Below the pieces are notes generated by a model, which was given only the letters and a program-made list of their open reading frames with translations, was not told where the DNA came from and searched no databases. A stretch of 64,000 nucleotides of DNA, taken from an uncultured Pseudomonadota bacterium. GTDB taxonomy: Bacteria; Pseudomonadota; Alphaproteobacteria; RF32; CAG-239. Made by a program: the position numbers and the translations under genes. Location of the stretch: contig CASFJL010000003.1 in the NCBI GenBank assembly GCA_949295005.1, forward strand, positions 1,118 to 65,117. The letters are read 5' to 3'. This document shows positions 1-64,000 of the stretch, in pieces (position 1 is the stretch's first letter; every line of letters begins with the position of its first letter).

Positions 1-1439
1 GTATCAATATCTGAGTGCAGATATCTGACTTTAATGCCGTTTTCATTTAGGTATTCGGTTAAATCTTCTGCCATTTTCTTGGTTAAGGTGGTGACAAGAA
101 CGCGCTCTCCTTTTTCGGCAGTTTTGCGGCATTCATGCATTAAATCATCAATCTGATCTTCTACCGGTCTGACAATGCAAAGTGGGTCAGACAAGCCCGT
201 TGGGCGAATGACTTGCTCTACAAATACACCGTGGCTTTGTTCTAATTCCCAATCTCCGGGGGTGGCTGAAACAAAAATGGTTTGTCCGCGCATCTTGTCC
301 CATTCATAAAATTTGAGCGGGCGGTTATCTACGCAAGAAGGCAATCTAAAGCCAAACTCTGCCAAAGTGTGTTTGCGGCTATAGTCTCCTTTATACATAC
401 CGCCGATTTGCGGTACGGAAATATGACTCTCGTCAATGAAAATCAAGGCATCGTGCGGTAAATATTCAAATAATGTCGGAGGAGGGTCTCCGGCTTTGCG
501 TCCGGTCAGATATCTTGAATAATTTTCAATTCCTTTGCAATGGCCGGTTGTTTCCAACATTTCAATATCAAATCTGGTTCTTTGTTCTATTCTTTGCGCT
601 TCTACAAGTTTGTTTTGTTCCTTAAACTCTTCTACTCTTTCTTTTAATTCTTTTTTGATGCCGACCAAAGCTTGAGAAATTGCCGGACGAGGGGTAACAT
701 AGTGGTTGGCCGGATAAATGGTAACATTGTTTAAGGATGCAGTTTTTTTGCCGGTGAGAGAATCAAACTCATGAATTGTTTCAATCTCATCTCCAAAGAA
801 AGATATTCTCCATGCACGATCTTCATAATGCGCCGGAAAAATATCTAAAACATCTCCGTTGATGCGAAATGTACTGCGCACAAAGTTATTTTGATTCCTT
901 TCATATTGGAGCTCTGCTAATCTTTTGGCAACGTCTTTGATGCTGATTTCTTCGCCAACCTCTAAAGGAATGGTCATGGCAGAATAAGATTCAACATCTC
1001 CCAATCCATAGATGCAAGAAACAGATGCAACAATGATAACATCTCTGTTTTCTAACAAGCTTCTGGTAGCAGCGTTTCTCATACGGTCTATTTGTTCATT
1101 TAAAGCAGAATCTTTTTCTATATAAGTATCTGTTTTGGGAATATAGGCTTCCGGCTGATAATAATCATAATAAGATACAAAATATTCAACATGATTGTCA
1201 GGAAAAAATTCTTTCATTTCAGAGTATAATTGTGCTGCCAAAATTTTATTAGGCGCCATAATCAGAGCAGGGCGTTGGGTCTGTTCTATAATCTTGGCCA
1301 TTGTAAAAGTTTTGCCGGAACCGGTTACCCCTAACAATACTTGAGATGCCATACCTTGATTGAGCCCTTCGCAAAGTTCTTTAATCGCTTGAGGTTGGTC
1401 TCCGGCAGGCGCAAATGGTGAATGTATTTTAAATGGCAT
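1..1439 (-). CDS. uvrB: Excinuclease ABC subunit B (UvrB), 5' portion; the 3' end lies beyond position 1
   Basis: It is absent from the ORF track because it runs off the window. The reverse complement from 1439 reads [52 protein letters not shown] (Walker A) and, near position 1, [37 protein letters not shown]. The ATG is at 1439-1437 with a GAGGGA RBS. Confidence 0.95.
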
Positions 1440-1449
1440 TTCCCTCGTC

Positions 1450-4326
1450 CTACTTTATTGGAACTTGTTGCGGCATTTGATTGCGTAAATTATCATTATA
1501 TATTTTTGAAAAATCACTATATGCAGCAATCCCTTCTACGGCTTGATTAATTGCTGACATATCAACTTTATTTGTCTCTAAATTAGAGGTTAATATATTA
1601 AAGCTGCTATATTGCGGTGTGTCCTTAAAATATGGTAAAAATGTGTTCCTAATTCTATAAATTACGGTTGTTTTACCTGCTTTCTTTAAGGCTAATACCC
1701 AATCTAATATATAGTTTATTTGTTCTGGTTTAAGTTGTTTTCCTTTTTGTGGCTTTTCTATTAAAAATTTAATTGTGTCTGCGGCTTTGCTCCAATTTTC
1801 CGACTTCCAATATATTTCTGTTTTTAACAATAAAGCATTTTTGCTCATATCTCCTTTTAAGAGATTTAAGGCATCTTCTGTTCTTTTTAAGTTGGATAAA
1901 GCTTGAGCCTTTATAATTTTTCTGTATTTTTTTTGGTTTGCCGATATTTCCTGATTATCCGTATTTTCCAATATTTTTAGTGCAGCGATATTATCTTCTT
2001 GAAACAAATATATTAAAGCTAATCTTGCTCCTATTTGTGATATTTGTTCTTTAGATAAATTAGGTCTCCTGAGTTGCTCTGTTAAGATGTTGGCTGCACT
2101 TTCCAACAAATCAATAGCAACCATTCTATCGGCTACTTTTTGCGCTATTTCTGTATATGATCTGCTTCTGGGGGCTAACCATGCATAATCTTTGTATAAT
2201 GCAATGGTTTTTAATGCGCTCATTTCATCTGCTCTGTTATTTAAATATATGTCTTCAAAAAGCCTTACCATTTTATCTATGATAACTTCATCTTCTTCCT
2301 GATTTGCCAAATTGAGACTTTCTTGATAGATGCTCAATGCTTTGTCATATTCTTTGTTTAAGATATATACATCTGCTAATTTGTTTAAAAGCATTTGTTT
2401 AAAAACAGGTTCTCCCCATGCATAACGTAATTTTTGCAGCTCTGAAATTGCATTTGAATATGAAATATTATTTAATCTTAATGCCAAATTTATTTTTTCA
2501 TATCTTGATAAGGCATTATATTTTTGTGAGTTGTATAATAAGGATGCTGAATATTCTTTCATCGCATTGCTTGGGTAGCCTTGCGCTGCCAATTTTTGTG
2601 CGTTCAAATATAATATTTGTGCCTTTTTAGCTCCCATGTCTTTTGAATTTTTTAAAATATCCATAAAGTTTTGAGTTGAAATGTCATCATAAGATTTTAT
2701 GGCTGTTTCAGCTGCGACCAACGCTATTCTTTCTTTTAACTCTTGAGGATAATCTTTTATGATTGATATATATGTTAAAAGAATAATATTGTTTTCTTTT
2801 TCATAACTTATTGCTGATGATGATAATGTTCTCCAAAATATTGCTTGATTGCTATTTGCTATAGATGGCTGTGAAAAATCTTTAATGGCGTCTTCATATC
2901 TGCGGAGTAAAAAGTTGCCAATACCTTCTAATGCATAATATGTTTCCGTTTTTATCTTGGGTTTAATCTCTTCTAAAAGATGCAGAGCCTCTGTTCCTAA
3001 TCCCATGCCTAAGTAATATTTGACTAATCTAAGTTGAGCTCCCGTTTGGGCGGTACCTTTTGCTGAGTTGATATCTTCTTGCAATTGTTGTTCTGCCTGT
3101 AAAAAGCTTAGCTGGTATATTTGTTCCGGAAGTTTTAGGTCAAAAACATCTGTGTCTGCTTCTTGTTTTAAGCTTTGTTGACGCTTGAGCATATCTAAAT
3201 TATCTGATATGTTTAAGCCTCTTTTTTCTCCTTTGATGCTAAATCCGCTTATTCCCTTGGTTAGGGTGATGTCTGATGCATTAGGAATGATGGCAAAACC
3301 TTGTTTTGATTTTAAAATTTCAAAATCTTGATATTTATAATCCTCATTAATGGCCTCTTTTATGGCTGTGTTTGTTCCCATTAAAATCACATCTCCAATC
3401 TCCGGATCTATAATAGAGATGACATTTCCGCCTGAATTGGTGGGAATATATAAATAAGATTGTTTCATACTGTCATATTGCACAAATATAGGTAATTCAT
3501 TAACTCGGTATTCTATATTGTGTGTGTATAAGTCTATAATCCACAACAAACCTTCTTGTCTTAAGCCGATTTTTACATCTTTTCTGGGGGTTATTCTTAA
3601 GATTGTGGCTTTGGTTGACGGAAGTTGAATGATATCTTCTACCAATAAATTGCTTTGACGCTTGAGCTCGTCAATATCAATTGTCCTTACATGATCAAAT
3701 GCTATCCAGATGTATTTTCCTCTAGAAAAAACACTCAAACCAACTTCCGTATTCCATGGAAATGCTAAGCTGATTACCTCGTCTTTTTTAGTCAAGTCTT
3801 GATGCTTGTTATTTGCAAAAATAGAAGCCTGAGCTCCATTTGTTTGGGTAGATGTTTTGGCTACCGGTGCAAATTTTAGACTAATGCGATTGTTCTTTTC
3901 TTCAGAATTTAATAAGGTATTAGGAAGCCTTAAGGTTATGCCTCCAAACTTGTTTTTAGTTTTTTCTATTTTTTTATTGAAACAATCTTTTAAATTTTGC
4001 TCTTGTAATGTGACATTGTTTAAAAATGATACAAAAGTTGCATCTTTTTCAGACATTATTGAATATTTTGGTTTGTCTTTATATTGAAAAATAATGCTTG
4101 CATTTTTGTCATTCAACAAACAATCTGCATAAATAATGTTTTTTGCATTTTTACTTATGTCTTTTTCTGAAACCTCTTGTAGTTCTATAATCAGCTGTTT
4201 TTTATTATTATCTCTGATGTTTTCTGTTTGCGCCCAAGATGTGTTATATGAACAAATACATAACATTAATATTGTTATGTATTTGATATATTTGGGATGA
4301 AATATTTTTTTTAATATCTTTAGCAC
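1450..4326 (-). CDS. Secreted 958-aa protein with a C-terminal TPR-like helical repeat region; last gene of the fliLM-linked array; function unknown
   Basis: Long ORF with an N-terminal Sec-type signal ([17 protein letters not shown]). The C-terminal half has recurrent TPR-like helix pairs ([47 protein letters not shown]). The upstream gene is 11 nt away. I recognise no named family. Confidence 0.6.
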
Positions 4327-4337
4327 AAATTTTTCCT

Positions 4338-4985
4338 TTATATATTTTTACCAATTAAAGCTGTGGTTACTTCTCTTGCTTTTATAGAATCCATTTGCGA
4401 TAATATGGCTGAAGAAGAACTGGGTTTCATCTGTCTTAATATGGCAACCAAAATATCTATATCAAAGGTGTTAAAAATTCTTGCAGCGTCTTTGGGTTTC
4501 ATTGTTGCATACATCTTTACCAATGAAGCTAATTGTTCTTGTTCTTGCTCATTATATCTATTGATTAATTTTTGCAATTTTTCTTCATAGCTTTTTAATT
4601 GAGCTAATTTTTTATCTATTTCATCTTCTGCGACCTTTAATTGCAGAGCTTTTTTATCAATTTCTTCAGAACGGACATCAAGAGCTTCTCTTCTTTCTGC
4701 TAATTCTTGTAATATATTGATTTCAGATTGGCTGAAACTGGAATTATTCTGCGCGTTTCCCATATTTGGAATGTTATGACCATCTAAAATTTGGTTTAAT
4801 TGTTGTGTTTCTGCTTTTTCTTGTTCTTCTGCCAAGGCTTTGTTTTGTGATATGCTTATTTTGGGCAGCTCACGATTGATTATGGTATTGTATACATAAT
4901 TTATTTTTACAGATAAAGATAATACTCCCACAAAAATAAAGATGGGAAGCAAGCGTATTTTATTTTTCTTTTTTTGAATATACAT
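4338..4985 (-). CDS. MotE/FlbB-like flagellar-locus protein (membrane anchor, coiled coil, MgtE-N-like C-terminal domain)
   Basis: N-terminal hydrophobic anchor (LLPIFIFVGVLSLSV) and a Q/E/K-rich coiled coil. The C-terminal LASLVKMYATMKPKDAARIFNTFDIDILVAILRQMKPSSSSAILSQMD resembles the MgtE-N-type repeat of MotE-like proteins. It sits inside the fliLM array. Confidence 0.55.
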   Translation of the reverse strand: MYIQKKKNKIRLLPIFIFVGVLSLSVKINYVYNTIINRELPKISISQNKALAEEQEKAETQQLNQILDGHNIPNMGNAQNNSSFSQSEINILQELAERREALDVRSEEIDKKALQLKVAEDEIDKKLAQLKSYEEKLQKLINRYNEQEQEQLASLVKMYATMKPKDAARIFNTFDIDILVAILRQMKPSSSSAILSQMDSIKAREVTTALIGKNI

Positions 4986-5000
4986 GTTTTCTTTATCCTT

Positions 5001-5435
5001 TTATTTTATTGAGCGGAGAGCTTTTAACAATTCCATCTCTGCTTCAGATCTTTCATCTTCTTTGGTTTTTTGTGAATATGGTGCCATCTCTATGCTTGAT
5101 TCCTTTATTTGTCGACCGTTTTTTATGGCGCCTTCTAAACGATCTGCCAAATTATCGGCTCTTTCATTTATAAACATCAAATCATTTTTTAATTCTTTTG
5201 CGCTATCAACAACTTCTTTCAAATTATTGCTTGAATTTTCCGTAACGGTTTTTAATTTGGGAATGCTGTTTTCTGCTTTATATGTGGCTTCATTTAACGC
5301 TTCTATCAGCTTAAATAGTTCACTTTGGTTTTCCCTCATTAAATTTAAGTTTTTATCTAATTGATAAACATAAATAATTGTTGGAATCAGCAATATAATG
5401 ACAATCAAATTTATAAATAAATCTAAATTATCCAT
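5001..5435 (-). CDS. Small membrane-anchored coiled-coil protein of the flagellar locus (uncharacterised)
   Basis: 144 aa with one N-terminal TM helix (LFINLIVIILLIPTIIYVY) followed by a predicted coiled coil. Its start overlaps the fliM stop by 8 nt, suggesting translational coupling. Confidence 0.5.
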   Translation of the reverse strand: MDNLDLFINLIVIILLIPTIIYVYQLDKNLNLMRENQSELFKLIEALNEATYKAENSIPKLKTVTENSSNNLKEVVDSAKELKNDLMFINERADNLADRLEGAIKNGRQIKESSIEMAPYSQKTKEDERSEAEMELLKALRSIK

Positions 5436-6495
5436 TTTTTTCAGCCTTTCCTTTTACCTTTATTACAACTTTTTTTCCTTTTCTGCCCATAGAACCTGTT
5501 AATAACGGAACATCTCCGCATAAAATTGATATGTCATCGTTGGGGAACATTTCTAAAGGCAAAAAAGATCCTTCTTTCCATGAAGAAATTTCTCCGAATT
5601 TTACTTCAACATCTTTCATTACGGCTTTTAGTTCTACGTCTGTTTCCCATAATTGTTCCATTAAATGGTTTTCCCAAATGGCATCTCGGCCAAATCTTTC
5701 CCCCATGAACATTTGCAATAAGAGTTCTCTTATCGGTTCAAGCGTGGCATATGGAATCATTAAATCAATTTTGCCGCCTCTGTCTTCCATATCTACTCTT
5801 AAACGCGCAACAATAACCGCATTGGATAATCGGGAAATGGTTGCAAAACGAGGGTTTGTCTCTGTTCTGTCATAGCTGAAATTTACTGAGGTTATTGGGT
5901 CAAAGGCCGTTGACAAGTCATTGAGAATAAGCTGAATCATATCTTTAACAAGGTTTAATTCAATTGTGGTGTAGGGGCGTCCTTCTATTCTCATGGCGGC
6001 AGTACCACGTCTGCCTCCAAGCAAAACATCTACAATCGAATATACCAAAGAGCTATCAAGAGATATCAAACCATAATTATCCCATTCTTCTGCTTTAAAG
6101 ACTGTAAGTAAGGTGGGTAAGGTTAGGGCGTCTATATATTCTCCAAAACGCATTGATTCAATTGATTCTAAAGATACTTCAACATTATCTTGGGTAAAAT
6201 TTCTTAATGAAGTTGCCATAAGACGAATTAATCTATCAAATACAATTTCTAACATTGGCAAGCGTTCATATGAAACTAAGCTACTGTTTAAAATTGCATG
6301 CACACCTGTTTTAAAGGCATGTGGCGAATTTTCATCATATTCTTCCGAATGATACCCTAATAAAGAATCTATCTCTTCTTGATTTAAGATTTTTCCGCCA
6401 TCTCCATCAGCGTAAGAAGTTGCCTCATCCTGAACTTCTATTTTATCTGTCCAGTCACTGTTTGAAGCTTGTGCTTTGTTATTTTCTTCTACCAC
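5428..6495 (-). CDS. fliM: Flagellar motor switch protein FliM
   Basis: 355 aa. The N-terminal LNQEEIDSLLG matches the CheY-P-binding LSQxEIDxLL motif. The central FliM region and C-terminal FliN-like (SpoA) region are colinear, and fliL is adjacent. Confidence 0.9.
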   Translation of the reverse strand: MVEENNKAQASNSDWTDKIEVQDEATSYADGDGGKILNQEEIDSLLGYHSEEYDENSPHAFKTGVHAILNSSLVSYERLPMLEIVFDRLIRLMATSLRNFTQDNVEVSLESIESMRFGEYIDALTLPTLLTVFKAEEWDNYGLISLDSSLVYSIVDVLLGGRRGTAAMRIEGRPYTTIELNLVKDMIQLILNDLSTAFDPITSVNFSYDRTETNPRFATISRLSNAVIVARLRVDMEDRGGKIDLMIPYATLEPIRELLLQMFMGERFGRDAIWENHLMEQLWETDVELKAVMKDVEVKFGEISSWKEGSFLPLEMFPNDDISILCGDVPLLTGSMGRKGKKVVIKVKGKAEKNG

Positions 6496-6516
6496 CTTGA
6501 TTTCCTTGTCTTATAT

Positions 6517-7041
6517 CTATATGTTCTTTTCAATTTCAATATTTTTTATGTTAATATCTGCAATGTTTATTGGATTGGCTGCCAAACGCAGTCTATATAA
6601 AAGCTCTTGTTTTAACCAATACATTCCTTCTGTTCCGCTGATTTCACTGCTCATTAATCCGTTAACATGAGCTAGGGTTATGTCATATAGGCGAGGCAGC
6701 AATATTTCTATTTTGGCAATGTCTTCTTTGTTGGTTAATTCAATGGTTAGGTTTAATCTTACAATTTCACTTGCAGATGAGGTCTTTTTTAAAGGTGCAC
6801 TGATTTCAGGTAAGTCATAAAAAATTAACGGCTGTTGCTCTGTCCCTTCTGCTTGGGGCAATATTTTATAAGCACCGCTTTCTTTGTTAGAGCCGGAAGA
6901 ACCAAAAGTATGATACATACCAACAGCAATTCCGATTGCGATTAATATGGGCAAAAGAAAGATAATAATTTTCTTTTTATTTATTTTTGAAGTTTGTTCT
7001 TCCTCTTCTTCAAGTGTATCAAATTCATCAAATTCAGCCAT
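6517..7041 (-). CDS. fliL: Flagellar basal-body-associated protein FliL
   Basis: 174 aa with an acidic N-terminus and a single TM (IIIFLLPILIAIGIAVGMY). The FliL-type C-terminal domain reads FYDLPEISAPL...VRLNLTIELTN...LLPRLYDITLAHV...EGMYWLKQELLYRL. It lies directly upstream of fliM. Confidence 0.8.
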   Translation of the reverse strand: MAEFDEFDTLEEEEEQTSKINKKKIIIFLLPILIAIGIAVGMYHTFGSSGSNKESGAYKILPQAEGTEQQPLIFYDLPEISAPLKKTSSASEIVRLNLTIELTNKEDIAKIEILLPRLYDITLAHVNGLMSSEISGTEGMYWLKQELLYRLRLAANPINIADINIKNIEIEKNI

Positions 7042-7168
7042 ATAATACCCCAGATATTGTCCCTGATATATAGATTAACCCTTGTTGGATATTATATTAT
7101 TTATTTTATAAATAAAACTTAATTTTTTATGTTTTATACATATATATTTTTATTTTGCAGATTTTAAT

Positions 7169-7198
7169 AAAAAAACCGGCTTAATGCCGGTTTTTTTA
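7169..7198 (-). terminator. Rho-independent terminator downstream of the 990-aa pilin-like gene
   Basis: aaaaaaaCCGGCttaatGCCGGttttttt: a 5-bp GC stem flanked by A and T runs, so it could work in either direction. It lies immediately after the stop at 7201. Confidence 0.6.
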
Positions 7199-7200
7199 TC

Positions 7201-10173
7201 TTACCACATAGTGTCATAACGCAGTGTTGGATCATTACTCAGTGTTGGATCATTTAATTTTAATTTACCTGATTTTGGCGAAGACTCACCATATCTAATG
7301 CTACCTACTTTTGCTTCATGCGGAAGATAGTGGTCAACATATTTTTCATTAAAATTTTTTCTGTCAAAATAACAATAAATTGTGGCAATGGCAGAAAGTT
7401 CTTGCTGATATACCGGAAATAAGTTCCATATAATATCATCTGCAACATAGTGGCCTCCGGTGTAGCTGTTATATTGCTGTGCCGGATAAATAAAGCCCAT
7501 AATTCCATGCCAGCCTTGGAATTTATCGCCGATAGAATATTTTTTGATGGTGGTGTTTAACCAGGTGTTGATTTGAAAATTGTATGGCATGTTATAAATA
7601 TCTGCCCAATATTCAGGAGTGACATAACTTCCATCATTAATACTATATGAATTTGCGCCTTCTCCGGAGTTATTTGATATGGCAACAAACGGATAATATA
7701 CTGTTTCTGCTGAGCTGCCGGATGATTTTATTTTTAACTTGGATCCTGTCGGATTAAAGGATTGTGCTATGGTAACAGCAGGGTTACCTCCAGACGTTGT
7801 ATTTCCTGTTCCAACAGCCATACCGGCTTGTGCCATATTAAAACGAATTGGCGTGATGGTGGCAACAGCGGCATAATTTGGCGGACAATGCGGCGTTGGT
7901 ATAAAGCCCAGCCATGCAGAGGCGTTATTGCAGCCATTGCAATCTAGTAATCCACTTAATTTACCAGTTGCAGGCTCCACGCCGTTCGTTTCCCAACTAA
8001 CATCGCCAGCATAAGTGTTGTCTAAAACATAGATACCTTTGTTGATAAAATCCGGCAAAATATCACTTAAACGTGCGCCGCCGCGTGTGGCCAGCTTGAT
8101 GTCATTCATCATGGATGTATATGCCGGATTAACCTCAAATTGATATTTTCCGCCGGTTCCATCTGCTGTTGAAACATTTTCATCTTGAGTATTGCTTATA
8201 AAACTGTCTGCTTTAATATAACCCGTTCTTGAGGAAGGTGTTTTTTTTCTTTCTTCATTTGTCGTCATTATCTCAATAGCACCCTTACGGATATGAACTG
8301 AACTGTTATAAGCATTTCCGTATGGGTCTGTATAATATCCACTTTCTGTGGTAGATGGAGATATGGTAAGCACATCATTTCCAGATACGCCAAAATATGA
8401 ATTAACATGCACATTATTTTCAGATACCATTAATTCTGGTTGGGCACCATCTGCCCTCTTTCCCGAACTTATATATGTTTGCCCATTTGTTGCTTTGAAG
8501 TTAATTGCATTGGCATTACCGGCTAATCCGATAGTTACATTTTTTCCATCGGCATATCGCATTTCAACTTGATCAAGATTTGCGTATAAGCCTTGATGTT
8601 CTCCATTTGCATTTGAATTTCCTACATTTAACTCTTTAATAAATGTTTCGCCATCAGCAGATTTTACTGTCAAAGCATCATCTCCGGCGCTGTCTAAAAC
8701 AGCAAAGTCGGCTCTAACAGTTGTGTTTCCTGATGTTTCTGCCACGCTTAATCCATAATTGTTCGTGGTTCCAATTCTTCCGGCTTGAAAGTTCTTTTCA
8801 ACAGACAAATCATCAATTATTGTATCTCCATAAACTCTTAAATTGGCATTGTTTGTTTCTGTTCCAATTTCAACATTTCTGGCCTTTTGAATTGTAAGTG
8901 TGCTATCATAAAAATTGGCTTTGGAAGAATCTGCGGTAATGACATAATTTGATGTTTCATCTTTAATTGCAGATAATGTTCCGTCAATGGTTGTGCTTCC
9001 TTTAATTGTTGTGTTACCGGTAGCGTCTACCGTAAAGTTGTTTGACATTAATGATGCTTCACTTTGATCTACTTTAAACAAAGGTGTCGCACTGTTTCCA
9101 AACTGAATAAATGATTGCCCGCCATTATAGTTGGCTTGAAAACGTCCGCCTAAGGCTTGCATACTTCCGGTATTTCCATCTACCATAAATTTGGCTGAAG
9201 AATCTGTTGTATCTGCTCCAACATATAATTTAGGTTTGATTTGAGTATATTCACTATCAGCAATAAAGTTTTCTTCGGCGGCTTTTAAGGTTAAAGAGAA
9301 TACACCGTCTCCGGTTACATCTAAAGTGGTGTCTGAATCGTTTGAGCCTTTAATATTGATTGAATCTCCGGCGGCAATTAAATCTTGCAACCTTTCAATG
9401 GCGTTTTGTCCCATATCCAAAGCTGTTTCCATTTGGTTTAATTGCGGCATGCCGGGAACGTCTACTCTGTATAATACTTTTGTTCCACCGGCTGTTCCGT
9501 CTGCAACCGCTTCAATAGATGTGGCAACAATAGTGCCGTCTTTTAAATTGTTTTTGATTTCTTCCGGAAATTCATCTGTCGGTATTTCCCAAACACCTTG
9601 AACTCCGGTGGCTTTGTCTCCGCTGACATAACCACCGTTTGTTCCAATCATAGAGGCAATTCGAGATGTTCTTATTTTGCTAAAACTTTCTCCTCCGTCA
9701 TTGGGATGCGCAACCAAAACAGTGGTCAGTGCTTTTCTGGTACCGTTTGGGTCTTTTGTCTCTTTAATAACTACTTGCAAATCTCTAAAAATTTTTCCTT
9801 GGTTTTGAAAACCAATAGGAAGATAATCTCTAAAGTGCTCTATATTAATTGGGGTTGAGGTCTTGGTATCTGTATCAGCATTGGCAAAACCAAATTCTCC
9901 GTAATCAACTTCTTTATGCGCTTCGTCTGCTGAATTTGATGTGACTGTTCCACCGGCAACAATTGTGTTGTAGTTGTCTCTTAAATATGAATCAATGCCG
10001 TTGACAACAGTTCTGATTTGGCTGGCCGCATTGATATCTTGCATTTCATTTGTTCTTTCTGCAGCTTTTTTGTATATAACAGGAGTTACCATGGAAATTA
10101 AACCAAGCATGGCCAAAGCTTCAACCATGAGGCTACCGCTTTGTGATCTTAATTTATTAATTTCTCTTAACAT
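7201..10173 (-). CDS. Giant (990 aa) protein with a type IV pilin/pseudopilin-like class III signal peptide and a long repeat-rich fibre-like body
   Basis: The N-terminus MLREINKLRSQSG/SLMVEALAMLGLISMVTPVIY has a basic leader, Gly at -1, Glu at +5 and about 20 hydrophobic residues. LYRVDVPGMPQLNQMETALDMGQNAI recalls the PilV/shufflon N-terminal constant region (from memory). The middle is G/T/S/N/D-rich beta-repeat-like sequence, and the C-terminal domain contains Cys, Trp and Tyr. Confidence 0.7.
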   Translation of the reverse strand: MLREINKLRSQSGSLMVEALAMLGLISMVTPVIYKKAAERTNEMQDINAASQIRTVVNGIDSYLRDNYNTIVAGGTVTSNSADEAHKEVDYGEFGFANADTDTKTSTPINIEHFRDYLPIGFQNQGKIFRDLQVVIKETKDPNGTRKALTTVLVAHPNDGGESFSKIRTSRIASMIGTNGGYVSGDKATGVQGVWEIPTDEFPEEIKNNLKDGTIVATSIEAVADGTAGGTKVLYRVDVPGMPQLNQMETALDMGQNAIERLQDLIAAGDSINIKGSNDSDTTLDVTGDGVFSLTLKAAEENFIADSEYTQIKPKLYVGADTTDSSAKFMVDGNTGSMQALGGRFQANYNGGQSFIQFGNSATPLFKVDQSEASLMSNNFTVDATGNTTIKGSTTIDGTLSAIKDETSNYVITADSSKANFYDSTLTIQKARNVEIGTETNNANLRVYGDTIIDDLSVEKNFQAGRIGTTNNYGLSVAETSGNTTVRADFAVLDSAGDDALTVKSADGETFIKELNVGNSNANGEHQGLYANLDQVEMRYADGKNVTIGLAGNANAINFKATNGQTYISSGKRADGAQPELMVSENNVHVNSYFGVSGNDVLTISPSTTESGYYTDPYGNAYNSSVHIRKGAIEIMTTNEERKKTPSSRTGYIKADSFISNTQDENVSTADGTGGKYQFEVNPAYTSMMNDIKLATRGGARLSDILPDFINKGIYVLDNTYAGDVSWETNGVEPATGKLSGLLDCNGCNNASAWLGFIPTPHCPPNYAAVATITPIRFNMAQAGMAVGTGNTTSGGNPAVTIAQSFNPTGSKLKIKSSGSSAETVYYPFVAISNNSGEGANSYSINDGSYVTPEYWADIYNMPYNFQINTWLNTTIKKYSIGDKFQGWHGIMGFIYPAQQYNSYTGGHYVADDIIWNLFPVYQQELSAIATIYCYFDRKNFNEKYVDHYLPHEAKVGSIRYGESSPKSGKLKLNDPTLSNDPTLRYDTMW
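7222..7254 (-). repeat. 18-nt tandem duplication at the 3' end of the pilin-like gene
   Basis: cagtgttggatcatt occurs at 7222-7236 and again at 7240-7254. It encodes the duplicated NDPTL(S/R) near the C-terminus (KLNDPTLSNDPTLRYDTMW). Confidence 0.8.
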
Positions 10174-10193
10174 GTGTCTTCTCCTTGAATTTT

Positions 10194-10970
10194 TTATAAT
10201 TCTGCATTTTCATATAATTTAATATTATGCTTGTATATAACGGTTAAACATATATTGGAATCATTTGAATTGTTGCAGGTGTCTGCAAATTCTCCGTTTT
10301 GGGCAATATATGGCGGAATTTCAAAAGATATTAAATCTGTGACAGTTTGTTCCTCATTTTCATCATAACCTATTTGATATGTTCCGGTATGGCTTTGAAT
10401 GACTAATTGCTCGCATTTTTTCTCATCAGAATCCCCTTCTGCATATTTTTTGCAAATGGGATAACCAAAGCCTGGATCATCTCCAACCATATCTTTCATT
10501 GCTGTCAAAAAATCATTGCTTGGTAAACCTGTTTTTATGCTTAACCATTTTTGCGGTAAAACCAAAAATGAAACTAAATAGGTGATTGAATCTTCATTGC
10601 GGCACTCTAAGGCAGATGTTCCGTCCTCTGATAAGCAATAGATTTCTGTGACAATATTATCATCATCAACAAAACCATAGGGAAGATAACTTCCTCCACT
10701 GCTTGGTGATAAATCTTCTTTTTGTAATACTCCGGTTGCAAAAGTGACCGTGCCTGAAGGAGTGGACGTGCCGTCCGGATTTTGAATTTGGGCATATGGC
10801 GGCGTGTGCGCCTTAATGTATAAGGCACCGGCTTGCTGTTTTATTAAAATTTTTGATATGATGGAACGTGCTAAAGGCTCTATTTCAATTTTTCTGATAT
10901 CTGAGCGATATGATAAATTGAATGAATAAAGAGCTAATATCAACGTTGCCAAAATTACCCAAATATACAT
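10194..10970 (-). CDS. Membrane-anchored Cys-containing hypothetical protein, apparently co-transcribed with the giant pilin-like gene
   Basis: 258 aa with an N-terminal hydrophobic anchor (MYIWVILATLILALYSF) and no cleavable prepilin motif. The soluble part has scattered Cys residues. An AAGGTGA RBS precedes the start, and the stop lies 20 nt upstream of the 990-aa gene start. Confidence 0.6.
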   Translation of the reverse strand: MYIWVILATLILALYSFNLSYRSDIRKIEIEPLARSIISKILIKQQAGALYIKAHTPPYAQIQNPDGTSTPSGTVTFATGVLQKEDLSPSSGGSYLPYGFVDDDNIVTEIYCLSEDGTSALECRNEDSITYLVSFLVLPQKWLSIKTGLPSNDFLTAMKDMVGDDPGFGYPICKKYAEGDSDEKKCEQLVIQSHTGTYQIGYDENEEQTVTDLISFEIPPYIAQNGEFADTCNNSNDSNICLTVIYKHNIKLYENAEL

Positions 10971-11202
10971 TTTTCACCTTAAATCTTTATTTATTTCTTT
11001 TATGAGTTTAGCATAAAAAATCAATATATTATAGTAAATATCCACGTTTTTTATCAAAATTTCATATTTTTGAAACATTATATATCCTGATTTTATAATT
11101 TATTCTTAATTTATCTGCATTTTACATTCGGAAAAGTTAAAAAAAATGCTTGGCTTATTTTTTGTTCAATTATAAAATACTTTCAATCTTAAGGAGAGAA
11201 GT

Positions 11203-11976
11203 ATGATTAAGAGTCTTTGTCTTATTACCGGTTTGATGTTGGGTGTTTCTTCCGCTGTTTGGGCGGATGATGCTTTCTTTTCTGAAGAGGAGGGGGTGAC
11301 ATCTTTTCAAAAAGATAAAGAAGCTTGGCGGCGTAATGAGGTTAGATTACCCCAAACTGAAACAAAAAAACAAGAAATCCTTTCTGAAATAAAACAAGCT
11401 ATCGGAGATGCCGCTTGGAATAATATTTCTCAGGCAGAGCAAATCTTTTGTTATGAAGTAACAACCAAACCTCAAGATTATGATGGATATACACTAAATA
11501 ATATGGCTTTGACAGCTTTTTGCGGTGTAATTAAAGATGATATCAAACAAAATGTTTTATCTCAGCTCTTTATGAATAATAAAAACGTGTTGTTTAATGT
11601 GCGGGAAGATTGTATGGTTCAGCCGCGTATCGTTTTGCGTTTTGTCAGAGGTGTGGATATGACTGATGTTATGCTTTCTGCTCCTTGTTATTCTTTTGCC
11701 GTTTATGCAAACGGCGGCGCAAAAGTGTTTAATGCGCGTCCTGCCGCTCAGGTTATTGATGCTATGGTTGATACTTTTGATAAAAATAAAATGGATTTCG
11801 TCTCCCCTGCATTATTGAATCAGTTGTTGCCGATTGGTGTGCCTCAGACAAAAGAACAACAAGAACTGGTCAGTAAAAAAGAAAAAGCCAAGGGCGTTTG
11901 GATGGATAAGAAAAAAAATGAGGAAAAAAACAAAAAGAAAAATCAAGGCTGGAATAATTTAGATTTAGGATTTTGA
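11203..11976 (+). CDS. Secreted hypothetical protein with a Lys-rich C-terminal tail
   Basis: 257 aa with a signal peptide (CLITGLMLGVSSAVWA/DD) and an AAGGAGAG RBS. It is divergent from the pilin-like operon across a 232-bp spacer and is followed by a strong terminator. Confidence 0.6.
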   Translation: MIKSLCLITGLMLGVSSAVWADDAFFSEEEGVTSFQKDKEAWRRNEVRLPQTETKKQEILSEIKQAIGDAAWNNISQAEQIFCYEVTTKPQDYDGYTLNNMALTAFCGVIKDDIKQNVLSQLFMNNKNVLFNVREDCMVQPRIVLRFVRGVDMTDVMLSAPCYSFAVYANGGAKVFNARPAAQVIDAMVDTFDKNKMDFVSPALLNQLLPIGVPQTKEQQELVSKKEKAKGVWMDKKKNEEKNKKKNQGWNNLDLGF

Positions 11977-11989
11977 TTTTCTTTATTAT

Positions 11990-12032
11990 AAAAAATATCC
12001 CAAAACTTTAATGTTTTGGGATATTTTTTTTT
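11990..12032. terminator. Bidirectional rho-independent terminator between convergent genes
   Basis: aaaaaATATCCCAAAACtttaatGTTTTGGGATATtttttttt: a 12-bp perfect stem with A and T runs on both sides. Confidence 0.8.
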
Positions 12033-12044
12033 ACTTTTACTTAT

Positions 12045-12659
12045 TTATTCATAATTTTCAATATAGCTGTTGTTGGCAACATACATATTCAAATAACGGC
12101 GGATATTTTGATCCATTTTTGCGTTAAATTCATTGAATAATTTTGTTACCATAGAGTTCCAGTATTGTTCCTTTTCAATAATATCTGTATCTGCAGGAAT
12201 GATTAATTCTCTCCATGCGATAACTTCTGTTTCTGCTTTTGATAAGCTTTTTGTGTCTTTTATTTGAATGACAACATCTAAATTTGCACGATATTTGATG
12301 CGGTCTTTGGTGAACATTTCTTGTGCTTTTTCAATCTCTTCAGTGACACTTGCATCTTTAATAATAACGGTTGCAATTTTGTCAGAGCCAAAATCAACCG
12401 CTTTTAATCTGTCACGAGCCCAAGTTTTTGCGGTTTTTTCAATGGAGATTGGAAACAAGTGTTCAACATTCGGACGTGTGAAAGTTGGTGTAAACTCTGA
12501 AACAATTTCAATCTTTTTTACTTTTAAGTCAATAGGTTCCAAATTGCTGAAACGAGGTTCACGGTAATTGCTGGTTTCTTCTTCCGTATTCATGGAAGCA
12601 CAGGCAGAAACAAGTGTAATCATCATTACAACAGGTAAAATTCTTTTAAATATTCTCAT
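12045..12659 (-). CDS. Hypothetical lipoprotein
   Basis: 204 aa with the lipobox signal MRIFKRILPVVMMITLVSAC/AS. I recognise no family. Confidence 0.65.
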   Translation of the reverse strand: MRIFKRILPVVMMITLVSACASMNTEEETSNYREPRFSNLEPIDLKVKKIEIVSEFTPTFTRPNVEHLFPISIEKTAKTWARDRLKAVDFGSDKIATVIIKDASVTEEIEKAQEMFTKDRIKYRANLDVVIQIKDTKSLSKAETEVIAWRELIIPADTDIIEKEQYWNSMVTKLFNEFNAKMDQNIRRYLNMYVANNSYIENYE

Positions 12660-12724
12660 TTTTTATAGTCCTAATAGTTATTTATTTTTTTTTTGTATTA
12701 TCCTATATATAAATTAACATGTCG

Positions 12725-13639
12725 TTAATGATTTATAATTTCCCCTTTGTCAAAAACATATTTTTCACCGCAAAAATGACATTCTGCCGTGATTTTTCCG
12801 TCTTCTGCCAAATGTTCAATTTCTTCCTTATCAAAAGAACGCAGCGTATTTAAAAGTTTTTCTCTATTGCAACGGCAACCAAATTTATATTCTATACTTT
12901 TGGTAATGACTAAATTGTTATTATGGTATAGGCGGTGCAAAATATCTTCTGCGTTCAAATCTGCATTGAAAATTTCATCCGCAGTTAAGGAATGCATAAA
13001 GACTTGAGCTTGATTCCAAGCTTCTTTTGCTTCTTCTTCATCTAATTCTTCTTTGCCGCCTTTGCTTGGCATCTTCTGAATCATAATACCGGCAGCGCTC
13101 CAGCTTTTTGATTCTCCTTGCGGTGGCAGTATAAACAATTGCAAGTCTGTGTCAATTTGTTCTGATTGTTTGAAATAACGTAAAGCACATTCAGACAAAT
13201 TCTTGCCTCTTAAGTCAACAATGCCTTGATAAAGTTGAGTGTTTTCTCCCTGATCAACCGTGAAGGCTAATCTGCCTTCTCCCATCAAATGCGGTGCAGG
13301 TTCAATCTCACCGCTCATTTTTCTTAACGCTTGAGATTTTTTTAAGTGTTCTTCATCAAACTTGGCGCAAGCACGCATGGTTCCATCAGATTTTACATCT
13401 ACAACAACCATAGGAACAGGTCCATTGCTTTCTGTTTGTAATGTAAACAAACCTTCATATTTGATTGAGCTGGCTAACATGGCCGCTAAAACAGAACTTT
13501 CAGCAATCACGCCGGAAACAGGCAGCGGATATCCATGTTTTTGTAAAATGGTGTCTATTACTTTGTTTAATCTGATTAAACGTCCCCTGAAAGCGCCGTT
13601 ATCAATATGAAATGACGTGCAAATATCAAAATTTTTCAA
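12725..13639 (-). CDS. hslO: Redox-regulated chaperone Hsp33
   Basis: 304 aa with the C-terminal zinc centre CRCNREK...CHFCGEKY (CxC...CxxC). The Hsp33 N-terminal domain is colinear. Confidence 0.9.
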   Translation of the reverse strand: MKNFDICTSFHIDNGAFRGRLIRLNKVIDTILQKHGYPLPVSGVIAESSVLAAMLASSIKYEGLFTLQTESNGPVPMVVVDVKSDGTMRACAKFDEEHLKKSQALRKMSGEIEPAPHLMGEGRLAFTVDQGENTQLYQGIVDLRGKNLSECALRYFKQSEQIDTDLQLFILPPQGESKSWSAAGIMIQKMPSKGGKEELDEEEAKEAWNQAQVFMHSLTADEIFNADLNAEDILHRLYHNNNLVITKSIEYKFGCRCNREKLLNTLRSFDKEEIEHLAEDGKITAECHFCGEKYVFDKGEIINH

Positions 13640-13657
13640 ATTTTATCCCCTTAATTA

Positions 13658-14260
13658 ATGATTTTTATAAATATATCTGCTACATATGTAATGATTTTTT
13701 TAGGAGTTTGCAAGTTGTTTGATGAAATTGAAAAGCCCAAAAAGAAAAAAGTGTTAAAAAAAATAACACCGCAACGATTGAGAAATATTGCTCTTTATTA
13801 TCTAAAGCGTTATGAAACATCTACGGCAAACTTGCGCCAAGTTTTGCGTAAACGTGTTAATGATTATGCTTTTTATAATAAAGAGTTTGATAAGCAAGAA
13901 GCCTATGCTTGGATAGAAGATATTGTTGCTGATTTTTTGCGCTATGGTTATGTGGATGATGAACGCTTTGCCGAAATTAAAATCAGAGATTATAAACAAA
14001 TGGGAAAATCAGTTCGCTATATTAAGGCAAAACTTAAAGAAAAGGGCGTAAACGATGATTTGGTTGAACAATTGCTTGAAACTCAAGATTATGATGAATT
14101 GCAAGCAGCTCTAAAGTTTGCGCAAAAAAAACGAATCGGACGTTTTCGCGCTGCCGACAAACAATTTGAATACAAGCAAAAAGATATGGCCGCATTGGCT
14201 CGTGCCGGTTTTTCTTATGATGTTGTCTGTGAAGTTTGTCAAATGCACGAAGATTTTTAA
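13658..14260 (+). CDS. recX: Recombination regulator RecX (start uncertain; possibly the internal Met at 13691)
   Basis: RLRNIALYYLKRYETSTANLRQVLRKRV followed by repeated three-helix RecX-type units. The ORF start lies only 18 nt from the divergent hslO start, so the true start may be further downstream. Confidence 0.8.
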   Translation: MIFINISATYVMIFLGVCKLFDEIEKPKKKKVLKKITPQRLRNIALYYLKRYETSTANLRQVLRKRVNDYAFYNKEFDKQEAYAWIEDIVADFLRYGYVDDERFAEIKIRDYKQMGKSVRYIKAKLKEKGVNDDLVEQLLETQDYDELQAALKFAQKKRIGRFRAADKQFEYKQKDMAALARAGFSYDVVCEVCQMHEDF

Positions 14261-15063
14261 TATTCCACTTTGCTTAAGTATAATCCGCAAGCAGGCGCAT
14301 TAGGGCCTGATTTTCTTCTGTCTTTGGCTTCCAAAATGGTTTTTATCTCTTCTGGTTTAATTTGATTGTTACCGACCATTTTTAATGTGCCAACCATGTT
14401 TCTGACCTGATGATGCAGAAAGGAGCGTGCCTCAACAATAAAATCAATCTCATCTCCGTTTTGAATGATATCTAATTTGTCCAGCGTTTTTATCGGAGAT
14501 TTTGCCTGACAAGCCGCAGCTCGGAAAGAAGTGAAGTCATGCTGACCAAGCAAGTACTTTGCACCTTCTTGCATTTTTTCAACATCTAAAGGATAAGGCA
14601 CCCACCAAACTCGATTTTTTTGCAGGGCAGGGAATGAACGTCGGTTCAAAATCTTATAAATATAGCCTCGACCTTTGGCTGAAAAACGTGCATTAAAATC
14701 GTCTGAGACTTTTTCTACTTTTAATACACTCATGGCTATGTCTTGGCTGCGGAGGTGATGGTTTAAGCCTTGTAACATTCTAAACTCATCAATATCTTTA
14801 TCCATATCAAAATGCACCACCTGACACAGAGCGTGCACTCCGGCATCAGTTCTTCCGGCGCATTGAACGGTGATTTGCGGTTCTTTACCAAAAACGGCAA
14901 AAGGATTATAGAGATTGCCTTTTTCATCGGCTGAAACTTTTTCAACCCCTGTAAAGCAAGCAATGGCTGTTTCCAAATATTCTTGTGCGCTGGGACCGTC
15001 TAGTTGCCTTTGCCAACCTAAAAGATTGGTGCCATCGTATTCTAATGTTAATTTGTATCTCAT
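14257..15063 (-). CDS. truA: tRNA pseudouridine(38-40) synthase TruA
   Basis: MRYKLTLEYDGTNLLGWQRQ and the catalytic motif GRTDAGVHA. The length of 268 aa is typical. Confidence 0.93.
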   Translation of the reverse strand: MRYKLTLEYDGTNLLGWQRQLDGPSAQEYLETAIACFTGVEKVSADEKGNLYNPFAVFGKEPQITVQCAGRTDAGVHALCQVVHFDMDKDIDEFRMLQGLNHHLRSQDIAMSVLKVEKVSDDFNARFSAKGRGYIYKILNRRSFPALQKNRVWWVPYPLDVEKMQEGAKYLLGQHDFTSFRAAACQAKSPIKTLDKLDIIQNGDEIDFIVEARSFLHHQVRNMVGTLKMVGNNQIKPEEIKTILEAKDRRKSGPNAPACGLYLSKVEY

Positions 15064-15132
15064 TTATTTTCTTAAAACATGTATAATGGACGATTAGGGT
15101 AAAAGTTCGTATTTCATTAGCTTTTTTCCACC

Positions 15133-15165
15133 AAAAAAAGGGGGTAAAACTTATCCCCTTTTTTA
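15133..15165 (-). terminator. Rho-independent terminator after the oxidoreductase gene
   Basis: aaaaaaaGGGGgtaaaacttatCCCCtttttt: a short GC stem flanked by A and T runs, located between the stop at 15196 and the truA start. Confidence 0.55.
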
Positions 15166-15195
15166 TTATAAAACTTTGCTTTTGGCAATGCTTTA

Positions 15196-16218
15196 TTATG
15201 CTACTTTGCTTAAATTTTCTTGAGGCATTTCTTCCTGCCATAAGCCTAATTTTTTCTGAATAGCCCAAATAACACGCAAAGCTTCCAATGCATTTTGACC
15301 GCTGATTCTTGGAGTTTCTTTGCCGTTAACACAGTTTACAAAGTGGGTTAATTCTGCTGTCAAAGGTTGGTTAGTTGGAATGAACAATTGCTCAACACTG
15401 CCTTTCAAGCCATAGTTCATCCAATCCGGAATGCTTTCTTGGTTAACATAAGGCATACGTCCTTGAGAATGAACATTAATGCTTTGGTTGATGAAGTCCA
15501 TGTCAATGTAGTTGGTATCTGTTGTAACAGTTAAGGTACGAACACGGGCTTGGGTAATACGGCTAGCGGTGATGTTGGCTGTAACCCCGTTTTCAAATGT
15601 GAGTAAAGCCGTGATATAATCTTTTCCTTCCGGATGATCCGGTGTGGTAACGGCTGCGGCTTGAATGTCTTTAATTGGAGATTGAACCAAAGACAAAATG
15701 ATTTCAGCATCATGAATCATTAAGTCCATAGAAACATCAACGTCTGTGATACGACCGCTGGCTGCAGACATACGTTGAGCAGTCAAAGAACGAATCTTGT
15801 TGGTGTCATGCAACAATTTGTGCATTTGTTCAACCGCTGGGTTGAATTGTTCAATGTGGCCAACAAGCAAAGTTACGTTATTTTTTGCTGCGGCATTGAT
15901 TAAGCGTTGGCAACCTTCTTCCGTGGTGGCCAATGGTTTTTCCATCATGCAGTGGATGCCGCGGTTTAAGAAAAATTCACCAACATCAGCGTGGGTAACA
16001 GATGTGGTCACAACGCTGACAGCATCTACATTTGCAGCAACTTCTTCTAATGAAGAAAAGGCTTTAATCCCAAACATTTCGGCTGCTTTTTCTCTGGCTT
16101 CAGGAAAAATATCATATACGCCGACAAGTTCAACACCTTGAAGATTTTTGTATGTTTTAAGATGGTTTCTTCCCATCATACCCGCGCCAATAACGGCAAC
16201 TTTGAGTAAATTTGTCAT
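15196..16218 (-). CDS. Gfo/Idh/MocA family NAD(P)-dependent oxidoreductase
   Basis: N-terminal Rossmann motif KVAVIGAGMMGRNHL and the EKP motif (CMMEKPLA). The length is 340 aa. Confidence 0.85.
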   Translation of the reverse strand: MTNLLKVAVIGAGMMGRNHLKTYKNLQGVELVGVYDIFPEAREKAAEMFGIKAFSSLEEVAANVDAVSVVTTSVTHADVGEFFLNRGIHCMMEKPLATTEEGCQRLINAAAKNNVTLLVGHIEQFNPAVEQMHKLLHDTNKIRSLTAQRMSAASGRITDVDVSMDLMIHDAEIILSLVQSPIKDIQAAAVTTPDHPEGKDYITALLTFENGVTANITASRITQARVRTLTVTTDTNYIDMDFINQSINVHSQGRMPYVNQESIPDWMNYGLKGSVEQLFIPTNQPLTAELTHFVNCVNGKETPRISGQNALEALRVIWAIQKKLGLWQEEMPQENLSKVA

Positions 16219-16341
16219 CTTTATTTTCCTTAAATTTAAGTTTGCTGATTTATTTAGTTTACTATTAGCAAAAGTTTTGATAAAAATCTCTTAAATTCTT
16301 GTTACATATTGTTACATTTTGTTGAACATAAGGAAAATGAT

Positions 16342-18135
16342 ATGAAAATGTATACAAAACAAATATTTATGTCTTTTTTTGTGGGCGTTTTGCTTTCTTC
16401 TTGCTCAATGTTTGCGCCAAAAGAATCTGCTTTGAAAGAAAAAAATATTCCGACTCAGGTTCAAAAAGAAGAAGTTCAACACGTTAAAGGGCGTTTGGAT
16501 GTTTATGCTTCTATGGCGCGTTCAACAAAATATAATACAGAAAAAAATTATCAGAATTTGTCCGAAGTGTTGCAAAAACACTCTCAGCAAAAATCAGCTC
16601 AAGATTTGTTGGCTTATGTTAATAATAAATATAATGACAATTCTTTGTGGGCGGCTTCTCAAAAATTGGATTTTGCCATTTTATATGCCACAGTTGCTCT
16701 TTCTGATGATGGCGTTTTTGTTCATGATTATTTGTATAATTATGCTGCGCAACAAATTGCATTGGCAACCATTAAAGGGCAGAGCGAAGCTTTGTTTGCC
16801 CAAAGAAAACTGAAAGACTTAAACCGCCTGACAACCCAAACAGAAAAAAATGTTTTTAACCTTAACCAAAAATTGCTTAAAAAAGGGGCGTTGTCTGCAG
16901 AGGAGTTGGAGTATAAAAAATCTATTGAAGTTTCTTTGTATAATTTGAAGCAAATGCAAACTTCTTTGAATGATTCTTGGAACAATTTTGCAGATTTTGT
17001 TAAAACATCTCCCAAAAATTTGCATGTTAAAGGCAAGCATTTTTATGAATTGGAAGATTTTGATAAAAAAAATCAGTTAAGCACATTTCAATATGTTGCT
17101 CTTAATAATCGAGTTGAGTTTGATTTGGCAAGAAAAGAGATTTTGGGATTTAACGCTTTTCATTTATATGACAAAACTTTGCAGAATTATCCGGCTCTAA
17201 AGCGTTTGGAAATTAATGGTTTTGATTTTAAGGATAATCTCTATCAGCAAGAGTTGAAAAATAATGCTCAGTTAATTGTTGATAGTTTGCTTGACGGTGT
17301 TTCAGAATATCTTGTTGCCGGAAGTGCTGAAAAACAAAATGTGTTGCAACGTGAGGTGATGAGTAATCTTGGTGCGGCAATTTTGACACAGTTGACGGTT
17401 GATTATGTTTTGGTTGAAACAACTTCTGAAGATTTGTTACAAGCAAAAGAAAATGCAGCCTCTTTGCGTGCTGATATCAGACAAGATGAGCGTTTGAAAA
17501 AACATACCTCTGCTCAGTTGGCGCAATTGTTGCAAAAAAGATTAAAATTAAATGATGCTGAATTGTTGGTTAGTCAGATTCAAGGAGAAAGAGCTGTTGC
17601 TTTGCGTGCTTTGTATTTTCATAGCGGGTTGTCGGTCTTTTCTCAAGAGTTGTTAAAAAATAAATTGGAAGTAATTGAGGCCTCATTAAAAAAAGCTTTT
17701 AACAAAGATATGATTGAGATGCTTTCTCAAGCAAAAGATTTGGAAAAACAGCAAAAAACACAAGGAAACAACTGGGCAAAATCTGAAAATTGGTTGGAAG
17801 AACTTATTGATAAAAAAGCTAAAAAAACGCAAGAACCCATTATTTTGCCACAAAAACCAAAGGGTGATTTTTCTTTATATGAAGAAAAAGTTTTTGATAC
17901 TTATCCCGTGATGCAGTTGGGTGCTTATCGGCAAAAAGAAAACGCTGATATAGAATGGCAAATGTTGAAAGAATTGTATCCGGAGTTTGATTTGGTCAAA
18001 CCCAAAATCGAGAGCTCTGTTGTGAACGGAAAAATGATGTATCGTTTGATTATAAAATCTAAAAAAGGCGGCTTTTTAGATTTGTGCAACAAATTGAGAA
18101 AAGATAAAATTGAATGTATTTTAAAACAGAAATAA
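16342..18135 (+). CDS. SPOR-domain lipoprotein with a long helical N-terminal region
   Basis: ATG at 16342 after an AAGGAAAA RBS, and lipobox VGVLLSSC/S. The C-terminal YPVMQLGAYRQKENADIEWQMLKELYPEF...GKMMYRLII is a SPOR (septal peptidoglycan-binding) fold signature. Confidence 0.7.
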   Translation: MKMYTKQIFMSFFVGVLLSSCSMFAPKESALKEKNIPTQVQKEEVQHVKGRLDVYASMARSTKYNTEKNYQNLSEVLQKHSQQKSAQDLLAYVNNKYNDNSLWAASQKLDFAILYATVALSDDGVFVHDYLYNYAAQQIALATIKGQSEALFAQRKLKDLNRLTTQTEKNVFNLNQKLLKKGALSAEELEYKKSIEVSLYNLKQMQTSLNDSWNNFADFVKTSPKNLHVKGKHFYELEDFDKKNQLSTFQYVALNNRVEFDLARKEILGFNAFHLYDKTLQNYPALKRLEINGFDFKDNLYQQELKNNAQLIVDSLLDGVSEYLVAGSAEKQNVLQREVMSNLGAAILTQLTVDYVLVETTSEDLLQAKENAASLRADIRQDERLKKHTSAQLAQLLQKRLKLNDAELLVSQIQGERAVALRALYFHSGLSVFSQELLKNKLEVIEASLKKAFNKDMIEMLSQAKDLEKQQKTQGNNWAKSENWLEELIDKKAKKTQEPIILPQKPKGDFSLYEEKVFDTYPVMQLGAYRQKENADIEWQMLKELYPEFDLVKPKIESSVVNGKMMYRLIIKSKKGGFLDLCNKLRKDKIECILKQK

Positions 18136-18199
18136 TTTGTTTGTAAATATAATCAAAATATATTATATTATAAAATAAATTTGAAAATGAGTGGGAAAT

Positions 18200-19483
18200 A
18201 TGTCTGATTTTAATAATAAGTATTCTATTCCGCCAAAAAAGAATAAGCATAGCGAAGAGGAAGTTTTTGATTTTTCCTATGTTAAAAGTCCTATTCCTCC
18301 AAAAAAAACGGACACTTCTTTGTCTTATTCTTGGAAAGCAGTTTCTAAAGATGATACAGAAAAAAATTCCCCTCAGAAAAAGCCTTTAAGAGAATCTCAA
18401 ATTGCGGCAGCTGAAATTGCCATTGAACAAAAAATGTTCAAAGTGCCTGAACAAGAGATGCAAGATGCAAATCAAAATTTTTCCGGTAAAATAATAGAAG
18501 ATAAAAATTTTGCTAAAAAAGATTTATCTAATGCTGATTTTTCCGTAACGGATTTGTCCGGAGCTGACTTTTCCGGTGCTAATCTTGCAGGAGCAAATTT
18601 TGCAGGGGCAAACCTTTCGGAAGCAAATTTTTCAGGAGCTGATTTAAGCGGTGCAGTTTTGTCCGGTGCAAATTTATTGAAAACTAACTTTACCGGCGCA
18701 AAATTAAACAGAGTGACTTTGACTGAAGCAAATTTGGAAGAAGCCATTCTTTTAGGCATTGAAATTGATGATTTGGGCTTGGAAGAGCTCCAAACCTTGA
18801 TTGAATATATGGCAACATATTATCCGCATAAGCTTAATTTGACCAAGTTAAATTTGAGTTTGTTGGATTTAAGCAAAATTGATTTAACCAAGGTTAGTTT
18901 GAGAGGGGTTGATTTTACCGGCTGTTCTATGAAAGGGGTTAGAATTTGGGAGTTGGATTTAAGTGAATGCATTATTTCTCCCGAACAGATTGCAGAAGCT
19001 CTCGGTCGTGTACCCTCAGCATTGGAATTGGCCAAACTCCTTGCTCCTAAAAAATCTAAAAAACCACAAAAAAATTTGGGTGAAGATGTTATTAAATTCT
19101 TTTATGAAGTTAAAAAAGACTATGGTGTTTGGGATGTAACCAATGATAAAGGCTTGGATATTGGTAAGCTCGTTGAATCTGGCATGAAAGTTTTTAGAAA
19201 AGCAGTGGATAAACCCAAACCGCCTATGGAAGGCGAAGAATTGGTCGCTCATTTGAAGGAAGAAAGACAAAGCGATGATAAAAACAGAAATGAAATGTTA
19301 AAAGAAAAAATTATGCAGCGTAAAGAAGCTGAACGTAAGAAATTGGCAGAAAAAAAACAAGAATTTCAGCAAGAAGTCAGCCGCTCTCAACAAGAAAAAG
19401 ATGAGGAAATTAAGGTTTCTGAAAAGAATAAAAATTATCAAATGGTTGATAAAATGGTTCGTCGTGACAGAGGCCGAGAATAA
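18200..19483 (+). CDS. Pentapeptide-repeat protein with a charged K/E-rich C-terminal region
   Basis: About 19 consecutive A(D/N)LxX units ([77 protein letters not shown]) and a second, looser tract. The start is ATG at 18200 or GTG at 18191. Confidence 0.85.
18476..18754 (+). repeat. Coding tandem pentapeptide-repeat tract (15-nt period)
   Basis: Residues ~96-188 of the ORF are contiguous five-residue repeats, visible in the DNA as repeated gcNaat/gatttNtcNgg units. Confidence 0.8.
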
Positions 19484-19499
19484 GTGGTGGGCAAGATAA

Positions 19500-21725
19500 A
19501 TGTTTTTTTTTGCAAAAGATAAAAACTCTAAAAAATATATAATAAAAAAGTTTTTATTTATTTTATTTTTTCTTTTTATTTTTTTTGTTTTGTGTTTGGC
19601 TTTTATTGCTTTGGCAAAGCTTATTCATAAAGGTTTTAGTTTAAAAGTTTTTTATGAGGCTTTGAATTTTGCCAACAAAATTGCGGCAGACCCATTATAT
19701 TTATTTTCTGTCTATGAACAATATTTTAAGGTTTTTATTAAATCTGCACAGCACGATAATTTGACATTGGCAACGTGGCTGCCTATGTTTCCGATTTTTT
19801 TGTTTGGTGCATTTTTAATTTTTGTGGTTTATAAATGGGGCAAAAAATTTTATCGGAAAATAAAAAAATTTGAGTTCTCTTCAATTGAAAAATTGTTTGA
19901 AGAAAATATTTTTTCAAATAACTTTTTTGTTTTGGGACAAAACAAAAATGATTTATTGGAATTAAAACAACATAATTCTTTGTTGGTGCTTGGTGAGACA
20001 TCCAGTTCTAAAACTTCTTCTTGTGTTATTCCTTCTATTTTGGAAGCGGATAATTCTTCTTTATTTGTTGTTGCTTCTCAAAATGATGTGGCAAAATTTA
20101 CTTCCGGATACAGAGCTCAGTTAGGTAAAGTGTTTTATTTTAATTGGGGGTTGAGTGATGATGCTTCTAAAAAAGAGTTTTTGGCCAGATGGAATCCTCT
20201 CTCTCAGATGGAAATGCCTAAAAATAATTTGGAAAAAGAAGAATATTTATATGGTTTGTGTAAATATTTTATAACTTATGGTCTGAATGATAAAAGTGAT
20301 GATTTTGTAAATTATGAAAAATCTGTTATTATGACGATGTTTGCTCTTTTAAATTTTTTTGTTATGAAAATTGAAAGAGCTCAAGCCAATGATTATTTTT
20401 TAAGTCGATTTTTTGAAAATAAAAAATTGCATGCAGATGATAAAGATTTGCTCTTAAGTTATTATATTTTAATGGATAAAACTTATGCAAAAAATGCAAT
20501 TGATAATTTGCAAAAAAACAATCTTTCTTTGGAAAATTATTTACCGATTGGCAGTTGGGAAGGTGTTCCTGATAATTGGAAAGGCAAAGAACTTTGTTTT
20601 GCAATGTTTTATGATTGGTTGCTTCGTTGCTTTTTTAAATTTAAAAAACAAAATCAACCCCAGAGTGATTTGTGGCAAATATTGGCTGAATATTGCTTGG
20701 AAGAAACAGAATTTTTTGGTTATTCGGATAAGCAAAAAAAATTGTTAAAAAATGTATTATCTGTTTCTGCCGAGCAAAAATCGGTTATCTTTTCTGATAT
20801 ATTCAAATCTTTAGAGTGTTTTCAAATTCAAAGTGTTCGGGAAAGAACATCTACTAGTGATTTTTGTATTGCAGATTTATATAATTCCAATCAAGTGATT
20901 ACAGTTTATTCTATTGTGGAAGAAAAAATCTTTTATTTTATTAATAAGTTGTTTGTGGACATGGTCTTAAATTATAATTTTGTTCAGCAGACACCGTCAA
21001 ATATGGCATTTGTTTTTGATGATATTGAACAGCAACCGAGATATGAAGTTTTAGGAGACTTTTTTAAGCAAAATCAATTTGCAAATACATCTTTTTTAAT
21101 GACTGTTTCTTTTTATGATTTATTTAAGCAAAAATATCTTCATTCTGAAATTGTTTCTTTTTTGAAAAATATTTCATATAAGCTTTTGTTTGTGCAAAAT
21201 TATAAAAATGCGGCAAAATTATTGCAAAACGCTTTTATTGATTCTGACATTATTAACAATAATGATGAAAAAACAAAGGAATATTATAAAAGTTTGATTT
21301 GGGACATGAACAATAAAATTGTGCATGACCTTTCAAGAAAAGATGTTTTGTTGTTGGTCCCAAAGTTAAGTGAAACACCTTTTTGTTTGAAGGCAGCATA
21401 TTTTTTGCAAAATGAATATTTGAAAAGCAAAGCTGAAATGCAAACAGCTTATTTTTTGGATGAAAATCAATTTAACTTGCGTAATTCTCAAGATTTGGAT
21501 GTTCCTGATTTGTTGGTTACACTCAATAAGTTGGGATATCATCTGGAAAATATGGATGCATTAGATGATTTTTTGAAAAACCAGCAAAATGATGATGTGT
21601 TGAGTTTTGATGATGCTCCCACAAATACTTCCAAGCAAGAAACAGAAGCTGATTGGTGGCTTGAAGAAGATTTTTTTGAACATAAAAAAACTGAAAATAA
21701 GAATCCGTTTAAGACTTCCAATTAG
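19500..21725 (+). CDS. VirD4/TraG-like type IV coupling protein homologue with atypical nucleotide-binding motifs (orphan)
   Basis: Two N-terminal TM helices. LLVLGETSSSKTSSCVIPSILEADNSSLFVVASQNDVAKFTSGYRAQLGKVFYFNW...RWNPL is colinear with VirD4 (xxVxAPTRxGKGxxxVIPxLLxxxxSxxxxDxKGE...T...R...G.VFxF...NP). The Walker-B-like motif is AFVFDDIEQ. The gene is extremely AT-rich. Confidence 0.55.
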   Translation: MFFFAKDKNSKKYIIKKFLFILFFLFIFFVLCLAFIALAKLIHKGFSLKVFYEALNFANKIAADPLYLFSVYEQYFKVFIKSAQHDNLTLATWLPMFPIFLFGAFLIFVVYKWGKKFYRKIKKFEFSSIEKLFEENIFSNNFFVLGQNKNDLLELKQHNSLLVLGETSSSKTSSCVIPSILEADNSSLFVVASQNDVAKFTSGYRAQLGKVFYFNWGLSDDASKKEFLARWNPLSQMEMPKNNLEKEEYLYGLCKYFITYGLNDKSDDFVNYEKSVIMTMFALLNFFVMKIERAQANDYFLSRFFENKKLHADDKDLLLSYYILMDKTYAKNAIDNLQKNNLSLENYLPIGSWEGVPDNWKGKELCFAMFYDWLLRCFFKFKKQNQPQSDLWQILAEYCLEETEFFGYSDKQKKLLKNVLSVSAEQKSVIFSDIFKSLECFQIQSVRERTSTSDFCIADLYNSNQVITVYSIVEEKIFYFINKLFVDMVLNYNFVQQTPSNMAFVFDDIEQQPRYEVLGDFFKQNQFANTSFLMTVSFYDLFKQKYLHSEIVSFLKNISYKLLFVQNYKNAAKLLQNAFIDSDIINNNDEKTKEYYKSLIWDMNNKIVHDLSRKDVLLLVPKLSETPFCLKAAYFLQNEYLKSKAEMQTAYFLDENQFNLRNSQDLDVPDLLVTLNKLGYHLENMDALDDFLKNQQNDDVLSFDDAPTNTSKQETEADWWLEEDFFEHKKTENKNPFKTSN

Positions 21726-21818
21726 TTCTATTTTTGTTCTTAAAATTTAAAAAGTGCTGTTATTTTAAAGCAAAGTTTGCTAAGGTGTGCTTATTCTAAT
21801 AACGAATCGGTAAAAAAA

Positions 21819-23159
21819 ATGGAAGAAACTTTATTTTCAACAACTATCAAACGCCCGCTGGCTGACAGATTGCGTCCGCAGTCTTTGTCTGAAGTGGTGG
21901 GGCAAGACCATTTGGTCGGCGAGAATGCCCCGCTTGGTCGTATGATAAAGTCGGGAAAAATTACTTCCTTTATTTTATGGGGACCTCCGGGATGCGGAAA
22001 AACCACAATCGCACGTTTGATTGCCGAACATACAAATTTGTATTTTGAACAAATTTCTGCCGTTTTTTCCGGCGTTGCCGATTTGAAGCGCGTGTTTCAA
22101 TATGCGCAAGAAAGAAGAGCAACACAGGGCAAAGGCACATTGCTTTTTGTAGATGAAATTCATCGTTTTAACAAGTCGCAACAAGATGGCTTTTTACCTT
22201 ATGTGGAAGACGGTACGGTGATTTTGGTTGGAGCTACAACCGAAAATCCGTCTTTTGAACTTAATGCCGCTTTGCTTTCTCGTTGTCAGGTTTTTGTGCT
22301 GAACCGCTTGACTTCAGATGACTTTGAAGTGCTGTTAACCCGAGCCGAAAAAGAAATGGGCAAAAAACTTCCGGTTGATGAAGAAGCGCGCCAGTTTATG
22401 AAAGATACGGCAGACGGGGACGGACGATATATTCTTAATTTAGCAGAATCTGTCTGGTCATATGCAAAGCCGGAAGAAATTTTTGATAAAGAATCGATTA
22501 TGCGGATTATACGTTCGCGTGCGCCGATTTATGATAAAGGACGCGACGGGCATTATAATCTGATTTCGGCCGTGCATAAATCTCTGCGTGGCTCAGATGT
22601 GGATGCCGGTTTGTATTGGGTGGCGCGTATGCTGGAAGCCGGTGAAGACCCGAAATATATTTTTCGCCGTTTGACACGCTTTGCCGTTGAGGATGTTTCT
22701 TTGGCTGACCCTAATGCCGTGACACAAGCCATTTCTTGTTGGCAAACTTATGAGCGTTTGGGTTCGCCGGAAGGAGATTTGGCGCTTTATCAACTGACGG
22801 CATATTTGGCAACGGCACCCAAGTCGGCTTCTTTGTATAAATCAACTTATGCGGCTCGCGATTTGGCAAGAAGAACAGGTTCACTCATGCCGCCGAAAAA
22901 TATTTTGAATGCCCCGACCAAACTTATGCGTGATTTAGGTTACCATGAAGGATATGAATATGACCCCGATTGCGAAGATGGTTTTTCCGGAGCTAATTAT
23001 TTTCCCGATGGTGTGCGTCATACCAAACTTTATTTTCCGGTTGACCGGGGGTTTGAAAGAGAAATTAAGAAAAGAGTGGAATATTTTGAGCGTTTGCGCG
23101 CGGAAAAACAACGTGCCAAAGCGCAACAACAAAAACAAAATAAGGACAGTGAAAAATGA
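21819..23159 (+). CDS. rarA: Replication-associated recombination protein A (AAA+ ATPase RarA/MgsA)
   Basis: RPLADRLRPQSLSEVVGQDHL, Walker A GPPGCGKTT, Walker B LFVDEIHRFNK, and the MgsA C-terminal region (HYNLISAVHKSLRGSD). The ATG at 21819 is preferred over the ORF-track start at 21777. Confidence 0.93.
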   Translation: MEETLFSTTIKRPLADRLRPQSLSEVVGQDHLVGENAPLGRMIKSGKITSFILWGPPGCGKTTIARLIAEHTNLYFEQISAVFSGVADLKRVFQYAQERRATQGKGTLLFVDEIHRFNKSQQDGFLPYVEDGTVILVGATTENPSFELNAALLSRCQVFVLNRLTSDDFEVLLTRAEKEMGKKLPVDEEARQFMKDTADGDGRYILNLAESVWSYAKPEEIFDKESIMRIIRSRAPIYDKGRDGHYNLISAVHKSLRGSDVDAGLYWVARMLEAGEDPKYIFRRLTRFAVEDVSLADPNAVTQAISCWQTYERLGSPEGDLALYQLTAYLATAPKSASLYKSTYAARDLARRTGSLMPPKNILNAPTKLMRDLGYHEGYEYDPDCEDGFSGANYFPDGVRHTKLYFPVDRGFEREIKKRVEYFERLRAEKQRAKAQQQKQNKDSEK

Positions 23160-23515
23160 CAACTTTTTTGAGTGTGTTTTTAGGGGGCGGATTGGGTTCT
23201 ATTCTCCGCCATTTGGTTTGTTCTAAAATCGGTAATCATTGGGCGGTGATGAGTGTGAACTTGATGGGTGCCATGCTGATTGGTATTGCCTTTGAATATT
23301 TTGCCAACAAAGCAGGCTTGCGTCCGGAAGTGAGAGCTTTTGTGATTACCGGTATGCTCGGCGGTTTTACCACTTTTTCAACTTATATGCTTGATTTTGG
23401 AAACTTGATGACCAATGCCAAAATGGTGGAGGGATTTTTGTATCTCTTGGGCTCACTCATCTTGGGAATCGGGTTCTTGTTTATCGGCATTAAAATCGGC
23501 AAGCTTTGTTTTTAG
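23156..23515 (+). CDS. crcB: Fluoride ion channel CrcB/FluC
   Basis: 119 aa with four TM segments and the motifs GGLGSILRH and GGFTTFSTY. Its start overlaps the rarA stop (ATGA). Confidence 0.9.
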   Translation: MTTFLSVFLGGGLGSILRHLVCSKIGNHWAVMSVNLMGAMLIGIAFEYFANKAGLRPEVRAFVITGMLGGFTTFSTYMLDFGNLMTNAKMVEGFLYLLGSLILGIGFLFIGIKIGKLCF

Positions 23516-23584
23516 GTTGATTTTTTTTCTTATTTACGATAGTTTGTGAGCAAATAAAAATTATTAATCTTAAAAATTTGTATT

Positions 23585-23809
23585 ATGGTTGATTTGAAAG
23601 ATGTTGCTGAAGAGCTTGTTCGTTTGTCATCGAAAGAAGTGCAAAAGTTGGCGGAAGTGATGAAAGAAGAATATGGTATTGAGACAGCCGCCCAAGAGGT
23701 TAGTATCATAAGAGATGACAAAGCTCCGCTTTCTCGCCAACAACGTCGTAAACGTGAACGAGAAGCTCAAAAAAAAGAGGCAAAAAAAAGACAGAAAAAA
23801 CGCGGATGA
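23585..23809 (+). CDS. Small protein resembling the N-terminal (dimerisation/L10-binding) domain of ribosomal protein bL12, fused to an Arg/Lys-rich tail
   Basis: MVDLKDVAEELVRLSSKEVQKLAEVMKEEYGIETAAQ aligns by eye with the bL12 N-terminal domain (E. coli [36 protein letters not shown]). The hinge and C-terminal GTPase-interacting domain are replaced by RQQRRKREREAQKKEAKKRQKKRG. Confidence 0.5.
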   Translation: MVDLKDVAEELVRLSSKEVQKLAEVMKEEYGIETAAQEVSIIRDDKAPLSRQQRRKREREAQKKEAKKRQKKRG

Positions 23810-23826
23810 AAATTCGCGTTTTTTTT
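23797..23826 (+). terminator. Possible rho-independent terminator after the bL12-NTD-like ORF
   Basis: AAACGCGgatgaaaattCGCGTTTtttttt: a 7-bp stem enclosing the stop codon, followed by a T run. Confidence 0.5.
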
Positions 23827-23896
23827 GTTTTAAATTCGCTTGTTTTTTTATCTCCCTTCCGCTACACTTTGAAAAGTTTTTAAGAAAGGGAATCTG

Positions 23897-24832
23897 ATGT
23901 CCGGCGTAGAGATTAAAAAAGTTAAAGATGTTGATGATGGTATGCGTTTGAACCGTTGGTTTTTGAAGTATTATCCGGGGCTCTCTCTCGGTCGTTTTCA
24001 AAAGCTTCTTCGAACTAAACAAATCAAAGTGGACGGCAAAAAAGCTGAAGCATCTCTCAAACTTATCGCCGGACAAGAAATCAGAGTGCCGCCTTTGGAT
24101 AATGAAGCCAATGCAACACAAGAGCGCAAAGGTATATCTGCCAAAGACGCGGCTTATATTCAATCGATGGTCATTTATAAAGATGACAATATCATCGCTT
24201 TGAACAAGCCTTCCGGATTGGCCGTGCAGGGCGGAACTAACACGACGCGCCATGTGGACGGTATGCTTGAGGCTTTGTGTTTTGGATTAGAAGAAAAGCC
24301 TAAGCTCGTGCATCGCATTGATAAGGAGACCAGCGGAATTCTGATTTTGGCACGTAATCGCAAATCTGCCGATATGCTGACAAAAGCATTTCGCGAACAT
24401 AATTTGCAAAAGACTTATTTGACTTTGGTTGCCGGTTGTCCCAAACAGCAAAACGGCGAAATTAAAGCTGCGTTGGAAAAAGTGGGTGAAAAATCAATCA
24501 TATCTAAAGATGGAAAACCGGCTTTGACCGAGTTTGAAGTTTTGGATAATGCCGGTGCCAAATTTGCATTAGTCGCTGCGGCACCGCTTACCGGACGCAC
24601 ACACCAAATTCGTGCGCATATGGAATATATCGGTTGTCCGATTGTCGGTGACGACAAATATTTTGGTCAAGCAAGACAGAAATTTGCTTTTGTTAGTGAT
24701 AAATTACACCTTCATGCCTACAAAATTGATTTATCAGATTTATATCAAAAGAAGATGATTATAACTGCACCTCTGCCTGAGTATTTTAAGGCAGATTTAG
24801 AAGCTATCGGTTTAAGTTTTAGGGAGTTTTAA
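23897..24832 (+). CDS. RluA-family 23S rRNA pseudouridine synthase (RluC-like) with an N-terminal S4 domain
   Basis: The S4-like N-terminus reads MRLNRWFLKYYPGLSLGRFQKLLRTKQIKVDGK. The catalytic motif is LVHRIDKETSGILILARN, and the conserved GRTHQIRAH is present. Confidence 0.9.
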   Translation: MSGVEIKKVKDVDDGMRLNRWFLKYYPGLSLGRFQKLLRTKQIKVDGKKAEASLKLIAGQEIRVPPLDNEANATQERKGISAKDAAYIQSMVIYKDDNIIALNKPSGLAVQGGTNTTRHVDGMLEALCFGLEEKPKLVHRIDKETSGILILARNRKSADMLTKAFREHNLQKTYLTLVAGCPKQQNGEIKAALEKVGEKSIISKDGKPALTEFEVLDNAGAKFALVAAAPLTGRTHQIRAHMEYIGCPIVGDDKYFGQARQKFAFVSDKLHLHAYKIDLSDLYQKKMIITAPLPEYFKADLEAIGLSFREF

Positions 24833-24833
24833 G

Positions 24834-26990
24834 ATGAAAAAATTGTTTAAAATTCTTTTCAGCACAATCTTTATTTTGTTTGCCGTTTTGGTTGTCGGCG
24901 TGTTTGTGTTTATCAAAACTTTTGATTTGAACAGTTATAAATCTTATGCCGAAAAAATGGTGCAAGAGCAACTTGGACGTAAGCTTTCTTTGAACGGGGA
25001 AGCTTATTTAGGTATTTCTCTTGTTCCGACGATTGTTTTGGAAGATGTGGAATTTGCCAACCCAACTTGGGCTAAAAATCCGCAAATGGTGAAGGTGAAA
25101 AAACTTGATGTAAAATTTGCCATTTTGCCGTTGCTTAATAAGCAAATTGTGATTGATAAGGTGATTTTGGAAGAGCCTCTTATCAATTTGGAAGTGGCAA
25201 AAAACGGTGATGCCAGTTGGGATTTTCCGGCTTTAGATACCCCGCAACCAGAACCGGTGAAGAAGGCTGAAAGAGGTTGGCTGATATCGGTTGCCAATGC
25301 AACGGAAACAGCGGTTCCGGCTGAAACTTCCGCTCCTGATGCCATGTTGACAAGCATTGTTGCCAAAATGGTGCAGATTGAAAACGGAACTCTTGTTTAT
25401 GATGATGCACAAAGCGGAAGCAAAACCGAAGTGGTTATTAATCATCTGGATTTATCTATTCCGACACCTGATGATTTGATTACGCTTAATGTGGATGCCC
25501 TCTATAACGGTGAGCAGATTATTGCCAGTGGTACCGTCGGCTCAATTACCGAGGCTTTGGCGGATAAAGTTTATCCGATTAATTTGCAGGTTAAGGCTTA
25601 TGGTATGGCTGCCAAAGCCAAAGGTAATTTGAATAATATGCTTTCAAAATTGACCTATAACCTCAATTTGCAACTTGTGAACCCGCAGGGCAATTTCGGT
25701 GCGCCGGAGATTGTTTTTGATGGTTTGGTCAATGGCGGTTTGGATAATGTGAAAACAAAAATCAATCAGCTTTCGGTTGCCGGAAACGTGATGAAAGGTG
25801 AGGTGGATGCCGATATTTCGCAAAAAGTTCCCTTTATCAGAGCCAATTTGCAAAGCGACCAGATTGATGTGCAAAAGTTTATGCCGCAACAACAAGCTTT
25901 GGTTTTGCCGAGTTTGAATCTTATTTCTTCGGCCAATGCCGCAAATTATATTCCGGCAGAGCCTATCCCGTATGATGTGTTGAAAACGGTTAATGCTGTG
26001 TTTGATTTGTCTGTTGGAAATTTGATTGTCGATAGTGGATTTTCTATGCAAAACGTGTTGGTTAAAGGCTCGCTCAAAAATGCTGTATTGACAATCAATC
26101 CGCTTAATCTGACATTTAATGGCGGACAGATTATGTCTGAACTTAATGTGGATGCCAATGCCAAAAGTTTGAGCCTGAAAGCCAACAGCAAAAATTTGAA
26201 ACTGCAAAATTTGCATAAAGAATTTCAGGTCATTAACAGCACTGATTTTGGTATTAAAAGGGGCGGTGATACTATCGTTTATATTGATTTGAAAAGTTCA
26301 GGTAATACCTATCGTCAAGTGTTTGAAGGCTTGACAGGTCAAACCGCAATTACCCTTGATAAATCGGTTATCCAAACCGGTAATTTGAGCTTTTTTACCG
26401 GAAGTTTCTTAACCCAAGTTTTGGATGCGTTGCACCTCAAGCAAAAGACTATGGATATGGATGTGCGTTGTGCCGTCATTCGTACCGATTTTGCTAATGG
26501 ACGTGCAATTTTTCCGCAAGGTATTGCTCTGAATGCGGCGCAAATGAGTTTGGTGAGTGATGGTTATGTGAACCTCGTGAATGATAAAATCAGCTTTACC
26601 TTGCAACCTTTCTCAGGAAAAGTTGTTGATACCAATATTGCGCAAGCTTTGTCATCATTTCTGCGTATCAGCGGAACGGTAGAAAACCCAACCATTCGTT
26701 TGGATGATAAAGAGGCATTGCGTGCGGTGATTGGTGTGGTGGCAACCGGCGGTACGGCTTATTTGGGTGAAAAGCTGATTATCAATCCCGATGGTTCTCC
26801 ATGCTATACAGCTTTGCAAGGAACACCTTTTGCAACCATGTTTCCTAAACCGACAGGCGTGGCCGCAACAACACGAGATGTCTACAAAGATACGGAAAAA
26901 GAGATTAAAAAAGGTGTGAATGATTTGAAAAACACAGCCAAAGATATGTGGAATATGTTTAAAGGACAATTAAAAAATGGTTCAAAATGA
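24834..26990 (+). CDS. AsmA-family outer-membrane biogenesis protein
   Basis: 718 aa. The N-terminal anchor plus the AsmA N-domain signature reads FVFIKTFDLNSYKSYAEKMVQEQLGRKLSLNGEAYLGISLVPTIVLEDVEFANP. The body is long and beta-rich, and an AsmA-like C-terminal region is present. Confidence 0.8.
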   Translation: MKKLFKILFSTIFILFAVLVVGVFVFIKTFDLNSYKSYAEKMVQEQLGRKLSLNGEAYLGISLVPTIVLEDVEFANPTWAKNPQMVKVKKLDVKFAILPLLNKQIVIDKVILEEPLINLEVAKNGDASWDFPALDTPQPEPVKKAERGWLISVANATETAVPAETSAPDAMLTSIVAKMVQIENGTLVYDDAQSGSKTEVVINHLDLSIPTPDDLITLNVDALYNGEQIIASGTVGSITEALADKVYPINLQVKAYGMAAKAKGNLNNMLSKLTYNLNLQLVNPQGNFGAPEIVFDGLVNGGLDNVKTKINQLSVAGNVMKGEVDADISQKVPFIRANLQSDQIDVQKFMPQQQALVLPSLNLISSANAANYIPAEPIPYDVLKTVNAVFDLSVGNLIVDSGFSMQNVLVKGSLKNAVLTINPLNLTFNGGQIMSELNVDANAKSLSLKANSKNLKLQNLHKEFQVINSTDFGIKRGGDTIVYIDLKSSGNTYRQVFEGLTGQTAITLDKSVIQTGNLSFFTGSFLTQVLDALHLKQKTMDMDVRCAVIRTDFANGRAIFPQGIALNAAQMSLVSDGYVNLVNDKISFTLQPFSGKVVDTNIAQALSSFLRISGTVENPTIRLDDKEALRAVIGVVATGGTAYLGEKLIINPDGSPCYTALQGTPFATMFPKPTGVAATTRDVYKDTEKEIKKGVNDLKNTAKDMWNMFKGQLKNGSK

Positions 26991-27489
26991 TTTGGAAAAA
27001 GCACTAATATCTATTTCTGCTTGCAAGCAAGAAGGTGTTGTTAAGCTCATTCAATATTTGGAAACAGATTTGTTGTTTTTCTTTGCTGTTGATAAAGATT
27101 TGAATTTAAGTCAGCAACAAAAGTGGAAACCTATTTTGGATATGTTTTATCAGACATTTGGTATTTCTCTTCAAATTACACAAGGATTGGATGTTCCTCA
27201 GCAAGAACAGAGTTTGTATGATACATTTAAGGTATATTTGAAAAATATGGATGATGTTTCTTTTGTTTGTTTGTATAAGTTGGCTCTTTGTATGCGTTCT
27301 GTGCTTTTGGCTTGGGCTATGATAAATGAAAAAATTTCTCCGGAAGAAGCTTATGAAGCTGCATTGTTGGAAGAGTTGTGGCAAGCGCAACGATGGGGAA
27401 ATGTTGATGAAGCTGAAAAGAAAAGGCTGGAAATCAAAACAGAAATTTTTGATACTTATGCTTTTTGGAAAAATAAAAAGGCTGCATAA
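26977..27489 (+). CDS. ATP12-family (F1-ATPase assembly chaperone-like) protein, short form
   Basis: LETDLLFFFAVDKDL...QQQKWKPILDMF and LLAWAMINEKISPEEAYEAALLEELWQAQRWGNVDEAEKKR match the conserved ATP12 blocks (DLLCYRA..., ...E.WQ.E.WG.DEEA). It is only 170 aa and lacks the usual N-terminal segment. It overlaps asmA by 14 nt. Confidence 0.55.
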   Translation: MVQNDLEKALISISACKQEGVVKLIQYLETDLLFFFAVDKDLNLSQQQKWKPILDMFYQTFGISLQITQGLDVPQQEQSLYDTFKVYLKNMDDVSFVCLYKLALCMRSVLLAWAMINEKISPEEAYEAALLEELWQAQRWGNVDEAEKKRLEIKTEIFDTYAFWKNKKAA

Positions 27490-27776
27490 TGAAAGAAGTT
27501 CTTATCAAAATCAAAGGACGCGTGCAAGGGGTTGGTTTCCGTTATTGGGCGATTAATACAGCCAAAGAAATCGGCGGAATATCCGGCTGGGTGCATAATG
27601 AAGCTGACGGCTCGGTTGAAATTTCCATGCGCGGAGAAGAAGAAAAGATTGATGCCATGATTATTGCTTGTCAAAACGGCTCACCTTTTTCTCGTGTAGA
27701 TAAAGTGGAGTTTGTGGTGGGGCGAATCAGTAGTTTTTTACCGCCGATTGAAGATGGTGTATTTAAGAGAGTATAA
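27489..27776 (+). CDS. acyP: Acylphosphatase
   Basis: 95 aa with the motif IKGRVQGVGFRYWAINTAKEIGGISGWVHNEADGSVE. Confidence 0.9.
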   Translation: MKEVLIKIKGRVQGVGFRYWAINTAKEIGGISGWVHNEADGSVEISMRGEEEKIDAMIIACQNGSPFSRVDKVEFVVGRISSFLPPIEDGVFKRV

Positions 27777-27780
27777 AGTT

Positions 27781-28830
27781 TTAGTGATATACAGATAAAT
27801 TAAATACATTTTCCAGAAAAAACAGGCAAATAAAACAAATTGAGGCTGAAATAATTGGTGTGCATATCCAACCTAAAGCTACTTTCCCTAAAATGGACCA
27901 GTTGACCTCTCTGCCGCCTTTGGTTATGCCAATCCCTATCACAGCTCCGATAACGGCTTGCGAACTTGATACCGGAACCAGAGGCAAAGGTGGAATTCCA
28001 AGTTCTATCATAATGTTTTTTAAGCCTTGAGATGCAAACAAAAACAAAACAATGGATTGAGAAATAACAACAATCCAAGCAATAATCGGAGACATGGACA
28101 TAACACTGCTACCAATGGTTTTTATGATTTTTTTTGAATAAGTAAATACTCCGGTGCTGATGGCTATGCCGCCAATGAAAAATAAAATCTGTGTTCCGCT
28201 TAAATGAAAATTGCCAATTGAAACCGCGTGAAATGGAGATGCATCAACAAAAACACCCATAACATTGGCAATGTTGTTGGCTCCCAATGCATATGAGCCG
28301 AAAGCACAAGCCAAAATCAAACCAATGCGCGTGTATAAATCTTGATGAATTAAATGTATTTTTGCGTGTTTTAAATATGCTTTTATGCCAAAATATAATA
28401 ATACGGATATTAAACCAGATAAAATAGGACAGATAATCCATGTGCTGACAATTTTTATCAATATAGTTGTATTTGTTTCAAAACCGCAATATATGTTCCA
28501 ACCGACAATACTTCCAACAATGGCTTGAGTGGTGGAAACAGGTGTGCTGCTGTTGACCATCCAATATACAGCCAAAGCGGCGGAAAGTGCTACCATAAAT
28601 GCTCCGGCAAGCTCATTTACAGTGCCAAGCTCGGTTAAGGTTTTGCTTGTTCCGGCGCCGCCAAAAACAGCTCCTATAATAATGAACACAGAAGCTATTG
28701 TTGCAGCGGTGCGAAAGCGAACCATTTTTGTTCCAACAGCGGTACCAAATACATTGGCGGCATCATTTGCGCCTAATGACCACCCTAAAAATAAACCGCT
28801 GCTTAAAAATATAAAGTAACTAATATCCAT
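27781..28830 (-). CDS. Inorganic phosphate transporter, PiT family
   Basis: 349 aa and polytopic. The PiT signature GANDAANVFGTAVGT is at the N-terminus, with a second GANNIANVMG repeat. Confidence 0.92.
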   Translation of the reverse strand: MDISYFIFLSSGLFLGWSLGANDAANVFGTAVGTKMVRFRTAATIASVFIIIGAVFGGAGTSKTLTELGTVNELAGAFMVALSAALAVYWMVNSSTPVSTTQAIVGSIVGWNIYCGFETNTTILIKIVSTWIICPILSGLISVLLYFGIKAYLKHAKIHLIHQDLYTRIGLILACAFGSYALGANNIANVMGVFVDASPFHAVSIGNFHLSGTQILFFIGGIAISTGVFTYSKKIIKTIGSSVMSMSPIIAWIVVISQSIVLFLFASQGLKNIMIELGIPPLPLVPVSSSQAVIGAVIGIGITKGGREVNWSILGKVALGWICTPIISASICFICLFFLENVFNLSVYH

Positions 28831-29489
28831 TAAATGTCTCTCTTGATTGTGAATATTAGAAGCTCATCTGCACAATCTTCTGCAATATCTGCAATGTCTG
28901 CAACTTCTCCGATAATGTTGCTTAATTGTAATTTGTTGGCCAAAGGCATATCTGAGTCAAATATTGCTTCTTTCATCTTGCCTGATACAACGTCGCTTTC
29001 AGCCTCAATAAAATATACTTTTTGAGAATAATCTCTTACGGTGCTGAAATCTCTGAAAAATGCTCTGGAAGCAATGGCCATATTTTCAGCACAGTCACTG
29101 ACTTGCTCACATAATTCTTTGATGCGGGAGTGATATTCTTCCGGAAATTGCGGCCGTTCTATATAAAATTTGTATGCAACTTCATCGAATCGGTTAATGA
29201 TGCGATCTAGATTTTCTACCAATTCTAAAACATCTGCCCTTAAATCTGGAATCAGGTTGTGAGAATATAATTTGTTTTCAATGTCTCTTCTTAAACTATC
29301 TGCATCATGCTCAATATTTTTGATTTGTTTGCAAAGTTTTTTATATTCTACACTACGTTCTTCTCTTAAAAAAACAGTGATTGCTTTTTTAAATGTCATG
29401 GCAACATCTATGATTTTGTCATGAAACAAGTCTATTTTATTTTCTAATGATTTTGTTTTAGAAAAAAGCGATAATTTTATTTGAAACAT
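28830..29489 (-). CDS. DUF47/PhoU-like phosphate-transport regulator, partner of PiT
   Basis: 219-aa helical protein whose stop abuts the PiT start. This is the usual DUF47-PiT gene pair, and the sequence shows a PhoU-like repeat pattern. Confidence 0.8.
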   Translation of the reverse strand: MFQIKLSLFSKTKSLENKIDLFHDKIIDVAMTFKKAITVFLREERSVEYKKLCKQIKNIEHDADSLRRDIENKLYSHNLIPDLRADVLELVENLDRIINRFDEVAYKFYIERPQFPEEYHSRIKELCEQVSDCAENMAIASRAFFRDFSTVRDYSQKVYFIEAESDVVSGKMKEAIFDSDMPLANKLQLSNIIGEVADIADIAEDCADELLIFTIKRDI

Positions 29490-29629
29490 TGAAAATTTAT
29501 CCTCTTTTATTTTATAGTTTCTGCTATTATATTAGAAAAAAAATATAATTAAAGTAATTTTAAATAATTTGATTATATTCTTTTCTTGAAAGCGGCGGTT
29601 TGCCGCAATTGTCTTAAACCTTAAGGAAT

Positions 29630-30364
29630 TTGATTATGAATAAAATTGTTACTAATGTTATTTCTGTAGCTGCATTGATAATTTCTGGTATTGCTTTGGC
29701 TATGAACATGATGAATAATAAAGAAAATCAACCTGTTGATGTTGAAGCTGTTATTCTTGAAAAGCCAGAAATCATTATCAATGCTATGCAAAATTATGAA
29801 CAAAAAATGCGTGAAAATGCACTTGCTCAAGTTCAAAAATCTATTGATGAAAATATTGAAAAAATTAATAATGATCCTAATTCTCCGGTCATCGGTAATA
29901 AAGACGGCAAAATTGTAATTGCTGAGTTCTTTGATTTTTCTTGCGGATATTGCCATGCTCTTTATCCTAATTTGAAGAAAATTATTGCTAAAAATCCGGA
30001 TGTTAAAGTTGTTTTGAAAGAAATGGCTTTCCTTTCTCCTAATTCTGTTTATGCTGCAAAAGCTGCTTTGGCTGCCAACATGCAAGGAAAATATGCTGAA
30101 GTCTTGGATGCTATTATGACCAACCAAGGAGCTTTGAGTGAAGCTAAAATTGATGAATTGGCCGTTAAAGCCGGTGTTAATTTGGAACAAATGAAAGCTG
30201 ATATGAATTCTGCTAAAATTGATCAAATTATGAAAGATAATGCTGAATTGGCTAATAAAATTCAGGTTACAGGTGTTCCGGCTTTGGTTATTAACGGAAA
30301 ATTTGTTCAAACAATTGATGAAGCAGTTATTCAAAAAGAAGTTGATGAAGCTCGCTCTAAATAA
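29630..30364 (+). CDS. DsbA-family thiol:disulfide oxidoreductase (membrane-anchored or periplasmic)
   Basis: N-terminal anchor, the thioredoxin-fold active site FFDFSCGYCH, and the cis-Pro region VTGVPALVINGK. Confidence 0.85.
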   Translation: MIMNKIVTNVISVAALIISGIALAMNMMNNKENQPVDVEAVILEKPEIIINAMQNYEQKMRENALAQVQKSIDENIEKINNDPNSPVIGNKDGKIVIAEFFDFSCGYCHALYPNLKKIIAKNPDVKVVLKEMAFLSPNSVYAAKAALAANMQGKYAEVLDAIMTNQGALSEAKIDELAVKAGVNLEQMKADMNSAKIDQIMKDNAELANKIQVTGVPALVINGKFVQTIDEAVIQKEVDEARSK

Positions 30365-30383
30365 TTGTTTTGTATAATATTAG

Positions 30384-30416
30384 AAAAAAGCCTTTCTTAT
30401 GAAAGGCTTTTTTTTA
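30384..30416 (+). terminator. Rho-independent terminator after the dsbA-like gene
   Basis: aaaaaAGCCTTTCttatGAAAGGCTttttttt: an 8-bp stem and a T7 run. Confidence 0.85.
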
Positions 30417-30436
30417 CTTGTATTGTATATATATTT

Positions 30437-31474
30437 ATGTATAATAAAAGAAAAACGGACAAAATTATGACAGAAGAAAACTCATTGGATAATTTGCTCA
30501 AAAACATTGGGTATTATGCAAAATATTATTCCAAAGGTTTATATCAGGGCAAAAAAATTTATCAATTGCATGAAAAAATGCAAAGCTTTCTTGTGCAAAA
30601 ATTTTCAACACCTGTGGAGCAAAAAAAAGCTCACGTTAATCTTTTATGGAAATTGAAAAAATTTTATTTTAGCCCTTTTCAAAAAGAAGCAATTTCTTTG
30701 GTTAATAAAAATGCAGCTTATTTTCAATTAACAGATAAAGATAAATTAACCTATTTGAATTTTTTATTGTCTACCAAAATTTATTCTCAATTTTCAGAAA
30801 AATTTTATCAAAACTTATCTCTTTTTGATTTAACTGATAAGGTTAAGCAAAATCAAGCTCTGGATATTTGGAATAAGATGAGGGAATGTGTCGAAAAAAA
30901 ACAGAAAAATCCTGATGAAAATAAAAAAATAATCCAATTATTTTTTCCGTTTATTAAAAATTTATCAGAAAAAATTTCTTGCGCCTCATATAAATTGATT
31001 GGTGATTATACGGAGTTTTTTTTCAAAACATCAGAGCGTTTTCCTGAATATTATATATCTCTTCATCCTTTATATCTTTTAACAACAAAAACTCATTCGG
31101 CTTTGGCGCAAAAATCTCCTCGCTTGTTTGAGGATAATATTCAAAGCTCTTCAAAACATATTGATCATTTGGCGGTGATTAATATTGCTAAGGCTTATAG
31201 AGCTTATGTCTTGAATCATGCAAAAAAAAGAAAAGTGAATCATAATTTGGATTATGCCATGGAGCAATTTTTGACCTATGTGGTGAAAAATCATGATTAT
31301 CGCCCCAGAGATGTTAAAAATTTAACTTCTGCTTTGGGAGAAAAATATGAACAGCATCCAAATTTGATTGCATTGAAAAAAAATATTTCAAAAGTGTATA
31401 ATCAGCATAGATATAAAAATATGTCTTTATATCCTCTTTTGGTTAAAGGCAAAAAAGCAAATGATATTATTTAG
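30437..31474 (+). CDS. Hypothetical protein (lineage-specific, very AT-rich)
   Basis: The ORF-track start at 30365 lies inside the dsbA terminator, so the first plausible ATG is 30437 (or 30467). The protein is helical and K/N/Y/F-rich with no recognisable motif. Its 3' end overlaps the convergent uvrA stop by 8 nt. Confidence 0.5.
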
Positions 31475-34289
31475 TTGGCTTTAGTTTGTCTTTTAAATAT
31501 TTTGCTGTGTAGCTTTGTGCAACTTTTGATACTTCTTCAGGTGTTCCTTGCGCAATAATCTTTCCGCCGCCGTCACCACCTTCCGGCCCAATATCAATGA
31601 TATAATCCGCGGTTTTTATCACATCTAAATTATGTTCAATGACAATAATGGAGTTGCCTTGGTCAACCAATGTTTGCAAAACTTTCAAAAGCTTATTGAT
31701 GTCTTCAAAGTGAAGTCCGGTTGTGGGCTCATCTAATATATAAAGTGTTTTACCTGTTGCGCGTTTTGAGAGTTCTTTAGACAGTTTTACGCGTTGAGCT
31801 TCACCTCCGGACAAGGTGGTTGCTTGTTGGCCTAAGTGAATGTAACCCAGACCTACTTTGCGTAACAAATCCAGACGGTTTTTTATTGAAGGAATGTTTT
31901 CAAAAAATGCATAGGCTTCATCAACAGTCATATCCAAAACATCTGCAATGGATTTTCCTTTGTATTTAATTTCTAAAGTTTCTCGATTAAATCTTTTGCC
32001 TTTACATTCATCACAGGCCACATAAACATCTGGCAAAAAGTGCATCTCAATTTTGGTAACACCATCTCCTTTACAGGCCTCACAACGTCCGCCAGCCACA
32101 TTGAAAGAAAATCTTCCGGCATTATAGCCTCTGGCTTTGGCTTCAGGTAAAGAGGCAAACCAATCTCTGATGTTGGTGAATACACCGGTATATGTTGCCG
32201 GATTGGAACGAGGTGTTCTGCCAATTGGGGATTGGTCAATCTCAATAATCTTATCTATATTTTCAAGCCCAATAAGTTTGTCATATTTTCCGGTCATGCC
32301 TCTGGTGCCGTTTAATTCCTTATTGATGGCTTGGCACAAGGTTTCTAAAATCAGAGAAGATTTTCCGCCGCCGGAAACTCCGGTTACGCAAGTTAATGTG
32401 CCCAGCGGAATTTTTAAGTCAACATTTTTAAGATTATTGGTTTTGGCTCCCGTTACTCCAATAAACTTTCCGTTACCTTTTCTTCTGTTTTGGGGAACTT
32501 CAATGGTTTTGTTGCCGTTCAAATATTGTGCAGTTAAACTTTTTTGATTTTTCAAAACTTCTTTAACAGTACCTTCTGCGGTAATTTCTCCACCGAGTTG
32601 TCCAGCAGCTGGTCCCATATCTATCAGATAATCTGCCGCGCGGATTGCATCTTCATCATGTTCAACCACAATAACTGTATTGCCGATATCTCTTAAGCGG
32701 GTGAGGGTGGCAAGCAGACGGTCATTATCTCTTTGGTGTAGACCAATTGATGGTTCATCCAAAACATAAAGCACGCCGGTTAATCCTGAGCCAATTTGAG
32801 AAGCTAAGCGAATGCGTTGAGCTTCTCCTCCGGATAAGCTTCCGGATTGACGAGAAAGGGTTAAATAATCTAACCCGACATTATTTAAAAAGGTTAATCT
32901 TTCAATAATTTCCTTTAATATCTTATGTGCAATCTCTTGTTTTTTTGGAGATAATGTTGCTTCAATGCCGCCAAACCAAGTTAGAGCTTTTTGAATGGAC
33001 ATTTCTGAGGCATCCATAATGTCTAATCCGCCGATTTTAACGGCTAAGGCTTCAGGACGCAAACGTTTGCCATGGCAGAATTCACAAGGAGCTGCCGATT
33101 GATATTTGGAAAATTCTTCTCTGACCCAGCTTGAATCTGTTTCTAAAAAGCGACGCTCCATGTTGGGTATCACACCTTCAAAAGGTTTTTCACTGACAAA
33201 TCTGGAGTAATACATCGGAACACAGATGTTGCCTGAACCATAGAGAATGACTTGCTTTGCACTTTCGGGTAAATCTTTCCACGGTGTGTTTGGTGAAATG
33301 CGCAAAAACTCGGCAAGAGAATCTATGGTTTGGCGATGGAAAGCAGATTTTCCGGCTTCCCATGGCGCAATTGCCCCTTGAGACAAAGATAAGTTTGGGT
33401 TAGGGACAACCAAATCCGGATCCATATATAATTTTGCACCGATACCGTCACAGTGCGGACATGCTCCTTGGGGGTTGTTAAAAGAAAATAAACGTGGTTC
33501 AATTTCTTCAATTGTAAAACCGGAAACAGGGCAGGCAAATTTTGAAGAAAAAATAGTTTTGTTGTTTTGGGTCAGGTTTTCGGCATAAAGCAAGCCATCA
33601 CTTAATTTTAAGGCAACTTCAACAGATTGAGCCAGACGTTCGGCAATGCCATCTTTAATCACAATACGGTCTACAACAACTTCAATGTCGTGTTTTTGAT
33701 TTTTGTTTAAGACAGGAACTTCTTCAATGTCATAAATTTCATTATCAATTTTTATGCGTTGAAAACCTTGTTTTTGCAAGTTTTCAATTTCTTTTTTAAA
33801 CTCACCTTTTTTGCCTCTGGCAATTGGGGCAGACAAAATTAACTTATCTCCGTGAGGTAATTCCAAAATCTTGTCAACCATTTGAGATACGGTTTGAGAT
33901 TCAATCGGCAAACCTGTGGCCGGAGAATAGGGCGTTCCGACTCTGGCCCATAATAAACGCATATAGTCATAAATTTCGGTTACCGTACCAACGGTTGAAC
34001 GCGGATTGTGTGATGTGGTTTTTTGTTCAATGGAAATGGCCGGAGATAAACCTTCAATCGAATCTACATCAGGCTTTTTCATTAAATCTAAAAATTGGCG
34101 TGCATAGGCAGATAAGCTTTCTACATAGCGGCGTTGACCTTCGGCATAAATGGTATCAAATGCCAAAGATGACTTTCCTGAGCCGGATACGCCCGTGATG
34201 ACGGTTAGTTTGTTTTTGGGGATATTGACGTCTATATTTTTTAAGTTATGTTCTCTGCCGCCCTTTATCTCAATAAAATCATTTGCCAT
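31467..34289 (-). CDS. uvrA: Excinuclease ABC subunit A (UvrA)
   Basis: [55 protein letters not shown], a second Walker [11 protein letters not shown], two LSGGE signatures, and the zinc modules CPHCDG and CEACKGDG. The 66 codons upstream in the ORF track are treated as a spurious extension. Confidence 0.97.
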
Positions 34290-34443
34290 TTTTGCCTCTG
34301 TTTTGTTTTTATTTTGTTCTTTTGCGTAATATAAACTCATATTTTTTTTATGGCAATAAGCAAATTTGCTTAAATTTAAAAACTTGAAAATTTTTATAGA
34401 TTTTATATTATGCATATTTGGGATTAATTTTTGTAAGTATTTC

Positions 34444-35559
34444 ATGTCTAATAAGATTAAATTTTTGTTTTTTATATCTTGCTTCATTTATTCTGCTAAT
34501 GTTTTGGCAAATATTAATGTTGCCGTTGTGGCGCCAATGCAGGGAGAGTATGCCGCTTTGGGGCGAGAGTTAATTAACGGGGCTAGAATTGCCGTTGATG
34601 AAATTAATAAAGACGGCGGAATTAAAGGCGAAAAAATCAGCCTTATTGAGGTAGATGACCAATGCGATGATGTGTTGGCCATATCTACGGCGCAGATGAT
34701 GTCTGTTTCTTCAAGGCAAGATAAGATGGATCTGGTGGTTGGACCTTTTTGTCAGAATGCTTTGAACAAAGTTGCACAATTGTATTCTCAGGCTAAAATA
34801 TTGCAAATTTTGCCCATGCCGGTCAGTTCTTATGAGTTGGCAGATAAGCCTAACAGTCTGTTCTTGTTAACCGGAAACAGCGATCAATTGAGTTTGAGTT
34901 TTTTTACATATTATTTGCAATATTTTGATTTTCAAAAAATGGCCTTGATTTATAACGGGGCCGATAAAGATGTGATTGGCATGGCCGAAGCGTTGCAAGA
35001 AGAGTTTTTTAAGGCCGGAAAACATCTTGACTTCAAAAGTTTTAATTTTATTCGCTATAAAAAAGATTATGACAAATTGGCTCAAGAGGTGATGGATTAT
35101 AAAGCCAAGGTTGTGATGATTTTGGGTCATAAAAAAGATGTGGCAAAAACGCTAAAGGAATTGCGTAAAAAAGATAAAAATTTGCCTGTTTTTGTAAATC
35201 AGTACCAAGTGCAGAATTATTTGTTTGATGAATATGAAAAATATGTCAACAATACTTATTTCTTGTCTTTGCCAAATTTTGTTAATAATCCTGATTTTAC
35301 GGAGACTTTGGTTCGGTTGCGCTTGCATGGTATTAATCCTAAGGGTTTGACCGTATATTCTTATATTTCAATTCAGTTATGGGCAGATATGGTCAAAAGA
35401 GCAAATTCTTATGCCTTTAATTCTTTGATTAATAAAAATAAACAATTTCAATTGAATATGCCTTGGGGAAATATTTCTTATTTGAACGGATATCCGCAAA
35501 CTTCCGTGAATTATTCAATTTATCTATACAAAGATAAAGAATATACACAGGTATATTGA
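34444..35559 (+). CDS. Periplasmic substrate-binding protein, LivJ/LivK-like (type 1 PBP); orphan, with no adjacent permease or ATPase
   Basis: Signal peptide [73 protein letters not shown] is the typical branched-chain amino-acid-binding family N-terminus. Confidence 0.8.
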
Positions 35560-35633
35560 TTTTTTTGTTTCTTTCTCTTTTTTTCTATATATAATCTTAG
35601 AAGTTTTTTTAATTTATTGTATAAGGTGATGAT

Positions 35634-36095
35634 ATGGTCAGTAGCATTAATAAAGTGATTTTGGTTGGTAATTTGGGCGCAGACCCAAAAGTTAGCAATA
35701 CTGCCAGCGGTACAAAAATTGTTAATTTGAATATTGCAACCTCTGATGTTTGGAAAGATAAAGCCACAGGTGAACGTAAAGAAAGAACAGAATGGCATCG
35801 TGTGGTTATTTTTAATGCTCAATTGGCTGATATTGCCGAAAGATATTTGCGCAAGGGTTCTAAAGTTTATTTGGAAGGTCAGCTCCAAACGCGTAAATGG
35901 GAAGACAATAACGGACAAGAACGCTACACAACCGAGATTGTTTTGCAAAACTATGCCGGTACATTGGTATTGTTAGACGGTCGTGGTGATGGCGTTCCGG
36001 CCGGTGGCAACGATGTTTTCTCAGGTTCTGCTTCCGGTTGGGATGCTGCTCCTGCAGCTCCTTCTGCCGATTTGGATGATGATATTCCGTTTTAA
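35634..36095 (+). CDS. ssb: Single-stranded DNA-binding protein
   Basis: [16 protein letters not shown]...[12 protein letters not shown] fold, a Gly-rich linker, and the canonical acidic tip DDDIPF. Confidence 0.95.
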
Positions 36096-36113
36096 TCAGG
36101 TGAAATAATGTAT

Positions 36114-36147
36114 GAAAAAAACCTGTCTTGATAGACAGGTTTTTTTG
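36114..36147. terminator. Bidirectional rho-independent terminator between ssb and the convergent orphan gene
   Basis: aaaaaaACCTGTCTtgatAGACAGGTtttttt: an 8-bp perfect stem flanked by A6 and T6. Confidence 0.85.
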
Positions 36148-36150
36148 TGC

Positions 36151-36930
36151 TTATTTTTTCTTATTTTCAATTTGCGGAATAGGGGTGGGGGTAGGTGTAT
36201 CGAGCATTTTTTGAATGGCGTAATTATAATCTTGAGAAGAAAATAAGAGATTAACCAGCTCCATTGGGTTTTGCCCTAAAGCAATTTGTTGCTTGGCTAT
36301 CTCTGTGGCAACTTGCTGAACAATTGTATTACGAAAAGCTTCTTGCGCATTTTCTTTTGCAATACGCTCTTTTCCTTGTTTATGTTCATAAAATTTGCGC
36401 TCAAAACGAGCAAATTCATAAACCGGATGTCCGCCTTTTTGATAATCTTCCAAGTCTTGATAAAAGTTTTTTTCATCCATCAAAGCTCTAATGCCTTTGC
36501 CGTTTTGGTCACGATAAATCATCCAATCACAAATAAGCTCAATGTTTAAGGCTTTATCTACTTCTTTTTCTGAGATGTTTTTGAAAGTGATGTTTTTGAT
36601 GTTGCTATTTAATGTTTCAATATTGATATTTTCTTCAAAATATTCTTTGTTGTAGTTCTTAGGAGCACGAGGGTTCATCAGAGAGCGTGCCAAACATAAA
36701 GAAATCAGTGCGATTTTGAGTTCTCTGCTTGACATATAGGGAATTTTACGCGGGTCTCTTTTAACCTCAGAATCATATAAAGATTGATGAACGCAAAATA
36801 TGTTTAATTGACGCAACAACTCTAATTGTTCTTCATCTAAGGCAATGTTAGATTGAATTTGTTGATTGCAGGCTCTTTCAATAATTTTATTGATGGCTTC
36901 TTCAATGAGTTGTTGCTTATCTTTAGTCAT
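36151..36930 (-). CDS. Hypothetical protein (no recognisable family)
   Basis: 259-aa ORF with coding-like composition and a TPTPTPIP tail. It is flanked by a terminator and by the gyrA upstream region. Confidence 0.6.
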   Translation of the reverse strand: MTKDKQQLIEEAINKIIERACNQQIQSNIALDEEQLELLRQLNIFCVHQSLYDSEVKRDPRKIPYMSSRELKIALISLCLARSLMNPRAPKNYNKEYFEENINIETLNSNIKNITFKNISEKEVDKALNIELICDWMIYRDQNGKGIRALMDEKNFYQDLEDYQKGGHPVYEFARFERKFYEHKQGKERIAKENAQEAFRNTIVQQVATEIAKQQIALGQNPMELVNLLFSSQDYNYAIQKMLDTPTPTPIPQIENKKK

Positions 36931-37203
36931 AATAAATATCCATTATTTGGTTAATTTTGCTCTATCATACCATAAAATTAAGCAGATATCTATACCCTTT
37001 TTTAGGCTTTTTTTGCTTGATACAGCAATTTTGTGTTAACTTTTTTGCTTTTGTTTTTATACATAATCAAAAATAAGGCGGTTTTTTTGGCTCTGGAGAG
37101 GAATTTGTGCTTTTTTATGTGTGTAAGTTCTAATATTTACTGGTGAGGGAAAGATATTTTTGCTATATTTTTGCCAGTTTGTAATTAATAAAAGGATAAA
37201 AAA

Positions 37204-40047
37204 GTGAGTGAAGAAAACGAAAATTTGGACACTGTTGCCGAGGCTGTAAATCCGAACAGCGGTCAGGATATTTCTCCTATCGGTATTTGTGATGAAATGA
37301 GACGCTCTTATCTTGACTATGCCATGAGCGTTATCGTTTCCCGTGCTTTGCCCGATGTGCGCGATGGTTTGAAACCGGTGCATCGCCGTATTATTTATTC
37401 TGCTTACGAAAATGGTTATGATTATAACCGCCCGTTCAGAAAATCTGCCCGTATCGTCGGTGATGTTTTGGGTAAATATCACCCGCACGGTGATAGCTCG
37501 GTTTATGAAGCCATGGTTCGTATGGCGCAACCGTTCTCCATGCGCGTTCCTTTGATTGACGGTCAAGGTAACTTCGGTTCCATGGATGGTGATAGTGCTG
37601 CCGCCATGCGTTATACTGAGGCTCGTTTGGCAAAAGTTGCTCACGCCCTTATTGATGATATTGAAAAAGATACCGTCGACTTTATGCCAAACTATGATGA
37701 AAGTTTGCAAGAGCCAACAGTTTTGCCTGCAGCTTATCCAAACTTGCTTGTTAACGGCGCAAACGGTATTGCCGTTGGTATGGCAACCAATATTCCGCCA
37801 CACAATTTGGGTGAGGTATTGGACGCTTGTTGCGCTTATATTGATAATCCGCTTATTTCAATTGAAGATTTAATCCGCATTGTTCCGGGACCGGATTTTC
37901 CGACCGGTGGTTTGATTTTGGGTTATAGCGGCGCAAAATCTGCCTACCTTACCGGACGCGGTTCGGTTGTGATGCGTGCAAAATGTACTATTGAAGAGCT
38001 GAGAAAAGATAAAGAAGCCATCATTGTACACGAAGTGCCGTATCAGGTTAACAAATCAATGCTTGTTACCAAAATTGCAGAGCTCGTGAAAGAAAAGAAA
38101 ATTGACGGTATTTCCGATATTAGAGATGAATCTGACCGTCATGGTGTTCGCGTGGTTATCGAAATTAAAAAAGATTTTCAAGCCGATGTGGTTTTGAACC
38201 AACTTTACAAGTTTACCCAATTGCAAACCAGCTTTGGTATGAATATGCTCGCCATTAACGGCGGTCGTCCGATGATGATGAACTTGAAAGATATTATTTC
38301 TGCCTTTGTTTCTTTCCGTGAAGAGGTTATTCGTCGTCGTACCATCTTCTTACTCAACAAAGCGCGTGACAGAGCTCACGTTTTGGTTGGTTTGGCTATT
38401 GCCGTGGAAAATATTGACCCTGTTATCGACTTAATCCGTACATCTTCCAACCCGCAAGAAGCTAAAGATGCTTTGCTTGCCAAAGCTTGGCCTGCCGGTG
38501 ATGTTGAACCTTTGGTTAAACTCATTGATGAACCGGATAGAAAAGTTGAAAACGGAACTTACCTGCTTTCCGAAGCCCAAGCCAAAGCAATTCTTGATTT
38601 GAAATTACAACGCTTGACCGGTTTGGAAAGAGATAAGATTCATGAAGAATTGACCGGTATTGGTGAAGATATTAAAGAGTATCTTTCTATTTTGGCCTCC
38701 AGAGAAAAACTCTACGGCATTATGCGCGATGAGTTCGTTGCCATTAAAGATGAATATGCAACACCGCGTCGTTCAAAGATTGAAGATATTGAATATGACA
38801 CCGATATTGAATCTCTTATCCAACGTGAAGAAATGGTGGTTACGGTTACCGATGCCGGCTACATTAAACGCGTTCCTTTGAATGCTTACAAAGCACAAAA
38901 ACGCGGCGGTAAAGGAAAATCCGGTATGGCTACCAAAGAAGAAGATTTTGTTTCTCGTTTGTTTGTGGCATCAACCCACACACCGGTACTCTTCTTCTCT
39001 TCTAAAGGTTTGGTCTATAAGATGAAGGTTTATAAATTGCCTTTGGGTTCTCCGACCTCAAAAGGTAAGCCCTTTATCAACCTTTTGCCTTTGGATGCCG
39101 GTGAAACCATCACCACAATTATGAAACTACCCGAGAATGAGGCAGAATGCGAGAATATGTCCGTTATGTTTGCTACAGCTCAGGGTAATGTTCGTCGCAA
39201 CTCTTTGATGGATTTTGTCAATGTTCAATCTAACGGTAAGATTGCGATGAAACTTGATGAAGGCGACAAACTGATTAATGTTCGTATCTGTCATGAAGAT
39301 AATGATATTATGCTTGCTGCTCGTAGCGGTAAGTGCATCCGCTTCCCAGTTACGGAAGTTCGTGTCTTTGTGGGACGTAACTCAACAGGTGTTCGCGGTA
39401 TTAAATTAGCCGACGGTGATGAAGTTATCTCTATGTCTATTTTGAACCATAGTGAAGCTTCAACCGAAGAAAGAGATGAATATGCTCGTGTTCGTTCTGC
39501 AATCAAACGCTTGATGGCTGAAAGAAACGTTAGCGAAGAAGAAATTGCTTTGGCTGATACCGGTATCAACTTGGCTGTATTGTCCGAAGATAAATATCTG
39601 AAGATGAAAGAAAATGAACAGTTTATTCTTTCCGTTACTTCTACCGGTTATGGTAAGCGTTCTTCTTCTTATGAATATCGTGTTACCGGTCGTGGCGGAC
39701 AGGGTATTGCCAATATGGAAATGTCTGCCCGCAACAAAGAAATCGTCAGCTCCTTCCCAATTGAGGATAATAACCAAATTATGATGGTGACTGACGGTGG
39801 TAAGCTCATCCGTATGCCGGTTTCTGATATCCGTATTGCCGGACGTAAGACACAAGGCGTTATCTTGTTCAGAACAGCTGAAGATGAAAAAGTTGTTTCC
39901 GTAACATGGCTTGATGCTGACGAAGATGACGAAGAAGAATTAGAAGAAGAAACCGGAAGTGAAATTTTGGGGGAAAGCGTCATTGAAAATGATGACGACG
40001 GTATTGTGACCGAACCTGAAGTAGAATCTAACGGTGATGATGAATAA
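37204..40047 (+). CDS. gyrA: DNA gyrase subunit A
   Basis: GTG start after an [37 protein letters not shown], the active-site region [10 protein letters not shown], a C-terminal beta-pinwheel, and an acidic D/E tail. Confidence 0.97.
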
Positions 40048-40069
40048 TTTATAGTCAGCACTTTATAAA

Positions 40070-40106
40070 AACTCCTTGCTCCTAAAAAAAGCAGGGAGTT
40101 TTTTTG
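40070..40106 (+). terminator. Rho-independent terminator after gyrA
   Basis: AACTCCTTGCtcctaaaaaaaGCAGGGAGTTtttttt: a 9-10 bp stem with one G-U pair, followed by a T run. Confidence 0.8.
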
Positions 40107-40189
40107 TTGTAAATATTCTTAATTGTGTTATTAGTGGGTGTGTCTTGAAAATTATTTATCTTTATTGTTTTACCTTAAAATATATTTTT

Positions 40190-40912
40190 ATGTTTTACGC
40201 AAATTTTTCTGAAAAACAGATTTTGGAGCAAGTCAGCAGACATTCTCATTTGGGGCAAACAGAACAAGGAATGAGTAGATTGCGCCTGAAAAACGTGCGT
40301 TGTACTCAAAATTATGAGGAAAACGGATGTTTAATTTATGAAAGCGGTAAAAAATATGTGCTTTGGATTGTGGAATATTCAGACATACTGCTTGGTATAA
40401 AGCGCTGGTTTACGGCAATGCCTCGGATTTTTGAAAAAGAGCCATTGGAAAAAACATATTATATGGTACCGATTGAGGTTTTTGCTGAAGCAAACGAATC
40501 TTTTTCTTATGTTTCTTTTTTGACGTTTGATAAAGGAAGAAATTTTCAGCTTTTTATTGACGTTAATGATGGGACGCAGAGTTTGATTGAACCATGGTCT
40601 TTGAATAAAGCCAAGGTCTTGGATTTTGTAATAAAACGTAAAGGCGGTTCTTTGGTGGATTATACAATTCGAGGACGATTTATCTGCAATCGGCAGGAAA
40701 GGCATATTGTTTGGCTTATTCGTCGCAAGTTTGGAAAAAAACAATCTATTGATTTGTTTTTTGATGTGTTGAAGCAAGATTTTATAAAATGGCATCCTTT
40801 AGCCGATGATGCTTCCATGGCGCCGATTTCTTCTGGGCAAGCTATGGTGCATATTGGTAATAATACCATCAAAGCGGATAAATATGGTTTTATTTACCGT
40901 TTGGGAAAATAA
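40190..40912 (+). CDS. Hypothetical protein
   Basis: The ORF-track start at 40076 lies inside the gyrA terminator, so the first ATG after it (40190, MFYANFSEKQ) is preferred. No recognisable motifs. Its own terminator follows. Confidence 0.5.
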   Translation: MFYANFSEKQILEQVSRHSHLGQTEQGMSRLRLKNVRCTQNYEENGCLIYESGKKYVLWIVEYSDILLGIKRWFTAMPRIFEKEPLEKTYYMVPIEVFAEANESFSYVSFLTFDKGRNFQLFIDVNDGTQSLIEPWSLNKAKVLDFVIKRKGGSLVDYTIRGRFICNRQERHIVWLIRRKFGKKQSIDLFFDVLKQDFIKWHPLADDASMAPISSGQAMVHIGNNTIKADKYGFIYRLGK

Positions 40913-40920
40913 ATTTTTGA

Positions 40921-40949
40921 AAGCAGTCGATTTCTCGGCTGCTTTTTTC
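40921..40949 (+). terminator. Rho-independent terminator
   Basis: AGCAGTCGAtttcTCGGCTGCTttttt: a 9-bp stem with one G-U pair, followed by a T run. Confidence 0.8.
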
Positions 40950-40998
40950 TTGACTCTTTTATAATATTTCTAGAAATGTTGAAATAAAGGACTCTGAT

Positions 40999-41304
40999 AT
41001 GACAAATAATTTAACAGATATTGCCGCTGTGTTTGATGCTTTGAGCAATGAAACAAGGTTACAAATTTTTCGTATTTTGGTGGAACATAGTAAAGAAGGT
41101 ATTACTCCAACCGAAATTTCAGCTTTGATGAATGATTTTCCGCGTAACACACTTTCTTTTCATTTGAGCTTGATGGCTAATGTCGGACTATGTTCGTCAG
41201 AAAAACAAGGAAAGCAGATTTTTTATAAGCCGAATTGTTGTCTGATTAAACAAATTACAAAATTTTTACTGACAGATTGTTGTAATGGGGGTTGCAATTG
41301 TTAG
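40999..41304 (+). CDS. ArsR/SmtB-family transcriptional repressor with a C-terminal Cys cluster
   Basis: Winged-helix signature FDALSNETRLQIFRILVEH...ISALMN...LSFHLSLMANVGL. It lacks the helix-3 CVC site and has a C-terminal DCCNGGCNC. Confidence 0.85.
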   Translation: MTNNLTDIAAVFDALSNETRLQIFRILVEHSKEGITPTEISALMNDFPRNTLSFHLSLMANVGLCSSEKQGKQIFYKPNCCLIKQITKFLLTDCCNGGCNC

Positions 41305-42259
41305 ATTTTTTTACACATTTTGCAGATTGGTCAATTTTGCAAATGGGACTCATAAAAAAAACTCATTTAGGTTCTGCCGTTCACTTCTTTATTGAAGATG
41401 CTACAAAGATATTTGTGCTTTTGTATTTATTAATATTCATTATCTCTTTGTTTCGTTCTCAGCTTAATCCTGAGCGTGTCAGAGATTATTTATTCGGCAA
41501 ATTGCGTTGGAGTGGCTATTTCTTAGCGGTTTTTTAGGGGTGGTTACACCTTTTTGCTCTTGCTCTTCCATTCCGTTGTTTATGGGATTTTTAGCCGCAG
41601 GTGTTCCATTTGGTGTAAGTGTAGCTTTTTTAGTTAGTTCTCCTCTGATTAGTGAAATTGCGGCTATTATGTTACTTGGCATGGGGAGTTATGGTGTTTA
41701 TATTGTTTCAATTTATATTGTTTCCGGAACAATTATTTCAGTATTGGCCGGATATTTGGCAGATAAATTTCATGTAGAAAAATATTTGGCGCTCAATATT
41801 CCTAAAACAATACCATCTGTTTGTGCTTGTTCAAATATGAGAGAAAAAGCGGTCGCTTTGGTGAAATATGCGCATGAATTTTCATGGAATTTGGTAAAAT
41901 CACTTTATCTGTATATTTTAGTAGGTTTAACTGTCGGAGCTTATATGCACGGCTATATTCCGCAAGAATTTTTTGTAAAATACATGGGGGCTGATAATAT
42001 TTGGGCGGTGCCTTTTGCCGCAATCGTCGGTATTCCGATTTATGCATCACAAGCCGGTATTGTTCCATTGGTTCAAGTTTTGTTGATGAAAGGTGTTCCC
42101 GTGGGTACGGCTTTGGTTGCTTTTATGAGTATTGCAACAATTTCATTGCCCGAGATGATGATGATTAAAAAAGTATTTAGCTTAAAACTATTGATGATGT
42201 TTATAGGTTATTTATTGGTGGCCTTTATTGCTACAGGATATTTGCTTAATTTGTTGTAG
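41292..42259 (+). pseudogene. COG0701/ArsP-like permease split into two frames by a 1-nt length difference in a T-run
   Basis: The ORFs 41292-41537 and 41507-42259 are the N- and C-terminal parts of one permease. The conserved GVVTPFCSCSSIPLF follows directly after the break. Adding one T to the T6 run at 41530-41535 gives ...GYFLAVFLGVVTPFCSC. Confidence 0.7.
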
Positions 42260-42267
42260 GAGGAAAG

Positions 42268-42534
42268 ATGAAAGAGATAAAAATTTTAGGCATGGGATGT
42301 CCCAAGTGCAAAGCAACTTTTGAAGTGGTCGAAGAAGTGGCCAAAGCACATGGATTTGCCGGAACAATTGAAAAGGTGGAAGACATTGCTACTATTATTT
42401 CTTACGGAGTGATGTCAACGCCTGCTATTGTAATTGACGGTAATATCGCTTTTGTTGGCGGTGTTCCATCCAAAGAGCAAGTAGAAAGCTGGTTTAATGT
42501 GCAAATCGGCTCTTGCGGATGTTGTTGTAAATAA
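42268..42534 (+). CDS. Thioredoxin-family 'redox-active disulfide protein 2'-like small protein
   Basis: MKEIKILGMGCPKCK...YGVMSTPAIVIDG...GGVPSKEQV matches this family. It carries an unusual C-terminal CGCCCK tail. It is the usual neighbour of COG0701 permeases. Confidence 0.8.
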   Translation: MKEIKILGMGCPKCKATFEVVEEVAKAHGFAGTIEKVEDIATIISYGVMSTPAIVIDGNIAFVGGVPSKEQVESWFNVQIGSCGCCCK

Positions 42535-42561
42535 GTTTAGATAAGTTTCCTTTATAAAGTA

Positions 42562-42598
42562 ATGTCCTCGGAAGATTAAAAGCTGAGGACATTTTTTG
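42562..42598 (+). terminator. Rho-independent terminator of the arsR-permease-thioredoxin cluster
   Basis: ATGTCCTCggaagattaaaagctGAGGACATtttttt. Confidence 0.75.
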
Positions 42599-42662
42599 TT
42601 GAACTTTAAGCTTTAATTTATTATACTCTCAGCGTGTTTTTTATTATTAAACTTATAAGAAT

Positions 42663-43544
42663 ATGAAAAAATTTTTTTCTAAACAAGATTATGTTGATGC
42701 TGAAATAATTTTGGCTCAGCTGAGTGTGAAAACAAATTGTTTTGATGCAAGAGGAAAAGTTATTCCTGCAAAATATTTGGTTTGTGTGGATGATGATATA
42801 ACCTCTGCTTTCTACGCTGTTGATATTTATTTTCAAATTCATCATGCTTATGGGTATTATCCGACTATTTTGTGTGTCGGCGGGGTTGGTCCATTGTCAA
42901 AATACACAAATAAATCAGGTGAATCTGAAGGGCAGAAACTTGCACGAGTGTGTGAAGCTTTGGGGGTTATGTCTTCTCAGTTGATGATTTTGGATAAAGG
43001 GACAAATACCGGACTTAATTGTTTGGATATTTATAACGTGGTTAAAAATGACAATGAATGGAAAGTCATTATGTGTTTGACTAAACGATTGTCCTTGCGT
43101 TTGAAACAAACTTTTGAGTTTTTGGATAAACAGTATCCGGATAAAGTGGACGCAAAATCTCTGGCCAAAATTGTTGCTTCGACATTCTATTATGTGCCAG
43201 ATGAGGCCTTAAATGATATGGGAATGATGCAAGTGTACAACTGCAAGGGAATATGCAAAGGTGTGTTGCTTTTTTCTGAAATTGCATCAATTTATGACCG
43301 AATTTCTCGGTATTCCGGAAAATTGCAAAAACCTCTGGATTTTGTGGTGTCTTCAGATGTCAAGGCGGCATCAAAGCGTTTGGCAAAAAAATATCCGTTA
43401 AAAATCAATATGTATTGTTTTAACGGTATTTGGCAATTTGTTTGGGTATATTTGTATATTCTCAGAAAGAAAAAATATATTCAAGAAGATACCCAAAGAA
43501 AATTTGTCGCATGGCGTTTTTTCTTGGAAAATTGCAGAAAATGA
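42663..43544 (+). CDS. Hypothetical protein, tentatively DUF218 (YdcF/ElyC/SanA)-like
   Basis: ILCVGGVGPL...ESEGQKLARVCEALGVMSSQLMILDKGTNTGLNC...IMCLTKRLSLRLKQTF loosely follows the DUF218 pattern (GG...sEA..m...Gv....i..e..s.nT.eN...vT...H..R). The match is weak. Confidence 0.4.
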   Translation: MKKFFSKQDYVDAEIILAQLSVKTNCFDARGKVIPAKYLVCVDDDITSAFYAVDIYFQIHHAYGYYPTILCVGGVGPLSKYTNKSGESEGQKLARVCEALGVMSSQLMILDKGTNTGLNCLDIYNVVKNDNEWKVIMCLTKRLSLRLKQTFEFLDKQYPDKVDAKSLAKIVASTFYYVPDEALNDMGMMQVYNCKGICKGVLLFSEIASIYDRISRYSGKLQKPLDFVVSSDVKAASKRLAKKYPLKINMYCFNGIWQFVWVYLYILRKKKYIQEDTQRKFVAWRFFLENCRK

Positions 43545-43551
43545 ATATTGT

Positions 43552-43586
43552 AAAAAAGCCCGATATTTTTGTATCGGGCTTTTTTA
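43552..43586. terminator. Bidirectional rho-independent terminator between convergent genes (orf293 and motB)
   Basis: aaaaaAGCCCGATAtttttgTATCGGGCTttttt: a 9-bp perfect stem. Confidence 0.85.
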
Positions 43587-44243
43587 CTATTGATATGACG
43601 GTTCTATATGAATGACTACACGACGATTTCTTTTTCTGTTGTTGGGGATAGGTTCTCCATAGACATCTAAGTTTGGATATTTGGGAGAAACATCATATAA
43701 ACCAACAGCTTGCATTCTAACACGAGGAATTCCTCTTTCTTCTAAAAATCTGACAACAGTAGAAGCTCTTGCTGATGAAAGCTCCCAGTTTGATGGAAAT
43801 TGCGGGCTAGAAAATTTTTCATCGCTGGTGTGACCTTCTATACTAAATTTAAAGTTTTTATATCTTTCAGAAAGCAAAGTCGCTGATATTCTTTTCAAGA
43901 CAGAAATGGCTTTTGAACTCAATTCTGCAGAGCCTTGCGTGAAAAATGTATCTCCATCCAGCTCTAAGACCAAACCTTGCGAATCGCTGCCCAAAGACAT
44001 TTTATCACTAATATCTGTTGATTTTATATCATCTTCTAAGTCAGCTTTCATAAGTTGTAAAGGACGTTCATTATTTTTATTTCCTAATGCATTGTTCATA
44101 CTGGCTTGAATTTGTTCAAAAAGAGCCAAGTCAGGTTTTGATACGGTTGCCATCATCACAAAAAAACATAAGAGCAAGGTAACCATATCGCCATAAGTTG
44201 CCATCCAACCTTCATCTAACGGTTCTTCGGGCTTTTTTTTCAT
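43587..44243 (-). CDS. motB: Flagellar stator protein MotB (OmpA-like peptidoglycan-binding C-terminus)
   Basis: EGWMATYGDMVTLLLCFFV contains the conserved channel Asp and the TM helix. The C-terminal OmpA-like motif reads GHTSDEKF...NWELSSARASTVVRFL...NRRVVI. It lies directly downstream of motA. Confidence 0.88.
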   Translation of the reverse strand: MKKKPEEPLDEGWMATYGDMVTLLLCFFVMMATVSKPDLALFEQIQASMNNALGNKNNERPLQLMKADLEDDIKSTDISDKMSLGSDSQGLVLELDGDTFFTQGSAELSSKAISVLKRISATLLSERYKNFKFSIEGHTSDEKFSSPQFPSNWELSSARASTVVRFLEERGIPRVRMQAVGLYDVSPKYPNLDVYGEPIPNNRKRNRRVVIHIEPSYQ

Positions 44244-44251
44244 AAAACCTC

Positions 44252-45073
44252 CTAGCTTTCAGATTGTGTTGTGTTTGTGTTCATATCTCTATCAATTAAA
44301 AATTGATCTTTAGCATCAACAAAGGAGTTAATTTTATCTTGAATATAACGCGGACTCTTTCTTTCAGCTAGCAAAACCAAACCTTCTTTAATCATGGTGT
44401 TTTTAAACATACTAACATCATAGCGTGAAGATATTTTGGTGGATAGTGGAATGAAAATTAATCTCGCTAAAATAATACCATAAAAGGTTGTAACTAAGGC
44501 AACGGCCATACTTGGACCAATGGCAGACGGATCTCCTCCCATTTTACCAAGCATGATAATCAATCCAATTAAGGTACCAAGCATACCAAAAGCAGGGGCG
44601 TCACCACCCATTTTTTTTAGGGCATCTAATGATTGTTTATTGCGTTCTGTTTCTGCATCTAACATTTGGTCTAAAATTTGATTAATTTCTTGTCCTGTGT
44701 ATCCGGTTACAACCAAATCTGTTGCATATGCCGTAAAAGGGTCTTCTTCTCTTAGTTTGTCTGTAATTTCATTTTCAAGTCCTTGTAAGCCGTTTTTTTG
44801 TACAATGTAGGCCCATCGTACAATTCGGCCAATTTCTTCTTTTAATGAAATTTCAGAATCTCCATGTTTGCGGAAGGTATCTCCCATTAACTTAAATGCA
44901 CCGATTGCTGTTTTGGTTTCATAAGAGAGAAATAGTGCAACAATTGTGCCTCCAACAACTATAATTAAACTTGGTATATCTATAAATGCGCTTGGGGTAT
45001 CTGTTGCTGTTAAAATAGATCCAAGAACAACAGCTATTGCTGCAATAAAAGAAAAAATTGTTCCTAATGACAT
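44252..45073 (-). CDS. motA: Flagellar stator protein MotA (MotA/TolQ/ExbB family)
   Basis: 273 aa with four TM segments and a MotA/ExbB channel region (APAFGMLGTLIGLIIM...VALVTTFYGIILARLIFIPL). It is paired with motB across an 8-nt spacer. Confidence 0.9.
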   Translation of the reverse strand: MSLGTIFSFIAAIAVVLGSILTATDTPSAFIDIPSLIIVVGGTIVALFLSYETKTAIGAFKLMGDTFRKHGDSEISLKEEIGRIVRWAYIVQKNGLQGLENEITDKLREEDPFTAYATDLVVTGYTGQEINQILDQMLDAETERNKQSLDALKKMGGDAPAFGMLGTLIGLIIMLGKMGGDPSAIGPSMAVALVTTFYGIILARLIFIPLSTKISSRYDVSMFKNTMIKEGLVLLAERKSPRYIQDKINSFVDAKDQFLIDRDMNTNTTQSES

Positions 45074-45085
45074 AATCCATCCTTC

Positions 45086-45102
45086 TGTTTAGAATGTTTA
45101 GA
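45086..45102 (-). repeat. Direct 9-nt-period repeat TGTTTAGA x2 in the 30-nt gcrA-motA spacer
   Basis: tgtttaga occurs at 45086-45093 and 45095-45102. On the coding strand it reads TCTAAACAtTCTAAACAgAAGGATGG, just before the motA RBS. Confidence 0.7.
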
Positions 45103-45103
45103 G

Positions 45104-45604
45104 TTATTTTTTTGAGGCTTTCACATAAGCAATGTTTGCATGCTCATCACAGTAGGTTTGACCTAGGCGAATCTTCTTGCCGCAAAAATGAAAGTTTTCA
45201 TCTTTAGGATCTCCAATCGGCCAACGGCATGTATGATTGTCTAAATCTGTTAACATGGTTTTTCCATGATGATGTTTATTTTTGATTGGCTCAACTGTTT
45301 GAACACTCGGTTCTGATTTTTCTATTTTTTCTTCTTTTTCTTCAGTTATTTTTTTTGAAACTTTAGGTTCTGCCTTTTCTTTTACAATATTGCTTTTGGT
45401 TTCTGGTTTATTATTGTTTGCAGAGGTAGAATCTGGGGAATCTTTTTTCTTGATTGGAGAGGGGCGTCCTGATAACCCTAAACGATGAACCTTTCCAACA
45501 ATGGAATTTTTGGATACACCCAATCTTTTGCCAATTTCTCCGGTGGTTAAACCTTCTTTCCACATTTCACGCAGTTGGTTAACCATTTCATCTGTCCAAG
45601 CCAT
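45104..45604 (-). CDS. gcrA: Cell-cycle transcriptional regulator GcrA
   Basis: MAWTDEMVNQLREMWKEGLTTGEIGKRLGVSKNSIVGKVHRLGLSGRPSP, plus the C-terminal CRWPIGDP...FCG...YCDEH. Both are GcrA hallmarks. Confidence 0.9.
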   Translation of the reverse strand: MAWTDEMVNQLREMWKEGLTTGEIGKRLGVSKNSIVGKVHRLGLSGRPSPIKKKDSPDSTSANNNKPETKSNIVKEKAEPKVSKKITEEKEEKIEKSEPSVQTVEPIKNKHHHGKTMLTDLDNHTCRWPIGDPKDENFHFCGKKIRLGQTYCDEHANIAYVKASKK

Positions 45605-45754
45605 TATTTGCTCCTTAACTTTAATAACATGTTATTTTGATATATTTATATTGCAATATTTTTTGCGAGTCTAGTGATAAATTAAAATAGTTCTTCTTTT
45701 TTATTTTTTTTGCGTTAAACTCCGTTTAGATAGTTGATAATTTTGGGAGGCATT

Positions 45755-47200
45755 ATGAATAAATTTAAATGGATGTTGTTGGGGGTCACGAGTTTTGCCG
45801 TTATTGCTTCTTCTTTGAATGCAAAAGAAATTGTGGTTAAACAAGAGCAAAATTCTGTTTTGAATATTTATTCTAATAATTTGGCTTTGGTAACAGATGT
45901 CAGAAAAGTTTCTTTACCAGCGGGTGAACATCAGATTACGTTTGAGGGTGTTTCTCGTTTAATTAAGCCAGAAAGTGCCTTGTTTCAAGCTCAAGATGTA
46001 TCTGTTCTTGAACAAAATTATGAATATAATTTGCTAAATGATTATAACCTTAAAGATGCTTATATTGGTAAAAAGGTTAAGACGGCGTTAGAAAACCCTA
46101 AAACAGGGCAAGTCAGTTATGACGAGGCTCTTTTGTTGAATTATATTAACGGACAAGCTATTTTGCAATTTGATTATGGCGTGGAAACAAATTTTCCGGG
46201 GAGGTTGATTTTTAATGAAATTCCTGAAAATTTGCAGATTAAACCGGCATTAGGGGCTGTGTTCCAAAATTCTAAAGCCGGTGAAAAAGATGTCTCTTTA
46301 ACTTATTTAACAAACGGAATGAGCTGGAAAGCTGATTATTTGGCTGAAATTGTCAGTGATAATACACTTAATTTAGATGCTTGGATATCTTTGTCTAATG
46401 ATGCCGGTGTTGATTTTACCAATGCAGAAGTTTTGTTGGTTTCAGGTTCTGTTAACCAAGTTTCTGCAAATTATAGAAATTCTGCTCAGCCTTTGATGAT
46501 GGCAAGAGCTGCAAAAGCTGAAATGGCAATGGGTAGTGATATGATGGCTATGGATGCCGGAATGTCTGTCTCTGCAAATGCAGTTGCAGATTATTATACT
46601 TATAAATTGCCTAAAAAGGTAACTTTGAAAAATAATCAAACCAAACAAGTTAAGCTCTTTAATTTGGAAAAAGTGAAATTTGATAAAGAATATGTTTTAA
46701 AATCACCTTTATATTTGCGTGCAGGGGTCAAACAAGGTAATTTTGAAAAATTAAACCCTGAAATTGTTTTTAAATTTGAAAACTTAAAACAAAATAATTT
46801 AGGTCTGCCTCTGCCTGCCGGAATTTTGAGATTTTATGATAATGAAAAACAACAAAATAAACTTTTTTTGGGTGAAAACAATTTAAAATCTGTTGCTGAA
46901 GGTGAAAAATTTGAAGTTTTGATAGGCAATGCTTTTGATGTCTTTGCGCAAGGAAAAATTGTTCAAGCCAAAATGCTTGCAAAAGATATTTATGAATATG
47001 ATGTTGAGGTCAAAATTACTAACTCTTCTAATGAGCAAAAACAAGTTGTTTTTGAGCAAAATATTTATGATACTTGGGAGATTGTGAAAGAAAATATGCC
47101 TTCTGAAAAGATAAATGCTGCCAAATTGGCTTGGAAAGTTTTTTTACCTAAAAAGTCAGAAAAAACTTTAACTTTTAAATTAAGAGTAAATAAAAATTGA
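45755..47200 (+). CDS. Secreted DUF4139-like (MuiA-type) protein
   Basis: ATG at 45755 after a GGGAGG RBS, with a signal peptide. The pattern VTDVRKVSLPAGEHQITFEGVS..., MSWKADYLAEI..., LDAWISLSNDAGVDFTNAEVLLVSG resembles DUF4139 proteins as I recall them. Confidence 0.55.
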   Translation: MNKFKWMLLGVTSFAVIASSLNAKEIVVKQEQNSVLNIYSNNLALVTDVRKVSLPAGEHQITFEGVSRLIKPESALFQAQDVSVLEQNYEYNLLNDYNLKDAYIGKKVKTALENPKTGQVSYDEALLLNYINGQAILQFDYGVETNFPGRLIFNEIPENLQIKPALGAVFQNSKAGEKDVSLTYLTNGMSWKADYLAEIVSDNTLNLDAWISLSNDAGVDFTNAEVLLVSGSVNQVSANYRNSAQPLMMARAAKAEMAMGSDMMAMDAGMSVSANAVADYYTYKLPKKVTLKNNQTKQVKLFNLEKVKFDKEYVLKSPLYLRAGVKQGNFEKLNPEIVFKFENLKQNNLGLPLPAGILRFYDNEKQQNKLFLGENNLKSVAEGEKFEVLIGNAFDVFAQGKIVQAKMLAKDIYEYDVEVKITNSSNEQKQVVFEQNIYDTWEIVKENMPSEKINAAKLAWKVFLPKKSEKTLTFKLRVNKN

Positions 47201-48453
47201 TGAAATTTTACTCCTTTTTTATTTTTATTTGTAGCATTTTTGCGGTATCAACTTCAAATGCTTTGATGCCGCAAGATTATGCTCATTATTTTGAAATTAA
47301 TTTAGATGAAAAACTTCCTTCTTTGTCTGAATTAAGTAAAAAATATGCTCAAGAAGAAATTTATGATTATAAATATGATTATTCTTGGAATATTGAAGAT
47401 GTGTTTGATTCTCAGTTTAGACAACGTATTTTAGATAACGGAAAAAGAGAAAAAAGACTCGTCTTTCCTGAAGAAAAAGTTTTTGTGCAAATGATTGAAA
47501 GTGTGCCTAAAGAACTTTATCCTTATATTGGGCCTTATATGCATACGGTTCCGGGGATTCCTGAAAAAGTTTTGAATATCCCTGAAATTAAAGCTACAAA
47601 AAATAAATTTCCTGAAAAAATTGCTCCTCAGTTGCAAAATATTCCCGATATTGAGTTTGTTTCTCCGTCTTTATATTTTATTTTGATGCCTGAAGCTTGG
47701 CCGGATAATCAGCGTTATATGGAAATGCCCAATTTTTATGCCAGTTATCCTAAAGTTGAATATAAGCATGATTTTTATAACAAAATTAAAAAATTGGTGC
47801 CGGTGTCTCAGTTTGCTCCCGATGCAAAAAAAGAAAAAAAAGTTTCTCGTAGTGATTTTAGAACAGTGCAACCTACGCAAACAAGCTTGTTAACGGCAGC
47901 TGATGTTGCTGCTTTTGCAGACACTTTAGATGGGGTATTAAAATTTTCTAAAGAAAATACTAATTTTTCTGACCTACATCGAGCCGGTATGCTTTTGGAT
48001 ATGTATGAGGTTGATGAAAAAAAAGGAATTCCAAATAATAACCAGATTAAAGACATGGTTAATCCTTGTCAGAGATTGGTGCAAAAATTGCAAATTTTGG
48101 GGCCTAAAAAAGAGGTGGAATTTTTAAAAATTGTTGCACCTAAAGGTTTTGATTTGAAAACTTGGGCGTATACTTGTGATAAAACCATTAAAGCGTATCG
48201 TTTGGCGCAGATAAATCGTAAAACATTATTTGAATTAAAGGCTTATTCAAAAGGATTGTATTTGCCAGCAATCAGACAATATAATTTAGATGCGCAAATG
48301 TTCCAGATGTCTACCATGCAGGCTATTTTAGAAATGTATAAAGCTCCAATGAGTGATGTGATTGAAGTGAAAAAGAATCGCAAAATTTTAAAGGATAAAT
48401 TCAAAAAAATGGATTTTATGTTGGTAACAAACCCAATTGCTATGCATTATTAA
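47200..48453 (+). CDS. Secreted hypothetical protein, translationally coupled to the DUF4139-like gene
   Basis: A TGATG overlap with the upstream stop. Signal peptide MKFYSFFIFICSIFAVSTSNA. No recognisable family. Confidence 0.6.
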   Translation: MKFYSFFIFICSIFAVSTSNALMPQDYAHYFEINLDEKLPSLSELSKKYAQEEIYDYKYDYSWNIEDVFDSQFRQRILDNGKREKRLVFPEEKVFVQMIESVPKELYPYIGPYMHTVPGIPEKVLNIPEIKATKNKFPEKIAPQLQNIPDIEFVSPSLYFILMPEAWPDNQRYMEMPNFYASYPKVEYKHDFYNKIKKLVPVSQFAPDAKKEKKVSRSDFRTVQPTQTSLLTAADVAAFADTLDGVLKFSKENTNFSDLHRAGMLLDMYEVDEKKGIPNNNQIKDMVNPCQRLVQKLQILGPKKEVEFLKIVAPKGFDLKTWAYTCDKTIKAYRLAQINRKTLFELKAYSKGLYLPAIRQYNLDAQMFQMSTMQAILEMYKAPMSDVIEVKKNRKILKDKFKKMDFMLVTNPIAMHY

Positions 48454-48509
48454 TTATATTAAAATCAAAAACTTATTTAATAAATATTGCAAAATGTTGT
48501 AAAAATTTA

Positions 48510-48538
48510 TTGCATTTCAGTTTAAGCTTATGTATAAG
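48510..48538 (+). promoter_or_regulatory. Candidate sigma70-type promoter for rpoZ
   Basis: TTGCAT (48510-48515), 17 nt, then TATAAG (48533-48538), 44 nt upstream of the rpoZ ATG. Such matches occur by chance in AT-rich DNA. Confidence 0.3.
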
Positions 48539-48581
48539 TATTTTAATTTTTGTTATTAGCATTTAATTTAAGGTGAAAAAT

Positions 48582-49064
48582 ATGGCACGCGTAACTGTTG
48601 AAGATTGCATTGATAAAATTCCTAATCGTTATGAATTATTGATGGTGGCAGCACAAAGAGCTAAGGATATTTCCTCTGGTGCTCCGCTGACTTTGCCCAG
48701 AGATAATGATAAAAATACGGTTGTGGCTTTGAGAGAAATTGCTGACGAGACCGTTAGTATTGAAGAATTGCAAAAATCTTTGGTTATGGGCTTGCAAAAA
48801 TTTGTTGAAGTTGAAGAGCCTGAAGAAGAAGAAATGGAAATTATTGCCGCTGAAAAAGAACTTTCTGATTTGGATGAACAGTTCTCCGGTTTGCTCTCTG
48901 AAACAGATATCGGTGAAGCTATGCAAGTGCATGGTGAAGATGATGTTGATGTGGACTTTGATGCTGAAATGGATGCAGATTCAGATATTGATTTGGATGA
49001 TGAAATGGCTTATGCCAATGAATCTGATTTGGGCGGCGAGTTTGATGACTATGATGAAGAATAG
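48582..49064 (+). CDS. rpoZ: DNA-directed RNA polymerase subunit omega with a long acidic C-terminal extension
   Basis: [30 protein letters not shown] is the canonical omega N-terminus. Residues ~75-160 are D/E-rich ([10 protein letters not shown]...[21 protein letters not shown]...FDDYDEE). Confidence 0.9.
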
Positions 49065-49083
49065 TCATAGATAGTTCAAAGGT

Positions 49084-49118
49084 AAAAAAAAGAGAGTTTC
49101 AAACTCTCTTTTTTTTTC
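49084..49118 (+). terminator. Rho-independent terminator between rpoZ and spoT
   Basis: aaaaaaaAGAGAGTttcaaACTCTCTttttttttt. Confidence 0.85.
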
Positions 49119-49260
49119 TTAATTTATTATCCTAAAGCTCAAAGTTATTTTATTTTATGTATTTTAACCTTATTTTTAAATTTTTTTGTTGTAGTATGCA
49201 TAAAAGTTTTATATTCTAACTTGTGTTGGTATTTTATTTGGCAGAGGTTAAATACATTTC

Positions 49261-51405
49261 ATGTTAAGACAGTATGAATTAGTTGATTTAGTAAAATCTT
49301 ATGACCCGGATGTTGATGAAGATGCATTGAACCGAGCCTACGTTTTTGCCATGAAAAAACATGGCGCACAGTTGCGTGCTTCAGGCGACCCTTATTATTC
49401 TCACCCCGTTGAGGTTGCCGGTATCTTGACAAAGTTTAAATTAGATTGCGCTTCTATTGTGGCCGGTCTGCTGCATGATACGGTTGAAGATACAGATACT
49501 ACTCTTGAAGAAATTAAAGGTTTGTTTGGTGAACAAGTGGCTCAAATTGTTGACGGTGTTACCAAACTGGCTATGATTGAACAAAAATCTGCCAATAAAA
49601 AACAAGCAGAGAATTTTAGAAAATTGTTACTCGCGATGTCTGAAGATATTCGCGTTTTATTGATTAAATTAGCTGATAGATTGCACAATATGCGCACTTT
49701 GCATTTTTGCGCTCCTGAAAAAAGAGCCAGAATTGCAAAAGAAACTTTGGATATTTATGCACCTTTGGCTGAACGTATCGGAATGCAAGAGGTTAAAAGC
49801 GAGCTGGAAGAAATTGCTTTTGCAGAACTTCATAAAGAAGCTCATGATTCAATTGTTGCTCGTCTAAACTTTTTAAGAGAGCAAGGTAATAGCTTGGTGC
49901 CTAAAATTATTGCTCAATTGCAAAAAGATATGCAAGAAAATGGTATTAAGGCCACAATTACGGGAAGAGAAAAAACACCTTATTCCATTTGGCGTAAAAT
50001 GCAGCAAAAAAATGCTTCTTTTGAGCAATTGTGCGATATTATGGCTTTTCGTATTTGTGTGGATGATGTTACAACCTGTTATCAGGCTTTGGGTGTTGTT
50101 CATAGCAAATATCACATGGTTCCGCGTCGTTTCAAAGATTATATTTCTACACCAAAGCCTAATGGCTATAAATCTATTCACACCGGTGTTATAGGGCCTG
50201 AAAATACCAGAATTGAAATTCAGATCAGAACATATGAAATGCACGAAGTGGCCGAAAAAGGTGTGGCCGCGCATTGGGCTTATAAGCAAGGTGAACGTGT
50301 TGTCGGTAAGAACTTTAAATGGATTAGAGAGTTGTTGGAAATTTTGGAACAGGCATCTAATCCGGAAGAGTTTTTGGAAAATACAAAATTGGAAATGTAT
50401 AATGATCAGGTCTTTTGTTTTACCCCTAAAGGAGACTTGATTGGTTTGCCGATTAATTCTACGCCGGTGGATTTTGCGTATGCTGTCCATTCTTCCGTCG
50501 GGGATACTTGTGTCGGTGCTAAAATTAATGGAGAAATAAGACCTTTACGCACTATCTTGCAAAATGGTGATCAGGTTGATATTTTAACATCAAAAGCGCA
50601 GCATCCGTCTCCTGAATGGGATCGATTTGTGGTGACCGGAAAAGCCAAAGCCGCTATCAGACGTTATGTCAGAGCTCATAAAAGAGAGCAATTTATTGCT
50701 ATGGGTAAACAAACTTTAGAGCGTTTGTTTAAAGGTGAAAATTTAGAGTTTTCTGAAAAAGCTTTAGTTAATGTTTTGCCCAATTTTGAAGCCGAATCTA
50801 TTGATGATATTTATGCAAAGGTGGGTGAAGGCTTGGTTAGCGGTTGGGATGTCTTAAAAGCAATTTATCCTGCTTATAAACAATCTAAACTTGAAAAAGT
50901 TGTTAATTCATTAAAACCGGTTTTCAAAAAAACTTTGCATAAAACCAAAAAAGAAGATATGCAAATTAATGGCTTAATTCCCGGAATGGCTGTTCATTTT
51001 TCAGGATGTTGTCATCCTCTTCCCGGAGATAGAATCGTTGGTATTGTAACAACCGGAAAAGGGGTGGCTATTCATACAATTGATTGTAAACAGCTAGAAA
51101 AATATACAAATGAACCAGAAAGATGGTTAGATGTTTCTTGGGGTAATAAAGCTAATGAAGAAGGTGTCTATACAGGTCGGTTGAAAGTGATGCTGGCCAA
51201 TGAACCCGGTGCTTTGGGTGAGTTTTCAAATGTTGTGGCAAGGTATGAAGGCAATATTGCAAATTTGAATATTGTTAATCGAACAATCAGCTATTTTGAA
51301 ATATTAGTTGATGTTGAAGTAAAAAATTTGAAACATTTAACAGATATTATTACAGCTTTGCGCGCCTCTAAAGTTGTTTCTTATGTGTCTAGAGCAAATC
51401 AATAA
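49261..51405 (+). CDS. spoT: Bifunctional (p)ppGpp synthetase/hydrolase (RelA/SpoT homologue)
   Basis: HD hydrolase motif (YYSHPVEVAGIL...LLHDTVEDT), synthetase block (REKTPYSIWRKM...DIMAFRI...GYKSIHT), and colinear TGS and ACT C-terminal domains. Confidence 0.95.
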   Translation: MLRQYELVDLVKSYDPDVDEDALNRAYVFAMKKHGAQLRASGDPYYSHPVEVAGILTKFKLDCASIVAGLLHDTVEDTDTTLEEIKGLFGEQVAQIVDGVTKLAMIEQKSANKKQAENFRKLLLAMSEDIRVLLIKLADRLHNMRTLHFCAPEKRARIAKETLDIYAPLAERIGMQEVKSELEEIAFAELHKEAHDSIVARLNFLREQGNSLVPKIIAQLQKDMQENGIKATITGREKTPYSIWRKMQQKNASFEQLCDIMAFRICVDDVTTCYQALGVVHSKYHMVPRRFKDYISTPKPNGYKSIHTGVIGPENTRIEIQIRTYEMHEVAEKGVAAHWAYKQGERVVGKNFKWIRELLEILEQASNPEEFLENTKLEMYNDQVFCFTPKGDLIGLPINSTPVDFAYAVHSSVGDTCVGAKINGEIRPLRTILQNGDQVDILTSKAQHPSPEWDRFVVTGKAKAAIRRYVRAHKREQFIAMGKQTLERLFKGENLEFSEKALVNVLPNFEAESIDDIYAKVGEGLVSGWDVLKAIYPAYKQSKLEKVVNSLKPVFKKTLHKTKKEDMQINGLIPGMAVHFSGCCHPLPGDRIVGIVTTGKGVAIHTIDCKQLEKYTNEPERWLDVSWGNKANEEGVYTGRLKVMLANEPGALGEFSNVVARYEGNIANLNIVNRTISYFEILVDVEVKNLKHLTDIITALRASKVVSYVSRANQ

Positions 51406-51418
51406 AAGGAATATATAA

Positions 51419-51823
51419 ATGATTGTCGGAATAGGTTGTGACATTGCAAATATTTCTAGAATTGAAGATATTTTGGAAAAATATGGAACCCATTTTACGC
51501 ATAAAATTTTTTCTAAATCTGAAATGATGGAAATGAATAAAAGAAAAAATGTTTCTAAAAAAGAATTCGCGTCTATGGTGGCTAAAAGATTTGCGGCAAA
51601 AGAGGCTTGTTCAAAGGCTTTGGGTACCGGATTTAGGAAAGGTGTGTTTTGGAAAAATATTGAGGTAAAACATTTAATATCTGGCAAGCCTACTCTAAAA
51701 TTATCCGGCGGAGCTTTATTGGAGGCTCAACATTTGTGTGAAAGCGGAAATATTAACATTCACGTTTCTATGTCTGATGATTATCCTTGGGCTCAAGCTT
51801 ATGTGGTTATTGAAAGAATTTGA
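51419..51823 (+). CDS. acpS: Holo-[acyl-carrier-protein] synthase
   Basis: MIVGIGCDIANISRIE..., RFAAKEACSKALGTG..., and a length of 134 aa. Confidence 0.9.
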   Translation: MIVGIGCDIANISRIEDILEKYGTHFTHKIFSKSEMMEMNKRKNVSKKEFASMVAKRFAAKEACSKALGTGFRKGVFWKNIEVKHLISGKPTLKLSGGALLEAQHLCESGNINIHVSMSDDYPWAQAYVVIERI

Positions 51824-52473
51824 TGAATGAGCGTCTTAAATTTAGAATAAAGCAATTGCTCCGAGTGATTATTTTGGGAGTTTTTTGCTCTTTTCTTTTA
51901 AGACTTTTTATTTTTGAAAAATATAAAATTTATTCTGTTTCCATGTTGCCGACAATGTCATCGGAAGAGTGGGATTTTGTTACAAAGTTTGATTATGGGT
52001 ATTCTCAATATTCATTTCCGTTTAATTTATCTTTCTTAAAAGGTATTCGCCTTTTTCCTAAACAGCCAAAACGCGGTGATATTATTGTTTTTAAGGCTCC
52101 GAATTCTAAAATAAAATGGGCTTTTGTAAAAAGGCTTATCGGTTTGCCCAAGGACAAAATTATGTTGAAAAAAGGCCGCTTGTATATTAACGGCGTTATT
52201 GTGCCTCGGTATTATGAGGGGGCTTATGCTTATCAGGATAGAAGAAATAAAAATTGGGTGTTTTCTCAATATAGGGAAATTTTACCCAACGGTGTAAAAT
52301 ATTCAATTATTGAATTATCCGATGATAAGGTTTTGGATAATGTGGAAGAGTTTGAAGTCCCTGACGGGTATTATTTTTTTATGGGAGACAACAGAGATCA
52401 ATCTGAAGACAGCCGTAGTAGTTTGGGGCTTGTTCCGTTTGAAAATTTAATTGGACAAGTGCGTAAAAAATAA
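51820..52473 (+). CDS. lepB: Signal peptidase I, divergent and C-terminally shorter paralogue
   Basis: One TM helix, the Ser box YSVSMLPTM, the Lys box FVKRLIGLPKDKI, and GDNRDQSEDSR. It ends about 35 aa earlier than the downstream copy. Confidence 0.8.
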   Translation: MMNERLKFRIKQLLRVIILGVFCSFLLRLFIFEKYKIYSVSMLPTMSSEEWDFVTKFDYGYSQYSFPFNLSFLKGIRLFPKQPKRGDIIVFKAPNSKIKWAFVKRLIGLPKDKIMLKKGRLYINGVIVPRYYEGAYAYQDRRNKNWVFSQYREILPNGVKYSIIELSDDKVLDNVEEFEVPDGYYFFMGDNRDQSEDSRSSLGLVPFENLIGQVRKK

Positions 52474-52625
52474 TCTAATACTTTGTTAATTGGATAAATT
52501 TTAGTTGCTATATAAAAAATATTGATTAGTATATCAAAAAATGGTGCCTCTTTAGAAATTTTTTTTTGAATAGAATCAATTTCCAACGAGGTGTCTGGTT
52601 TTGTTTTTTTGTTGTTGAGGTTAAT

Positions 52626-53354
52626 ATGGAAAAAGATGAAGGTTTTTTAGACACCGTTAAAACTGTGGTTATTGCAATTTTTATTGCCATTGTTATCAGG
52701 ACTTTTTTGTTTGAGCCATTTAGAATCCCATCAGGGTCAATGTATCCGACTTTATATGTAGGGGATTATCTTTTTGTTTCTAAATATACATATGGATATT
52801 CTAAACATTCTTTTCCTTTTAGTCTGCCGTTGTTTGAAGGACGAATTTGGGAAGATAAACCGCAAAGAGGCGATGTGGTGGTTTTTAAATTTCCTCAAGA
52901 TAATACAACTGACTTTATTAAACGTGTTATCGGGCTTCCCGGGGAAAAAATTAAATTGGAAAAAGGTCGTTTGTTTATTAATGGAAAAATGTTGCCCCGT
53001 GAGCAAATTGAAGATTTTGTTTTGAGAGATGAAAACGGTAACGCTAAAAGGTTTAATCAATATCTTGAAACATTACCGGAAGGTAAAAAACATAAGATTA
53101 TTGAGATTTCTGATTTTGAACTTGTTGATGATATGCCGGAAGTGACCATTCCTAATGATTGTTATTTTATGATGGGTGATAACAGAGACCAATCAGATGA
53201 CAGCCGTGTCAGCGTAGGGTTTGTGCCGGCTGAAAACTTGATGGGAAAAGCTCGCTTCTTGTTTTATTCTCATAATGAAGAAGGGGCTTGGTATATGCCT
53301 TGGACTTGGCCTAAAAAAATTCGTTGGGACAGATTGTTTGATAAAATCAAATAG
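52626..53354 (+). CDS. lepB: Signal peptidase I
   Basis: IPSGSMYPTLYVGDYLFVSKY, RGDVVVFKFP, FIKRVIGLPGEKI and GDNRDQSDDSR. The ATG at 52626 (MEKDEGF) is preferred to the ORF-track start. Confidence 0.9.
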   Translation: MEKDEGFLDTVKTVVIAIFIAIVIRTFLFEPFRIPSGSMYPTLYVGDYLFVSKYTYGYSKHSFPFSLPLFEGRIWEDKPQRGDVVVFKFPQDNTTDFIKRVIGLPGEKIKLEKGRLFINGKMLPREQIEDFVLRDENGNAKRFNQYLETLPEGKKHKIIEISDFELVDDMPEVTIPNDCYFMMGDNRDQSDDSRVSVGFVPAENLMGKARFLFYSHNEEGAWYMPWTWPKKIRWDRLFDKIK

Positions 53355-53371
53355 TTTGGTGTCGGAGATTT

Positions 53372-54031
53372 ATGATGATTGATTCAATTGAAAAAAATTT
53401 AGGCTATGTTTTTCATAATAAAGCTTTGCTCAAACAAGCCTTAACCCATAGCAGTGTTTCTGTTGATGTGGATAAAAATTATGAAAGATTGGAGTTTTTG
53501 GGTGACCGTGTCCTTGGTTTGACGATTGCTTCTTTGTTAATTAATGCCTTTCCTCATGAACCTGAAGGCAGTTTGTCTCAAAGGCATACGGCTTTGGTTT
53601 GTAAGGAAACGGTTGCACATGTGGCTTGTCAATTAAATCTTGATAAATATATGATTGTGGCAGATGAAGATATCAGACATAATGAAAACGTGTTATGTGA
53701 TGTGTGCGAGGCTGTTATTGGTTCTGTGTTCTTAGACGCGGGGTGTATGCAGGCTATGGATTTTGTGCAACAAAATTGGAAAAATTTGATTGATAAAAAT
53801 GTTGAACCACCTAAAGATGCTAAAACAAAATTACAAGAAATATCTCACGCTCGCGGCTTGGGAAGCCCTGTTTATAAATTGGAAAAAAGAGAAGGTAGCG
53901 AGCATGAGCCGATTTTCTTTATTTCTGTGCATTTGGATAAAGTTGATGCAGAAATAGGTGAGGGTAGAAACAAGAAAATTGCCGAACAAGATGCAGCTGC
54001 AAAAATGTTAAAAAAATTGGAAAAAATATGA
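53372..54031 (+). CDS. rnc: Ribonuclease III
   Basis: The signature ERLEFLGDRVLGL and a C-terminal dsRBD (KTKLQEISHARGLGSPVYKL...GEGRNKKIAEQDAA). Confidence 0.93.
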   Translation: MMIDSIEKNLGYVFHNKALLKQALTHSSVSVDVDKNYERLEFLGDRVLGLTIASLLINAFPHEPEGSLSQRHTALVCKETVAHVACQLNLDKYMIVADEDIRHNENVLCDVCEAVIGSVFLDAGCMQAMDFVQQNWKNLIDKNVEPPKDAKTKLQEISHARGLGSPVYKLEKREGSEHEPIFFISVHLDKVDAEIGEGRNKKIAEQDAAAKMLKKLEKI

Positions 54032-54945
54032 GTGACACACCTTCTCAAAAATCTGTAAAGCGTTGTGGCTTTGTGGCTTTAATCGGAGCTCCTAACGCCG
54101 GAAAATCTACTGTTACAAATAATTTTGTCGGCTCCAAAGTCTCTATTGTTTCTCCTAAGGTACAAACAACCAGAACTCAAGTTAAGGGAATTGGTATTTT
54201 TGATAATACGCAAATTATTTTTATTGATACGCCGGGGATTTTTAAGCCTAAAAGACGACTTGACAGAGCTATGGTGGCTTCTTCTTGGAGCGGTGTCGGT
54301 GATGCTGATATTGTGGTGCTTGTGGTCGACGCAAAACGCGGCTTTGATGATGAAACTAAAGCTATTGTGCAAAAACTTAATAAAAATAAAATTAAAGCGG
54401 TTTTGTTGCTGAACAAAATTGATTTAATTCAAAAACAAAAATTGTTGGCTTTGTCTGCTGAGATAAATCAGAGTGGTTGTTTTGAACAGACTTTTATGGC
54501 CTCTGCCTTGACCGGAGAGCAGATTGATGATTTTTATCAATATTTGGCTGATAATTTACCTGAAAGTCCTTGGTATTATGATGAAGAGCAAATATCTGAT
54601 ATGCCGTTGAAATTATTGGCCGCTGAAATTGTTAGAGAAAAATTGTTTTTATATCTGCGCCATGAGTTGCCTTATGCTTTGACAGTGGAGCCTGAATTGT
54701 GGGAAAGAAGAGAGGACGGAAGTGTCAGAGCTGAAATTACAATTTATGTGGAGCGTGATAGCCAAAAAGTTATTGTTTTAGGTAAGGGCGGGAGTATGAT
54801 TAAAAAAATCGGACAGGCTGCTCGTAAAGAAATTGAAGAACTTTTAGAAGATAGAATACATTTGTTTTTATTTGTCAAAGTCAGAGAAAATTGGATTGAG
54901 GATCCGGCTCGTTATAAAGATTGGGGCTTGAATTTTAACGCCTAA
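54028..54945 (+). CDS. era: GTPase Era
   Basis: G1 GAPNAGKST, G3 DTPG, G4 NKID, and a C-terminal KH domain (VIVLGKGGSMIKKIG). It forms the classic lepB-rnc-era arrangement. Confidence 0.95.
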   Translation: MSDTPSQKSVKRCGFVALIGAPNAGKSTVTNNFVGSKVSIVSPKVQTTRTQVKGIGIFDNTQIIFIDTPGIFKPKRRLDRAMVASSWSGVGDADIVVLVVDAKRGFDDETKAIVQKLNKNKIKAVLLLNKIDLIQKQKLLALSAEINQSGCFEQTFMASALTGEQIDDFYQYLADNLPESPWYYDEEQISDMPLKLLAAEIVREKLFLYLRHELPYALTVEPELWERREDGSVRAEITIYVERDSQKVIVLGKGGSMIKKIGQAARKEIEELLEDRIHLFLFVKVRENWIEDPARYKDWGLNFNA

Positions 54946-55673
54946 TCAAAATTAAATAATTCTCCCTGAGGGTTGTTTGCCAAATTGTGAATGGCTTCTT
55001 TGACAAGTGTGGTGCTGATAGCTCTTTTTTCTGCCAGTGACAACATGTCTATTTCTGCTACAATTTTTCTGGCATAAGAAAATGAGCGTTGCATATTTTT
55101 TAATAAGTATGTGATTATTTCCGGTGAAACATTAATTTGCCTATCCATAAATAATTTTATTAACAAGCTAGATAAAAGCTCATCGTCGGGGGCTTTTATT
55201 TCTATGGACGGAATTATATTTAATCTGGATTGTAGGTCTTTGAGTTTTATGTTTAATCGAGCAGGAGCTTGTTGTGCCGTAAAAAGAATATATCCACCTT
55301 CATTGCGGTATAAATTGTATAAATGAAAAAATGCTTCTTCATTTATATTATTGTCTAAATCTTCTACAACAAGGCAAGGATTTTCTTGAAATAAATCATA
55401 TATATTTTCTAATTTGACTTGTGATGCTTTTATGTTGGGTATTTTATACGGATAATGTGTTAATAAACTGACACGATTTGAAAAAACATTGGCTAAATGT
55501 GTTTTTCCGCAGCCTTCACTTCCGTAGATGCATAGTGCAAAAAAATGCCAATTCGGCCATAAATCAATTGCCATAACAGCTTCTTGATTGCAAGGAGAAA
55601 TTAAAAAATCTTCTTTTCCAAGAGCCGGTCGGTGCGGTAATTCTAACGGAAGTTGTTTAACTGTTTCGTTCAT
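54942..55673 (-). CDS. hdaA: DnaA regulatory inactivator HdaA
   Basis: An N-terminal clamp-binding-type motif QLPLEL, Walker A GSEGCGKTHL, and a short AAA+ DnaA-like module. The 243-aa length is typical for alphaproteobacterial HdaA. Confidence 0.8.
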   Translation of the reverse strand: MNETVKQLPLELPHRPALGKEDFLISPCNQEAVMAIDLWPNWHFFALCIYGSEGCGKTHLANVFSNRVSLLTHYPYKIPNIKASQVKLENIYDLFQENPCLVVEDLDNNINEEAFFHLYNLYRNEGGYILFTAQQAPARLNIKLKDLQSRLNIIPSIEIKAPDDELLSSLLIKLFMDRQINVSPEIITYLLKNMQRSFSYARKIVAEIDMLSLAEKRAISTTLVKEAIHNLANNPQGELFNFD

Positions 55674-55686
55674 TTTTTTGCCTTTT

Positions 55687-58323
55687 TTATTTATTTAATA
55701 CATCAAAAACTTTTGCCGTCAAGTCTCCTAAGCTGAATGGTTTGGCCATAAATTCAAAATTTTCGCTTTCTGATAATTCTCTTTTGGCAATTTCTTCTGA
55801 ATATCCGGAAGCTAAAATAACTTTTATGTTCGGAATTTTTTCTTTGACAATGGCGGCTAGCTCTGCCCCTGTTTTTCCGGGCATAACCATATCCGTAATT
55901 AATAAATCAAACTTGGTGTCATGTTCTAATTGTTCTAATGCATTTTCAGCTGAATTGCAACCGATTACGTCATATCCTTTTTTCTTTAATGCACGAAGGG
56001 CAAAAGTGCGTACTGAGTCTTCATCTTCAACAAATAAAATTCTTGTCGAAGATATTTCTTTGTTATTCTCTTTTCTATCTATTGAGGATGAGACGTTTAA
56101 TCCAAAAATGAGCTTTTGGTTAAGAGCAATTGGTGACTTAATGGTTTCTTGCACGGTTAATATCGGTGTCCCATCTTTATTGACGACAACATCTTGTGTT
56201 GTATCATCTGAAACATCATTTTCATTGTCTTTATCAACACGCGGCAGATATATTGAAAAGGTTGTTCCGACATTTACAGTGCTGTCTACTTTAATAAAAC
56301 CTTTGGTTTGTTGAACAATACCGTAAACCATGGCTAAGCCCAAGCCGGTTCCGGAGCCGACAACATTTTCTTTGGTAGAAAAAAACGGCTCAAAAATCCT
56401 GTTTAAATTTTCTTTCGGAATGCCGCAGCCGGTGTCTTTTACATCTATCACGACAAATTCTCCGGGAGAAACAATATCTGAGCCAAAATGATAAGGTTCT
56501 GCTTGCACGGCAACACGCGTGGAAATTGTTAATGTTCCGCAACCTTTCATCGCATCTTTGGCGTTGACGGCTAGATTGATAATCACTTGAGAAAACTGAA
56601 CTGGGTCTACTCGTACAAAACCTAAATCAGAACCATGATAAAATTTTAAGATAATTTGTTCCCCTAAAATCCTTTTCAACATATGGTTAAGTTCTGTAAA
56701 GTTTTCTGTTATATTAATTAATTTTGGTTTTAATGGTTGTTTTTTGGAAAAAGCCAATAATTGTCTGACAAGGCCGGCCGCTCTGTTTGCGTTTTGTTTG
56801 ATTTGTATTAGGTCTGCAAAAGAGGGGTCGCCGACACCATGTCTTTGCAGCAACAAATCACAAAAGCCAATCATAGCAGTCAGTAGATTGTTAAAGTCGT
56901 GTGCAACACCACCGGCCAATTGTCCAACTGCCTGCATCTTTTGGGCTTGCGCAAATTGAACTTCAAGAGATTTTTGCTTTGTGGCATCTGTTAAATAAAC
57001 CATAATTCCATTATTGTTGTTAGATGTACCGTGAAGTGTTTGGGTGACGGATAAATATAAATGCGCAATTTTTTCTTCTTCACCATTTTTGATATGAACA
57101 TCTAAATTGGAACTTTTTTGCTCTCCCATGCATATTTTTTTTATTTCTTGAAGCAAGTTTTCATAATCTTCGGGTTGAACAAAGTCAAAAATATTTTGGT
57201 TTTGCGGTATGTTATTTAAATTTAAAAATTCTTGAGCTTGTGGATTGAGCTTTTTTATGTTGCCGGATTCTTCTATAAATAAAATTCCTATCGGAGCTTG
57301 ATTAAAAAGCCAATTAATTTCATCAAACGCATGATTTAAATTTGTTTTTAAATCATTATCAGTGGGGATTTTGTCTATGATAACACCACGTGCTTTTTGT
57401 TTGTGTTCTTCTTGATATCTTTCTTGAAAAACCAAAGTTTCTGTTGTGCCATTGGGAATGTTATTAAAATAAATAATGCCGTTCCATAGAGCTTTGTCTG
57501 CTGGAATACGTGAGAATTTTGGCATAAAATCTGTTAAGTCTTTGCCTTTTAATTCTTCTCTTTTGCTGTTTAAAAATGAGGCCAAAGCATGGTTGGAATA
57601 TTCTATTTTGTTGTTTTCATCACAAATATAAACTCCGATTGGCAAATAGTCTAAAAAGTCATGCAAATTTTTGCTTTCTTTTTGAAAAATGCTGTCCATG
57701 TTCTTTTTTGCGGTAATATTTTTTATATGCCAATATAAAAAAGCATCTTTTTTGATTTTTTTTATAGAAAATGGACCATTAAAAATATCTGTCTTTTTCA
57801 AATATATGGGTTTGACGCTGATTTCAAACCACTCTTCATTATTAAATATTTTATTATCTTCATTTAAATTTAGGGCTAGTGTTTGCGTTATCGGCACTAA
57901 GTTATTACAGGCGTTTTTTATTTGTTGAAGTGCATTTTCATTGTTATCTTGTTTAGAAACATAGTGTTCTATAAAGCTTAAAACCGGATATTGTTGAAAA
58001 AAATCTTTTGCTGATGAATTTTGTAATATAGGCTCTCCTAATGAATTTTCAATTCTTTCCAATTCAAAATCCTTTTTGATGATTTCTCCAGCCAGTCCTG
58101 CAAAACTCATGGCTTTTTCTGCCGTGTTTAATGTTTTTATGGTTATGATTAAGCTTATTATTATTAAAATAATGATACTTAATACCAAAAACATAAAATA
58201 TTCAGGATATAAAAATAATGATATGATGCTCAGAGATAAAAATACTAGAGCATATGCTAATAAAACCAAATATTTTTTGAGTTGTTTATCCGGATTTTTA
58301 TGAATTTTTGAGCTGCATAACAT
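55687..58323 (-). CDS. cckA: Hybrid sensor histidine kinase/response regulator, CckA-like
   Basis: Two N-terminal TM helices, PAS-like regions, the H-box GGVAHDFNNLLTAMIGFCDLL, the HATPase N, G1 and G2 boxes (AVNAKDAM, DTGCGI, GSGTGLGLAMV), and a C-terminal receiver (ILFVEDED...LLITDMVMPG...K). The start overlaps the flhB stop by 26 nt. Confidence 0.8.
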   Translation of the reverse strand: MLCSSKIHKNPDKQLKKYLVLLAYALVFLSLSIISLFLYPEYFMFLVLSIIILIIISLIITIKTLNTAEKAMSFAGLAGEIIKKDFELERIENSLGEPILQNSSAKDFFQQYPVLSFIEHYVSKQDNNENALQQIKNACNNLVPITQTLALNLNEDNKIFNNEEWFEISVKPIYLKKTDIFNGPFSIKKIKKDAFLYWHIKNITAKKNMDSIFQKESKNLHDFLDYLPIGVYICDENNKIEYSNHALASFLNSKREELKGKDLTDFMPKFSRIPADKALWNGIIYFNNIPNGTTETLVFQERYQEEHKQKARGVIIDKIPTDNDLKTNLNHAFDEINWLFNQAPIGILFIEESGNIKKLNPQAQEFLNLNNIPQNQNIFDFVQPEDYENLLQEIKKICMGEQKSSNLDVHIKNGEEEKIAHLYLSVTQTLHGTSNNNNGIMVYLTDATKQKSLEVQFAQAQKMQAVGQLAGGVAHDFNNLLTAMIGFCDLLLQRHGVGDPSFADLIQIKQNANRAAGLVRQLLAFSKKQPLKPKLINITENFTELNHMLKRILGEQIILKFYHGSDLGFVRVDPVQFSQVIINLAVNAKDAMKGCGTLTISTRVAVQAEPYHFGSDIVSPGEFVVIDVKDTGCGIPKENLNRIFEPFFSTKENVVGSGTGLGLAMVYGIVQQTKGFIKVDSTVNVGTTFSIYLPRVDKDNENDVSDDTTQDVVVNKDGTPILTVQETIKSPIALNQKLIFGLNVSSSIDRKENNKEISSTRILFVEDEDSVRTFALRALKKKGYDVIGCNSAENALEQLEHDTKFDLLITDMVMPGKTGAELAAIVKEKIPNIKVILASGYSEEIAKRELSESENFEFMAKPFSLGDLTAKVFDVLNK

Positions 58324-59368
58324 AACTAATTACCTCGGCAACGGCTTTAAAATGTTCTGGTGGTATGGTTTGATCTATCTCAACGCTTGCAAACAGAGCT
58401 CTGGCCAGCGGTGGGTTTTCTACAATCGGAATTTGGTGCTCTTCAGCAACTTCTCTTATCCTTAAAGCTAAAAAGTCAACACCTTTGGCTACAACAACCG
58501 GCGCATCCATCTTTTCCATTTTATATTCTAAGGCTACGGCATAATGCGTTGGGTTGACAATAATAACATCTGCTTTGGGAACATTTTCCATCATACGCTG
58601 ACGCGCTCTTTCCATTCGAACTTGGCGAATGCGCGATTTTATCAGAGGATCTCCTTCTACCTGTTTGTATTCTTCTTTGAGTTCTTGTTTGGTCATTCTT
58701 AATTTCTTTAAATGACTATAACGCTGATAAAGATAATCGGCAACCGCTAATACAAAAATTGCAATAACAACTGTGAATATCAGCAAAACAACAATTTTGT
58801 GAATGAATTGCAAAATGGAAATATTATCCATGGTAGGCATTAAATTTGTTTTATCTATATAAGGGCTGACTACTAAAATGCTGACATAGGCAATAATGGC
58901 AATTTTTATTAACCCCTTTATACTTTCAACAATTTTTTTCATATTTATAAAATTGGGCAAGGCTGCAAATATGTTTAATTTATTCCAGTTTGGTTCCAAC
59001 TTTTTGGGGGCATATATAAAACCGGTTTGAGAAATGCTGGCCATAACACCAAAAACTATAAAAATTATGAACGGAATGCCTAAAATTTTTAGTAAAGCTA
59101 CGGCACAATTGATGAATATTCTTTGCAAAGAGGCACTGTCAGTCGGGAGTTGTTCCGTGAGTTCTATAAATTTAAGGCTAAATTCATAAAACCAACGAAA
59201 CATCAGCGGAACAACCATCCAGACAACCGCTAACATTGCCAAAAACATAATAAAGCTTTTGGCATCTTGAGATATGGCAATGTCACCTTCTTCTTTGGCT
59301 TTTTCTATCTTTCGTTCCGACGGTTCTTCCGTCTTGGAGGCTTCATCTTCATCTTCCGGCGCAACCAT
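58298..59368 (-). CDS. flhB: Flagellar export apparatus protein FlhB
   Basis: EEPSERKIEKAKEEGDIAISQD N-terminus, four TM segments, and the autocleavage site NPTHYAVAL. Confidence 0.92.
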   Translation of the reverse strand: MVAPEDEDEASKTEEPSERKIEKAKEEGDIAISQDAKSFIMFLAMLAVVWMVVPLMFRWFYEFSLKFIELTEQLPTDSASLQRIFINCAVALLKILGIPFIIFIVFGVMASISQTGFIYAPKKLEPNWNKLNIFAALPNFINMKKIVESIKGLIKIAIIAYVSILVVSPYIDKTNLMPTMDNISILQFIHKIVVLLIFTVVIAIFVLAVADYLYQRYSHLKKLRMTKQELKEEYKQVEGDPLIKSRIRQVRMERARQRMMENVPKADVIIVNPTHYAVALEYKMEKMDAPVVVAKGVDFLALRIREVAEEHQIPIVENPPLARALFASVEIDQTIPPEHFKAVAEVISYVMQLKNS

Positions 59369-59378
59369 GATAAACCTC

Positions 59379-60134
59379 CTATTTTAAGAACATTTGAAGA
59401 GCATTTTCATAATATTGGCAAAACCATATTATGATTGTTGATAAGGTGATAAATACCAATCCGATGCCTAAATAAATTTGCAATGGCATGGATAAGAAAA
59501 ATATATTTAACTGAGGCATTAATCTTGATAAAAGCCCCATTCCAACATAAAAAATTATTGAAAATGCTACAAAAGGAGAACCTAATTTAAAGCCTATGAT
59601 AAAGCTTTGGTTTATGGTCTGAGAAATTGTGTTGGCAATGTCTTCGGTAATAATATTGCTACCGGCCGGCAAAATGGCGTAACTCTCTATGGCGGCGCTT
59701 ATCATAAGGTGGTGTAGGTTGGTGATGAATATGATGGTTAAAGCTGTTAAACTTAAAAAAGTGTTGATGATTATTGATTGTTGTTTGAATGCCGGATCAA
59801 ACATTTGCGCGTTGGAAAAACCTATGGCTTGACCGGCTAAATTGCCCCCTAAATCTATGGCAAACATTAATATTTGCATAAATATTCCTATAAATATACC
59901 GTAGGTAATCTCTATTAAAAACATAGATAAATTATTGCCAAAGCTAGTGCTGATGGGGGGTAATTTATCTCCTATGACAGGAATTAATATAAAACTGATG
60001 CTTAAGGCTATGCATAGGCGAAACTTGGTGCCAACATACCCCGCTGAAAAACCGGGCATGAGCATCATGGCACTGCCAAATCTTAAAACAATTAATAAAA
60101 ATTTGTATAGTTCTATATTTAATAGTTGATGCAT
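59379..60134 (-). CDS. fliR: Flagellar export apparatus protein FliR
   Basis: 251-aa polytopic protein with a FliR-like pattern (LRFGSAMMLMPGF...), located between fliQ and flhB. Confidence 0.9.
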   Translation of the reverse strand: MHQLLNIELYKFLLIVLRFGSAMMLMPGFSAGYVGTKFRLCIALSISFILIPVIGDKLPPISTSFGNNLSMFLIEITYGIFIGIFMQILMFAIDLGGNLAGQAIGFSNAQMFDPAFKQQSIIINTFLSLTALTIIFITNLHHLMISAAIESYAILPAGSNIITEDIANTISQTINQSFIIGFKLGSPFVAFSIIFYVGMGLLSRLMPQLNIFFLSMPLQIYLGIGLVFITLSTIIIWFCQYYENALQMFLK

Positions 60135-60136
60135 CT

Positions 60137-60403
60137 TTATCCGCCGTTTGCTATTTTATCAAATAGGCCATCTGTTAATGTTTTCATTTGATTTAGCATA
60201 AAGGGAAATAAAATAATGATTGTGGCAAAAACTCCAATAATTTTTGGAACAAAAGCCAAGGTCATTTCTTGAATTTGGGTTAAGGCTTGAAAAATACCAA
60301 TAATTAAACCAATAAATAATGCTACCAATAAAACTGGTGTTACCACTTTTAACAATGTAAACACCGCGTCTCTTGCAATCTCTAAAACTTCTAATTCATT
60401 CAT
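60137..60403 (-). CDS. fliQ: Flagellar export apparatus protein FliQ
   Basis: 88 aa with two TM segments and LLVALFIGLIIGIFQALTQIQEMTLAFVPK, the FliQ signature. Confidence 0.92.
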   Translation of the reverse strand: MNELEVLEIARDAVFTLLKVVTPVLLVALFIGLIIGIFQALTQIQEMTLAFVPKIIGVFATIIILFPFMLNQMKTLTDGLFDKIANGG

Positions 60404-60412
60404 TTTTTTACC

Positions 60413-61480
60413 TTATTCCAATGGGGTTAATTTTTCATAATATTCATAGTTTTCTACCCCGCTTAAAAAAGCGCCGTCAAAACCTAAGTCGACAATTCCT
60501 TTAAAATGTTTTGATAATAGTTTTTGCCATTGCGGGTGCCAATATTGCGTTATAATTCCTTGAGAATCTACAAATGATGCTCGTTTTAACCATTCCGGAG
60601 AACCAATTTTCCAACCTTTTTGCCAATAAAATTTGGTAGAATCTGCTTCGCTGATATTTATTCCGGCATAAACTTTTCTTAACGCTCCGTTTTTTTTGTA
60701 TTTTAAATGATTAATATCTTCTTTGGTGAGGGGTTTTTGTTGGAAAAACGGTGAAATAACAATTATATCAAAATTAGAATTGTCAATTTCTTTTAAAAAG
60801 TCATATTTTGTTTTGAATTTTGATGTGTCTAACAAAAAAGCAATATTTTTGGCATTTGATAGTTTTTCAATATTATCAGCGTTTATTTTATCATTGGTAT
60901 TGTGTTTTAATTTTTTAAATGCGCTAGCCTCATCTTGAATTTGATAACTTATAATTTGTGGTGCAGAATTTTTTGACAAAGTACAAGTCTCAATACTGAT
61001 GAGTTGTTTGTTTGCCGGAATTTTATCTGAGCGTTGTTCACATAAATAATTGTTCAAAACAACACCGTCTATTTTTTTTATGTAGTCTTCTTTTAAGTTT
61101 TTAAAATTTTTGCTATGTATATTTTCATCATTTGATAACAAGCTGTCATTGTCTATTGAATAGCCATATTTTCTTGAATGGTTATAATCATTAAGATGAT
61201 ATTCCCATATATCATCTTGCAAAAGCGGGGAGCCTTCATGCACCAAAATTTCAAAACGTGGATTTTTTTGTTTGGCAAAATCTGAAAGCATTATTACATT
61301 TTCACGCATTAAATCTCTATAATTTAGTATATATTCAGGAAAATCAACAGATTGGCTGTTTAGTTCCTGTTTTGTATATGGATTTGCTTGCGTAAAACCA
61401 TACAACCCCGCATTTGCATTGAAAGCGAGCAAATTTGAAATAATACTCAATCCTATTAATATGGAATTTTTATGTAACAA
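60413..61480 (-). CDS. Secreted protein, tentatively a GH114/TM1410-like putative glycoside hydrolase
   Basis: Signal peptide (LSIISNLLAFNANA). The C-terminal DIIVISPF...LRKVYAGINISEADSTKFYWQKGW...YWHPQWQKLL...IVDLGFDGAFLSGVENYEYY follows the (aY.siGEae..r.YW...yW.p.W...GfDGv.lD.vd.y) pattern of that family. Confidence 0.45.
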   Translation of the reverse strand: MLHKNSILIGLSIISNLLAFNANAGLYGFTQANPYTKQELNSQSVDFPEYILNYRDLMRENVIMLSDFAKQKNPRFEILVHEGSPLLQDDIWEYHLNDYNHSRKYGYSIDNDSLLSNDENIHSKNFKNLKEDYIKKIDGVVLNNYLCEQRSDKIPANKQLISIETCTLSKNSAPQIISYQIQDEASAFKKLKHNTNDKINADNIEKLSNAKNIAFLLDTSKFKTKYDFLKEIDNSNFDIIVISPFFQQKPLTKEDINHLKYKKNGALRKVYAGINISEADSTKFYWQKGWKIGSPEWLKRASFVDSQGIITQYWHPQWQKLLSKHFKGIVDLGFDGAFLSGVENYEYYEKLTPLE

Positions 61481-63089
61481 TATCTGCCTCTTTTTTATCT
61501 GTTCTTTCGGTAATCTCGGCTATTTCCATTGCAATTGCCAACAAGTTATCAAGCATTTGTCTTGGGTTTTTATCTAATTCTGTTTTACTGAATTTTTCAA
61601 GATAAACGCGTAAGGTGGCGCCGCTGCTTCCCGTGCCCGATAATCTGTATACAATTCTTGAACCGTCTTTAAATTTGACTATTAAGCCGTTTTTTGTAGA
61701 GCTTTTATCAACAGGGTCATTATAGATAAACGGATGTGCCTCTGAAACTTCAAAATTATCAAAAATTTTGCCTTCAAGCTTGGGTAATCTAGCTTCAAGA
61801 TCTTGCATCAATTTATCTGCAACAGACGTATCCAATCCTTCAAAATCAAATCTTAAATAATAGCTTCTGCCATATTTTTTCCAGTGCTCACGCGTAATTT
61901 CTTCTACACTCTTACCTGTTTTGGCAATAATGCTTAACCAATATAATATGGCCCAGATTCCATCTTTTTCTCTGATATGGTTGGAGCCTGTGCCAAAACT
62001 CTCTTCTCCGCATAGGGTTATGCGTTTGGAATCCATTAAGTTTACAAAATATTTCCAGCCGGTTGGTACTTCATAGTAGGGGAGATTGTGCTCTTTTGCC
62101 ACTCTTTGTACAGCAGTGGAGGTTGGGCAAGATTTTGCAACACCGTAAATTCCATTTTTATAGGCTGGTATTATGCTATAATAATCGGTTAAAATTGCAA
62201 GAGAATCACTTGGAGAAACAAAAAAGTTTCTGCCTAATATCATGTTGCGGTCTCCATCACCATCATTGGCAGCTCCAAAATCCGGTGAGTTTGGATTGTT
62301 CATAATATTCAATAATTCTGTAGCGTAGGTCAAATTTGGATCCGGATGCTTGCCGCCAAAATCAGGCAGTGGTTGACTGTTTATTACCGTTCCTTTTTTT
62401 GCGCCTAAGATATCTTCAAAAATGCGAATCGCATATGGACCGGTAACTGCATTAAAAGCATCAAACTTCATGCTGAAACCTTTTTGAAAAAGTTGTTTTA
62501 AGGCATCAAAGTCAAAAATATTTTGCATCATTTCAACATAGTCTGATACCGAATCAATAACTTCAATTTGCATATCACCCAGTTTGAAATTGCCGATTTT
62601 GCTCAAATCTATATCTGCTGATTCATAAATTTTATATTCAGTGATTTGTTTTGTGCTTTCATATATCTTATCGCTGATAGATGTGGGGATTTGACCTCCG
62701 GTTTCATTGGCATATTTTACACCAAAATCTCCGTCTATACCGCCGGGGTTGTGAGAGGCGGAGAACACAAAACCTCCGTCTGTTTTATATTTGAGTAATA
62801 TGTTTGATGATGCCGGAGTTGATAAAAAGCCATTTTGACCAATAATTAATTTTGAGACGCCGTTGGCTGCTGCCATTTTGATAAACTGCTGTATGGCTTT
62901 GTCATTATAATAGCGTCCGTCTCCGCCAACAACAAAAACTTTTCCGGCCAAATTGCCTATAGTATTAAAAATGCTTTGAATAAAATTTTCAAAATAATGG
63001 GGCTGCATCATCACTTTTGTTTTTTTGCGCAAACCGCCAGTTCCCATTTTTTGATCTGAATATGGTTTTGTTTGGACTATTTTTAACAT
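61470..63089 (-). CDS. pgm: Phosphoglucomutase (alpha-D-glucose phosphate-specific)
   Basis: MLKIVQTKPYSDQKMGTGGLRKK, the active-site phosphoserine motif SASHNPGG, the metal loop DGDGDRN, and GEESFG. The ATG at 63089 is preferred to the ORF-track start. Confidence 0.93.
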   Translation of the reverse strand: MLKIVQTKPYSDQKMGTGGLRKKTKVMMQPHYFENFIQSIFNTIGNLAGKVFVVGGDGRYYNDKAIQQFIKMAAANGVSKLIIGQNGFLSTPASSNILLKYKTDGGFVFSASHNPGGIDGDFGVKYANETGGQIPTSISDKIYESTKQITEYKIYESADIDLSKIGNFKLGDMQIEVIDSVSDYVEMMQNIFDFDALKQLFQKGFSMKFDAFNAVTGPYAIRIFEDILGAKKGTVINSQPLPDFGGKHPDPNLTYATELLNIMNNPNSPDFGAANDGDGDRNMILGRNFFVSPSDSLAILTDYYSIIPAYKNGIYGVAKSCPTSTAVQRVAKEHNLPYYEVPTGWKYFVNLMDSKRITLCGEESFGTGSNHIREKDGIWAILYWLSIIAKTGKSVEEITREHWKKYGRSYYLRFDFEGLDTSVADKLMQDLEARLPKLEGKIFDNFEVSEAHPFIYNDPVDKSSTKNGLIVKFKDGSRIVYRLSGTGSSGATLRVYLEKFSKTELDKNPRQMLDNLLAIAMEIAEITERTDKKEADIVT

Positions 63090-63182
63090 TCTTGCCTCCA
63101 TTATCTTGTTGTTTGATATAAACATATCATTTTCATTAATAAAGACAAGTGTTCATTGAACTTATCTACTTATAAAATAAAT

Positions 63183-63995
63183 TCAATTTTCTGGTGAAAT
63201 AAATTCTACCAAAGCATTTATTTCTCTTTTTGCGGCTATATGAGAAACGCTCATTTTGTATTTTAATTCTGGTTGCCCCATATCTAAAACCGTTAATCCT
63301 TCTAAGAACAATTCTTTGTATATTACTCTGTCTTTTAAGCCAGAAAATAACCTAAAACCATATAGTTTTGAGAGTTTTTCCAATTGTGAAAATACGGCAA
63401 TCTTGTTTTTAGAATTGTAGCTGGATAGTTTGTTGCCACTAACAATCCAATTTAAATACGGCTTGCCCTGAGAAGCTAAAAACTTTTTTACATCCCATAT
63501 GAAATTTGAATAATGTCCTGGTTTTAATACCCTATCTGTTTGGTAATCAATTTCTGCAATTACATTTAAATCTATCAAGCTGTCTGAAATAGGGGTGATT
63601 ACCGTATCTGCATATTTATGAGCTTCATCAAATAAATAATTTTTTGTTCCGGGAGTGTCTATGATTATGGCATCAAAACTATTTTGTCTTTGCTTGATTT
63701 GCGCACCAAAAGCTTCTCTTGCTTGCGCTTGCAAATAGGGGTTGTCTTCAGGAATGATTTTGCAATGATCCGGAATCGGCAAACTTAAATTTTTATCTTC
63801 CTTAAATCTTCTTCTGTTTTCTATATATTTTGATAAACTTCCCTGACGTCCGTCTAAATCAAATGTAGCTACACTAAAACCTTCTTGCATTAGTTTTATG
63901 GCTAAATGCATTGATATTGTTGATTTTCCTGTTCCGCCCTTTTCATTGCTGATAACAATTATATGGGCTCTTTTTTGTTCTGTTTCTTGTGTCAT
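63183..63995 (-). CDS. mipZ: ParA-like division-plane positioning ATPase MipZ
   Basis: HIIVISNEKGGTGKSTISMHLAIKLMQEGFSVATFDLDGRQGSLSKYIENRR closely parallels the Caulobacter MipZ N-terminus (deviant Walker A plus DLDxRQ...ENRR). The length is 270 aa. Confidence 0.85.
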   Translation of the reverse strand: MTQETEQKRAHIIVISNEKGGTGKSTISMHLAIKLMQEGFSVATFDLDGRQGSLSKYIENRRRFKEDKNLSLPIPDHCKIIPEDNPYLQAQAREAFGAQIKQRQNSFDAIIIDTPGTKNYLFDEAHKYADTVITPISDSLIDLNVIAEIDYQTDRVLKPGHYSNFIWDVKKFLASQGKPYLNWIVSGNKLSSYNSKNKIAVFSQLEKLSKLYGFRLFSGLKDRVIYKELFLEGLTVLDMGQPELKYKMSVSHIAAKREINALVEFISPEN

Positions 63996-64000
63996 TAGAG

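Follow-up and report, generated by a model that had tools for sequence, protein, structure and literature searches.

A giant PilV-family protein and its pilin-fold partner, a probable pilus tip module with its machine encoded elsewhere in the genome of an uncultured gut alphaproteobacterium

Two adjacent genes in a 64 kb stretch of DNA from an uncultured gut alphaproteobacterium (the window) are best explained as encoding a module of minor pilins for the tip of a type IV filament, the machine for which is encoded elsewhere in the genome, a reading to which we give a probability of roughly 60 %. The larger gene (7201..10173, minus strand) encodes G990, a PilV-family modular pilin of giant size (990 aa plus stop). 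The smaller gene (10194..10970, minus strand), which lies exactly 20 nt upstream in the same orientation, encodes P258, a partner of 258 aa with a predicted pilin fold and no leader. The original prediction envisaged an adhesive fibre mounted on a pilus-like machine encoded elsewhere; we retain the unusual pilin pair and the distant machine, but G990 is more plausibly a tip or minor subunit than a fibre by itself. The coordinates, the 20 nt gap, the divergently transcribed neighbour and all the sequence strings on which that prediction was built proved accurate.

Pilin signature and domain layout of G990

The N-terminus of G990 reads MLREINKLRSQSG followed by SLMVEALAMLGLISMVTPVIY, the first part being a short, basic leader (residues 1–13; 10135..10173, minus strand) that ends in Gly at position −1, with predicted prepilin peptidase cleavage between G13 and S14. 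In an alignment of 54 diverse family members sharing 33–75 % identity, G13 was present in 54/54 and E18 (position +5) was likewise invariant, as was much of the helix that follows E18, with a nearly invariant AMLxLIxMVTP stretch. The leader, by comparison, differs among relatives in both sequence and length (7–21 aa before the Gly). An invariant Gly−1, Glu+5 and α1 helix behind a variable leader is the pattern typical of prepilins, and is not what would be expected of a plain membrane anchor. In a wider family set, the pattern G[STG]xx[IV]EA was found at positions 8–22 of 112 of the 119 full-length proteins. Judged by this conservation, the pilin-like N-terminus of G990 is no chance match.

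Beyond the signal, sequence comparison identifies residues 1–293 as homologous to PilV, which serves as tip adhesin on the type IVb thin pili of conjugation. The Shufflon_N model of Pfam (PF04917) matched G990 with an E value of 4.5e-14 and 53.1 bits, against a gathering cut-off of 27.5; a tblastn search with residues 1–300 aligned residues 1–293 to pilV in 911 plasmid records at approximately 27 % identity; and BLASTP against a Serratia PilV (E 4e-16) brought Gly−1, YLPxGF and LYRxxVxGxPxLNxMxTAxDMGxN into register between the two proteins. The closest homologues are the PilV proteins of conjugative MPF_I plasmids. Both the class III (prepilin-type) signal and the likeness to the PilV/shufflon constant region, on which the original prediction rested, were borne out. 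Of the two kinds of profile originally proposed for a search with the protein, Shufflon_N recognized it and the prepilin models did not: N_methyl (PF07963) in Pfam and TIGR02532 in NCBIfam gave no match to G990 at E≤0.1. These models centre on a GFTLIE-type motif; the N-terminus of G990 reads G/SLMVE, without such a motif.

The mature pilin module (residues 14–293; 9295..10134, minus strand), homologous to the PilV constant region, consists of the α1 helix and a globular head carrying YLPxGF and a LYRxxVxGxPxLNxMET motif. The AlphaFold2 (AF2) model of G990 has a helix at residues 2–66 followed by β-sheet, with pLDDT of 75–85 over residues 40–220, which is the lollipop fold, in which an N-terminal helix some 50 residues long packs on a β-sheet head. 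The full-length model is poor (pLDDT 57), and a Foldseek search with this whole, low-confidence model returned no significant PDB match.

Composition and column conservation define the next part as a stalk (residues 271–620; 8314..9363, minus strand), which is rich in G, T, N, S and D and is the fastest-evolving part of the protein. Its length varies between relatives, its column conservation is only 0.2–0.4, and its identity to the closest relative is 84 %, versus 97 % for the head, falling to 22–24 % in distant relatives. The stalk is all-β in the AF2 model, at low confidence, and some relatives of the giant match the Bactofilin β-helix model.

The conserved C-terminal domain (residues 621–990; 7204..8313, minus strand), evident from invariant columns and phmmer, has no Pfam, NCBIfam or PDB match. 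Cysteines C763 and C934 are invariant and C745 is near-invariant, and the domain is probably disulfide-bonded; the motifs LDCNGCNN (743–750), PHCPPNY (761–767) and IYCYFD (932–937) are all present in G990, as is the string LYRVDVPGMPQLNQMETALDMGQNAI. The β-rich middle and the Cys-containing C-terminal domain of the original prediction are both upheld by these data. A phmmer search of the domain against 1.84 billion representatives yielded 355 clusters; among the best 150 of the 355, nearly all were proteins of 900–1414 aa that end in the domain, so that within these 150 the domain is almost confined to the giant architecture. Column conservation also marks out an ultra-conserved block, YQFEVNPAYTSMMNDIKLATRGGARLSDILPDFINKGIYVLDNT (residues 677–720; 8014..8145, minus strand), in which residues 691–720 reach a mean of 0.94, the highest in the protein. 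AF2 confidence for this block is below 50, and such low confidence at residues 677–720 would fit an interface that depends on a partner.

Species-level genomes with a member of the family number at least 315; all come from uncultured Alphaproteobacteria, and most are gut-derived. It is chromosomal, vertically conserved and syntenic, and its members share a conserved pilin module and C-terminal domain with the hypervariable stalk between them.

The partner gene, the operon and its surroundings

Wherever a contig carries both genes, the P258 homologue immediately precedes the giant in the same orientation; the pair is thus conserved in related genomes, a point that the original prediction had marked for checking. 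The family alignment shows a conserved start, MYIWV.LATF, without a leader, Gly−1 or Glu5; a leaderless pilin-like partner is unusual. The YLPYGF motif and four cysteines are invariant, and the Cys pair near the C-terminus (C232/C241) resembles a pilin D-region. The AF2 model (pLDDT 80.9, pTM 0.74) has a helix at residues 2–54 followed by β-sheet, and gave no significant PDB match in Foldseek. The P258 family aligned to the N-terminal module of G990 in hhalign at 80–89 % (best 88.8 %, E 2.5e-6), and YLPxGF is common to both, even at the DNA level. P258 is probably a diverged paralogue of the giant's pilin head. Structures were predicted for both proteins, as originally proposed, and in its modelled form P258 is more than the membrane anchor it had been taken for: it is a conserved, leaderless pilin-fold protein. 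The charges flanking its helix make the predicted membrane topology ambiguous.

Directly after the G990 stop codon is an intrinsic terminator (7167..7199, minus strand) with perfect 14 nt arms and an RNA fold of −20 kcal/mol (z −6.1), which sets the pair apart from fliL; a similar hairpin is found downstream of almost every giant homologue. At the other end, an extended −10 element, TATGCTAAACT (11005..11015, minus strand), is located 45 nt upstream of the P258 ATG. Its pattern, T[AG]TGnTAnnnT, was found in the 80 nt preceding the ATG in 59/65 distinct upstream regions (2.1 expected from shuffles), mostly at −47 to −41 from the ATG of the P258 family. Further out, about 107 nt upstream of the ATG, is the motif TGTTTCAAAAATATGAAA (11060..11077, minus strand), which has one exact match in the window; the family consensus, GTT[ATG]CA-N5-7-T[GT]AA, was present in 47 of the 65 upstream regions in the forward direction and in 12 of the 65 in reverse (2.0 expected), and probably represents a regulator site. 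The promoter motif stays with P258, and not with fliL. On these predicted elements, P258 and G990 form a self-contained two-gene operon with its own conserved promoter and terminator.

A third gene, P257 (11203..11976, plus strand), is divergently transcribed and encodes a secreted, Cys-containing protein of 257 aa with a Sec-type signal and a Lys-rich tail, for which no family or structure match was found in Pfam, NCBIfam or a structure search. In many distant relatives, the gene immediately downstream of the giant is a P257 homologue; in the clade of the window the homologues are divergent, and elsewhere they are 6–9 kb away or absent. P257 is only loosely linked to the pair. A distant VirD4/TraG-like coupling protein, adjoining a pentapeptide-repeat protein, is encoded at 19500..21725, 9 kb from the pair.

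The genes immediately downstream of the pair, overlooked in the original prediction, are flagellar: Pfam and NCBIfam identified FliL (6517..7041) and FliM (5428..6495), and the neighbours on this side also include DUF6468, a FlbB/MotE-like protein and a 958 aa TPR protein. The pair is found beside fliL-fliM in nearly all of approximately 80 loci, and the fliL-fliM-DUF6468-flbB-like-TPR adjacency is kept in relatives with as little as 30 % identity and even where the pair is inverted. Because UvrB, DsbA and PhoU/PHO4 are likewise conserved nearby, the adjacency may be plain synteny throughout the lineage. One locus (L091) has lost fliL, fliM, DUF6468 and flbB and retains only a 347 aa remnant of the TPR gene, yet its pilin trio is intact; in another (L056), the pair lies among Lpt, RpoN, ValRS and TolC genes, and the flagellar operon is absent from the neighbourhood.

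A probable machine elsewhere and competing readings

The statement that the window contains no pilus machinery was confirmed by Pfam/NCBIfam scans, hydropathy and a class III scan. No Peptidase_A24, T2SSE, T2SSF or secretin was detected among the scanned ORFs, which comprised all long non-overlapping ORFs of the window except 61470..63125 and 63183..63995 (phosphoglucomutase-type and MipZ/ParA-type, respectively, by recorded Pfam hits). No multi-pass membrane protein was seen among the ORFs checked for hydropathy, namely those without a family match plus a few others. The giant was the only ORF of at least 40 aa in the window with a class III signal; neither a Flp-like small pilin nor any other class III ORF was found in the window or the loci scanned. 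Neither the window nor the 10 kb flanks of the related loci searched yielded a major or second pilin, and no short pilin with the N-terminus of the giant was found. When all the plasmid Pil proteins were compared by phmmer with the window and 85 loci (10 kb around), the only matches were of PilV to the giant, and pilus machinery was absent from three more distant loci (recorded Pfam hits) and from the 3 kb past the right end of the window.

As there are no pilus assembly genes nearby, the pair probably acts as a detachable ‘tip module’ of a pilus whose own genes lie at another site. In the mechanism that we infer, which extends to the incorporation of G990 into a filament, its tip position, its adhesive role and the presence and kind of machine, the basic leader would keep G990 in the inner membrane and a prepilin peptidase would cut after Gly13. 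The conserved α1 helix with its Glu5 would then dock G990 into the filament as in any pilin, the bulk of the protein would confine it to the tip, and the variable, β-helical stalk would project the conserved C-terminal domain there, where it may contact the host or another cell. P258 would pair with G990 in the membrane and could be a cap or initiation partner, or alternatively an assembly chaperone. In arriving at our estimate, we counted against the tip module the negative results for machinery, N_methyl/TIGR02532 and Foldseek, the poor G990 model, the leaderless partner and the lack of a short pilin.

Several of these points would suit an envelope adhesin that works independently of any machine, derived from a pilin and either held by an uncleaved bitopic inner-membrane anchor or exported by another route: machinery is absent from every sequenced neighbourhood searched, P258 has lost its leader and Glu5 altogether, and no N_methyl model matches. 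We consider this unlikely, because strict conservation of Gly−1/Glu+5 over the whole family would be difficult to account for if there were no peptidase processing or helix–helix packing in a filament, and because a diderm cell has no obvious surface route for a 100 kDa protein anchored in the inner membrane.

Given that the nearest homologues are the PilV proteins of conjugative MPF_I plasmids, G990 could also be the chromosomal descendant of a conjugative thin-pilus adhesin, tipping a type IVb pilus that stabilizes cell–cell contacts for a T4SS or conjugation; its target would then be other bacteria rather than the host, as for PilV in IncI plasmids. The VirD4/TraG-like protein 9 kb away would agree with such a role, but the match is weak and partial (31–43 bits), and no other T4SS genes were found in the window or in the 10 kb flanks of relatives (general annotation by recorded Pfam hits). 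Moreover, there are no repeated inverted sites of the shufflon kind in or after the 3′ half of G990, no scanned window ORF matched a recombinase family, and a chromosomal, vertical, syntenic family ill fits a mobile element, all of which make this origin quite doubtful.

Lastly, we regard it as highly improbable that both proteins remain uncleaved in the inner membrane as a flagellum-associated envelope component, such as a periplasmic scaffold or collar round the motor that would act together with the adjacent FliL, FlbB/MotE-like and large TPR proteins. The adjacency in nearly all of the loci, the absence of pilus machinery nearby and the FlbB-like and TPR neighbours, which resemble spirochaete collar proteins (one weak NCBIfam match), speak for it. 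Against it, G990 is homologous to a pilus tip adhesin and keeps Gly−1 and Glu+5 invariant, and the separate promoter on the P258 side, the strong terminator before fliL, and the retention of the genes in L091 and L056 argue against the co-transcription and obligate co-occurrence with flagellar genes that would mark a flagellar structural or accessory protein.

Relation to known pilus-tip proteins

Among known systems, G990 is close to PilV of the type IVb thin pilus of IncI-type plasmids, a shufflon-encoded tip adhesin and minor pilin to which its own N-terminal ~290 residues are homologous; both have a leader ending in Gly, an α1 helix, YLPxGF and LYRxxVxGxPxLNxMxTAxDMGxN. At 990 aa (925–1414 aa across the family), the giant is twice as long as the PilV examined from a Serratia plasmid (477 aa), whose +5 residue is Ser rather than Glu. 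It has a conserved C-terminus behind a variable middle, whereas PilV has alternative C-terminal segments, and it is chromosomal in Alphaproteobacteria, whereas PilV is plasmid-borne. The inverted sfx repeats and the Rci recombinase of a true shufflon had no counterpart in the giant gene or among the scanned window ORFs. Nor is the giant placed, as a canonical PilV is, at the end of a type IVb pil operon beside a prepilin peptidase. No characterized family of like length and architecture, and no PDB relative of G990, emerged to absorb the protein, as the original prediction had allowed might happen.

In layout, the giant matches CofB and TcpB, the type IVb initiator and tip minor pilins of ETEC CFA/III and the Vibrio TCP, in which a pilin module and a β-repeat linker are followed by a C-terminal β domain displayed at the tip (PMC8179133). 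It has no detectable sequence relation to any PDB chain and is about twice their size, and the cof and tcp genes sit inside their own pilus operons, unlike the giant pair. Modular pilins are widespread and predicted to be at the tip, for example Streptococcus sanguinis PilB (vWA) and PilC (lectin), and Thermus ComZ (β-solenoid) (PMC8179133). The principle is the one proposed for the giant, a functional module grafted on a pilin module for display at the end of the pilus, and Shufflon_N (IPR007001) is among the architectures listed in the 2021 survey, which relied on the N_methyl signature and in which the longest protein had 860 residues (PMC8179133). The giant exceeds that extreme, is without the N_methyl signature and carries a C-terminal module that matches no known family.

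A Tad pseudopilin (TadE, TadF or TadG) was rejected as an identity for the giant, since there was no Pfam TadE/Tad match at E≤0.1 and no tad linkage in the scanned loci. In Myxococcus, large minor-pilin ‘tip’ clusters are encoded away from the machine locus, and the variation in their distal parts is considered to adjust the range of targets (PMC12075869). As with the giant pair, the KilN/TadG-type large minor pilins of the Kil (Tad-like) pilus are encoded, in the orphan tip1–3 gene clusters, together with smaller partners of pilin type, and many Cys residues are present. The giant unit differs in having two genes rather than three, with one partner leaderless, and in its homology to type IVb PilV and not to TadE/F/G; nothing in it points to predation. 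Overall, the pair represents an unusual form of a known theme rather than a new kind of machine.

A PilV-type head on a giant pilin

The 990-aa ORF G990 (7201..10173, minus strand) is preceded on the same strand, 20 nt upstream, by the 258-aa ORF P258 (10194..10970, minus strand), and the 257-aa ORF P257 (11203..11976, plus strand) is divergent from the pair. The coordinates of this layout exactly matched the original prediction, and every peptide string quoted in it was found in the ORFs.

The N-terminal part of G990 matched the Pfam model Shufflon_N (PF04917) at residues 115–279, with an E value of 4.5e-14 and a score of 53 bits against a cut-off of 27.5 bits. By tblastn, residues 1–300 matched 911 records among 72,556 plasmids; in the best-scoring records listed, the matching gene carries the annotation pilV (the shufflon tip adhesin), with approximately 27 % identity over G990 residues 1–293. 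When G990 was aligned with PilV from Serratia (E 4e-16), the leader-terminal Gly and the YLPxGF motif of both proteins coincided, as did the PilV motif to which the original prediction had pointed, LYRxxVxGxPxLNxMxTAxDMGxN. Together, these matches establish the N-terminal ~290 residues of G990 as genuinely homologous to the constant region of PilV.

The class III signal claimed for this N-terminus is no chance match: 54 relatives (33–75 % identity to G990) show no variation at G13, at E18 or over much of the helix that comes next, the leader itself differs in sequence and length between relatives, and the pattern G[STG]xx[IV]EA occurs at positions 8–22 in 112 of the 119 full-length proteins of a broader family set. 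Neither N_methyl nor TIGR02532 matched G990 in Pfam and NCBIfam scans; these models are built around GFTLIE-type motifs, and the G990 N-terminus has none. An AlphaFold2 model of the whole protein, with the family alignment as input, was poor (pLDDT 57), with values of 75–85 at residues 40–220; it predicts a long N-terminal helix (residues 2–66) followed by a beta-sheet head. A Foldseek search of the PDB with this model returned nothing significant, and sequence and profile searches of the PDB with G990, P258 and P257 gave chance-level matches only.

Three zones can be distinguished in the protein. The pilin module (residues about 1–270) is conserved, with an alpha1 helix that is 72–100 % identical across the family. 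The G/T/N/S/D-rich stalk (residues about 271–620) is the fastest evolving zone, its identity to G990 being 84 % in the closest relative and 22–24 % in distant ones, and variation in stalk length largely accounts for the 925–1414 aa range of the family; in some relatives, the stalk matches the Bactofilin beta-helix model. The C-terminal domain (residues 621–990) is conserved, with C763 and C934 invariant, C745 near-invariant and a nearly invariant block, NPAYTS.M.DIKL..RGGARLSDILPDFINKGIY, at residues 682–715.

The C-terminal domain had no match in Pfam, NCBIfam, the PDB or phage records. When 1.84 billion representative proteins were searched in full with HMMER, the domain turned up in 355 clusters, and nearly all of the best 150 are proteins of 900–1414 aa that begin with a pilin signal and carry the domain C-terminally, a shared layout which argues that the domain belongs to the giant-pilin architecture. 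One 966-aa protein (P0313) carries the domain behind an ordinary Sec signal peptide with no pilin module; it reflects either swapping of the domain or a gene call that is chimeric. A phage tail-fibre origin of G990 was rejected, as residues 261–990 had no tblastn match in 50,697 phage records. Just ahead of the C-terminus, NDPTLS-NDPTLR is encoded by a tandem 18-nt duplication (7214–7249) at the 3′ end of the gene, and no repeats indicative of a shufflon were found at the gene.

The partner gene and its genomic setting

P258 homologues always start MY[IL]W.[IVL]L..F, and lack a leader, Gly-1 and Glu5 alike; a good Shine–Dalgarno sequence precedes the P258 ATG. The AlphaFold2 model of P258 is confident (pLDDT 80.9, pTM 0.74) and consists of a 53-residue N-terminal helix on a beta-sheet. 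The invariant YLPYGF motif is common to P258, the giant and PilV, and the P258 and G990 genes are alike in this region even in their DNA. Four cysteines are also invariant, including the C232/C241 pair near the C-terminus. Profile–profile comparison of P258 with the N-terminal module of the giant gave probabilities of 80–89 % and E values down to 2.5e-6. We consider P258 a diverged, leaderless paralogue of the pilin head with moderate confidence, because Foldseek found no significant PDB match for its model. The first 20 residues also resemble R64-type PilM (MYIWVI... versus MIYWLL...), but identification as PilM was unsupported (hhalign E 0.18, no Pfam PilM match). P257 has a Sec-type signal peptide.

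Homologues of the giant number at least 261 at 90 % clustering, none of them named, and 315 stretches of species-representative genomes contain the gene. We fetched 78 loci, all of which come from metagenome-assembled genomes (MAGs) of uncultured Alphaproteobacteria; where an isolate name gives the source, this is mostly the gut of humans, mice or deer, or the rumen. Exact look-ups of the G990 and P258 sequences returned no matching record. A literature search on pili in RF32/CAG-239 found nothing relevant; the placement of the family's MAGs in this lineage is a suspicion.

In every locus with both genes on the contig, P258 lies directly upstream of the giant. Downstream of G990, on the same strand, are fliL (6517..7041, immediately adjacent), fliM (5428..6495), a gene for a DUF6468 protein, one for an FlbB/MotE-like MgtE_N protein (4338–4985; its collar_FlbB match is below cut-off) and one for a 958-aa TPR protein (1450–4326); the last two end the flagellar operon, and their pairing is reminiscent of spirochaete collar proteins. 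The original prediction was largely right in recognizing a PilV-like giant pilin; it overlooked these flagellar neighbours. Comparison of positions 7201–11202 of the window with loci L003–L007 and L017–L036 showed that the pair adjoins this flagellar series in two arrangements: co-directional with fliL in the window's clade, and divergent from fliL in more distant clades, with P257 directly downstream. This implies an inversion of the two-gene block, at some point, relative to fliL and P257.

Two loci depart from this order. In L056, the pair lies among Lpt, RpoN, ValRS and TolC genes. In L091 (JGI 3300042603 contig, 8679–9722), there is no fliL, fliM, DUF6468 or flbB, and all that is left of the TPR gene is a 347-aa remnant of its N-terminal third (33 % identity, E 3e-40), while P258, a 1045-aa giant and P257 are retained intact. 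The L091 lineage may have lost its flagella.

The P258–G990 pair is a transcription unit of its own. The G990 stop codon is followed by a terminator with a perfect 14-bp stem (7167–7199, −20 kcal/mol, z −6.1), and an equivalent hairpin is present at almost every giant homologue. In 59 of the 65 distinct upstream regions, an extended −10 element lies within 80 nt of the P258 ATG (mostly −47 to −41), and the motif GTT[ATG]CA-N5-7-T[GT]AA, found near −105, is likewise present in 59 of 65; about two regions would be expected by chance for either element. In the window, this motif (11060–11077, ~60 nt upstream of the extended −10) is not common to other promoters, and in the window's clade it accompanies P258, not fliL. 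It reads TTAC-N7-TTAA, which approximates a CtrA box, in some clades only; CtrA control was rejected for want of an exact TTAA-N7-TTAA box upstream of P258, as was sigma-54 control, since the upstream regions examined yielded a single sigma-54-like match.

Elsewhere in the window, three co-directional genes (16309–21725) encode a 608-aa predicted lipoprotein of no family, a 430-aa pentapeptide-repeat protein weakly similar to PipB/PipB2-type effectors and a 741-aa protein that partially matches VirD4/TraG coupling proteins; a type IV secretion system may have left these genes as a remnant, or they may be an outlier of one. Tandem signal peptidase I (S26) genes (217 and 262 aa) lie at 51820–53354. 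At about 14000–16000, GC skew turns from negative to positive and gene orientation from mostly minus to mostly plus strand, the pattern expected around a replication origin.

A proposed orphan tip module and its alternatives

The proposal that the window holds no pilus machinery was borne out by several scans. All but two of the long ORFs were searched against Pfam or NCBIfam, revealing housekeeping genes, scattered flagellar genes (MotA/MotB, FlhB, FliR) and GcrA, with no Peptidase_A24, T2SSE, T2SSF or secretin match; the remaining two, at the right end, are phosphoglucomutase-type and MipZ/ParA-type by Pfam hits on record. No multi-pass membrane protein was present among the ORFs checked for hydropathy, and G990 is the sole ORF of at least 40 aa with a class III-like signal. 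All the Pil proteins of one IncI-like plasmid, compared by phmmer with six-frame ORFs of the window and 85 loci, gave PilV-to-giant matches only. A search for a major pilin with the N-terminal 84 residues of G990 retrieved only fragments of the giant's own family, and the ~3 kb beyond the right end of the window contain housekeeping genes only.

Our data favour a model, to which we assign a probability of roughly 60 %, where the pair serves a type IV filament as an orphan tip module. After cleavage at Gly13, the giant would be inserted into the filament by its PilV-like pilin module, its size confining it to the tip, where the variable, putatively beta-helical stalk would present the conserved C-terminal domain. 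P258, with neither leader nor Glu5, would be the giant's partner, whether it caps the complex, helps to initiate it or acts as a chaperone.

An anchored adhesin independent of any machine would suit a window free of machinery genes, but is an unlikely reading given the conservation of G13 and E18. The plasmid pilV matches bring to mind an adhesin of a thin pilus that works for a type IV secretion system, which we regard as improbable. It is very doubtful that the lineage is devoid of any prepilin peptidase or type IV filament machine and has repurposed pilin-fold proteins into a new envelope or surface organelle, in which case the giant and P258 would be handled otherwise, for example, by a structure of the envelope linked to the flagellar apparatus encoded next door. 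We give least credence to a flagellum-associated envelope structure, as the pair stands apart from flagellar genes in L056 and L091, and synteny across the lineage accounts for the adjacency better than a common function does.

Significance and known counterparts

The host alphaproteobacteria are uncultured and little known, and recur in human, mouse, deer and ruminant gut MAG collections. A predicted surface-directed pilin of ~1000 aa is conserved in hundreds of these species, and, with its fast-evolving stalk and conserved distal domain, the giant is a strong candidate for the main organelle by which they contact hosts or neighbours. Our findings extend modular pilins to well over 1000 residues, place a PilV-type module outside conjugative plasmids and indicate that motif surveys based on N_methyl miss whole families of large pilins. 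The leaderless, Glu5-less P258 could shed light on the capping or priming of tip complexes.

As a PilV-family modular pilin, G990 belongs to a known theme. What is unusual is its size (relatives reach 1414 aa), its chromosomal orphan status, the novel C-terminal domain and the leaderless pilin-fold partner. Modular pilins occur widely, with a predicted location at the pilus tip, and the largest in a 2021 survey was 860 aa (PMC8179133). The precedent for the layout is CofB, which consists of a pilin, a beta-repeat and a beta-sandwich (PMC8179133), and whose tip presentation the giant is proposed to share. Myxococcus provides a second kind of precedent, with tip clusters of large minor pilins whose genes lie apart from the locus for the machine (PMC12075869).

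Follow-up and report, generated by a model that had tools for sequence, protein, structure and literature searches.

The window, by which we mean the whole 64-kb stretch of DNA analyzed, is core chromosome and encodes FliM, UvrA, SSB, GyrA, GcrA, SpoT, Era, MipZ and others. On its forward strand lies a conserved three-gene cluster with rarA and recX among its neighbors. The cluster opens with the gene for a 597-aa lipoprotein (16342..18135, +; the mechanical ORF start is a TTG at 16309), continues with one for a cytoplasmic pentapeptide-repeat protein (PRP) of 430 aa (18191..19483, +), and closes with the gene of principal interest here (19500..21725, +), whose ORF and quoted translation of 741 aa were verified. 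Its product, the T4CP-like protein, comprises two transmembrane (TM) helices, a nucleotide-binding domain (NBD), an enlarged all-alpha domain (AAD), and a C-terminal tail. The order lipoprotein (SPOR)–PRP–T4CP-like–rarA is kept in about 80 species-level gut alphaproteobacterial MAGs.

A very divergent coupling protein

Although very divergent, the product of 19500..21725 is a genuine coupling protein (T4CP) of the VirD4/TraG type. In Pfam it matches PF02534 (T4SS-DNA_transf) with 43.1 bits, where the gathering cutoff is 20.1 (E 3.4e-11), most strongly over aa 159–242. This significant similarity bears out the VirD4/TraG-like assignment of the preliminary description, and other members of the family also match PF10412 and PF12696. 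The NCBIfam models of TraG/VirD4 subfamilies reach 20–31 bits on this protein against cutoffs of 250–674, so that it falls outside every named subfamily. Searches recovered over 600 full-length homologues. Among annotated sequences, the best relatives are plasmid T4CPs, retrieved by tblastn with the family member P0107 at E 2e-24 and 23% identity. Two of them, from Sphingosinicella sp. BN140058 p1 (WP_165356653.1) and a Thalassospira lucentensis plasmid (WP_317337054.1), lie next to virB8–11 and served as references for the canonical motifs. They are of about the same length as the window's protein and, like it, have a pair of TM helices at the N terminus and a RecA-like NBD into which an all-alpha domain is inserted; they also share the motifs TSGYRA, R(W/F)NxLS, and V(R/K)ERTSxxDF with the T4CP-like family. 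Their setting is different. The plasmid genes adjoin virB8/9/10/11 and a relaxase gene (MobA/L), whereas the T4CP-like family resides in the core chromosome with a PRP gene upstream.

The fold agrees with the sequence homology. An AlphaFold model (pLDDT 82.6) compared against the PDB by Foldseek matched Helicobacter pylori Cagβ (Cag5, 8DOL) at E 1.6e-12, Legionella DotL (6SZ9), which has the same T4CP fold, at E 1e-5, and R388 TrwB (1E9R/1GKI) at E 4e-6, the comparison that had been proposed at the outset; VirB4 and HerA are also among the matches. Cagβ and TrwB are the best structural matches, with a target TM of ~0.6, at ~10% identity to the window's protein; both are T4SS parts with DE in Walker B. 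At the level of sequence, Cagβ is the sole PDB entry reached by the family profile (E 1.7e-4, over the Walker B half), and a PDB search with the single T4CP-like sequence returned nothing relevant. An FtsK/SpoIIIE translocase was considered and rejected, as there is no Pfam FtsK_SpoIIIE match at E ≤1, there are only two TM segments where such translocases have at least four together with a long linker, and no FtsK/SpoIIIE entry occurs among the top 50 Foldseek matches.

The layout is likewise that of a T4CP, and the two N-terminal TM helices described earlier are seen in both sequence and model: hydrophobic segments at aa 11–48 and 88–114 in a hydropathy scan coincide with long modeled helices, H11–44 and H90–121. 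The transmembrane domain (TMD; 19551..19832, +) consists of TM1 (aa 18–41), a periplasmic loop of ~50 aa, and TM2 (aa 93–111), and no other part of the protein is less well conserved when conservation is taken by domain. Between Walker A and Walker B, the helical region aa 243–461 interrupts the RecA-like NBD, as the all-alpha domain does in the TrwB fold.

ATPase motifs

The three ATPase motifs had been called atypical, and alignment with the two plasmid T4CPs upholds this for each of them. The Walker A of T4CPs reads G-x(4)-G-K-[ST] (PMC7434980), from which the window's degenerate GETSSSKT (G-ETSS-S-K-T; aa 165–172; 19992..20015, +) departs: K171 and T172 are kept, while G168 and G170 are replaced by Ser. 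It aligns with PPGAGKT and APGSGKT of the plasmid proteins, and the model retains a strand at aa 161–165 followed by a helix at aa 171–182. K171 is present in 83/83 orthologues. Residue 170 is Gly in 80 of these and Ser in the window and L008 only, a count of 2/83 for which L083, 99% identical to the window, was left out of the motif check. The counterpart of the D-x-K-G-E block, ASQNDVA (20073..20093, +), aligns with NDPKPEL and FDIKGEL of the plasmid T4CPs and with NDMKGEL of basal family members. In the Walker B region MAFVFDDIEQQP (aa 502–513; 21003..21038, +), Asp508 takes the place of the catalytic Glu directly after a modeled strand at aa 502–507. Here FVFDDIE aligns with FMMDEF and FLLDEF of the plasmid T4CPs and LMLMDEF of Cagβ, and FVFDD thus departs from the T4CP Walker B pattern hhhh-D-E (PMC7434980). 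In short, GxGKT, D-x-K-x-E, and DEF of the plasmid proteins correspond to GETSSSKT, ASQND, and DDI in the window.

The departures are not equally old. The basal clades are fully canonical, with the P-loop GAPESGKT (GxxGxGKT), NDxKGEL, and LDEY/F. The change of DE to DD, DN, or DG is common to the window's whole clade, in which position 508 is D in 73 sequences, N in 8, G in 2, and E in none of 83. The P-loop GETS(S/T)SKT of the window and L008 is private to the window's lineage; the change is older than the split of the two (dS ~1.2), and both ORFs have stayed intact since. Judged from these alignments, the ATPase motifs were lost stepwise: the basal clades have the complete site, the window's clade lacks the Glu, and the window's lineage also lacks the P-loop Gly. 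The substitutions are not common among active coupling proteins, because it is in the derived family, and not in bona fide T4CPs, that they recur. Slow hydrolysis might nonetheless be possible with Asp instead of Glu in Walker B.

All-alpha domain and C-terminal tail

A family-specific insert in the AAD (20382..20591, +) carries QANDYFL (aa 295–301), LLSYY (aa 318–322), and NYLPIGSWEGVPxxWxGKE (aa 346–364). These motifs are invariant or near-invariant in alignment A1, mark ~45 full-length family representatives, and occur in every PRP-linked clade. The two plasmid T4CPs have no counterpart to them, lacking both the ANDYFL...YLPIGSW insert and the WW...NPF tail. In conservation the AAD core is on a par with the Walker-A half of the NBD, and 26% of the columns in the AAD core are conserved at ≥0.9, versus 7% in the Walker-B half.

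The C-terminal tail carries an acidic-aromatic motif, DWWLEEDFFEHKKTENKNPF (aa 718–737; 21651..21710, +), in which W719, W720, E723, F726, N735, P736, and F737 are invariant in A1. Among orthologues, the pattern WW[LM]..E..F is found in 74/82 and NPF in 75/82, while distant clades have an acidic EEDKLPPPEDMSVEP tail without the WW...NPF motif. Its low pLDDT suggests that the tail is disordered. In T4CPs, substrates are recognized by the AAD (PMC7434980), and the pattern of conservation would place the constraint mainly on the partner-recognition parts of the T4CP-like protein.

The upstream pentapeptide-repeat protein and lipoprotein

The PRP matches Pfam Pentapeptide (PF00805) with 103.6 bits (E 3.6e-30) over tandem A(D/N)LXX repeats, and PDB entries of pentapeptide-repeat proteins down to E 3e-32, including QnrB1, MfpA, and the IcmE repeats. 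Its acidic repeat region (about nt 18506–18970, +; net charge about −8.5) is followed by a charged helical region, and the C terminus is a conserved Arg-rich tip, MVRRDRGRE (nt 19454–19480, +). The last 10 aa contain on average 2.96 Arg against 0.49 expected, a six-fold enrichment, with at least two in every PRP orthologue; distant-clade PRPs end ...VRRARVKRQRQKQRS. Substrates of VirB/D4 systems carry a C-terminal Arg motif (PMC10025392), and by analogy the tail resembles such transport signals. In its pentapeptide matches and acidic repeats the protein is like the DNA mimics Qnr and MfpA and the DotG/IcmE repeats, yet it lies far under the Qnr/MfpA equivalog cutoffs of NCBIfam and differs from these proteins and from cREM-4 of Rickettsia by its long N- and C-terminal extensions, its Arg-rich tip, and its genetic tie to a T4CP-like gene.

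The lipoprotein has a lipobox, LLSSC (nt 16390–16404, +), then long helical hairpins, and lastly a C-terminal SPOR domain (about nt 17911–18132, +; 22.8 bits against a Pfam cutoff of 21). The top Foldseek matches of its model (pLDDT 80.8) are all TolC/OMF channels, though weak ones (E 3e-3 to 0.3, TM 0.3–0.45), and its C-terminal domain matches the SPOR domain of RlpA. The TolC-family matches stem from the long antiparallel helical hairpins, but there is no PF02321 (OEP) match and the model shows no beta-barrel strands. We know of no other layout in which a TolC-like helical region is fused to a SPOR domain. The gene lies upstream of PRP in 79/82 loci, and no homologues were found outside the window's clade. 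An exported ORF of 351–370 aa upstream of the distant-clade PRP was considered as a homologue and ruled out (E 0.13 with --max).

Gene pairing and genomic context

Coupling proteins are regarded as obligate components of conjugation and type IV secretion systems, and an "orphan" T4CP match is usually taken as mobile-element debris or an ICE marker. Here, a T4CP-derived gene is inherited vertically under purifying selection at a fixed core site in a lineage of uncultured gut Alphaproteobacteria, locked to a PRP gene. It is an intact and probably functional chromosomal gene, and its family is a small, lineage-specific one derived from a VirD4/TraG-type conjugative coupling protein. Nothing like this PRP–T4CP-like module turned up in the literature searched.

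The gene had been described as stand-alone, which its neighborhood contradicts: whatever the clade or context examined, the gene immediately upstream is a PRP gene, in 82/82 genome loci and in all distant clades. At the distant locus L157, the end of PRP and the start of the T4CP-like gene share a single base, 10001. Linkage to rarA is confined to one clade, while distant clades keep the pair in at least three other housekeeping contexts (pepN/ODP; lspA–pgi with addAB or HlyIII; FTHFS/glycogen phosphorylase). A promoter/terminator scan gave no usable signal, with fewer terminator-like sites than in shuffles and none between the three cluster genes. No PRP gene was found at the two conjugative plasmid T4CP loci, and none of the ~1000-aa family members has a pentapeptide domain that would make it a PRP–T4CP fusion.

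With housekeeping genes controlled, partial correlations of pairwise distances are 0.67 between the T4CP-like protein and PRP and 0.73 between the T4CP-like protein and the lipoprotein; the same correlations with the fast-evolving neighbor asmA are 0.39–0.46. This mirror-tree signal could be due to physical linkage together with recombination of adjacent genes, and the cluster does have raised dS and behaves in allele classes.

A secretion system is absent from the vicinity. Four or five independent contexts were surveyed in loci spanning ±10 kb around the gene, and in none of them does a T4SS or relaxase gene occur; Pfam scans of all ORFs ≥150 aa in the 64-kb window reveal no VirB/Tra/Dot component and no relaxase, in agreement with the preliminary description.

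Proposed function and alternatives

On balance, we favor the reading that the T4CP-like ORF encodes a domesticated receptor in the membrane that serves its PRP partner and no longer needs ATP hydrolysis. The repurposed, possibly ATPase-impaired receptor or adaptor envisaged earlier is thus the reading toward which the evidence points. The conserved unit is the gene pair, a PRP with an acidic beta-helix and an Arg-rich tail followed by a membrane-anchored T4CP-like protein; in the window's clade a fast-evolving SPOR lipoprotein with TolC-like helices stands before both. The T4CP-like protein would assemble in the inner membrane as T4CPs do, presumably in a comparable oligomeric state, and offer two docking sites to the PRP. 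One may be the family-specific insert of the all-alpha domain; the other may be the acidic-aromatic tail, pairing with the basic tail of the PRP in a manner that would copy the recognition of positively charged C-terminal signals by VirD4. Since the catalytic Glu and the P-loop glycines are gone, the window's protein would not be a motor but a receptor or scaffold that needs no nucleotide or at most binds it.

Dedicated binding partners of T4CPs have a precedent, as 8DOL is by its entry title a T4CP regulated by a small partner, CagZ; both CagZ and the relaxosome, the partner of TrwB, are unrelated to pentapeptide-repeat proteins. The C-terminal extension of DotL recruits adaptor proteins. As a docking site, it is comparable to the conserved tail of the window's protein, but DotL acts in the Dot/Icm T4BSS with DotM, DotN, and IcmSW, and none of these genes was found here. 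The natural series of complete site, site without Glu, and site also without P-loop Gly could make it possible to tell apart what a T4CP does as a receptor and what it does as a motor. The family may also help to assign a function to one of the many pentapeptide-repeat proteins that lack one. Genes of this sort will yield false "T4CP" calls when conjugative elements are predicted on gut MAGs.

A wider and more tentative proposal is that the pair, joined in some clades by an exported or lipoprotein partner, may form an envelope module that works independently of any T4SS, with a conjugation coupling protein exapted as the membrane receptor of a DNA-mimic-like protein with an Arg tail and, in derived clades, working without ATP hydrolysis. 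If so, its fast allele-class evolution within an otherwise conserved core region would point to a role in contact with mobile elements, phages, or the host, for example as a decoy sequestering conjugative or phage DNA-processing proteins, or as a new export route through the TolC-like lipoprotein.

It is unlikely that the protein instead does the ordinary work of a coupling protein for a T4SS whose genes lie elsewhere in the genome, with the PRP as a dedicated secreted effector bearing an Arg-tail signal. Scattered T4SS genes do occur in some Alphaproteobacteria, and the gene survey covered the 64-kb window and the ±10-kb loci. The retention of the Arg-rich tail across clades fits the positively charged signals of VirB/D4 substrates (PMC10025392), and the ATPase site of basal clades is canonical. 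In Rickettsiales, the pentapeptide-repeat protein cREM-4 of Rickettsia figures among the candidate effectors of the rvh T4SS, which has RvhD4 as its coupling protein, in a list based on reported secretion, RvhD4 interaction, or targeting motifs (PMC11077975). Set against this are the absence of T4SS and relaxase genes from the surveyed loci and window, whereas bona fide relatives adjoin virB8–11, and the low conservation of the TMD, which in T4CPs contacts VirB10. Moreover, the catalytic Glu is lost in 83/83 sequences of the window's clade, with N and G tolerated, and Walker-motif mutants of T4CPs abolish transfer (PMC7434980).

Base composition, selection, and recombination

The T4CP-like gene has the lowest GC (0.28) and GC3 (0.23) of the 20 long ORFs in the window, confirming the AT-richness noted earlier. 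Its contrast with rarA (GC 0.44) is partly inflated, because rarA..asmA (21724–26963) is a higher-GC and apparently recombinant block; that block has 91% nucleotide identity to another species, versus 78% for the other flank. Relative to its flanks the gene has a GC deficit of −0.149, and none of the 69 orthologous loci compared has a more extreme one (mean −0.051, sd 0.026).

A decaying remnant had been one of the two possibilities envisaged, which the family as a whole does not sustain: the dN/dS check suggested for this purpose indicates purifying selection, with values of 0.05–0.13 in nine pairs outside the window's lineage, and the gene is intact and syntenic in ~80 species. Among the extracted orthologous sequences 82/83 are intact, and the exception, L076 (641 aa), is a partial match near the end of its contig. 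For the window's lineage alone, AT-biased drift toward a pseudogene after loss of function is improbable. Besides the GC deficit and the low GC3, it would account for the loss of the P-loop glycines only there, for changes at 16/90 otherwise conserved columns, and for the raised dN/dS of 0.25 between the window and L008. Nevertheless, 0.25 is far under 1, and an ORF of 740–741 aa is intact in three independent assemblies (window, L083, and L008) spanning a dS of ~1.2. The remaining 74/90 highly conserved columns and all AAD and C-terminal motifs are retained, and the partner genes are intact with dN/dS of 0.09–0.15. The five non-synonymous and two synonymous differences between the window and a 99%-identical contig, on their face in favor of decay, are too few to carry weight.

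The receptor reading has two further competitors. There is only a slim chance that the protein might be a DNA-handling membrane ATPase working on chromosomal DNA (FtsK-like, or for DNA uptake or export), regulated or plugged by the PRP as a DNA mimic and brought to septal peptidoglycan by the SPOR lipoprotein. T4CPs share the FtsK/HerA fold (Foldseek; PMC7434980), the acidic PRP repeats are Qnr/MfpA-like in sequence, a SPOR domain is present, and rarA and recX lie nearby; yet it is precisely the clade with the SPOR lipoprotein that has lost the catalytic motif, other clades lack the lipoprotein, and the linkage to rarA is restricted as described above. Slimmer still is the chance of a conflict system, in which a T4CP-derived decoy and a DNA-mimic PRP would act against incoming conjugative elements or phages, its fast, allele-class evolution reflecting an arms race: the cluster evolves ~4.7× faster than housekeeping genes, flanks at 94–100% aa identity enclose T4CP-like genes at 35–43% identity, the cluster exceeds its flanks in synonymous divergence, and the end of the T4CP-like gene coincides exactly with a recombination boundary, but the three cluster proteins match 0 families of PADLOC-DB 2.0 at E ≤1, selection is purifying overall, and the cluster occupies a fixed core-genome position in ~80 species and not a variable defense island.

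Homology and fold

The gene at 19500..21725 (+) encodes a 741-aa protein, identical in sequence to that quoted in the preliminary description, which had assigned it the layout of a VirD4/TraG-type coupling protein (T4CP). That layout holds up. Hydrophobic segments at aa 11-48 and 88-114 occupy the N-terminus, both of them long helices in an AlphaFold model, and the Pfam family that had been proposed as a check, PF02534 (T4SS-DNA_transf), passes its cutoff of 20.1 with 43.1 bits (E 3.4e-11). NCBIfam models for TraG/VirD4 fall well short of their cutoffs, and a PDB search with the single sequence gave no match; a profile from 25 family members found solely H. pylori Cagβ (E 1.7e-4). The AlphaFold model, built on a 25-member family alignment (pLDDT 82.6, pTM 0.76), has as its best PDB matches Cagβ (E 1.6e-12), TrwB (E 4e-6), which was the suggested comparison, DotL, VirB4 and HerA. 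Its resemblance to coupling proteins is genuine, though remote.

A conserved gene pair without a neighboring secretion system

A word-indexed search returned over 600 homologues that are full-length (740-830 aa), and all the named ones belong to "Alphaproteobacteria bacterium" MAGs. A locus scan with one genome per GTDB species yielded 80 loci, every one from uncultured gut-associated Alphaproteobacteria; their hosts are labeled CAG:495, Candidatus Scatocola or, among MAGs, "Azospirillum sp.," a group that we take to be the GTDB order RF32 (in the NCBI taxonomy, Scatocola belongs to Rhodospirillales). Gene order is kept in 79-82 of 82 loci: GFO-type oxidoreductase, a lipoprotein of 580-620 aa (here 16342..18135 (+)), a pentapeptide-repeat protein (PRP; 18191..19483 (+)), the T4CP-like gene, rarA, rluC and asmA. 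Among the extracted orthologous sequences, only L076, a 641-aa partial match near its contig's end, lacks an intact T4CP-like ORF.

A metagenome scan added distant clades at 22-30% identity, in differing housekeeping surroundings: pepN on the upstream side and an ODP/flavodoxin gene on the downstream side (L124, L134, L156), lspA-pgi upstream with either addAB (L155) or HlyIII (L158) downstream, and FTHFS upstream with glycogen phosphorylase downstream (L157, whose T4CP-like member has 1013 aa). In the window's clade and in every distant-clade locus examined, the gene directly before the T4CP-like one encodes a PRP; in L157 the two share one base at the junction, the end of one and the start of the other both falling at 10001. 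The conserved unit is thus the PRP–T4CP-like gene pair, and the label "stand-alone" has to be dropped. A PRP gene was sought in two conjugative plasmid T4CP loci and none was found. When 1.84 billion representatives were searched exhaustively with a profile, 4208 T4CP-superfamily matches emerged at E ≤ 1e-3, of which only about 45 representatives are full-length matches, carrying ANDYFL and YLPIGSW; next in rank stand canonical APPGTGKT...LDEFPQMP coupling proteins without these two motifs. A literature search found no publication describing the module. Two side observations concern protein length. Several PRP-linked members of about 1000 aa (P0213, P0297, P0300, P0303 and L157 10001-13042) are extended at the C-terminus by 230-280 aa that match no Pfam family. 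PF05203, a Hint/homing-endonuclease-associated domain, matches (E 2.4e-7) close to the N-terminal third of P0318 (1169 aa), a canonical-type T4CP (LDEFPQMP) from the exhaustive search that is probably an intein-containing coupling protein.

A Pfam scan of all window ORFs of at least 150 aa identified core-chromosome genes (fliM/fliL, hsp33, recX, truA, uvrA, ssb, gyrA, motAB, gcrA, spoT, two copies of lepB, rnc, era, hda, flhB, fliR and mipZ) and no VirB/Tra/Dot protein or relaxase, in agreement with the preliminary description; in the distant-clade contexts, no T4SS genes lie within 10 kb of the pair. The same stretch holds tandem signal peptidase I (Peptidase_S26) paralogues at 51820-52473 and 52566-53354 (+), upstream of rnc and era. 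It also holds a 990-aa ORF at 7201-10173 (-) that matches Shufflon_N, the constant region of PilV-like type IV pilins (E 4.5e-14), and may be a large pilin-like adhesin. This ORF is flanked on one side by fliL/fliM and on the other by ORFs without a Pfam match (10194-10970; 4338-4985, weak MgtE_N; 1450-4326, 958 aa, weak TPR).

Stepwise loss of the ATPase motifs

Motifs, defined for T4CPs in PMC7434980, were aligned with those of two bona fide plasmid proteins that adjoin virB8/9/10/11, one of them with a MobA/L relaxase gene also nearby. In this alignment, GETSSSKT of the window occupies the place of (P/A)PG(A/S)GKT, ASQND that of D-x-K-x-E, and FVFDD that of hhhDEF, so that the P-loop, the KGE block and Walker B are all three as atypical as had been claimed. 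The basal PRP-linked clades keep the forms seen in plasmid T4CPs: GxxGxGK[ST], ND-x-KGEL and LDE[FY]. Across the 83 aligned sequences of the window's clade, the KGE block is degenerate, while the P-loop retains the Gly before Lys in 80 and both the Lys and the Thr/Ser in all 83; the Walker B Glu position is D in 73, N in 8, G in 2 and E in none. The FtsK/HerA/T4CP group of ASCE P-loop ATPases uses as its catalytic base the Glu directly after the Asp of Walker B. Because N and G are tolerated at this position, the census implies that ATP hydrolysis would be under no further selection in the window's clade. On top of these clade-wide changes, both inner P-loop glycines have become Ser or Thr in the window and in locus L008. 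This change is older than the split between the two (dS ~1.2), and since then their ORFs have stayed at 740-741 aa with a dN/dS of 0.25; the protein of this lineage therefore retains some function without need of a canonical P-loop.

Where constraint lies

In T4CPs the nucleotide-binding domain (NBD) is usually conserved and the all-alpha domain (AAD), which recognizes the cognate substrate, is variable (PMC7434980). The family shows the inverse pattern. When conservation is measured by how many columns of the 83-sequence alignment have a top residue at a frequency of at least 0.9, the AAD core (aa 285-365) leads with 26%, followed by the Walker-A half of the NBD (24%), the Walker-B half (7%), and the transmembrane domain and periplasmic loop (0-6%). 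The conserved AAD segment is an insert (QANDYFL, LLSYY, NYLPIGSWxGxPxxWxGKE) present in all PRP-linked clades and absent from the plasmid relatives. A C-terminal motif, DWWLxExaF...NPF, is invariant in the window's clade and lies in a tail that is probably disordered; distant clades have an acidic C-terminal tail in its place.

The partner proteins

The PRP lacks a signal peptide. The repeats form an acidic region (mean net charge -8.5), after which come a charged helical stretch and, in the window's clade, a conserved Arg-rich tip reading RDRGRE, RGRDSR, RDRSRD or RGGNER. The last 10 residues hold 2.96 Arg on average against 0.49 expected, and at least two in 82 of 82 orthologues; in distant clades the protein ends in ...VRRARVKRQRQKQRS or ...RRSRVRRQRQRS. 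At the other end, the N-terminal extension of most orthologues (L001-L082) bears a short motif, W(S/H/K)AVS, some 45-50 residues from the start. VirB/D4 substrates are marked for transport by positively charged C-terminal Arg motifs (PMC10025392). The list of candidate rvh effectors in Rickettsia, based on reported secretion, reported interaction with RvhD4 (the coupling protein) or targeting motifs, includes cREM-4, which contains a pentapeptide repeat (PMC11077975).

On balance, we lean toward a domesticated VirD4-type coupling protein that docks the co-encoded PRP, hydrolysis having become dispensable in the window's clade. The descriptive parts of this reading are near-certain. Docking would take place at the inner membrane, by way of the AAD insert and complementary C-terminal tails. 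In the main rival reading, the protein is a classical coupling protein whose T4SS genes lie elsewhere in the genome and whose effector is the PRP. This strikes us as less likely: the Arg-rich tip and the cREM-4 precedent sit well with it, and the degenerate ATPase motifs and the lack of T4SS genes in the window and within 10 kb of the pair in other contexts sit poorly. Of the elements of the preliminary description, a repurposed, ATPase-impaired receptor or adaptor thus finds support, and neither a remnant nor a stand-alone protein does, given purifying selection and the pairing with the PRP.

The lipoprotein has a lipobox (LLSSC) and a SPOR domain above the Pfam cutoff. Its model (pLDDT 80.8) consists of long helical hairpins and the SPOR domain, with no barrel strands predicted; the top PDB matches are all TolC-family channels and weak (E 3e-3 or worse, TM 0.3-0.45), a resemblance rather than membership. 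It is restricted to the window's clade, its place being taken by an unrelated exported protein in one distant clade and by nothing in others. With housekeeping divergence controlled, pairwise distances of the three cluster proteins show partial correlations of 0.56-0.73 with one another, as against 0.39-0.46 with the equally fast neighbor asmA; physical linkage could contribute to this co-variation.

Selection and base composition

A family-wide decaying remnant is excluded because NG86 dN/dS is 0.05-0.13 in nine pairs of other family members, and the ORF is intact across loci. The window's own lineage, at 0.25, stands above this range and deviates at 16 of 90 columns that are conserved otherwise, against 0-11 in most other lineages tested (20 of 93 in L011); these values, along with a GC lower than at any other locus, point to relaxed constraint or a shift. 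Comparison with a 99%-identical contig gave 5 non-synonymous and 2 synonymous differences, too few for interpretation. Against decay in this lineage count the retention of every family-specific AAD and tail motif, the intact T4CP-like ORF and partner genes, and the dN/dS of the partners (0.09-0.15).

No long ORF in the window is more AT-rich than this gene (GC 0.28, GC3 0.23), whose extreme AT-richness had been remarked; its sharp step to rarA is due in part to an apparently recombinant block. An AT shift of the fast-evolving cluster genes is seen in all species (mean GC deficit versus flanks -0.051, sd 0.026), and the window, at -0.149, is the extreme of 69 loci and has the lowest GC among them.

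Allele classes and recombination

Within a group whose flanking proteins, 92-100% identical, suggest a single genus, the T4CP-like proteins fall into classes (window with L008; L011; the L003 group) that are 35-43% identical to one another. Deep allele classes affect all three cluster genes (16342-21725; L003, L004, L011, L023 and others versus the window). Between L003 and L004, dS is 0.9-1.6 in the cluster and 0.34-0.5 in the flanks. Window positions 21724-26963 (5.2 kb) start in the final bases of the T4CP-like gene, stop where asmA ends, and share 91.3% DNA identity with L003, a locus from a different species-level MAG; the left flank (12018-17153) shares only 78% identity with it, and the region as a whole about 79% with L008. 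The 5.2-kb block looks like a recent homologous-recombination import. Given the divergence of the allele classes, the higher dS of the cluster and this boundary in identity, recombination around the cluster is frequent; the pattern could reflect diversifying selection or merely homogenization of the flanks. The block contains rarA, crcB, a small ORF, rluC and asmA, with a GC3 of 0.38-0.40, above most of the window. The small ORF, between crcB and rluC (23585-23809 (+), 74 aa), has a very Lys/Arg-rich tail and an N-terminus with weak likeness to the ribosomal L7/L12 dimerization domain (PF16320, 19 bits, under the cutoff of 25), and is detectable in only 16 of 82 loci.
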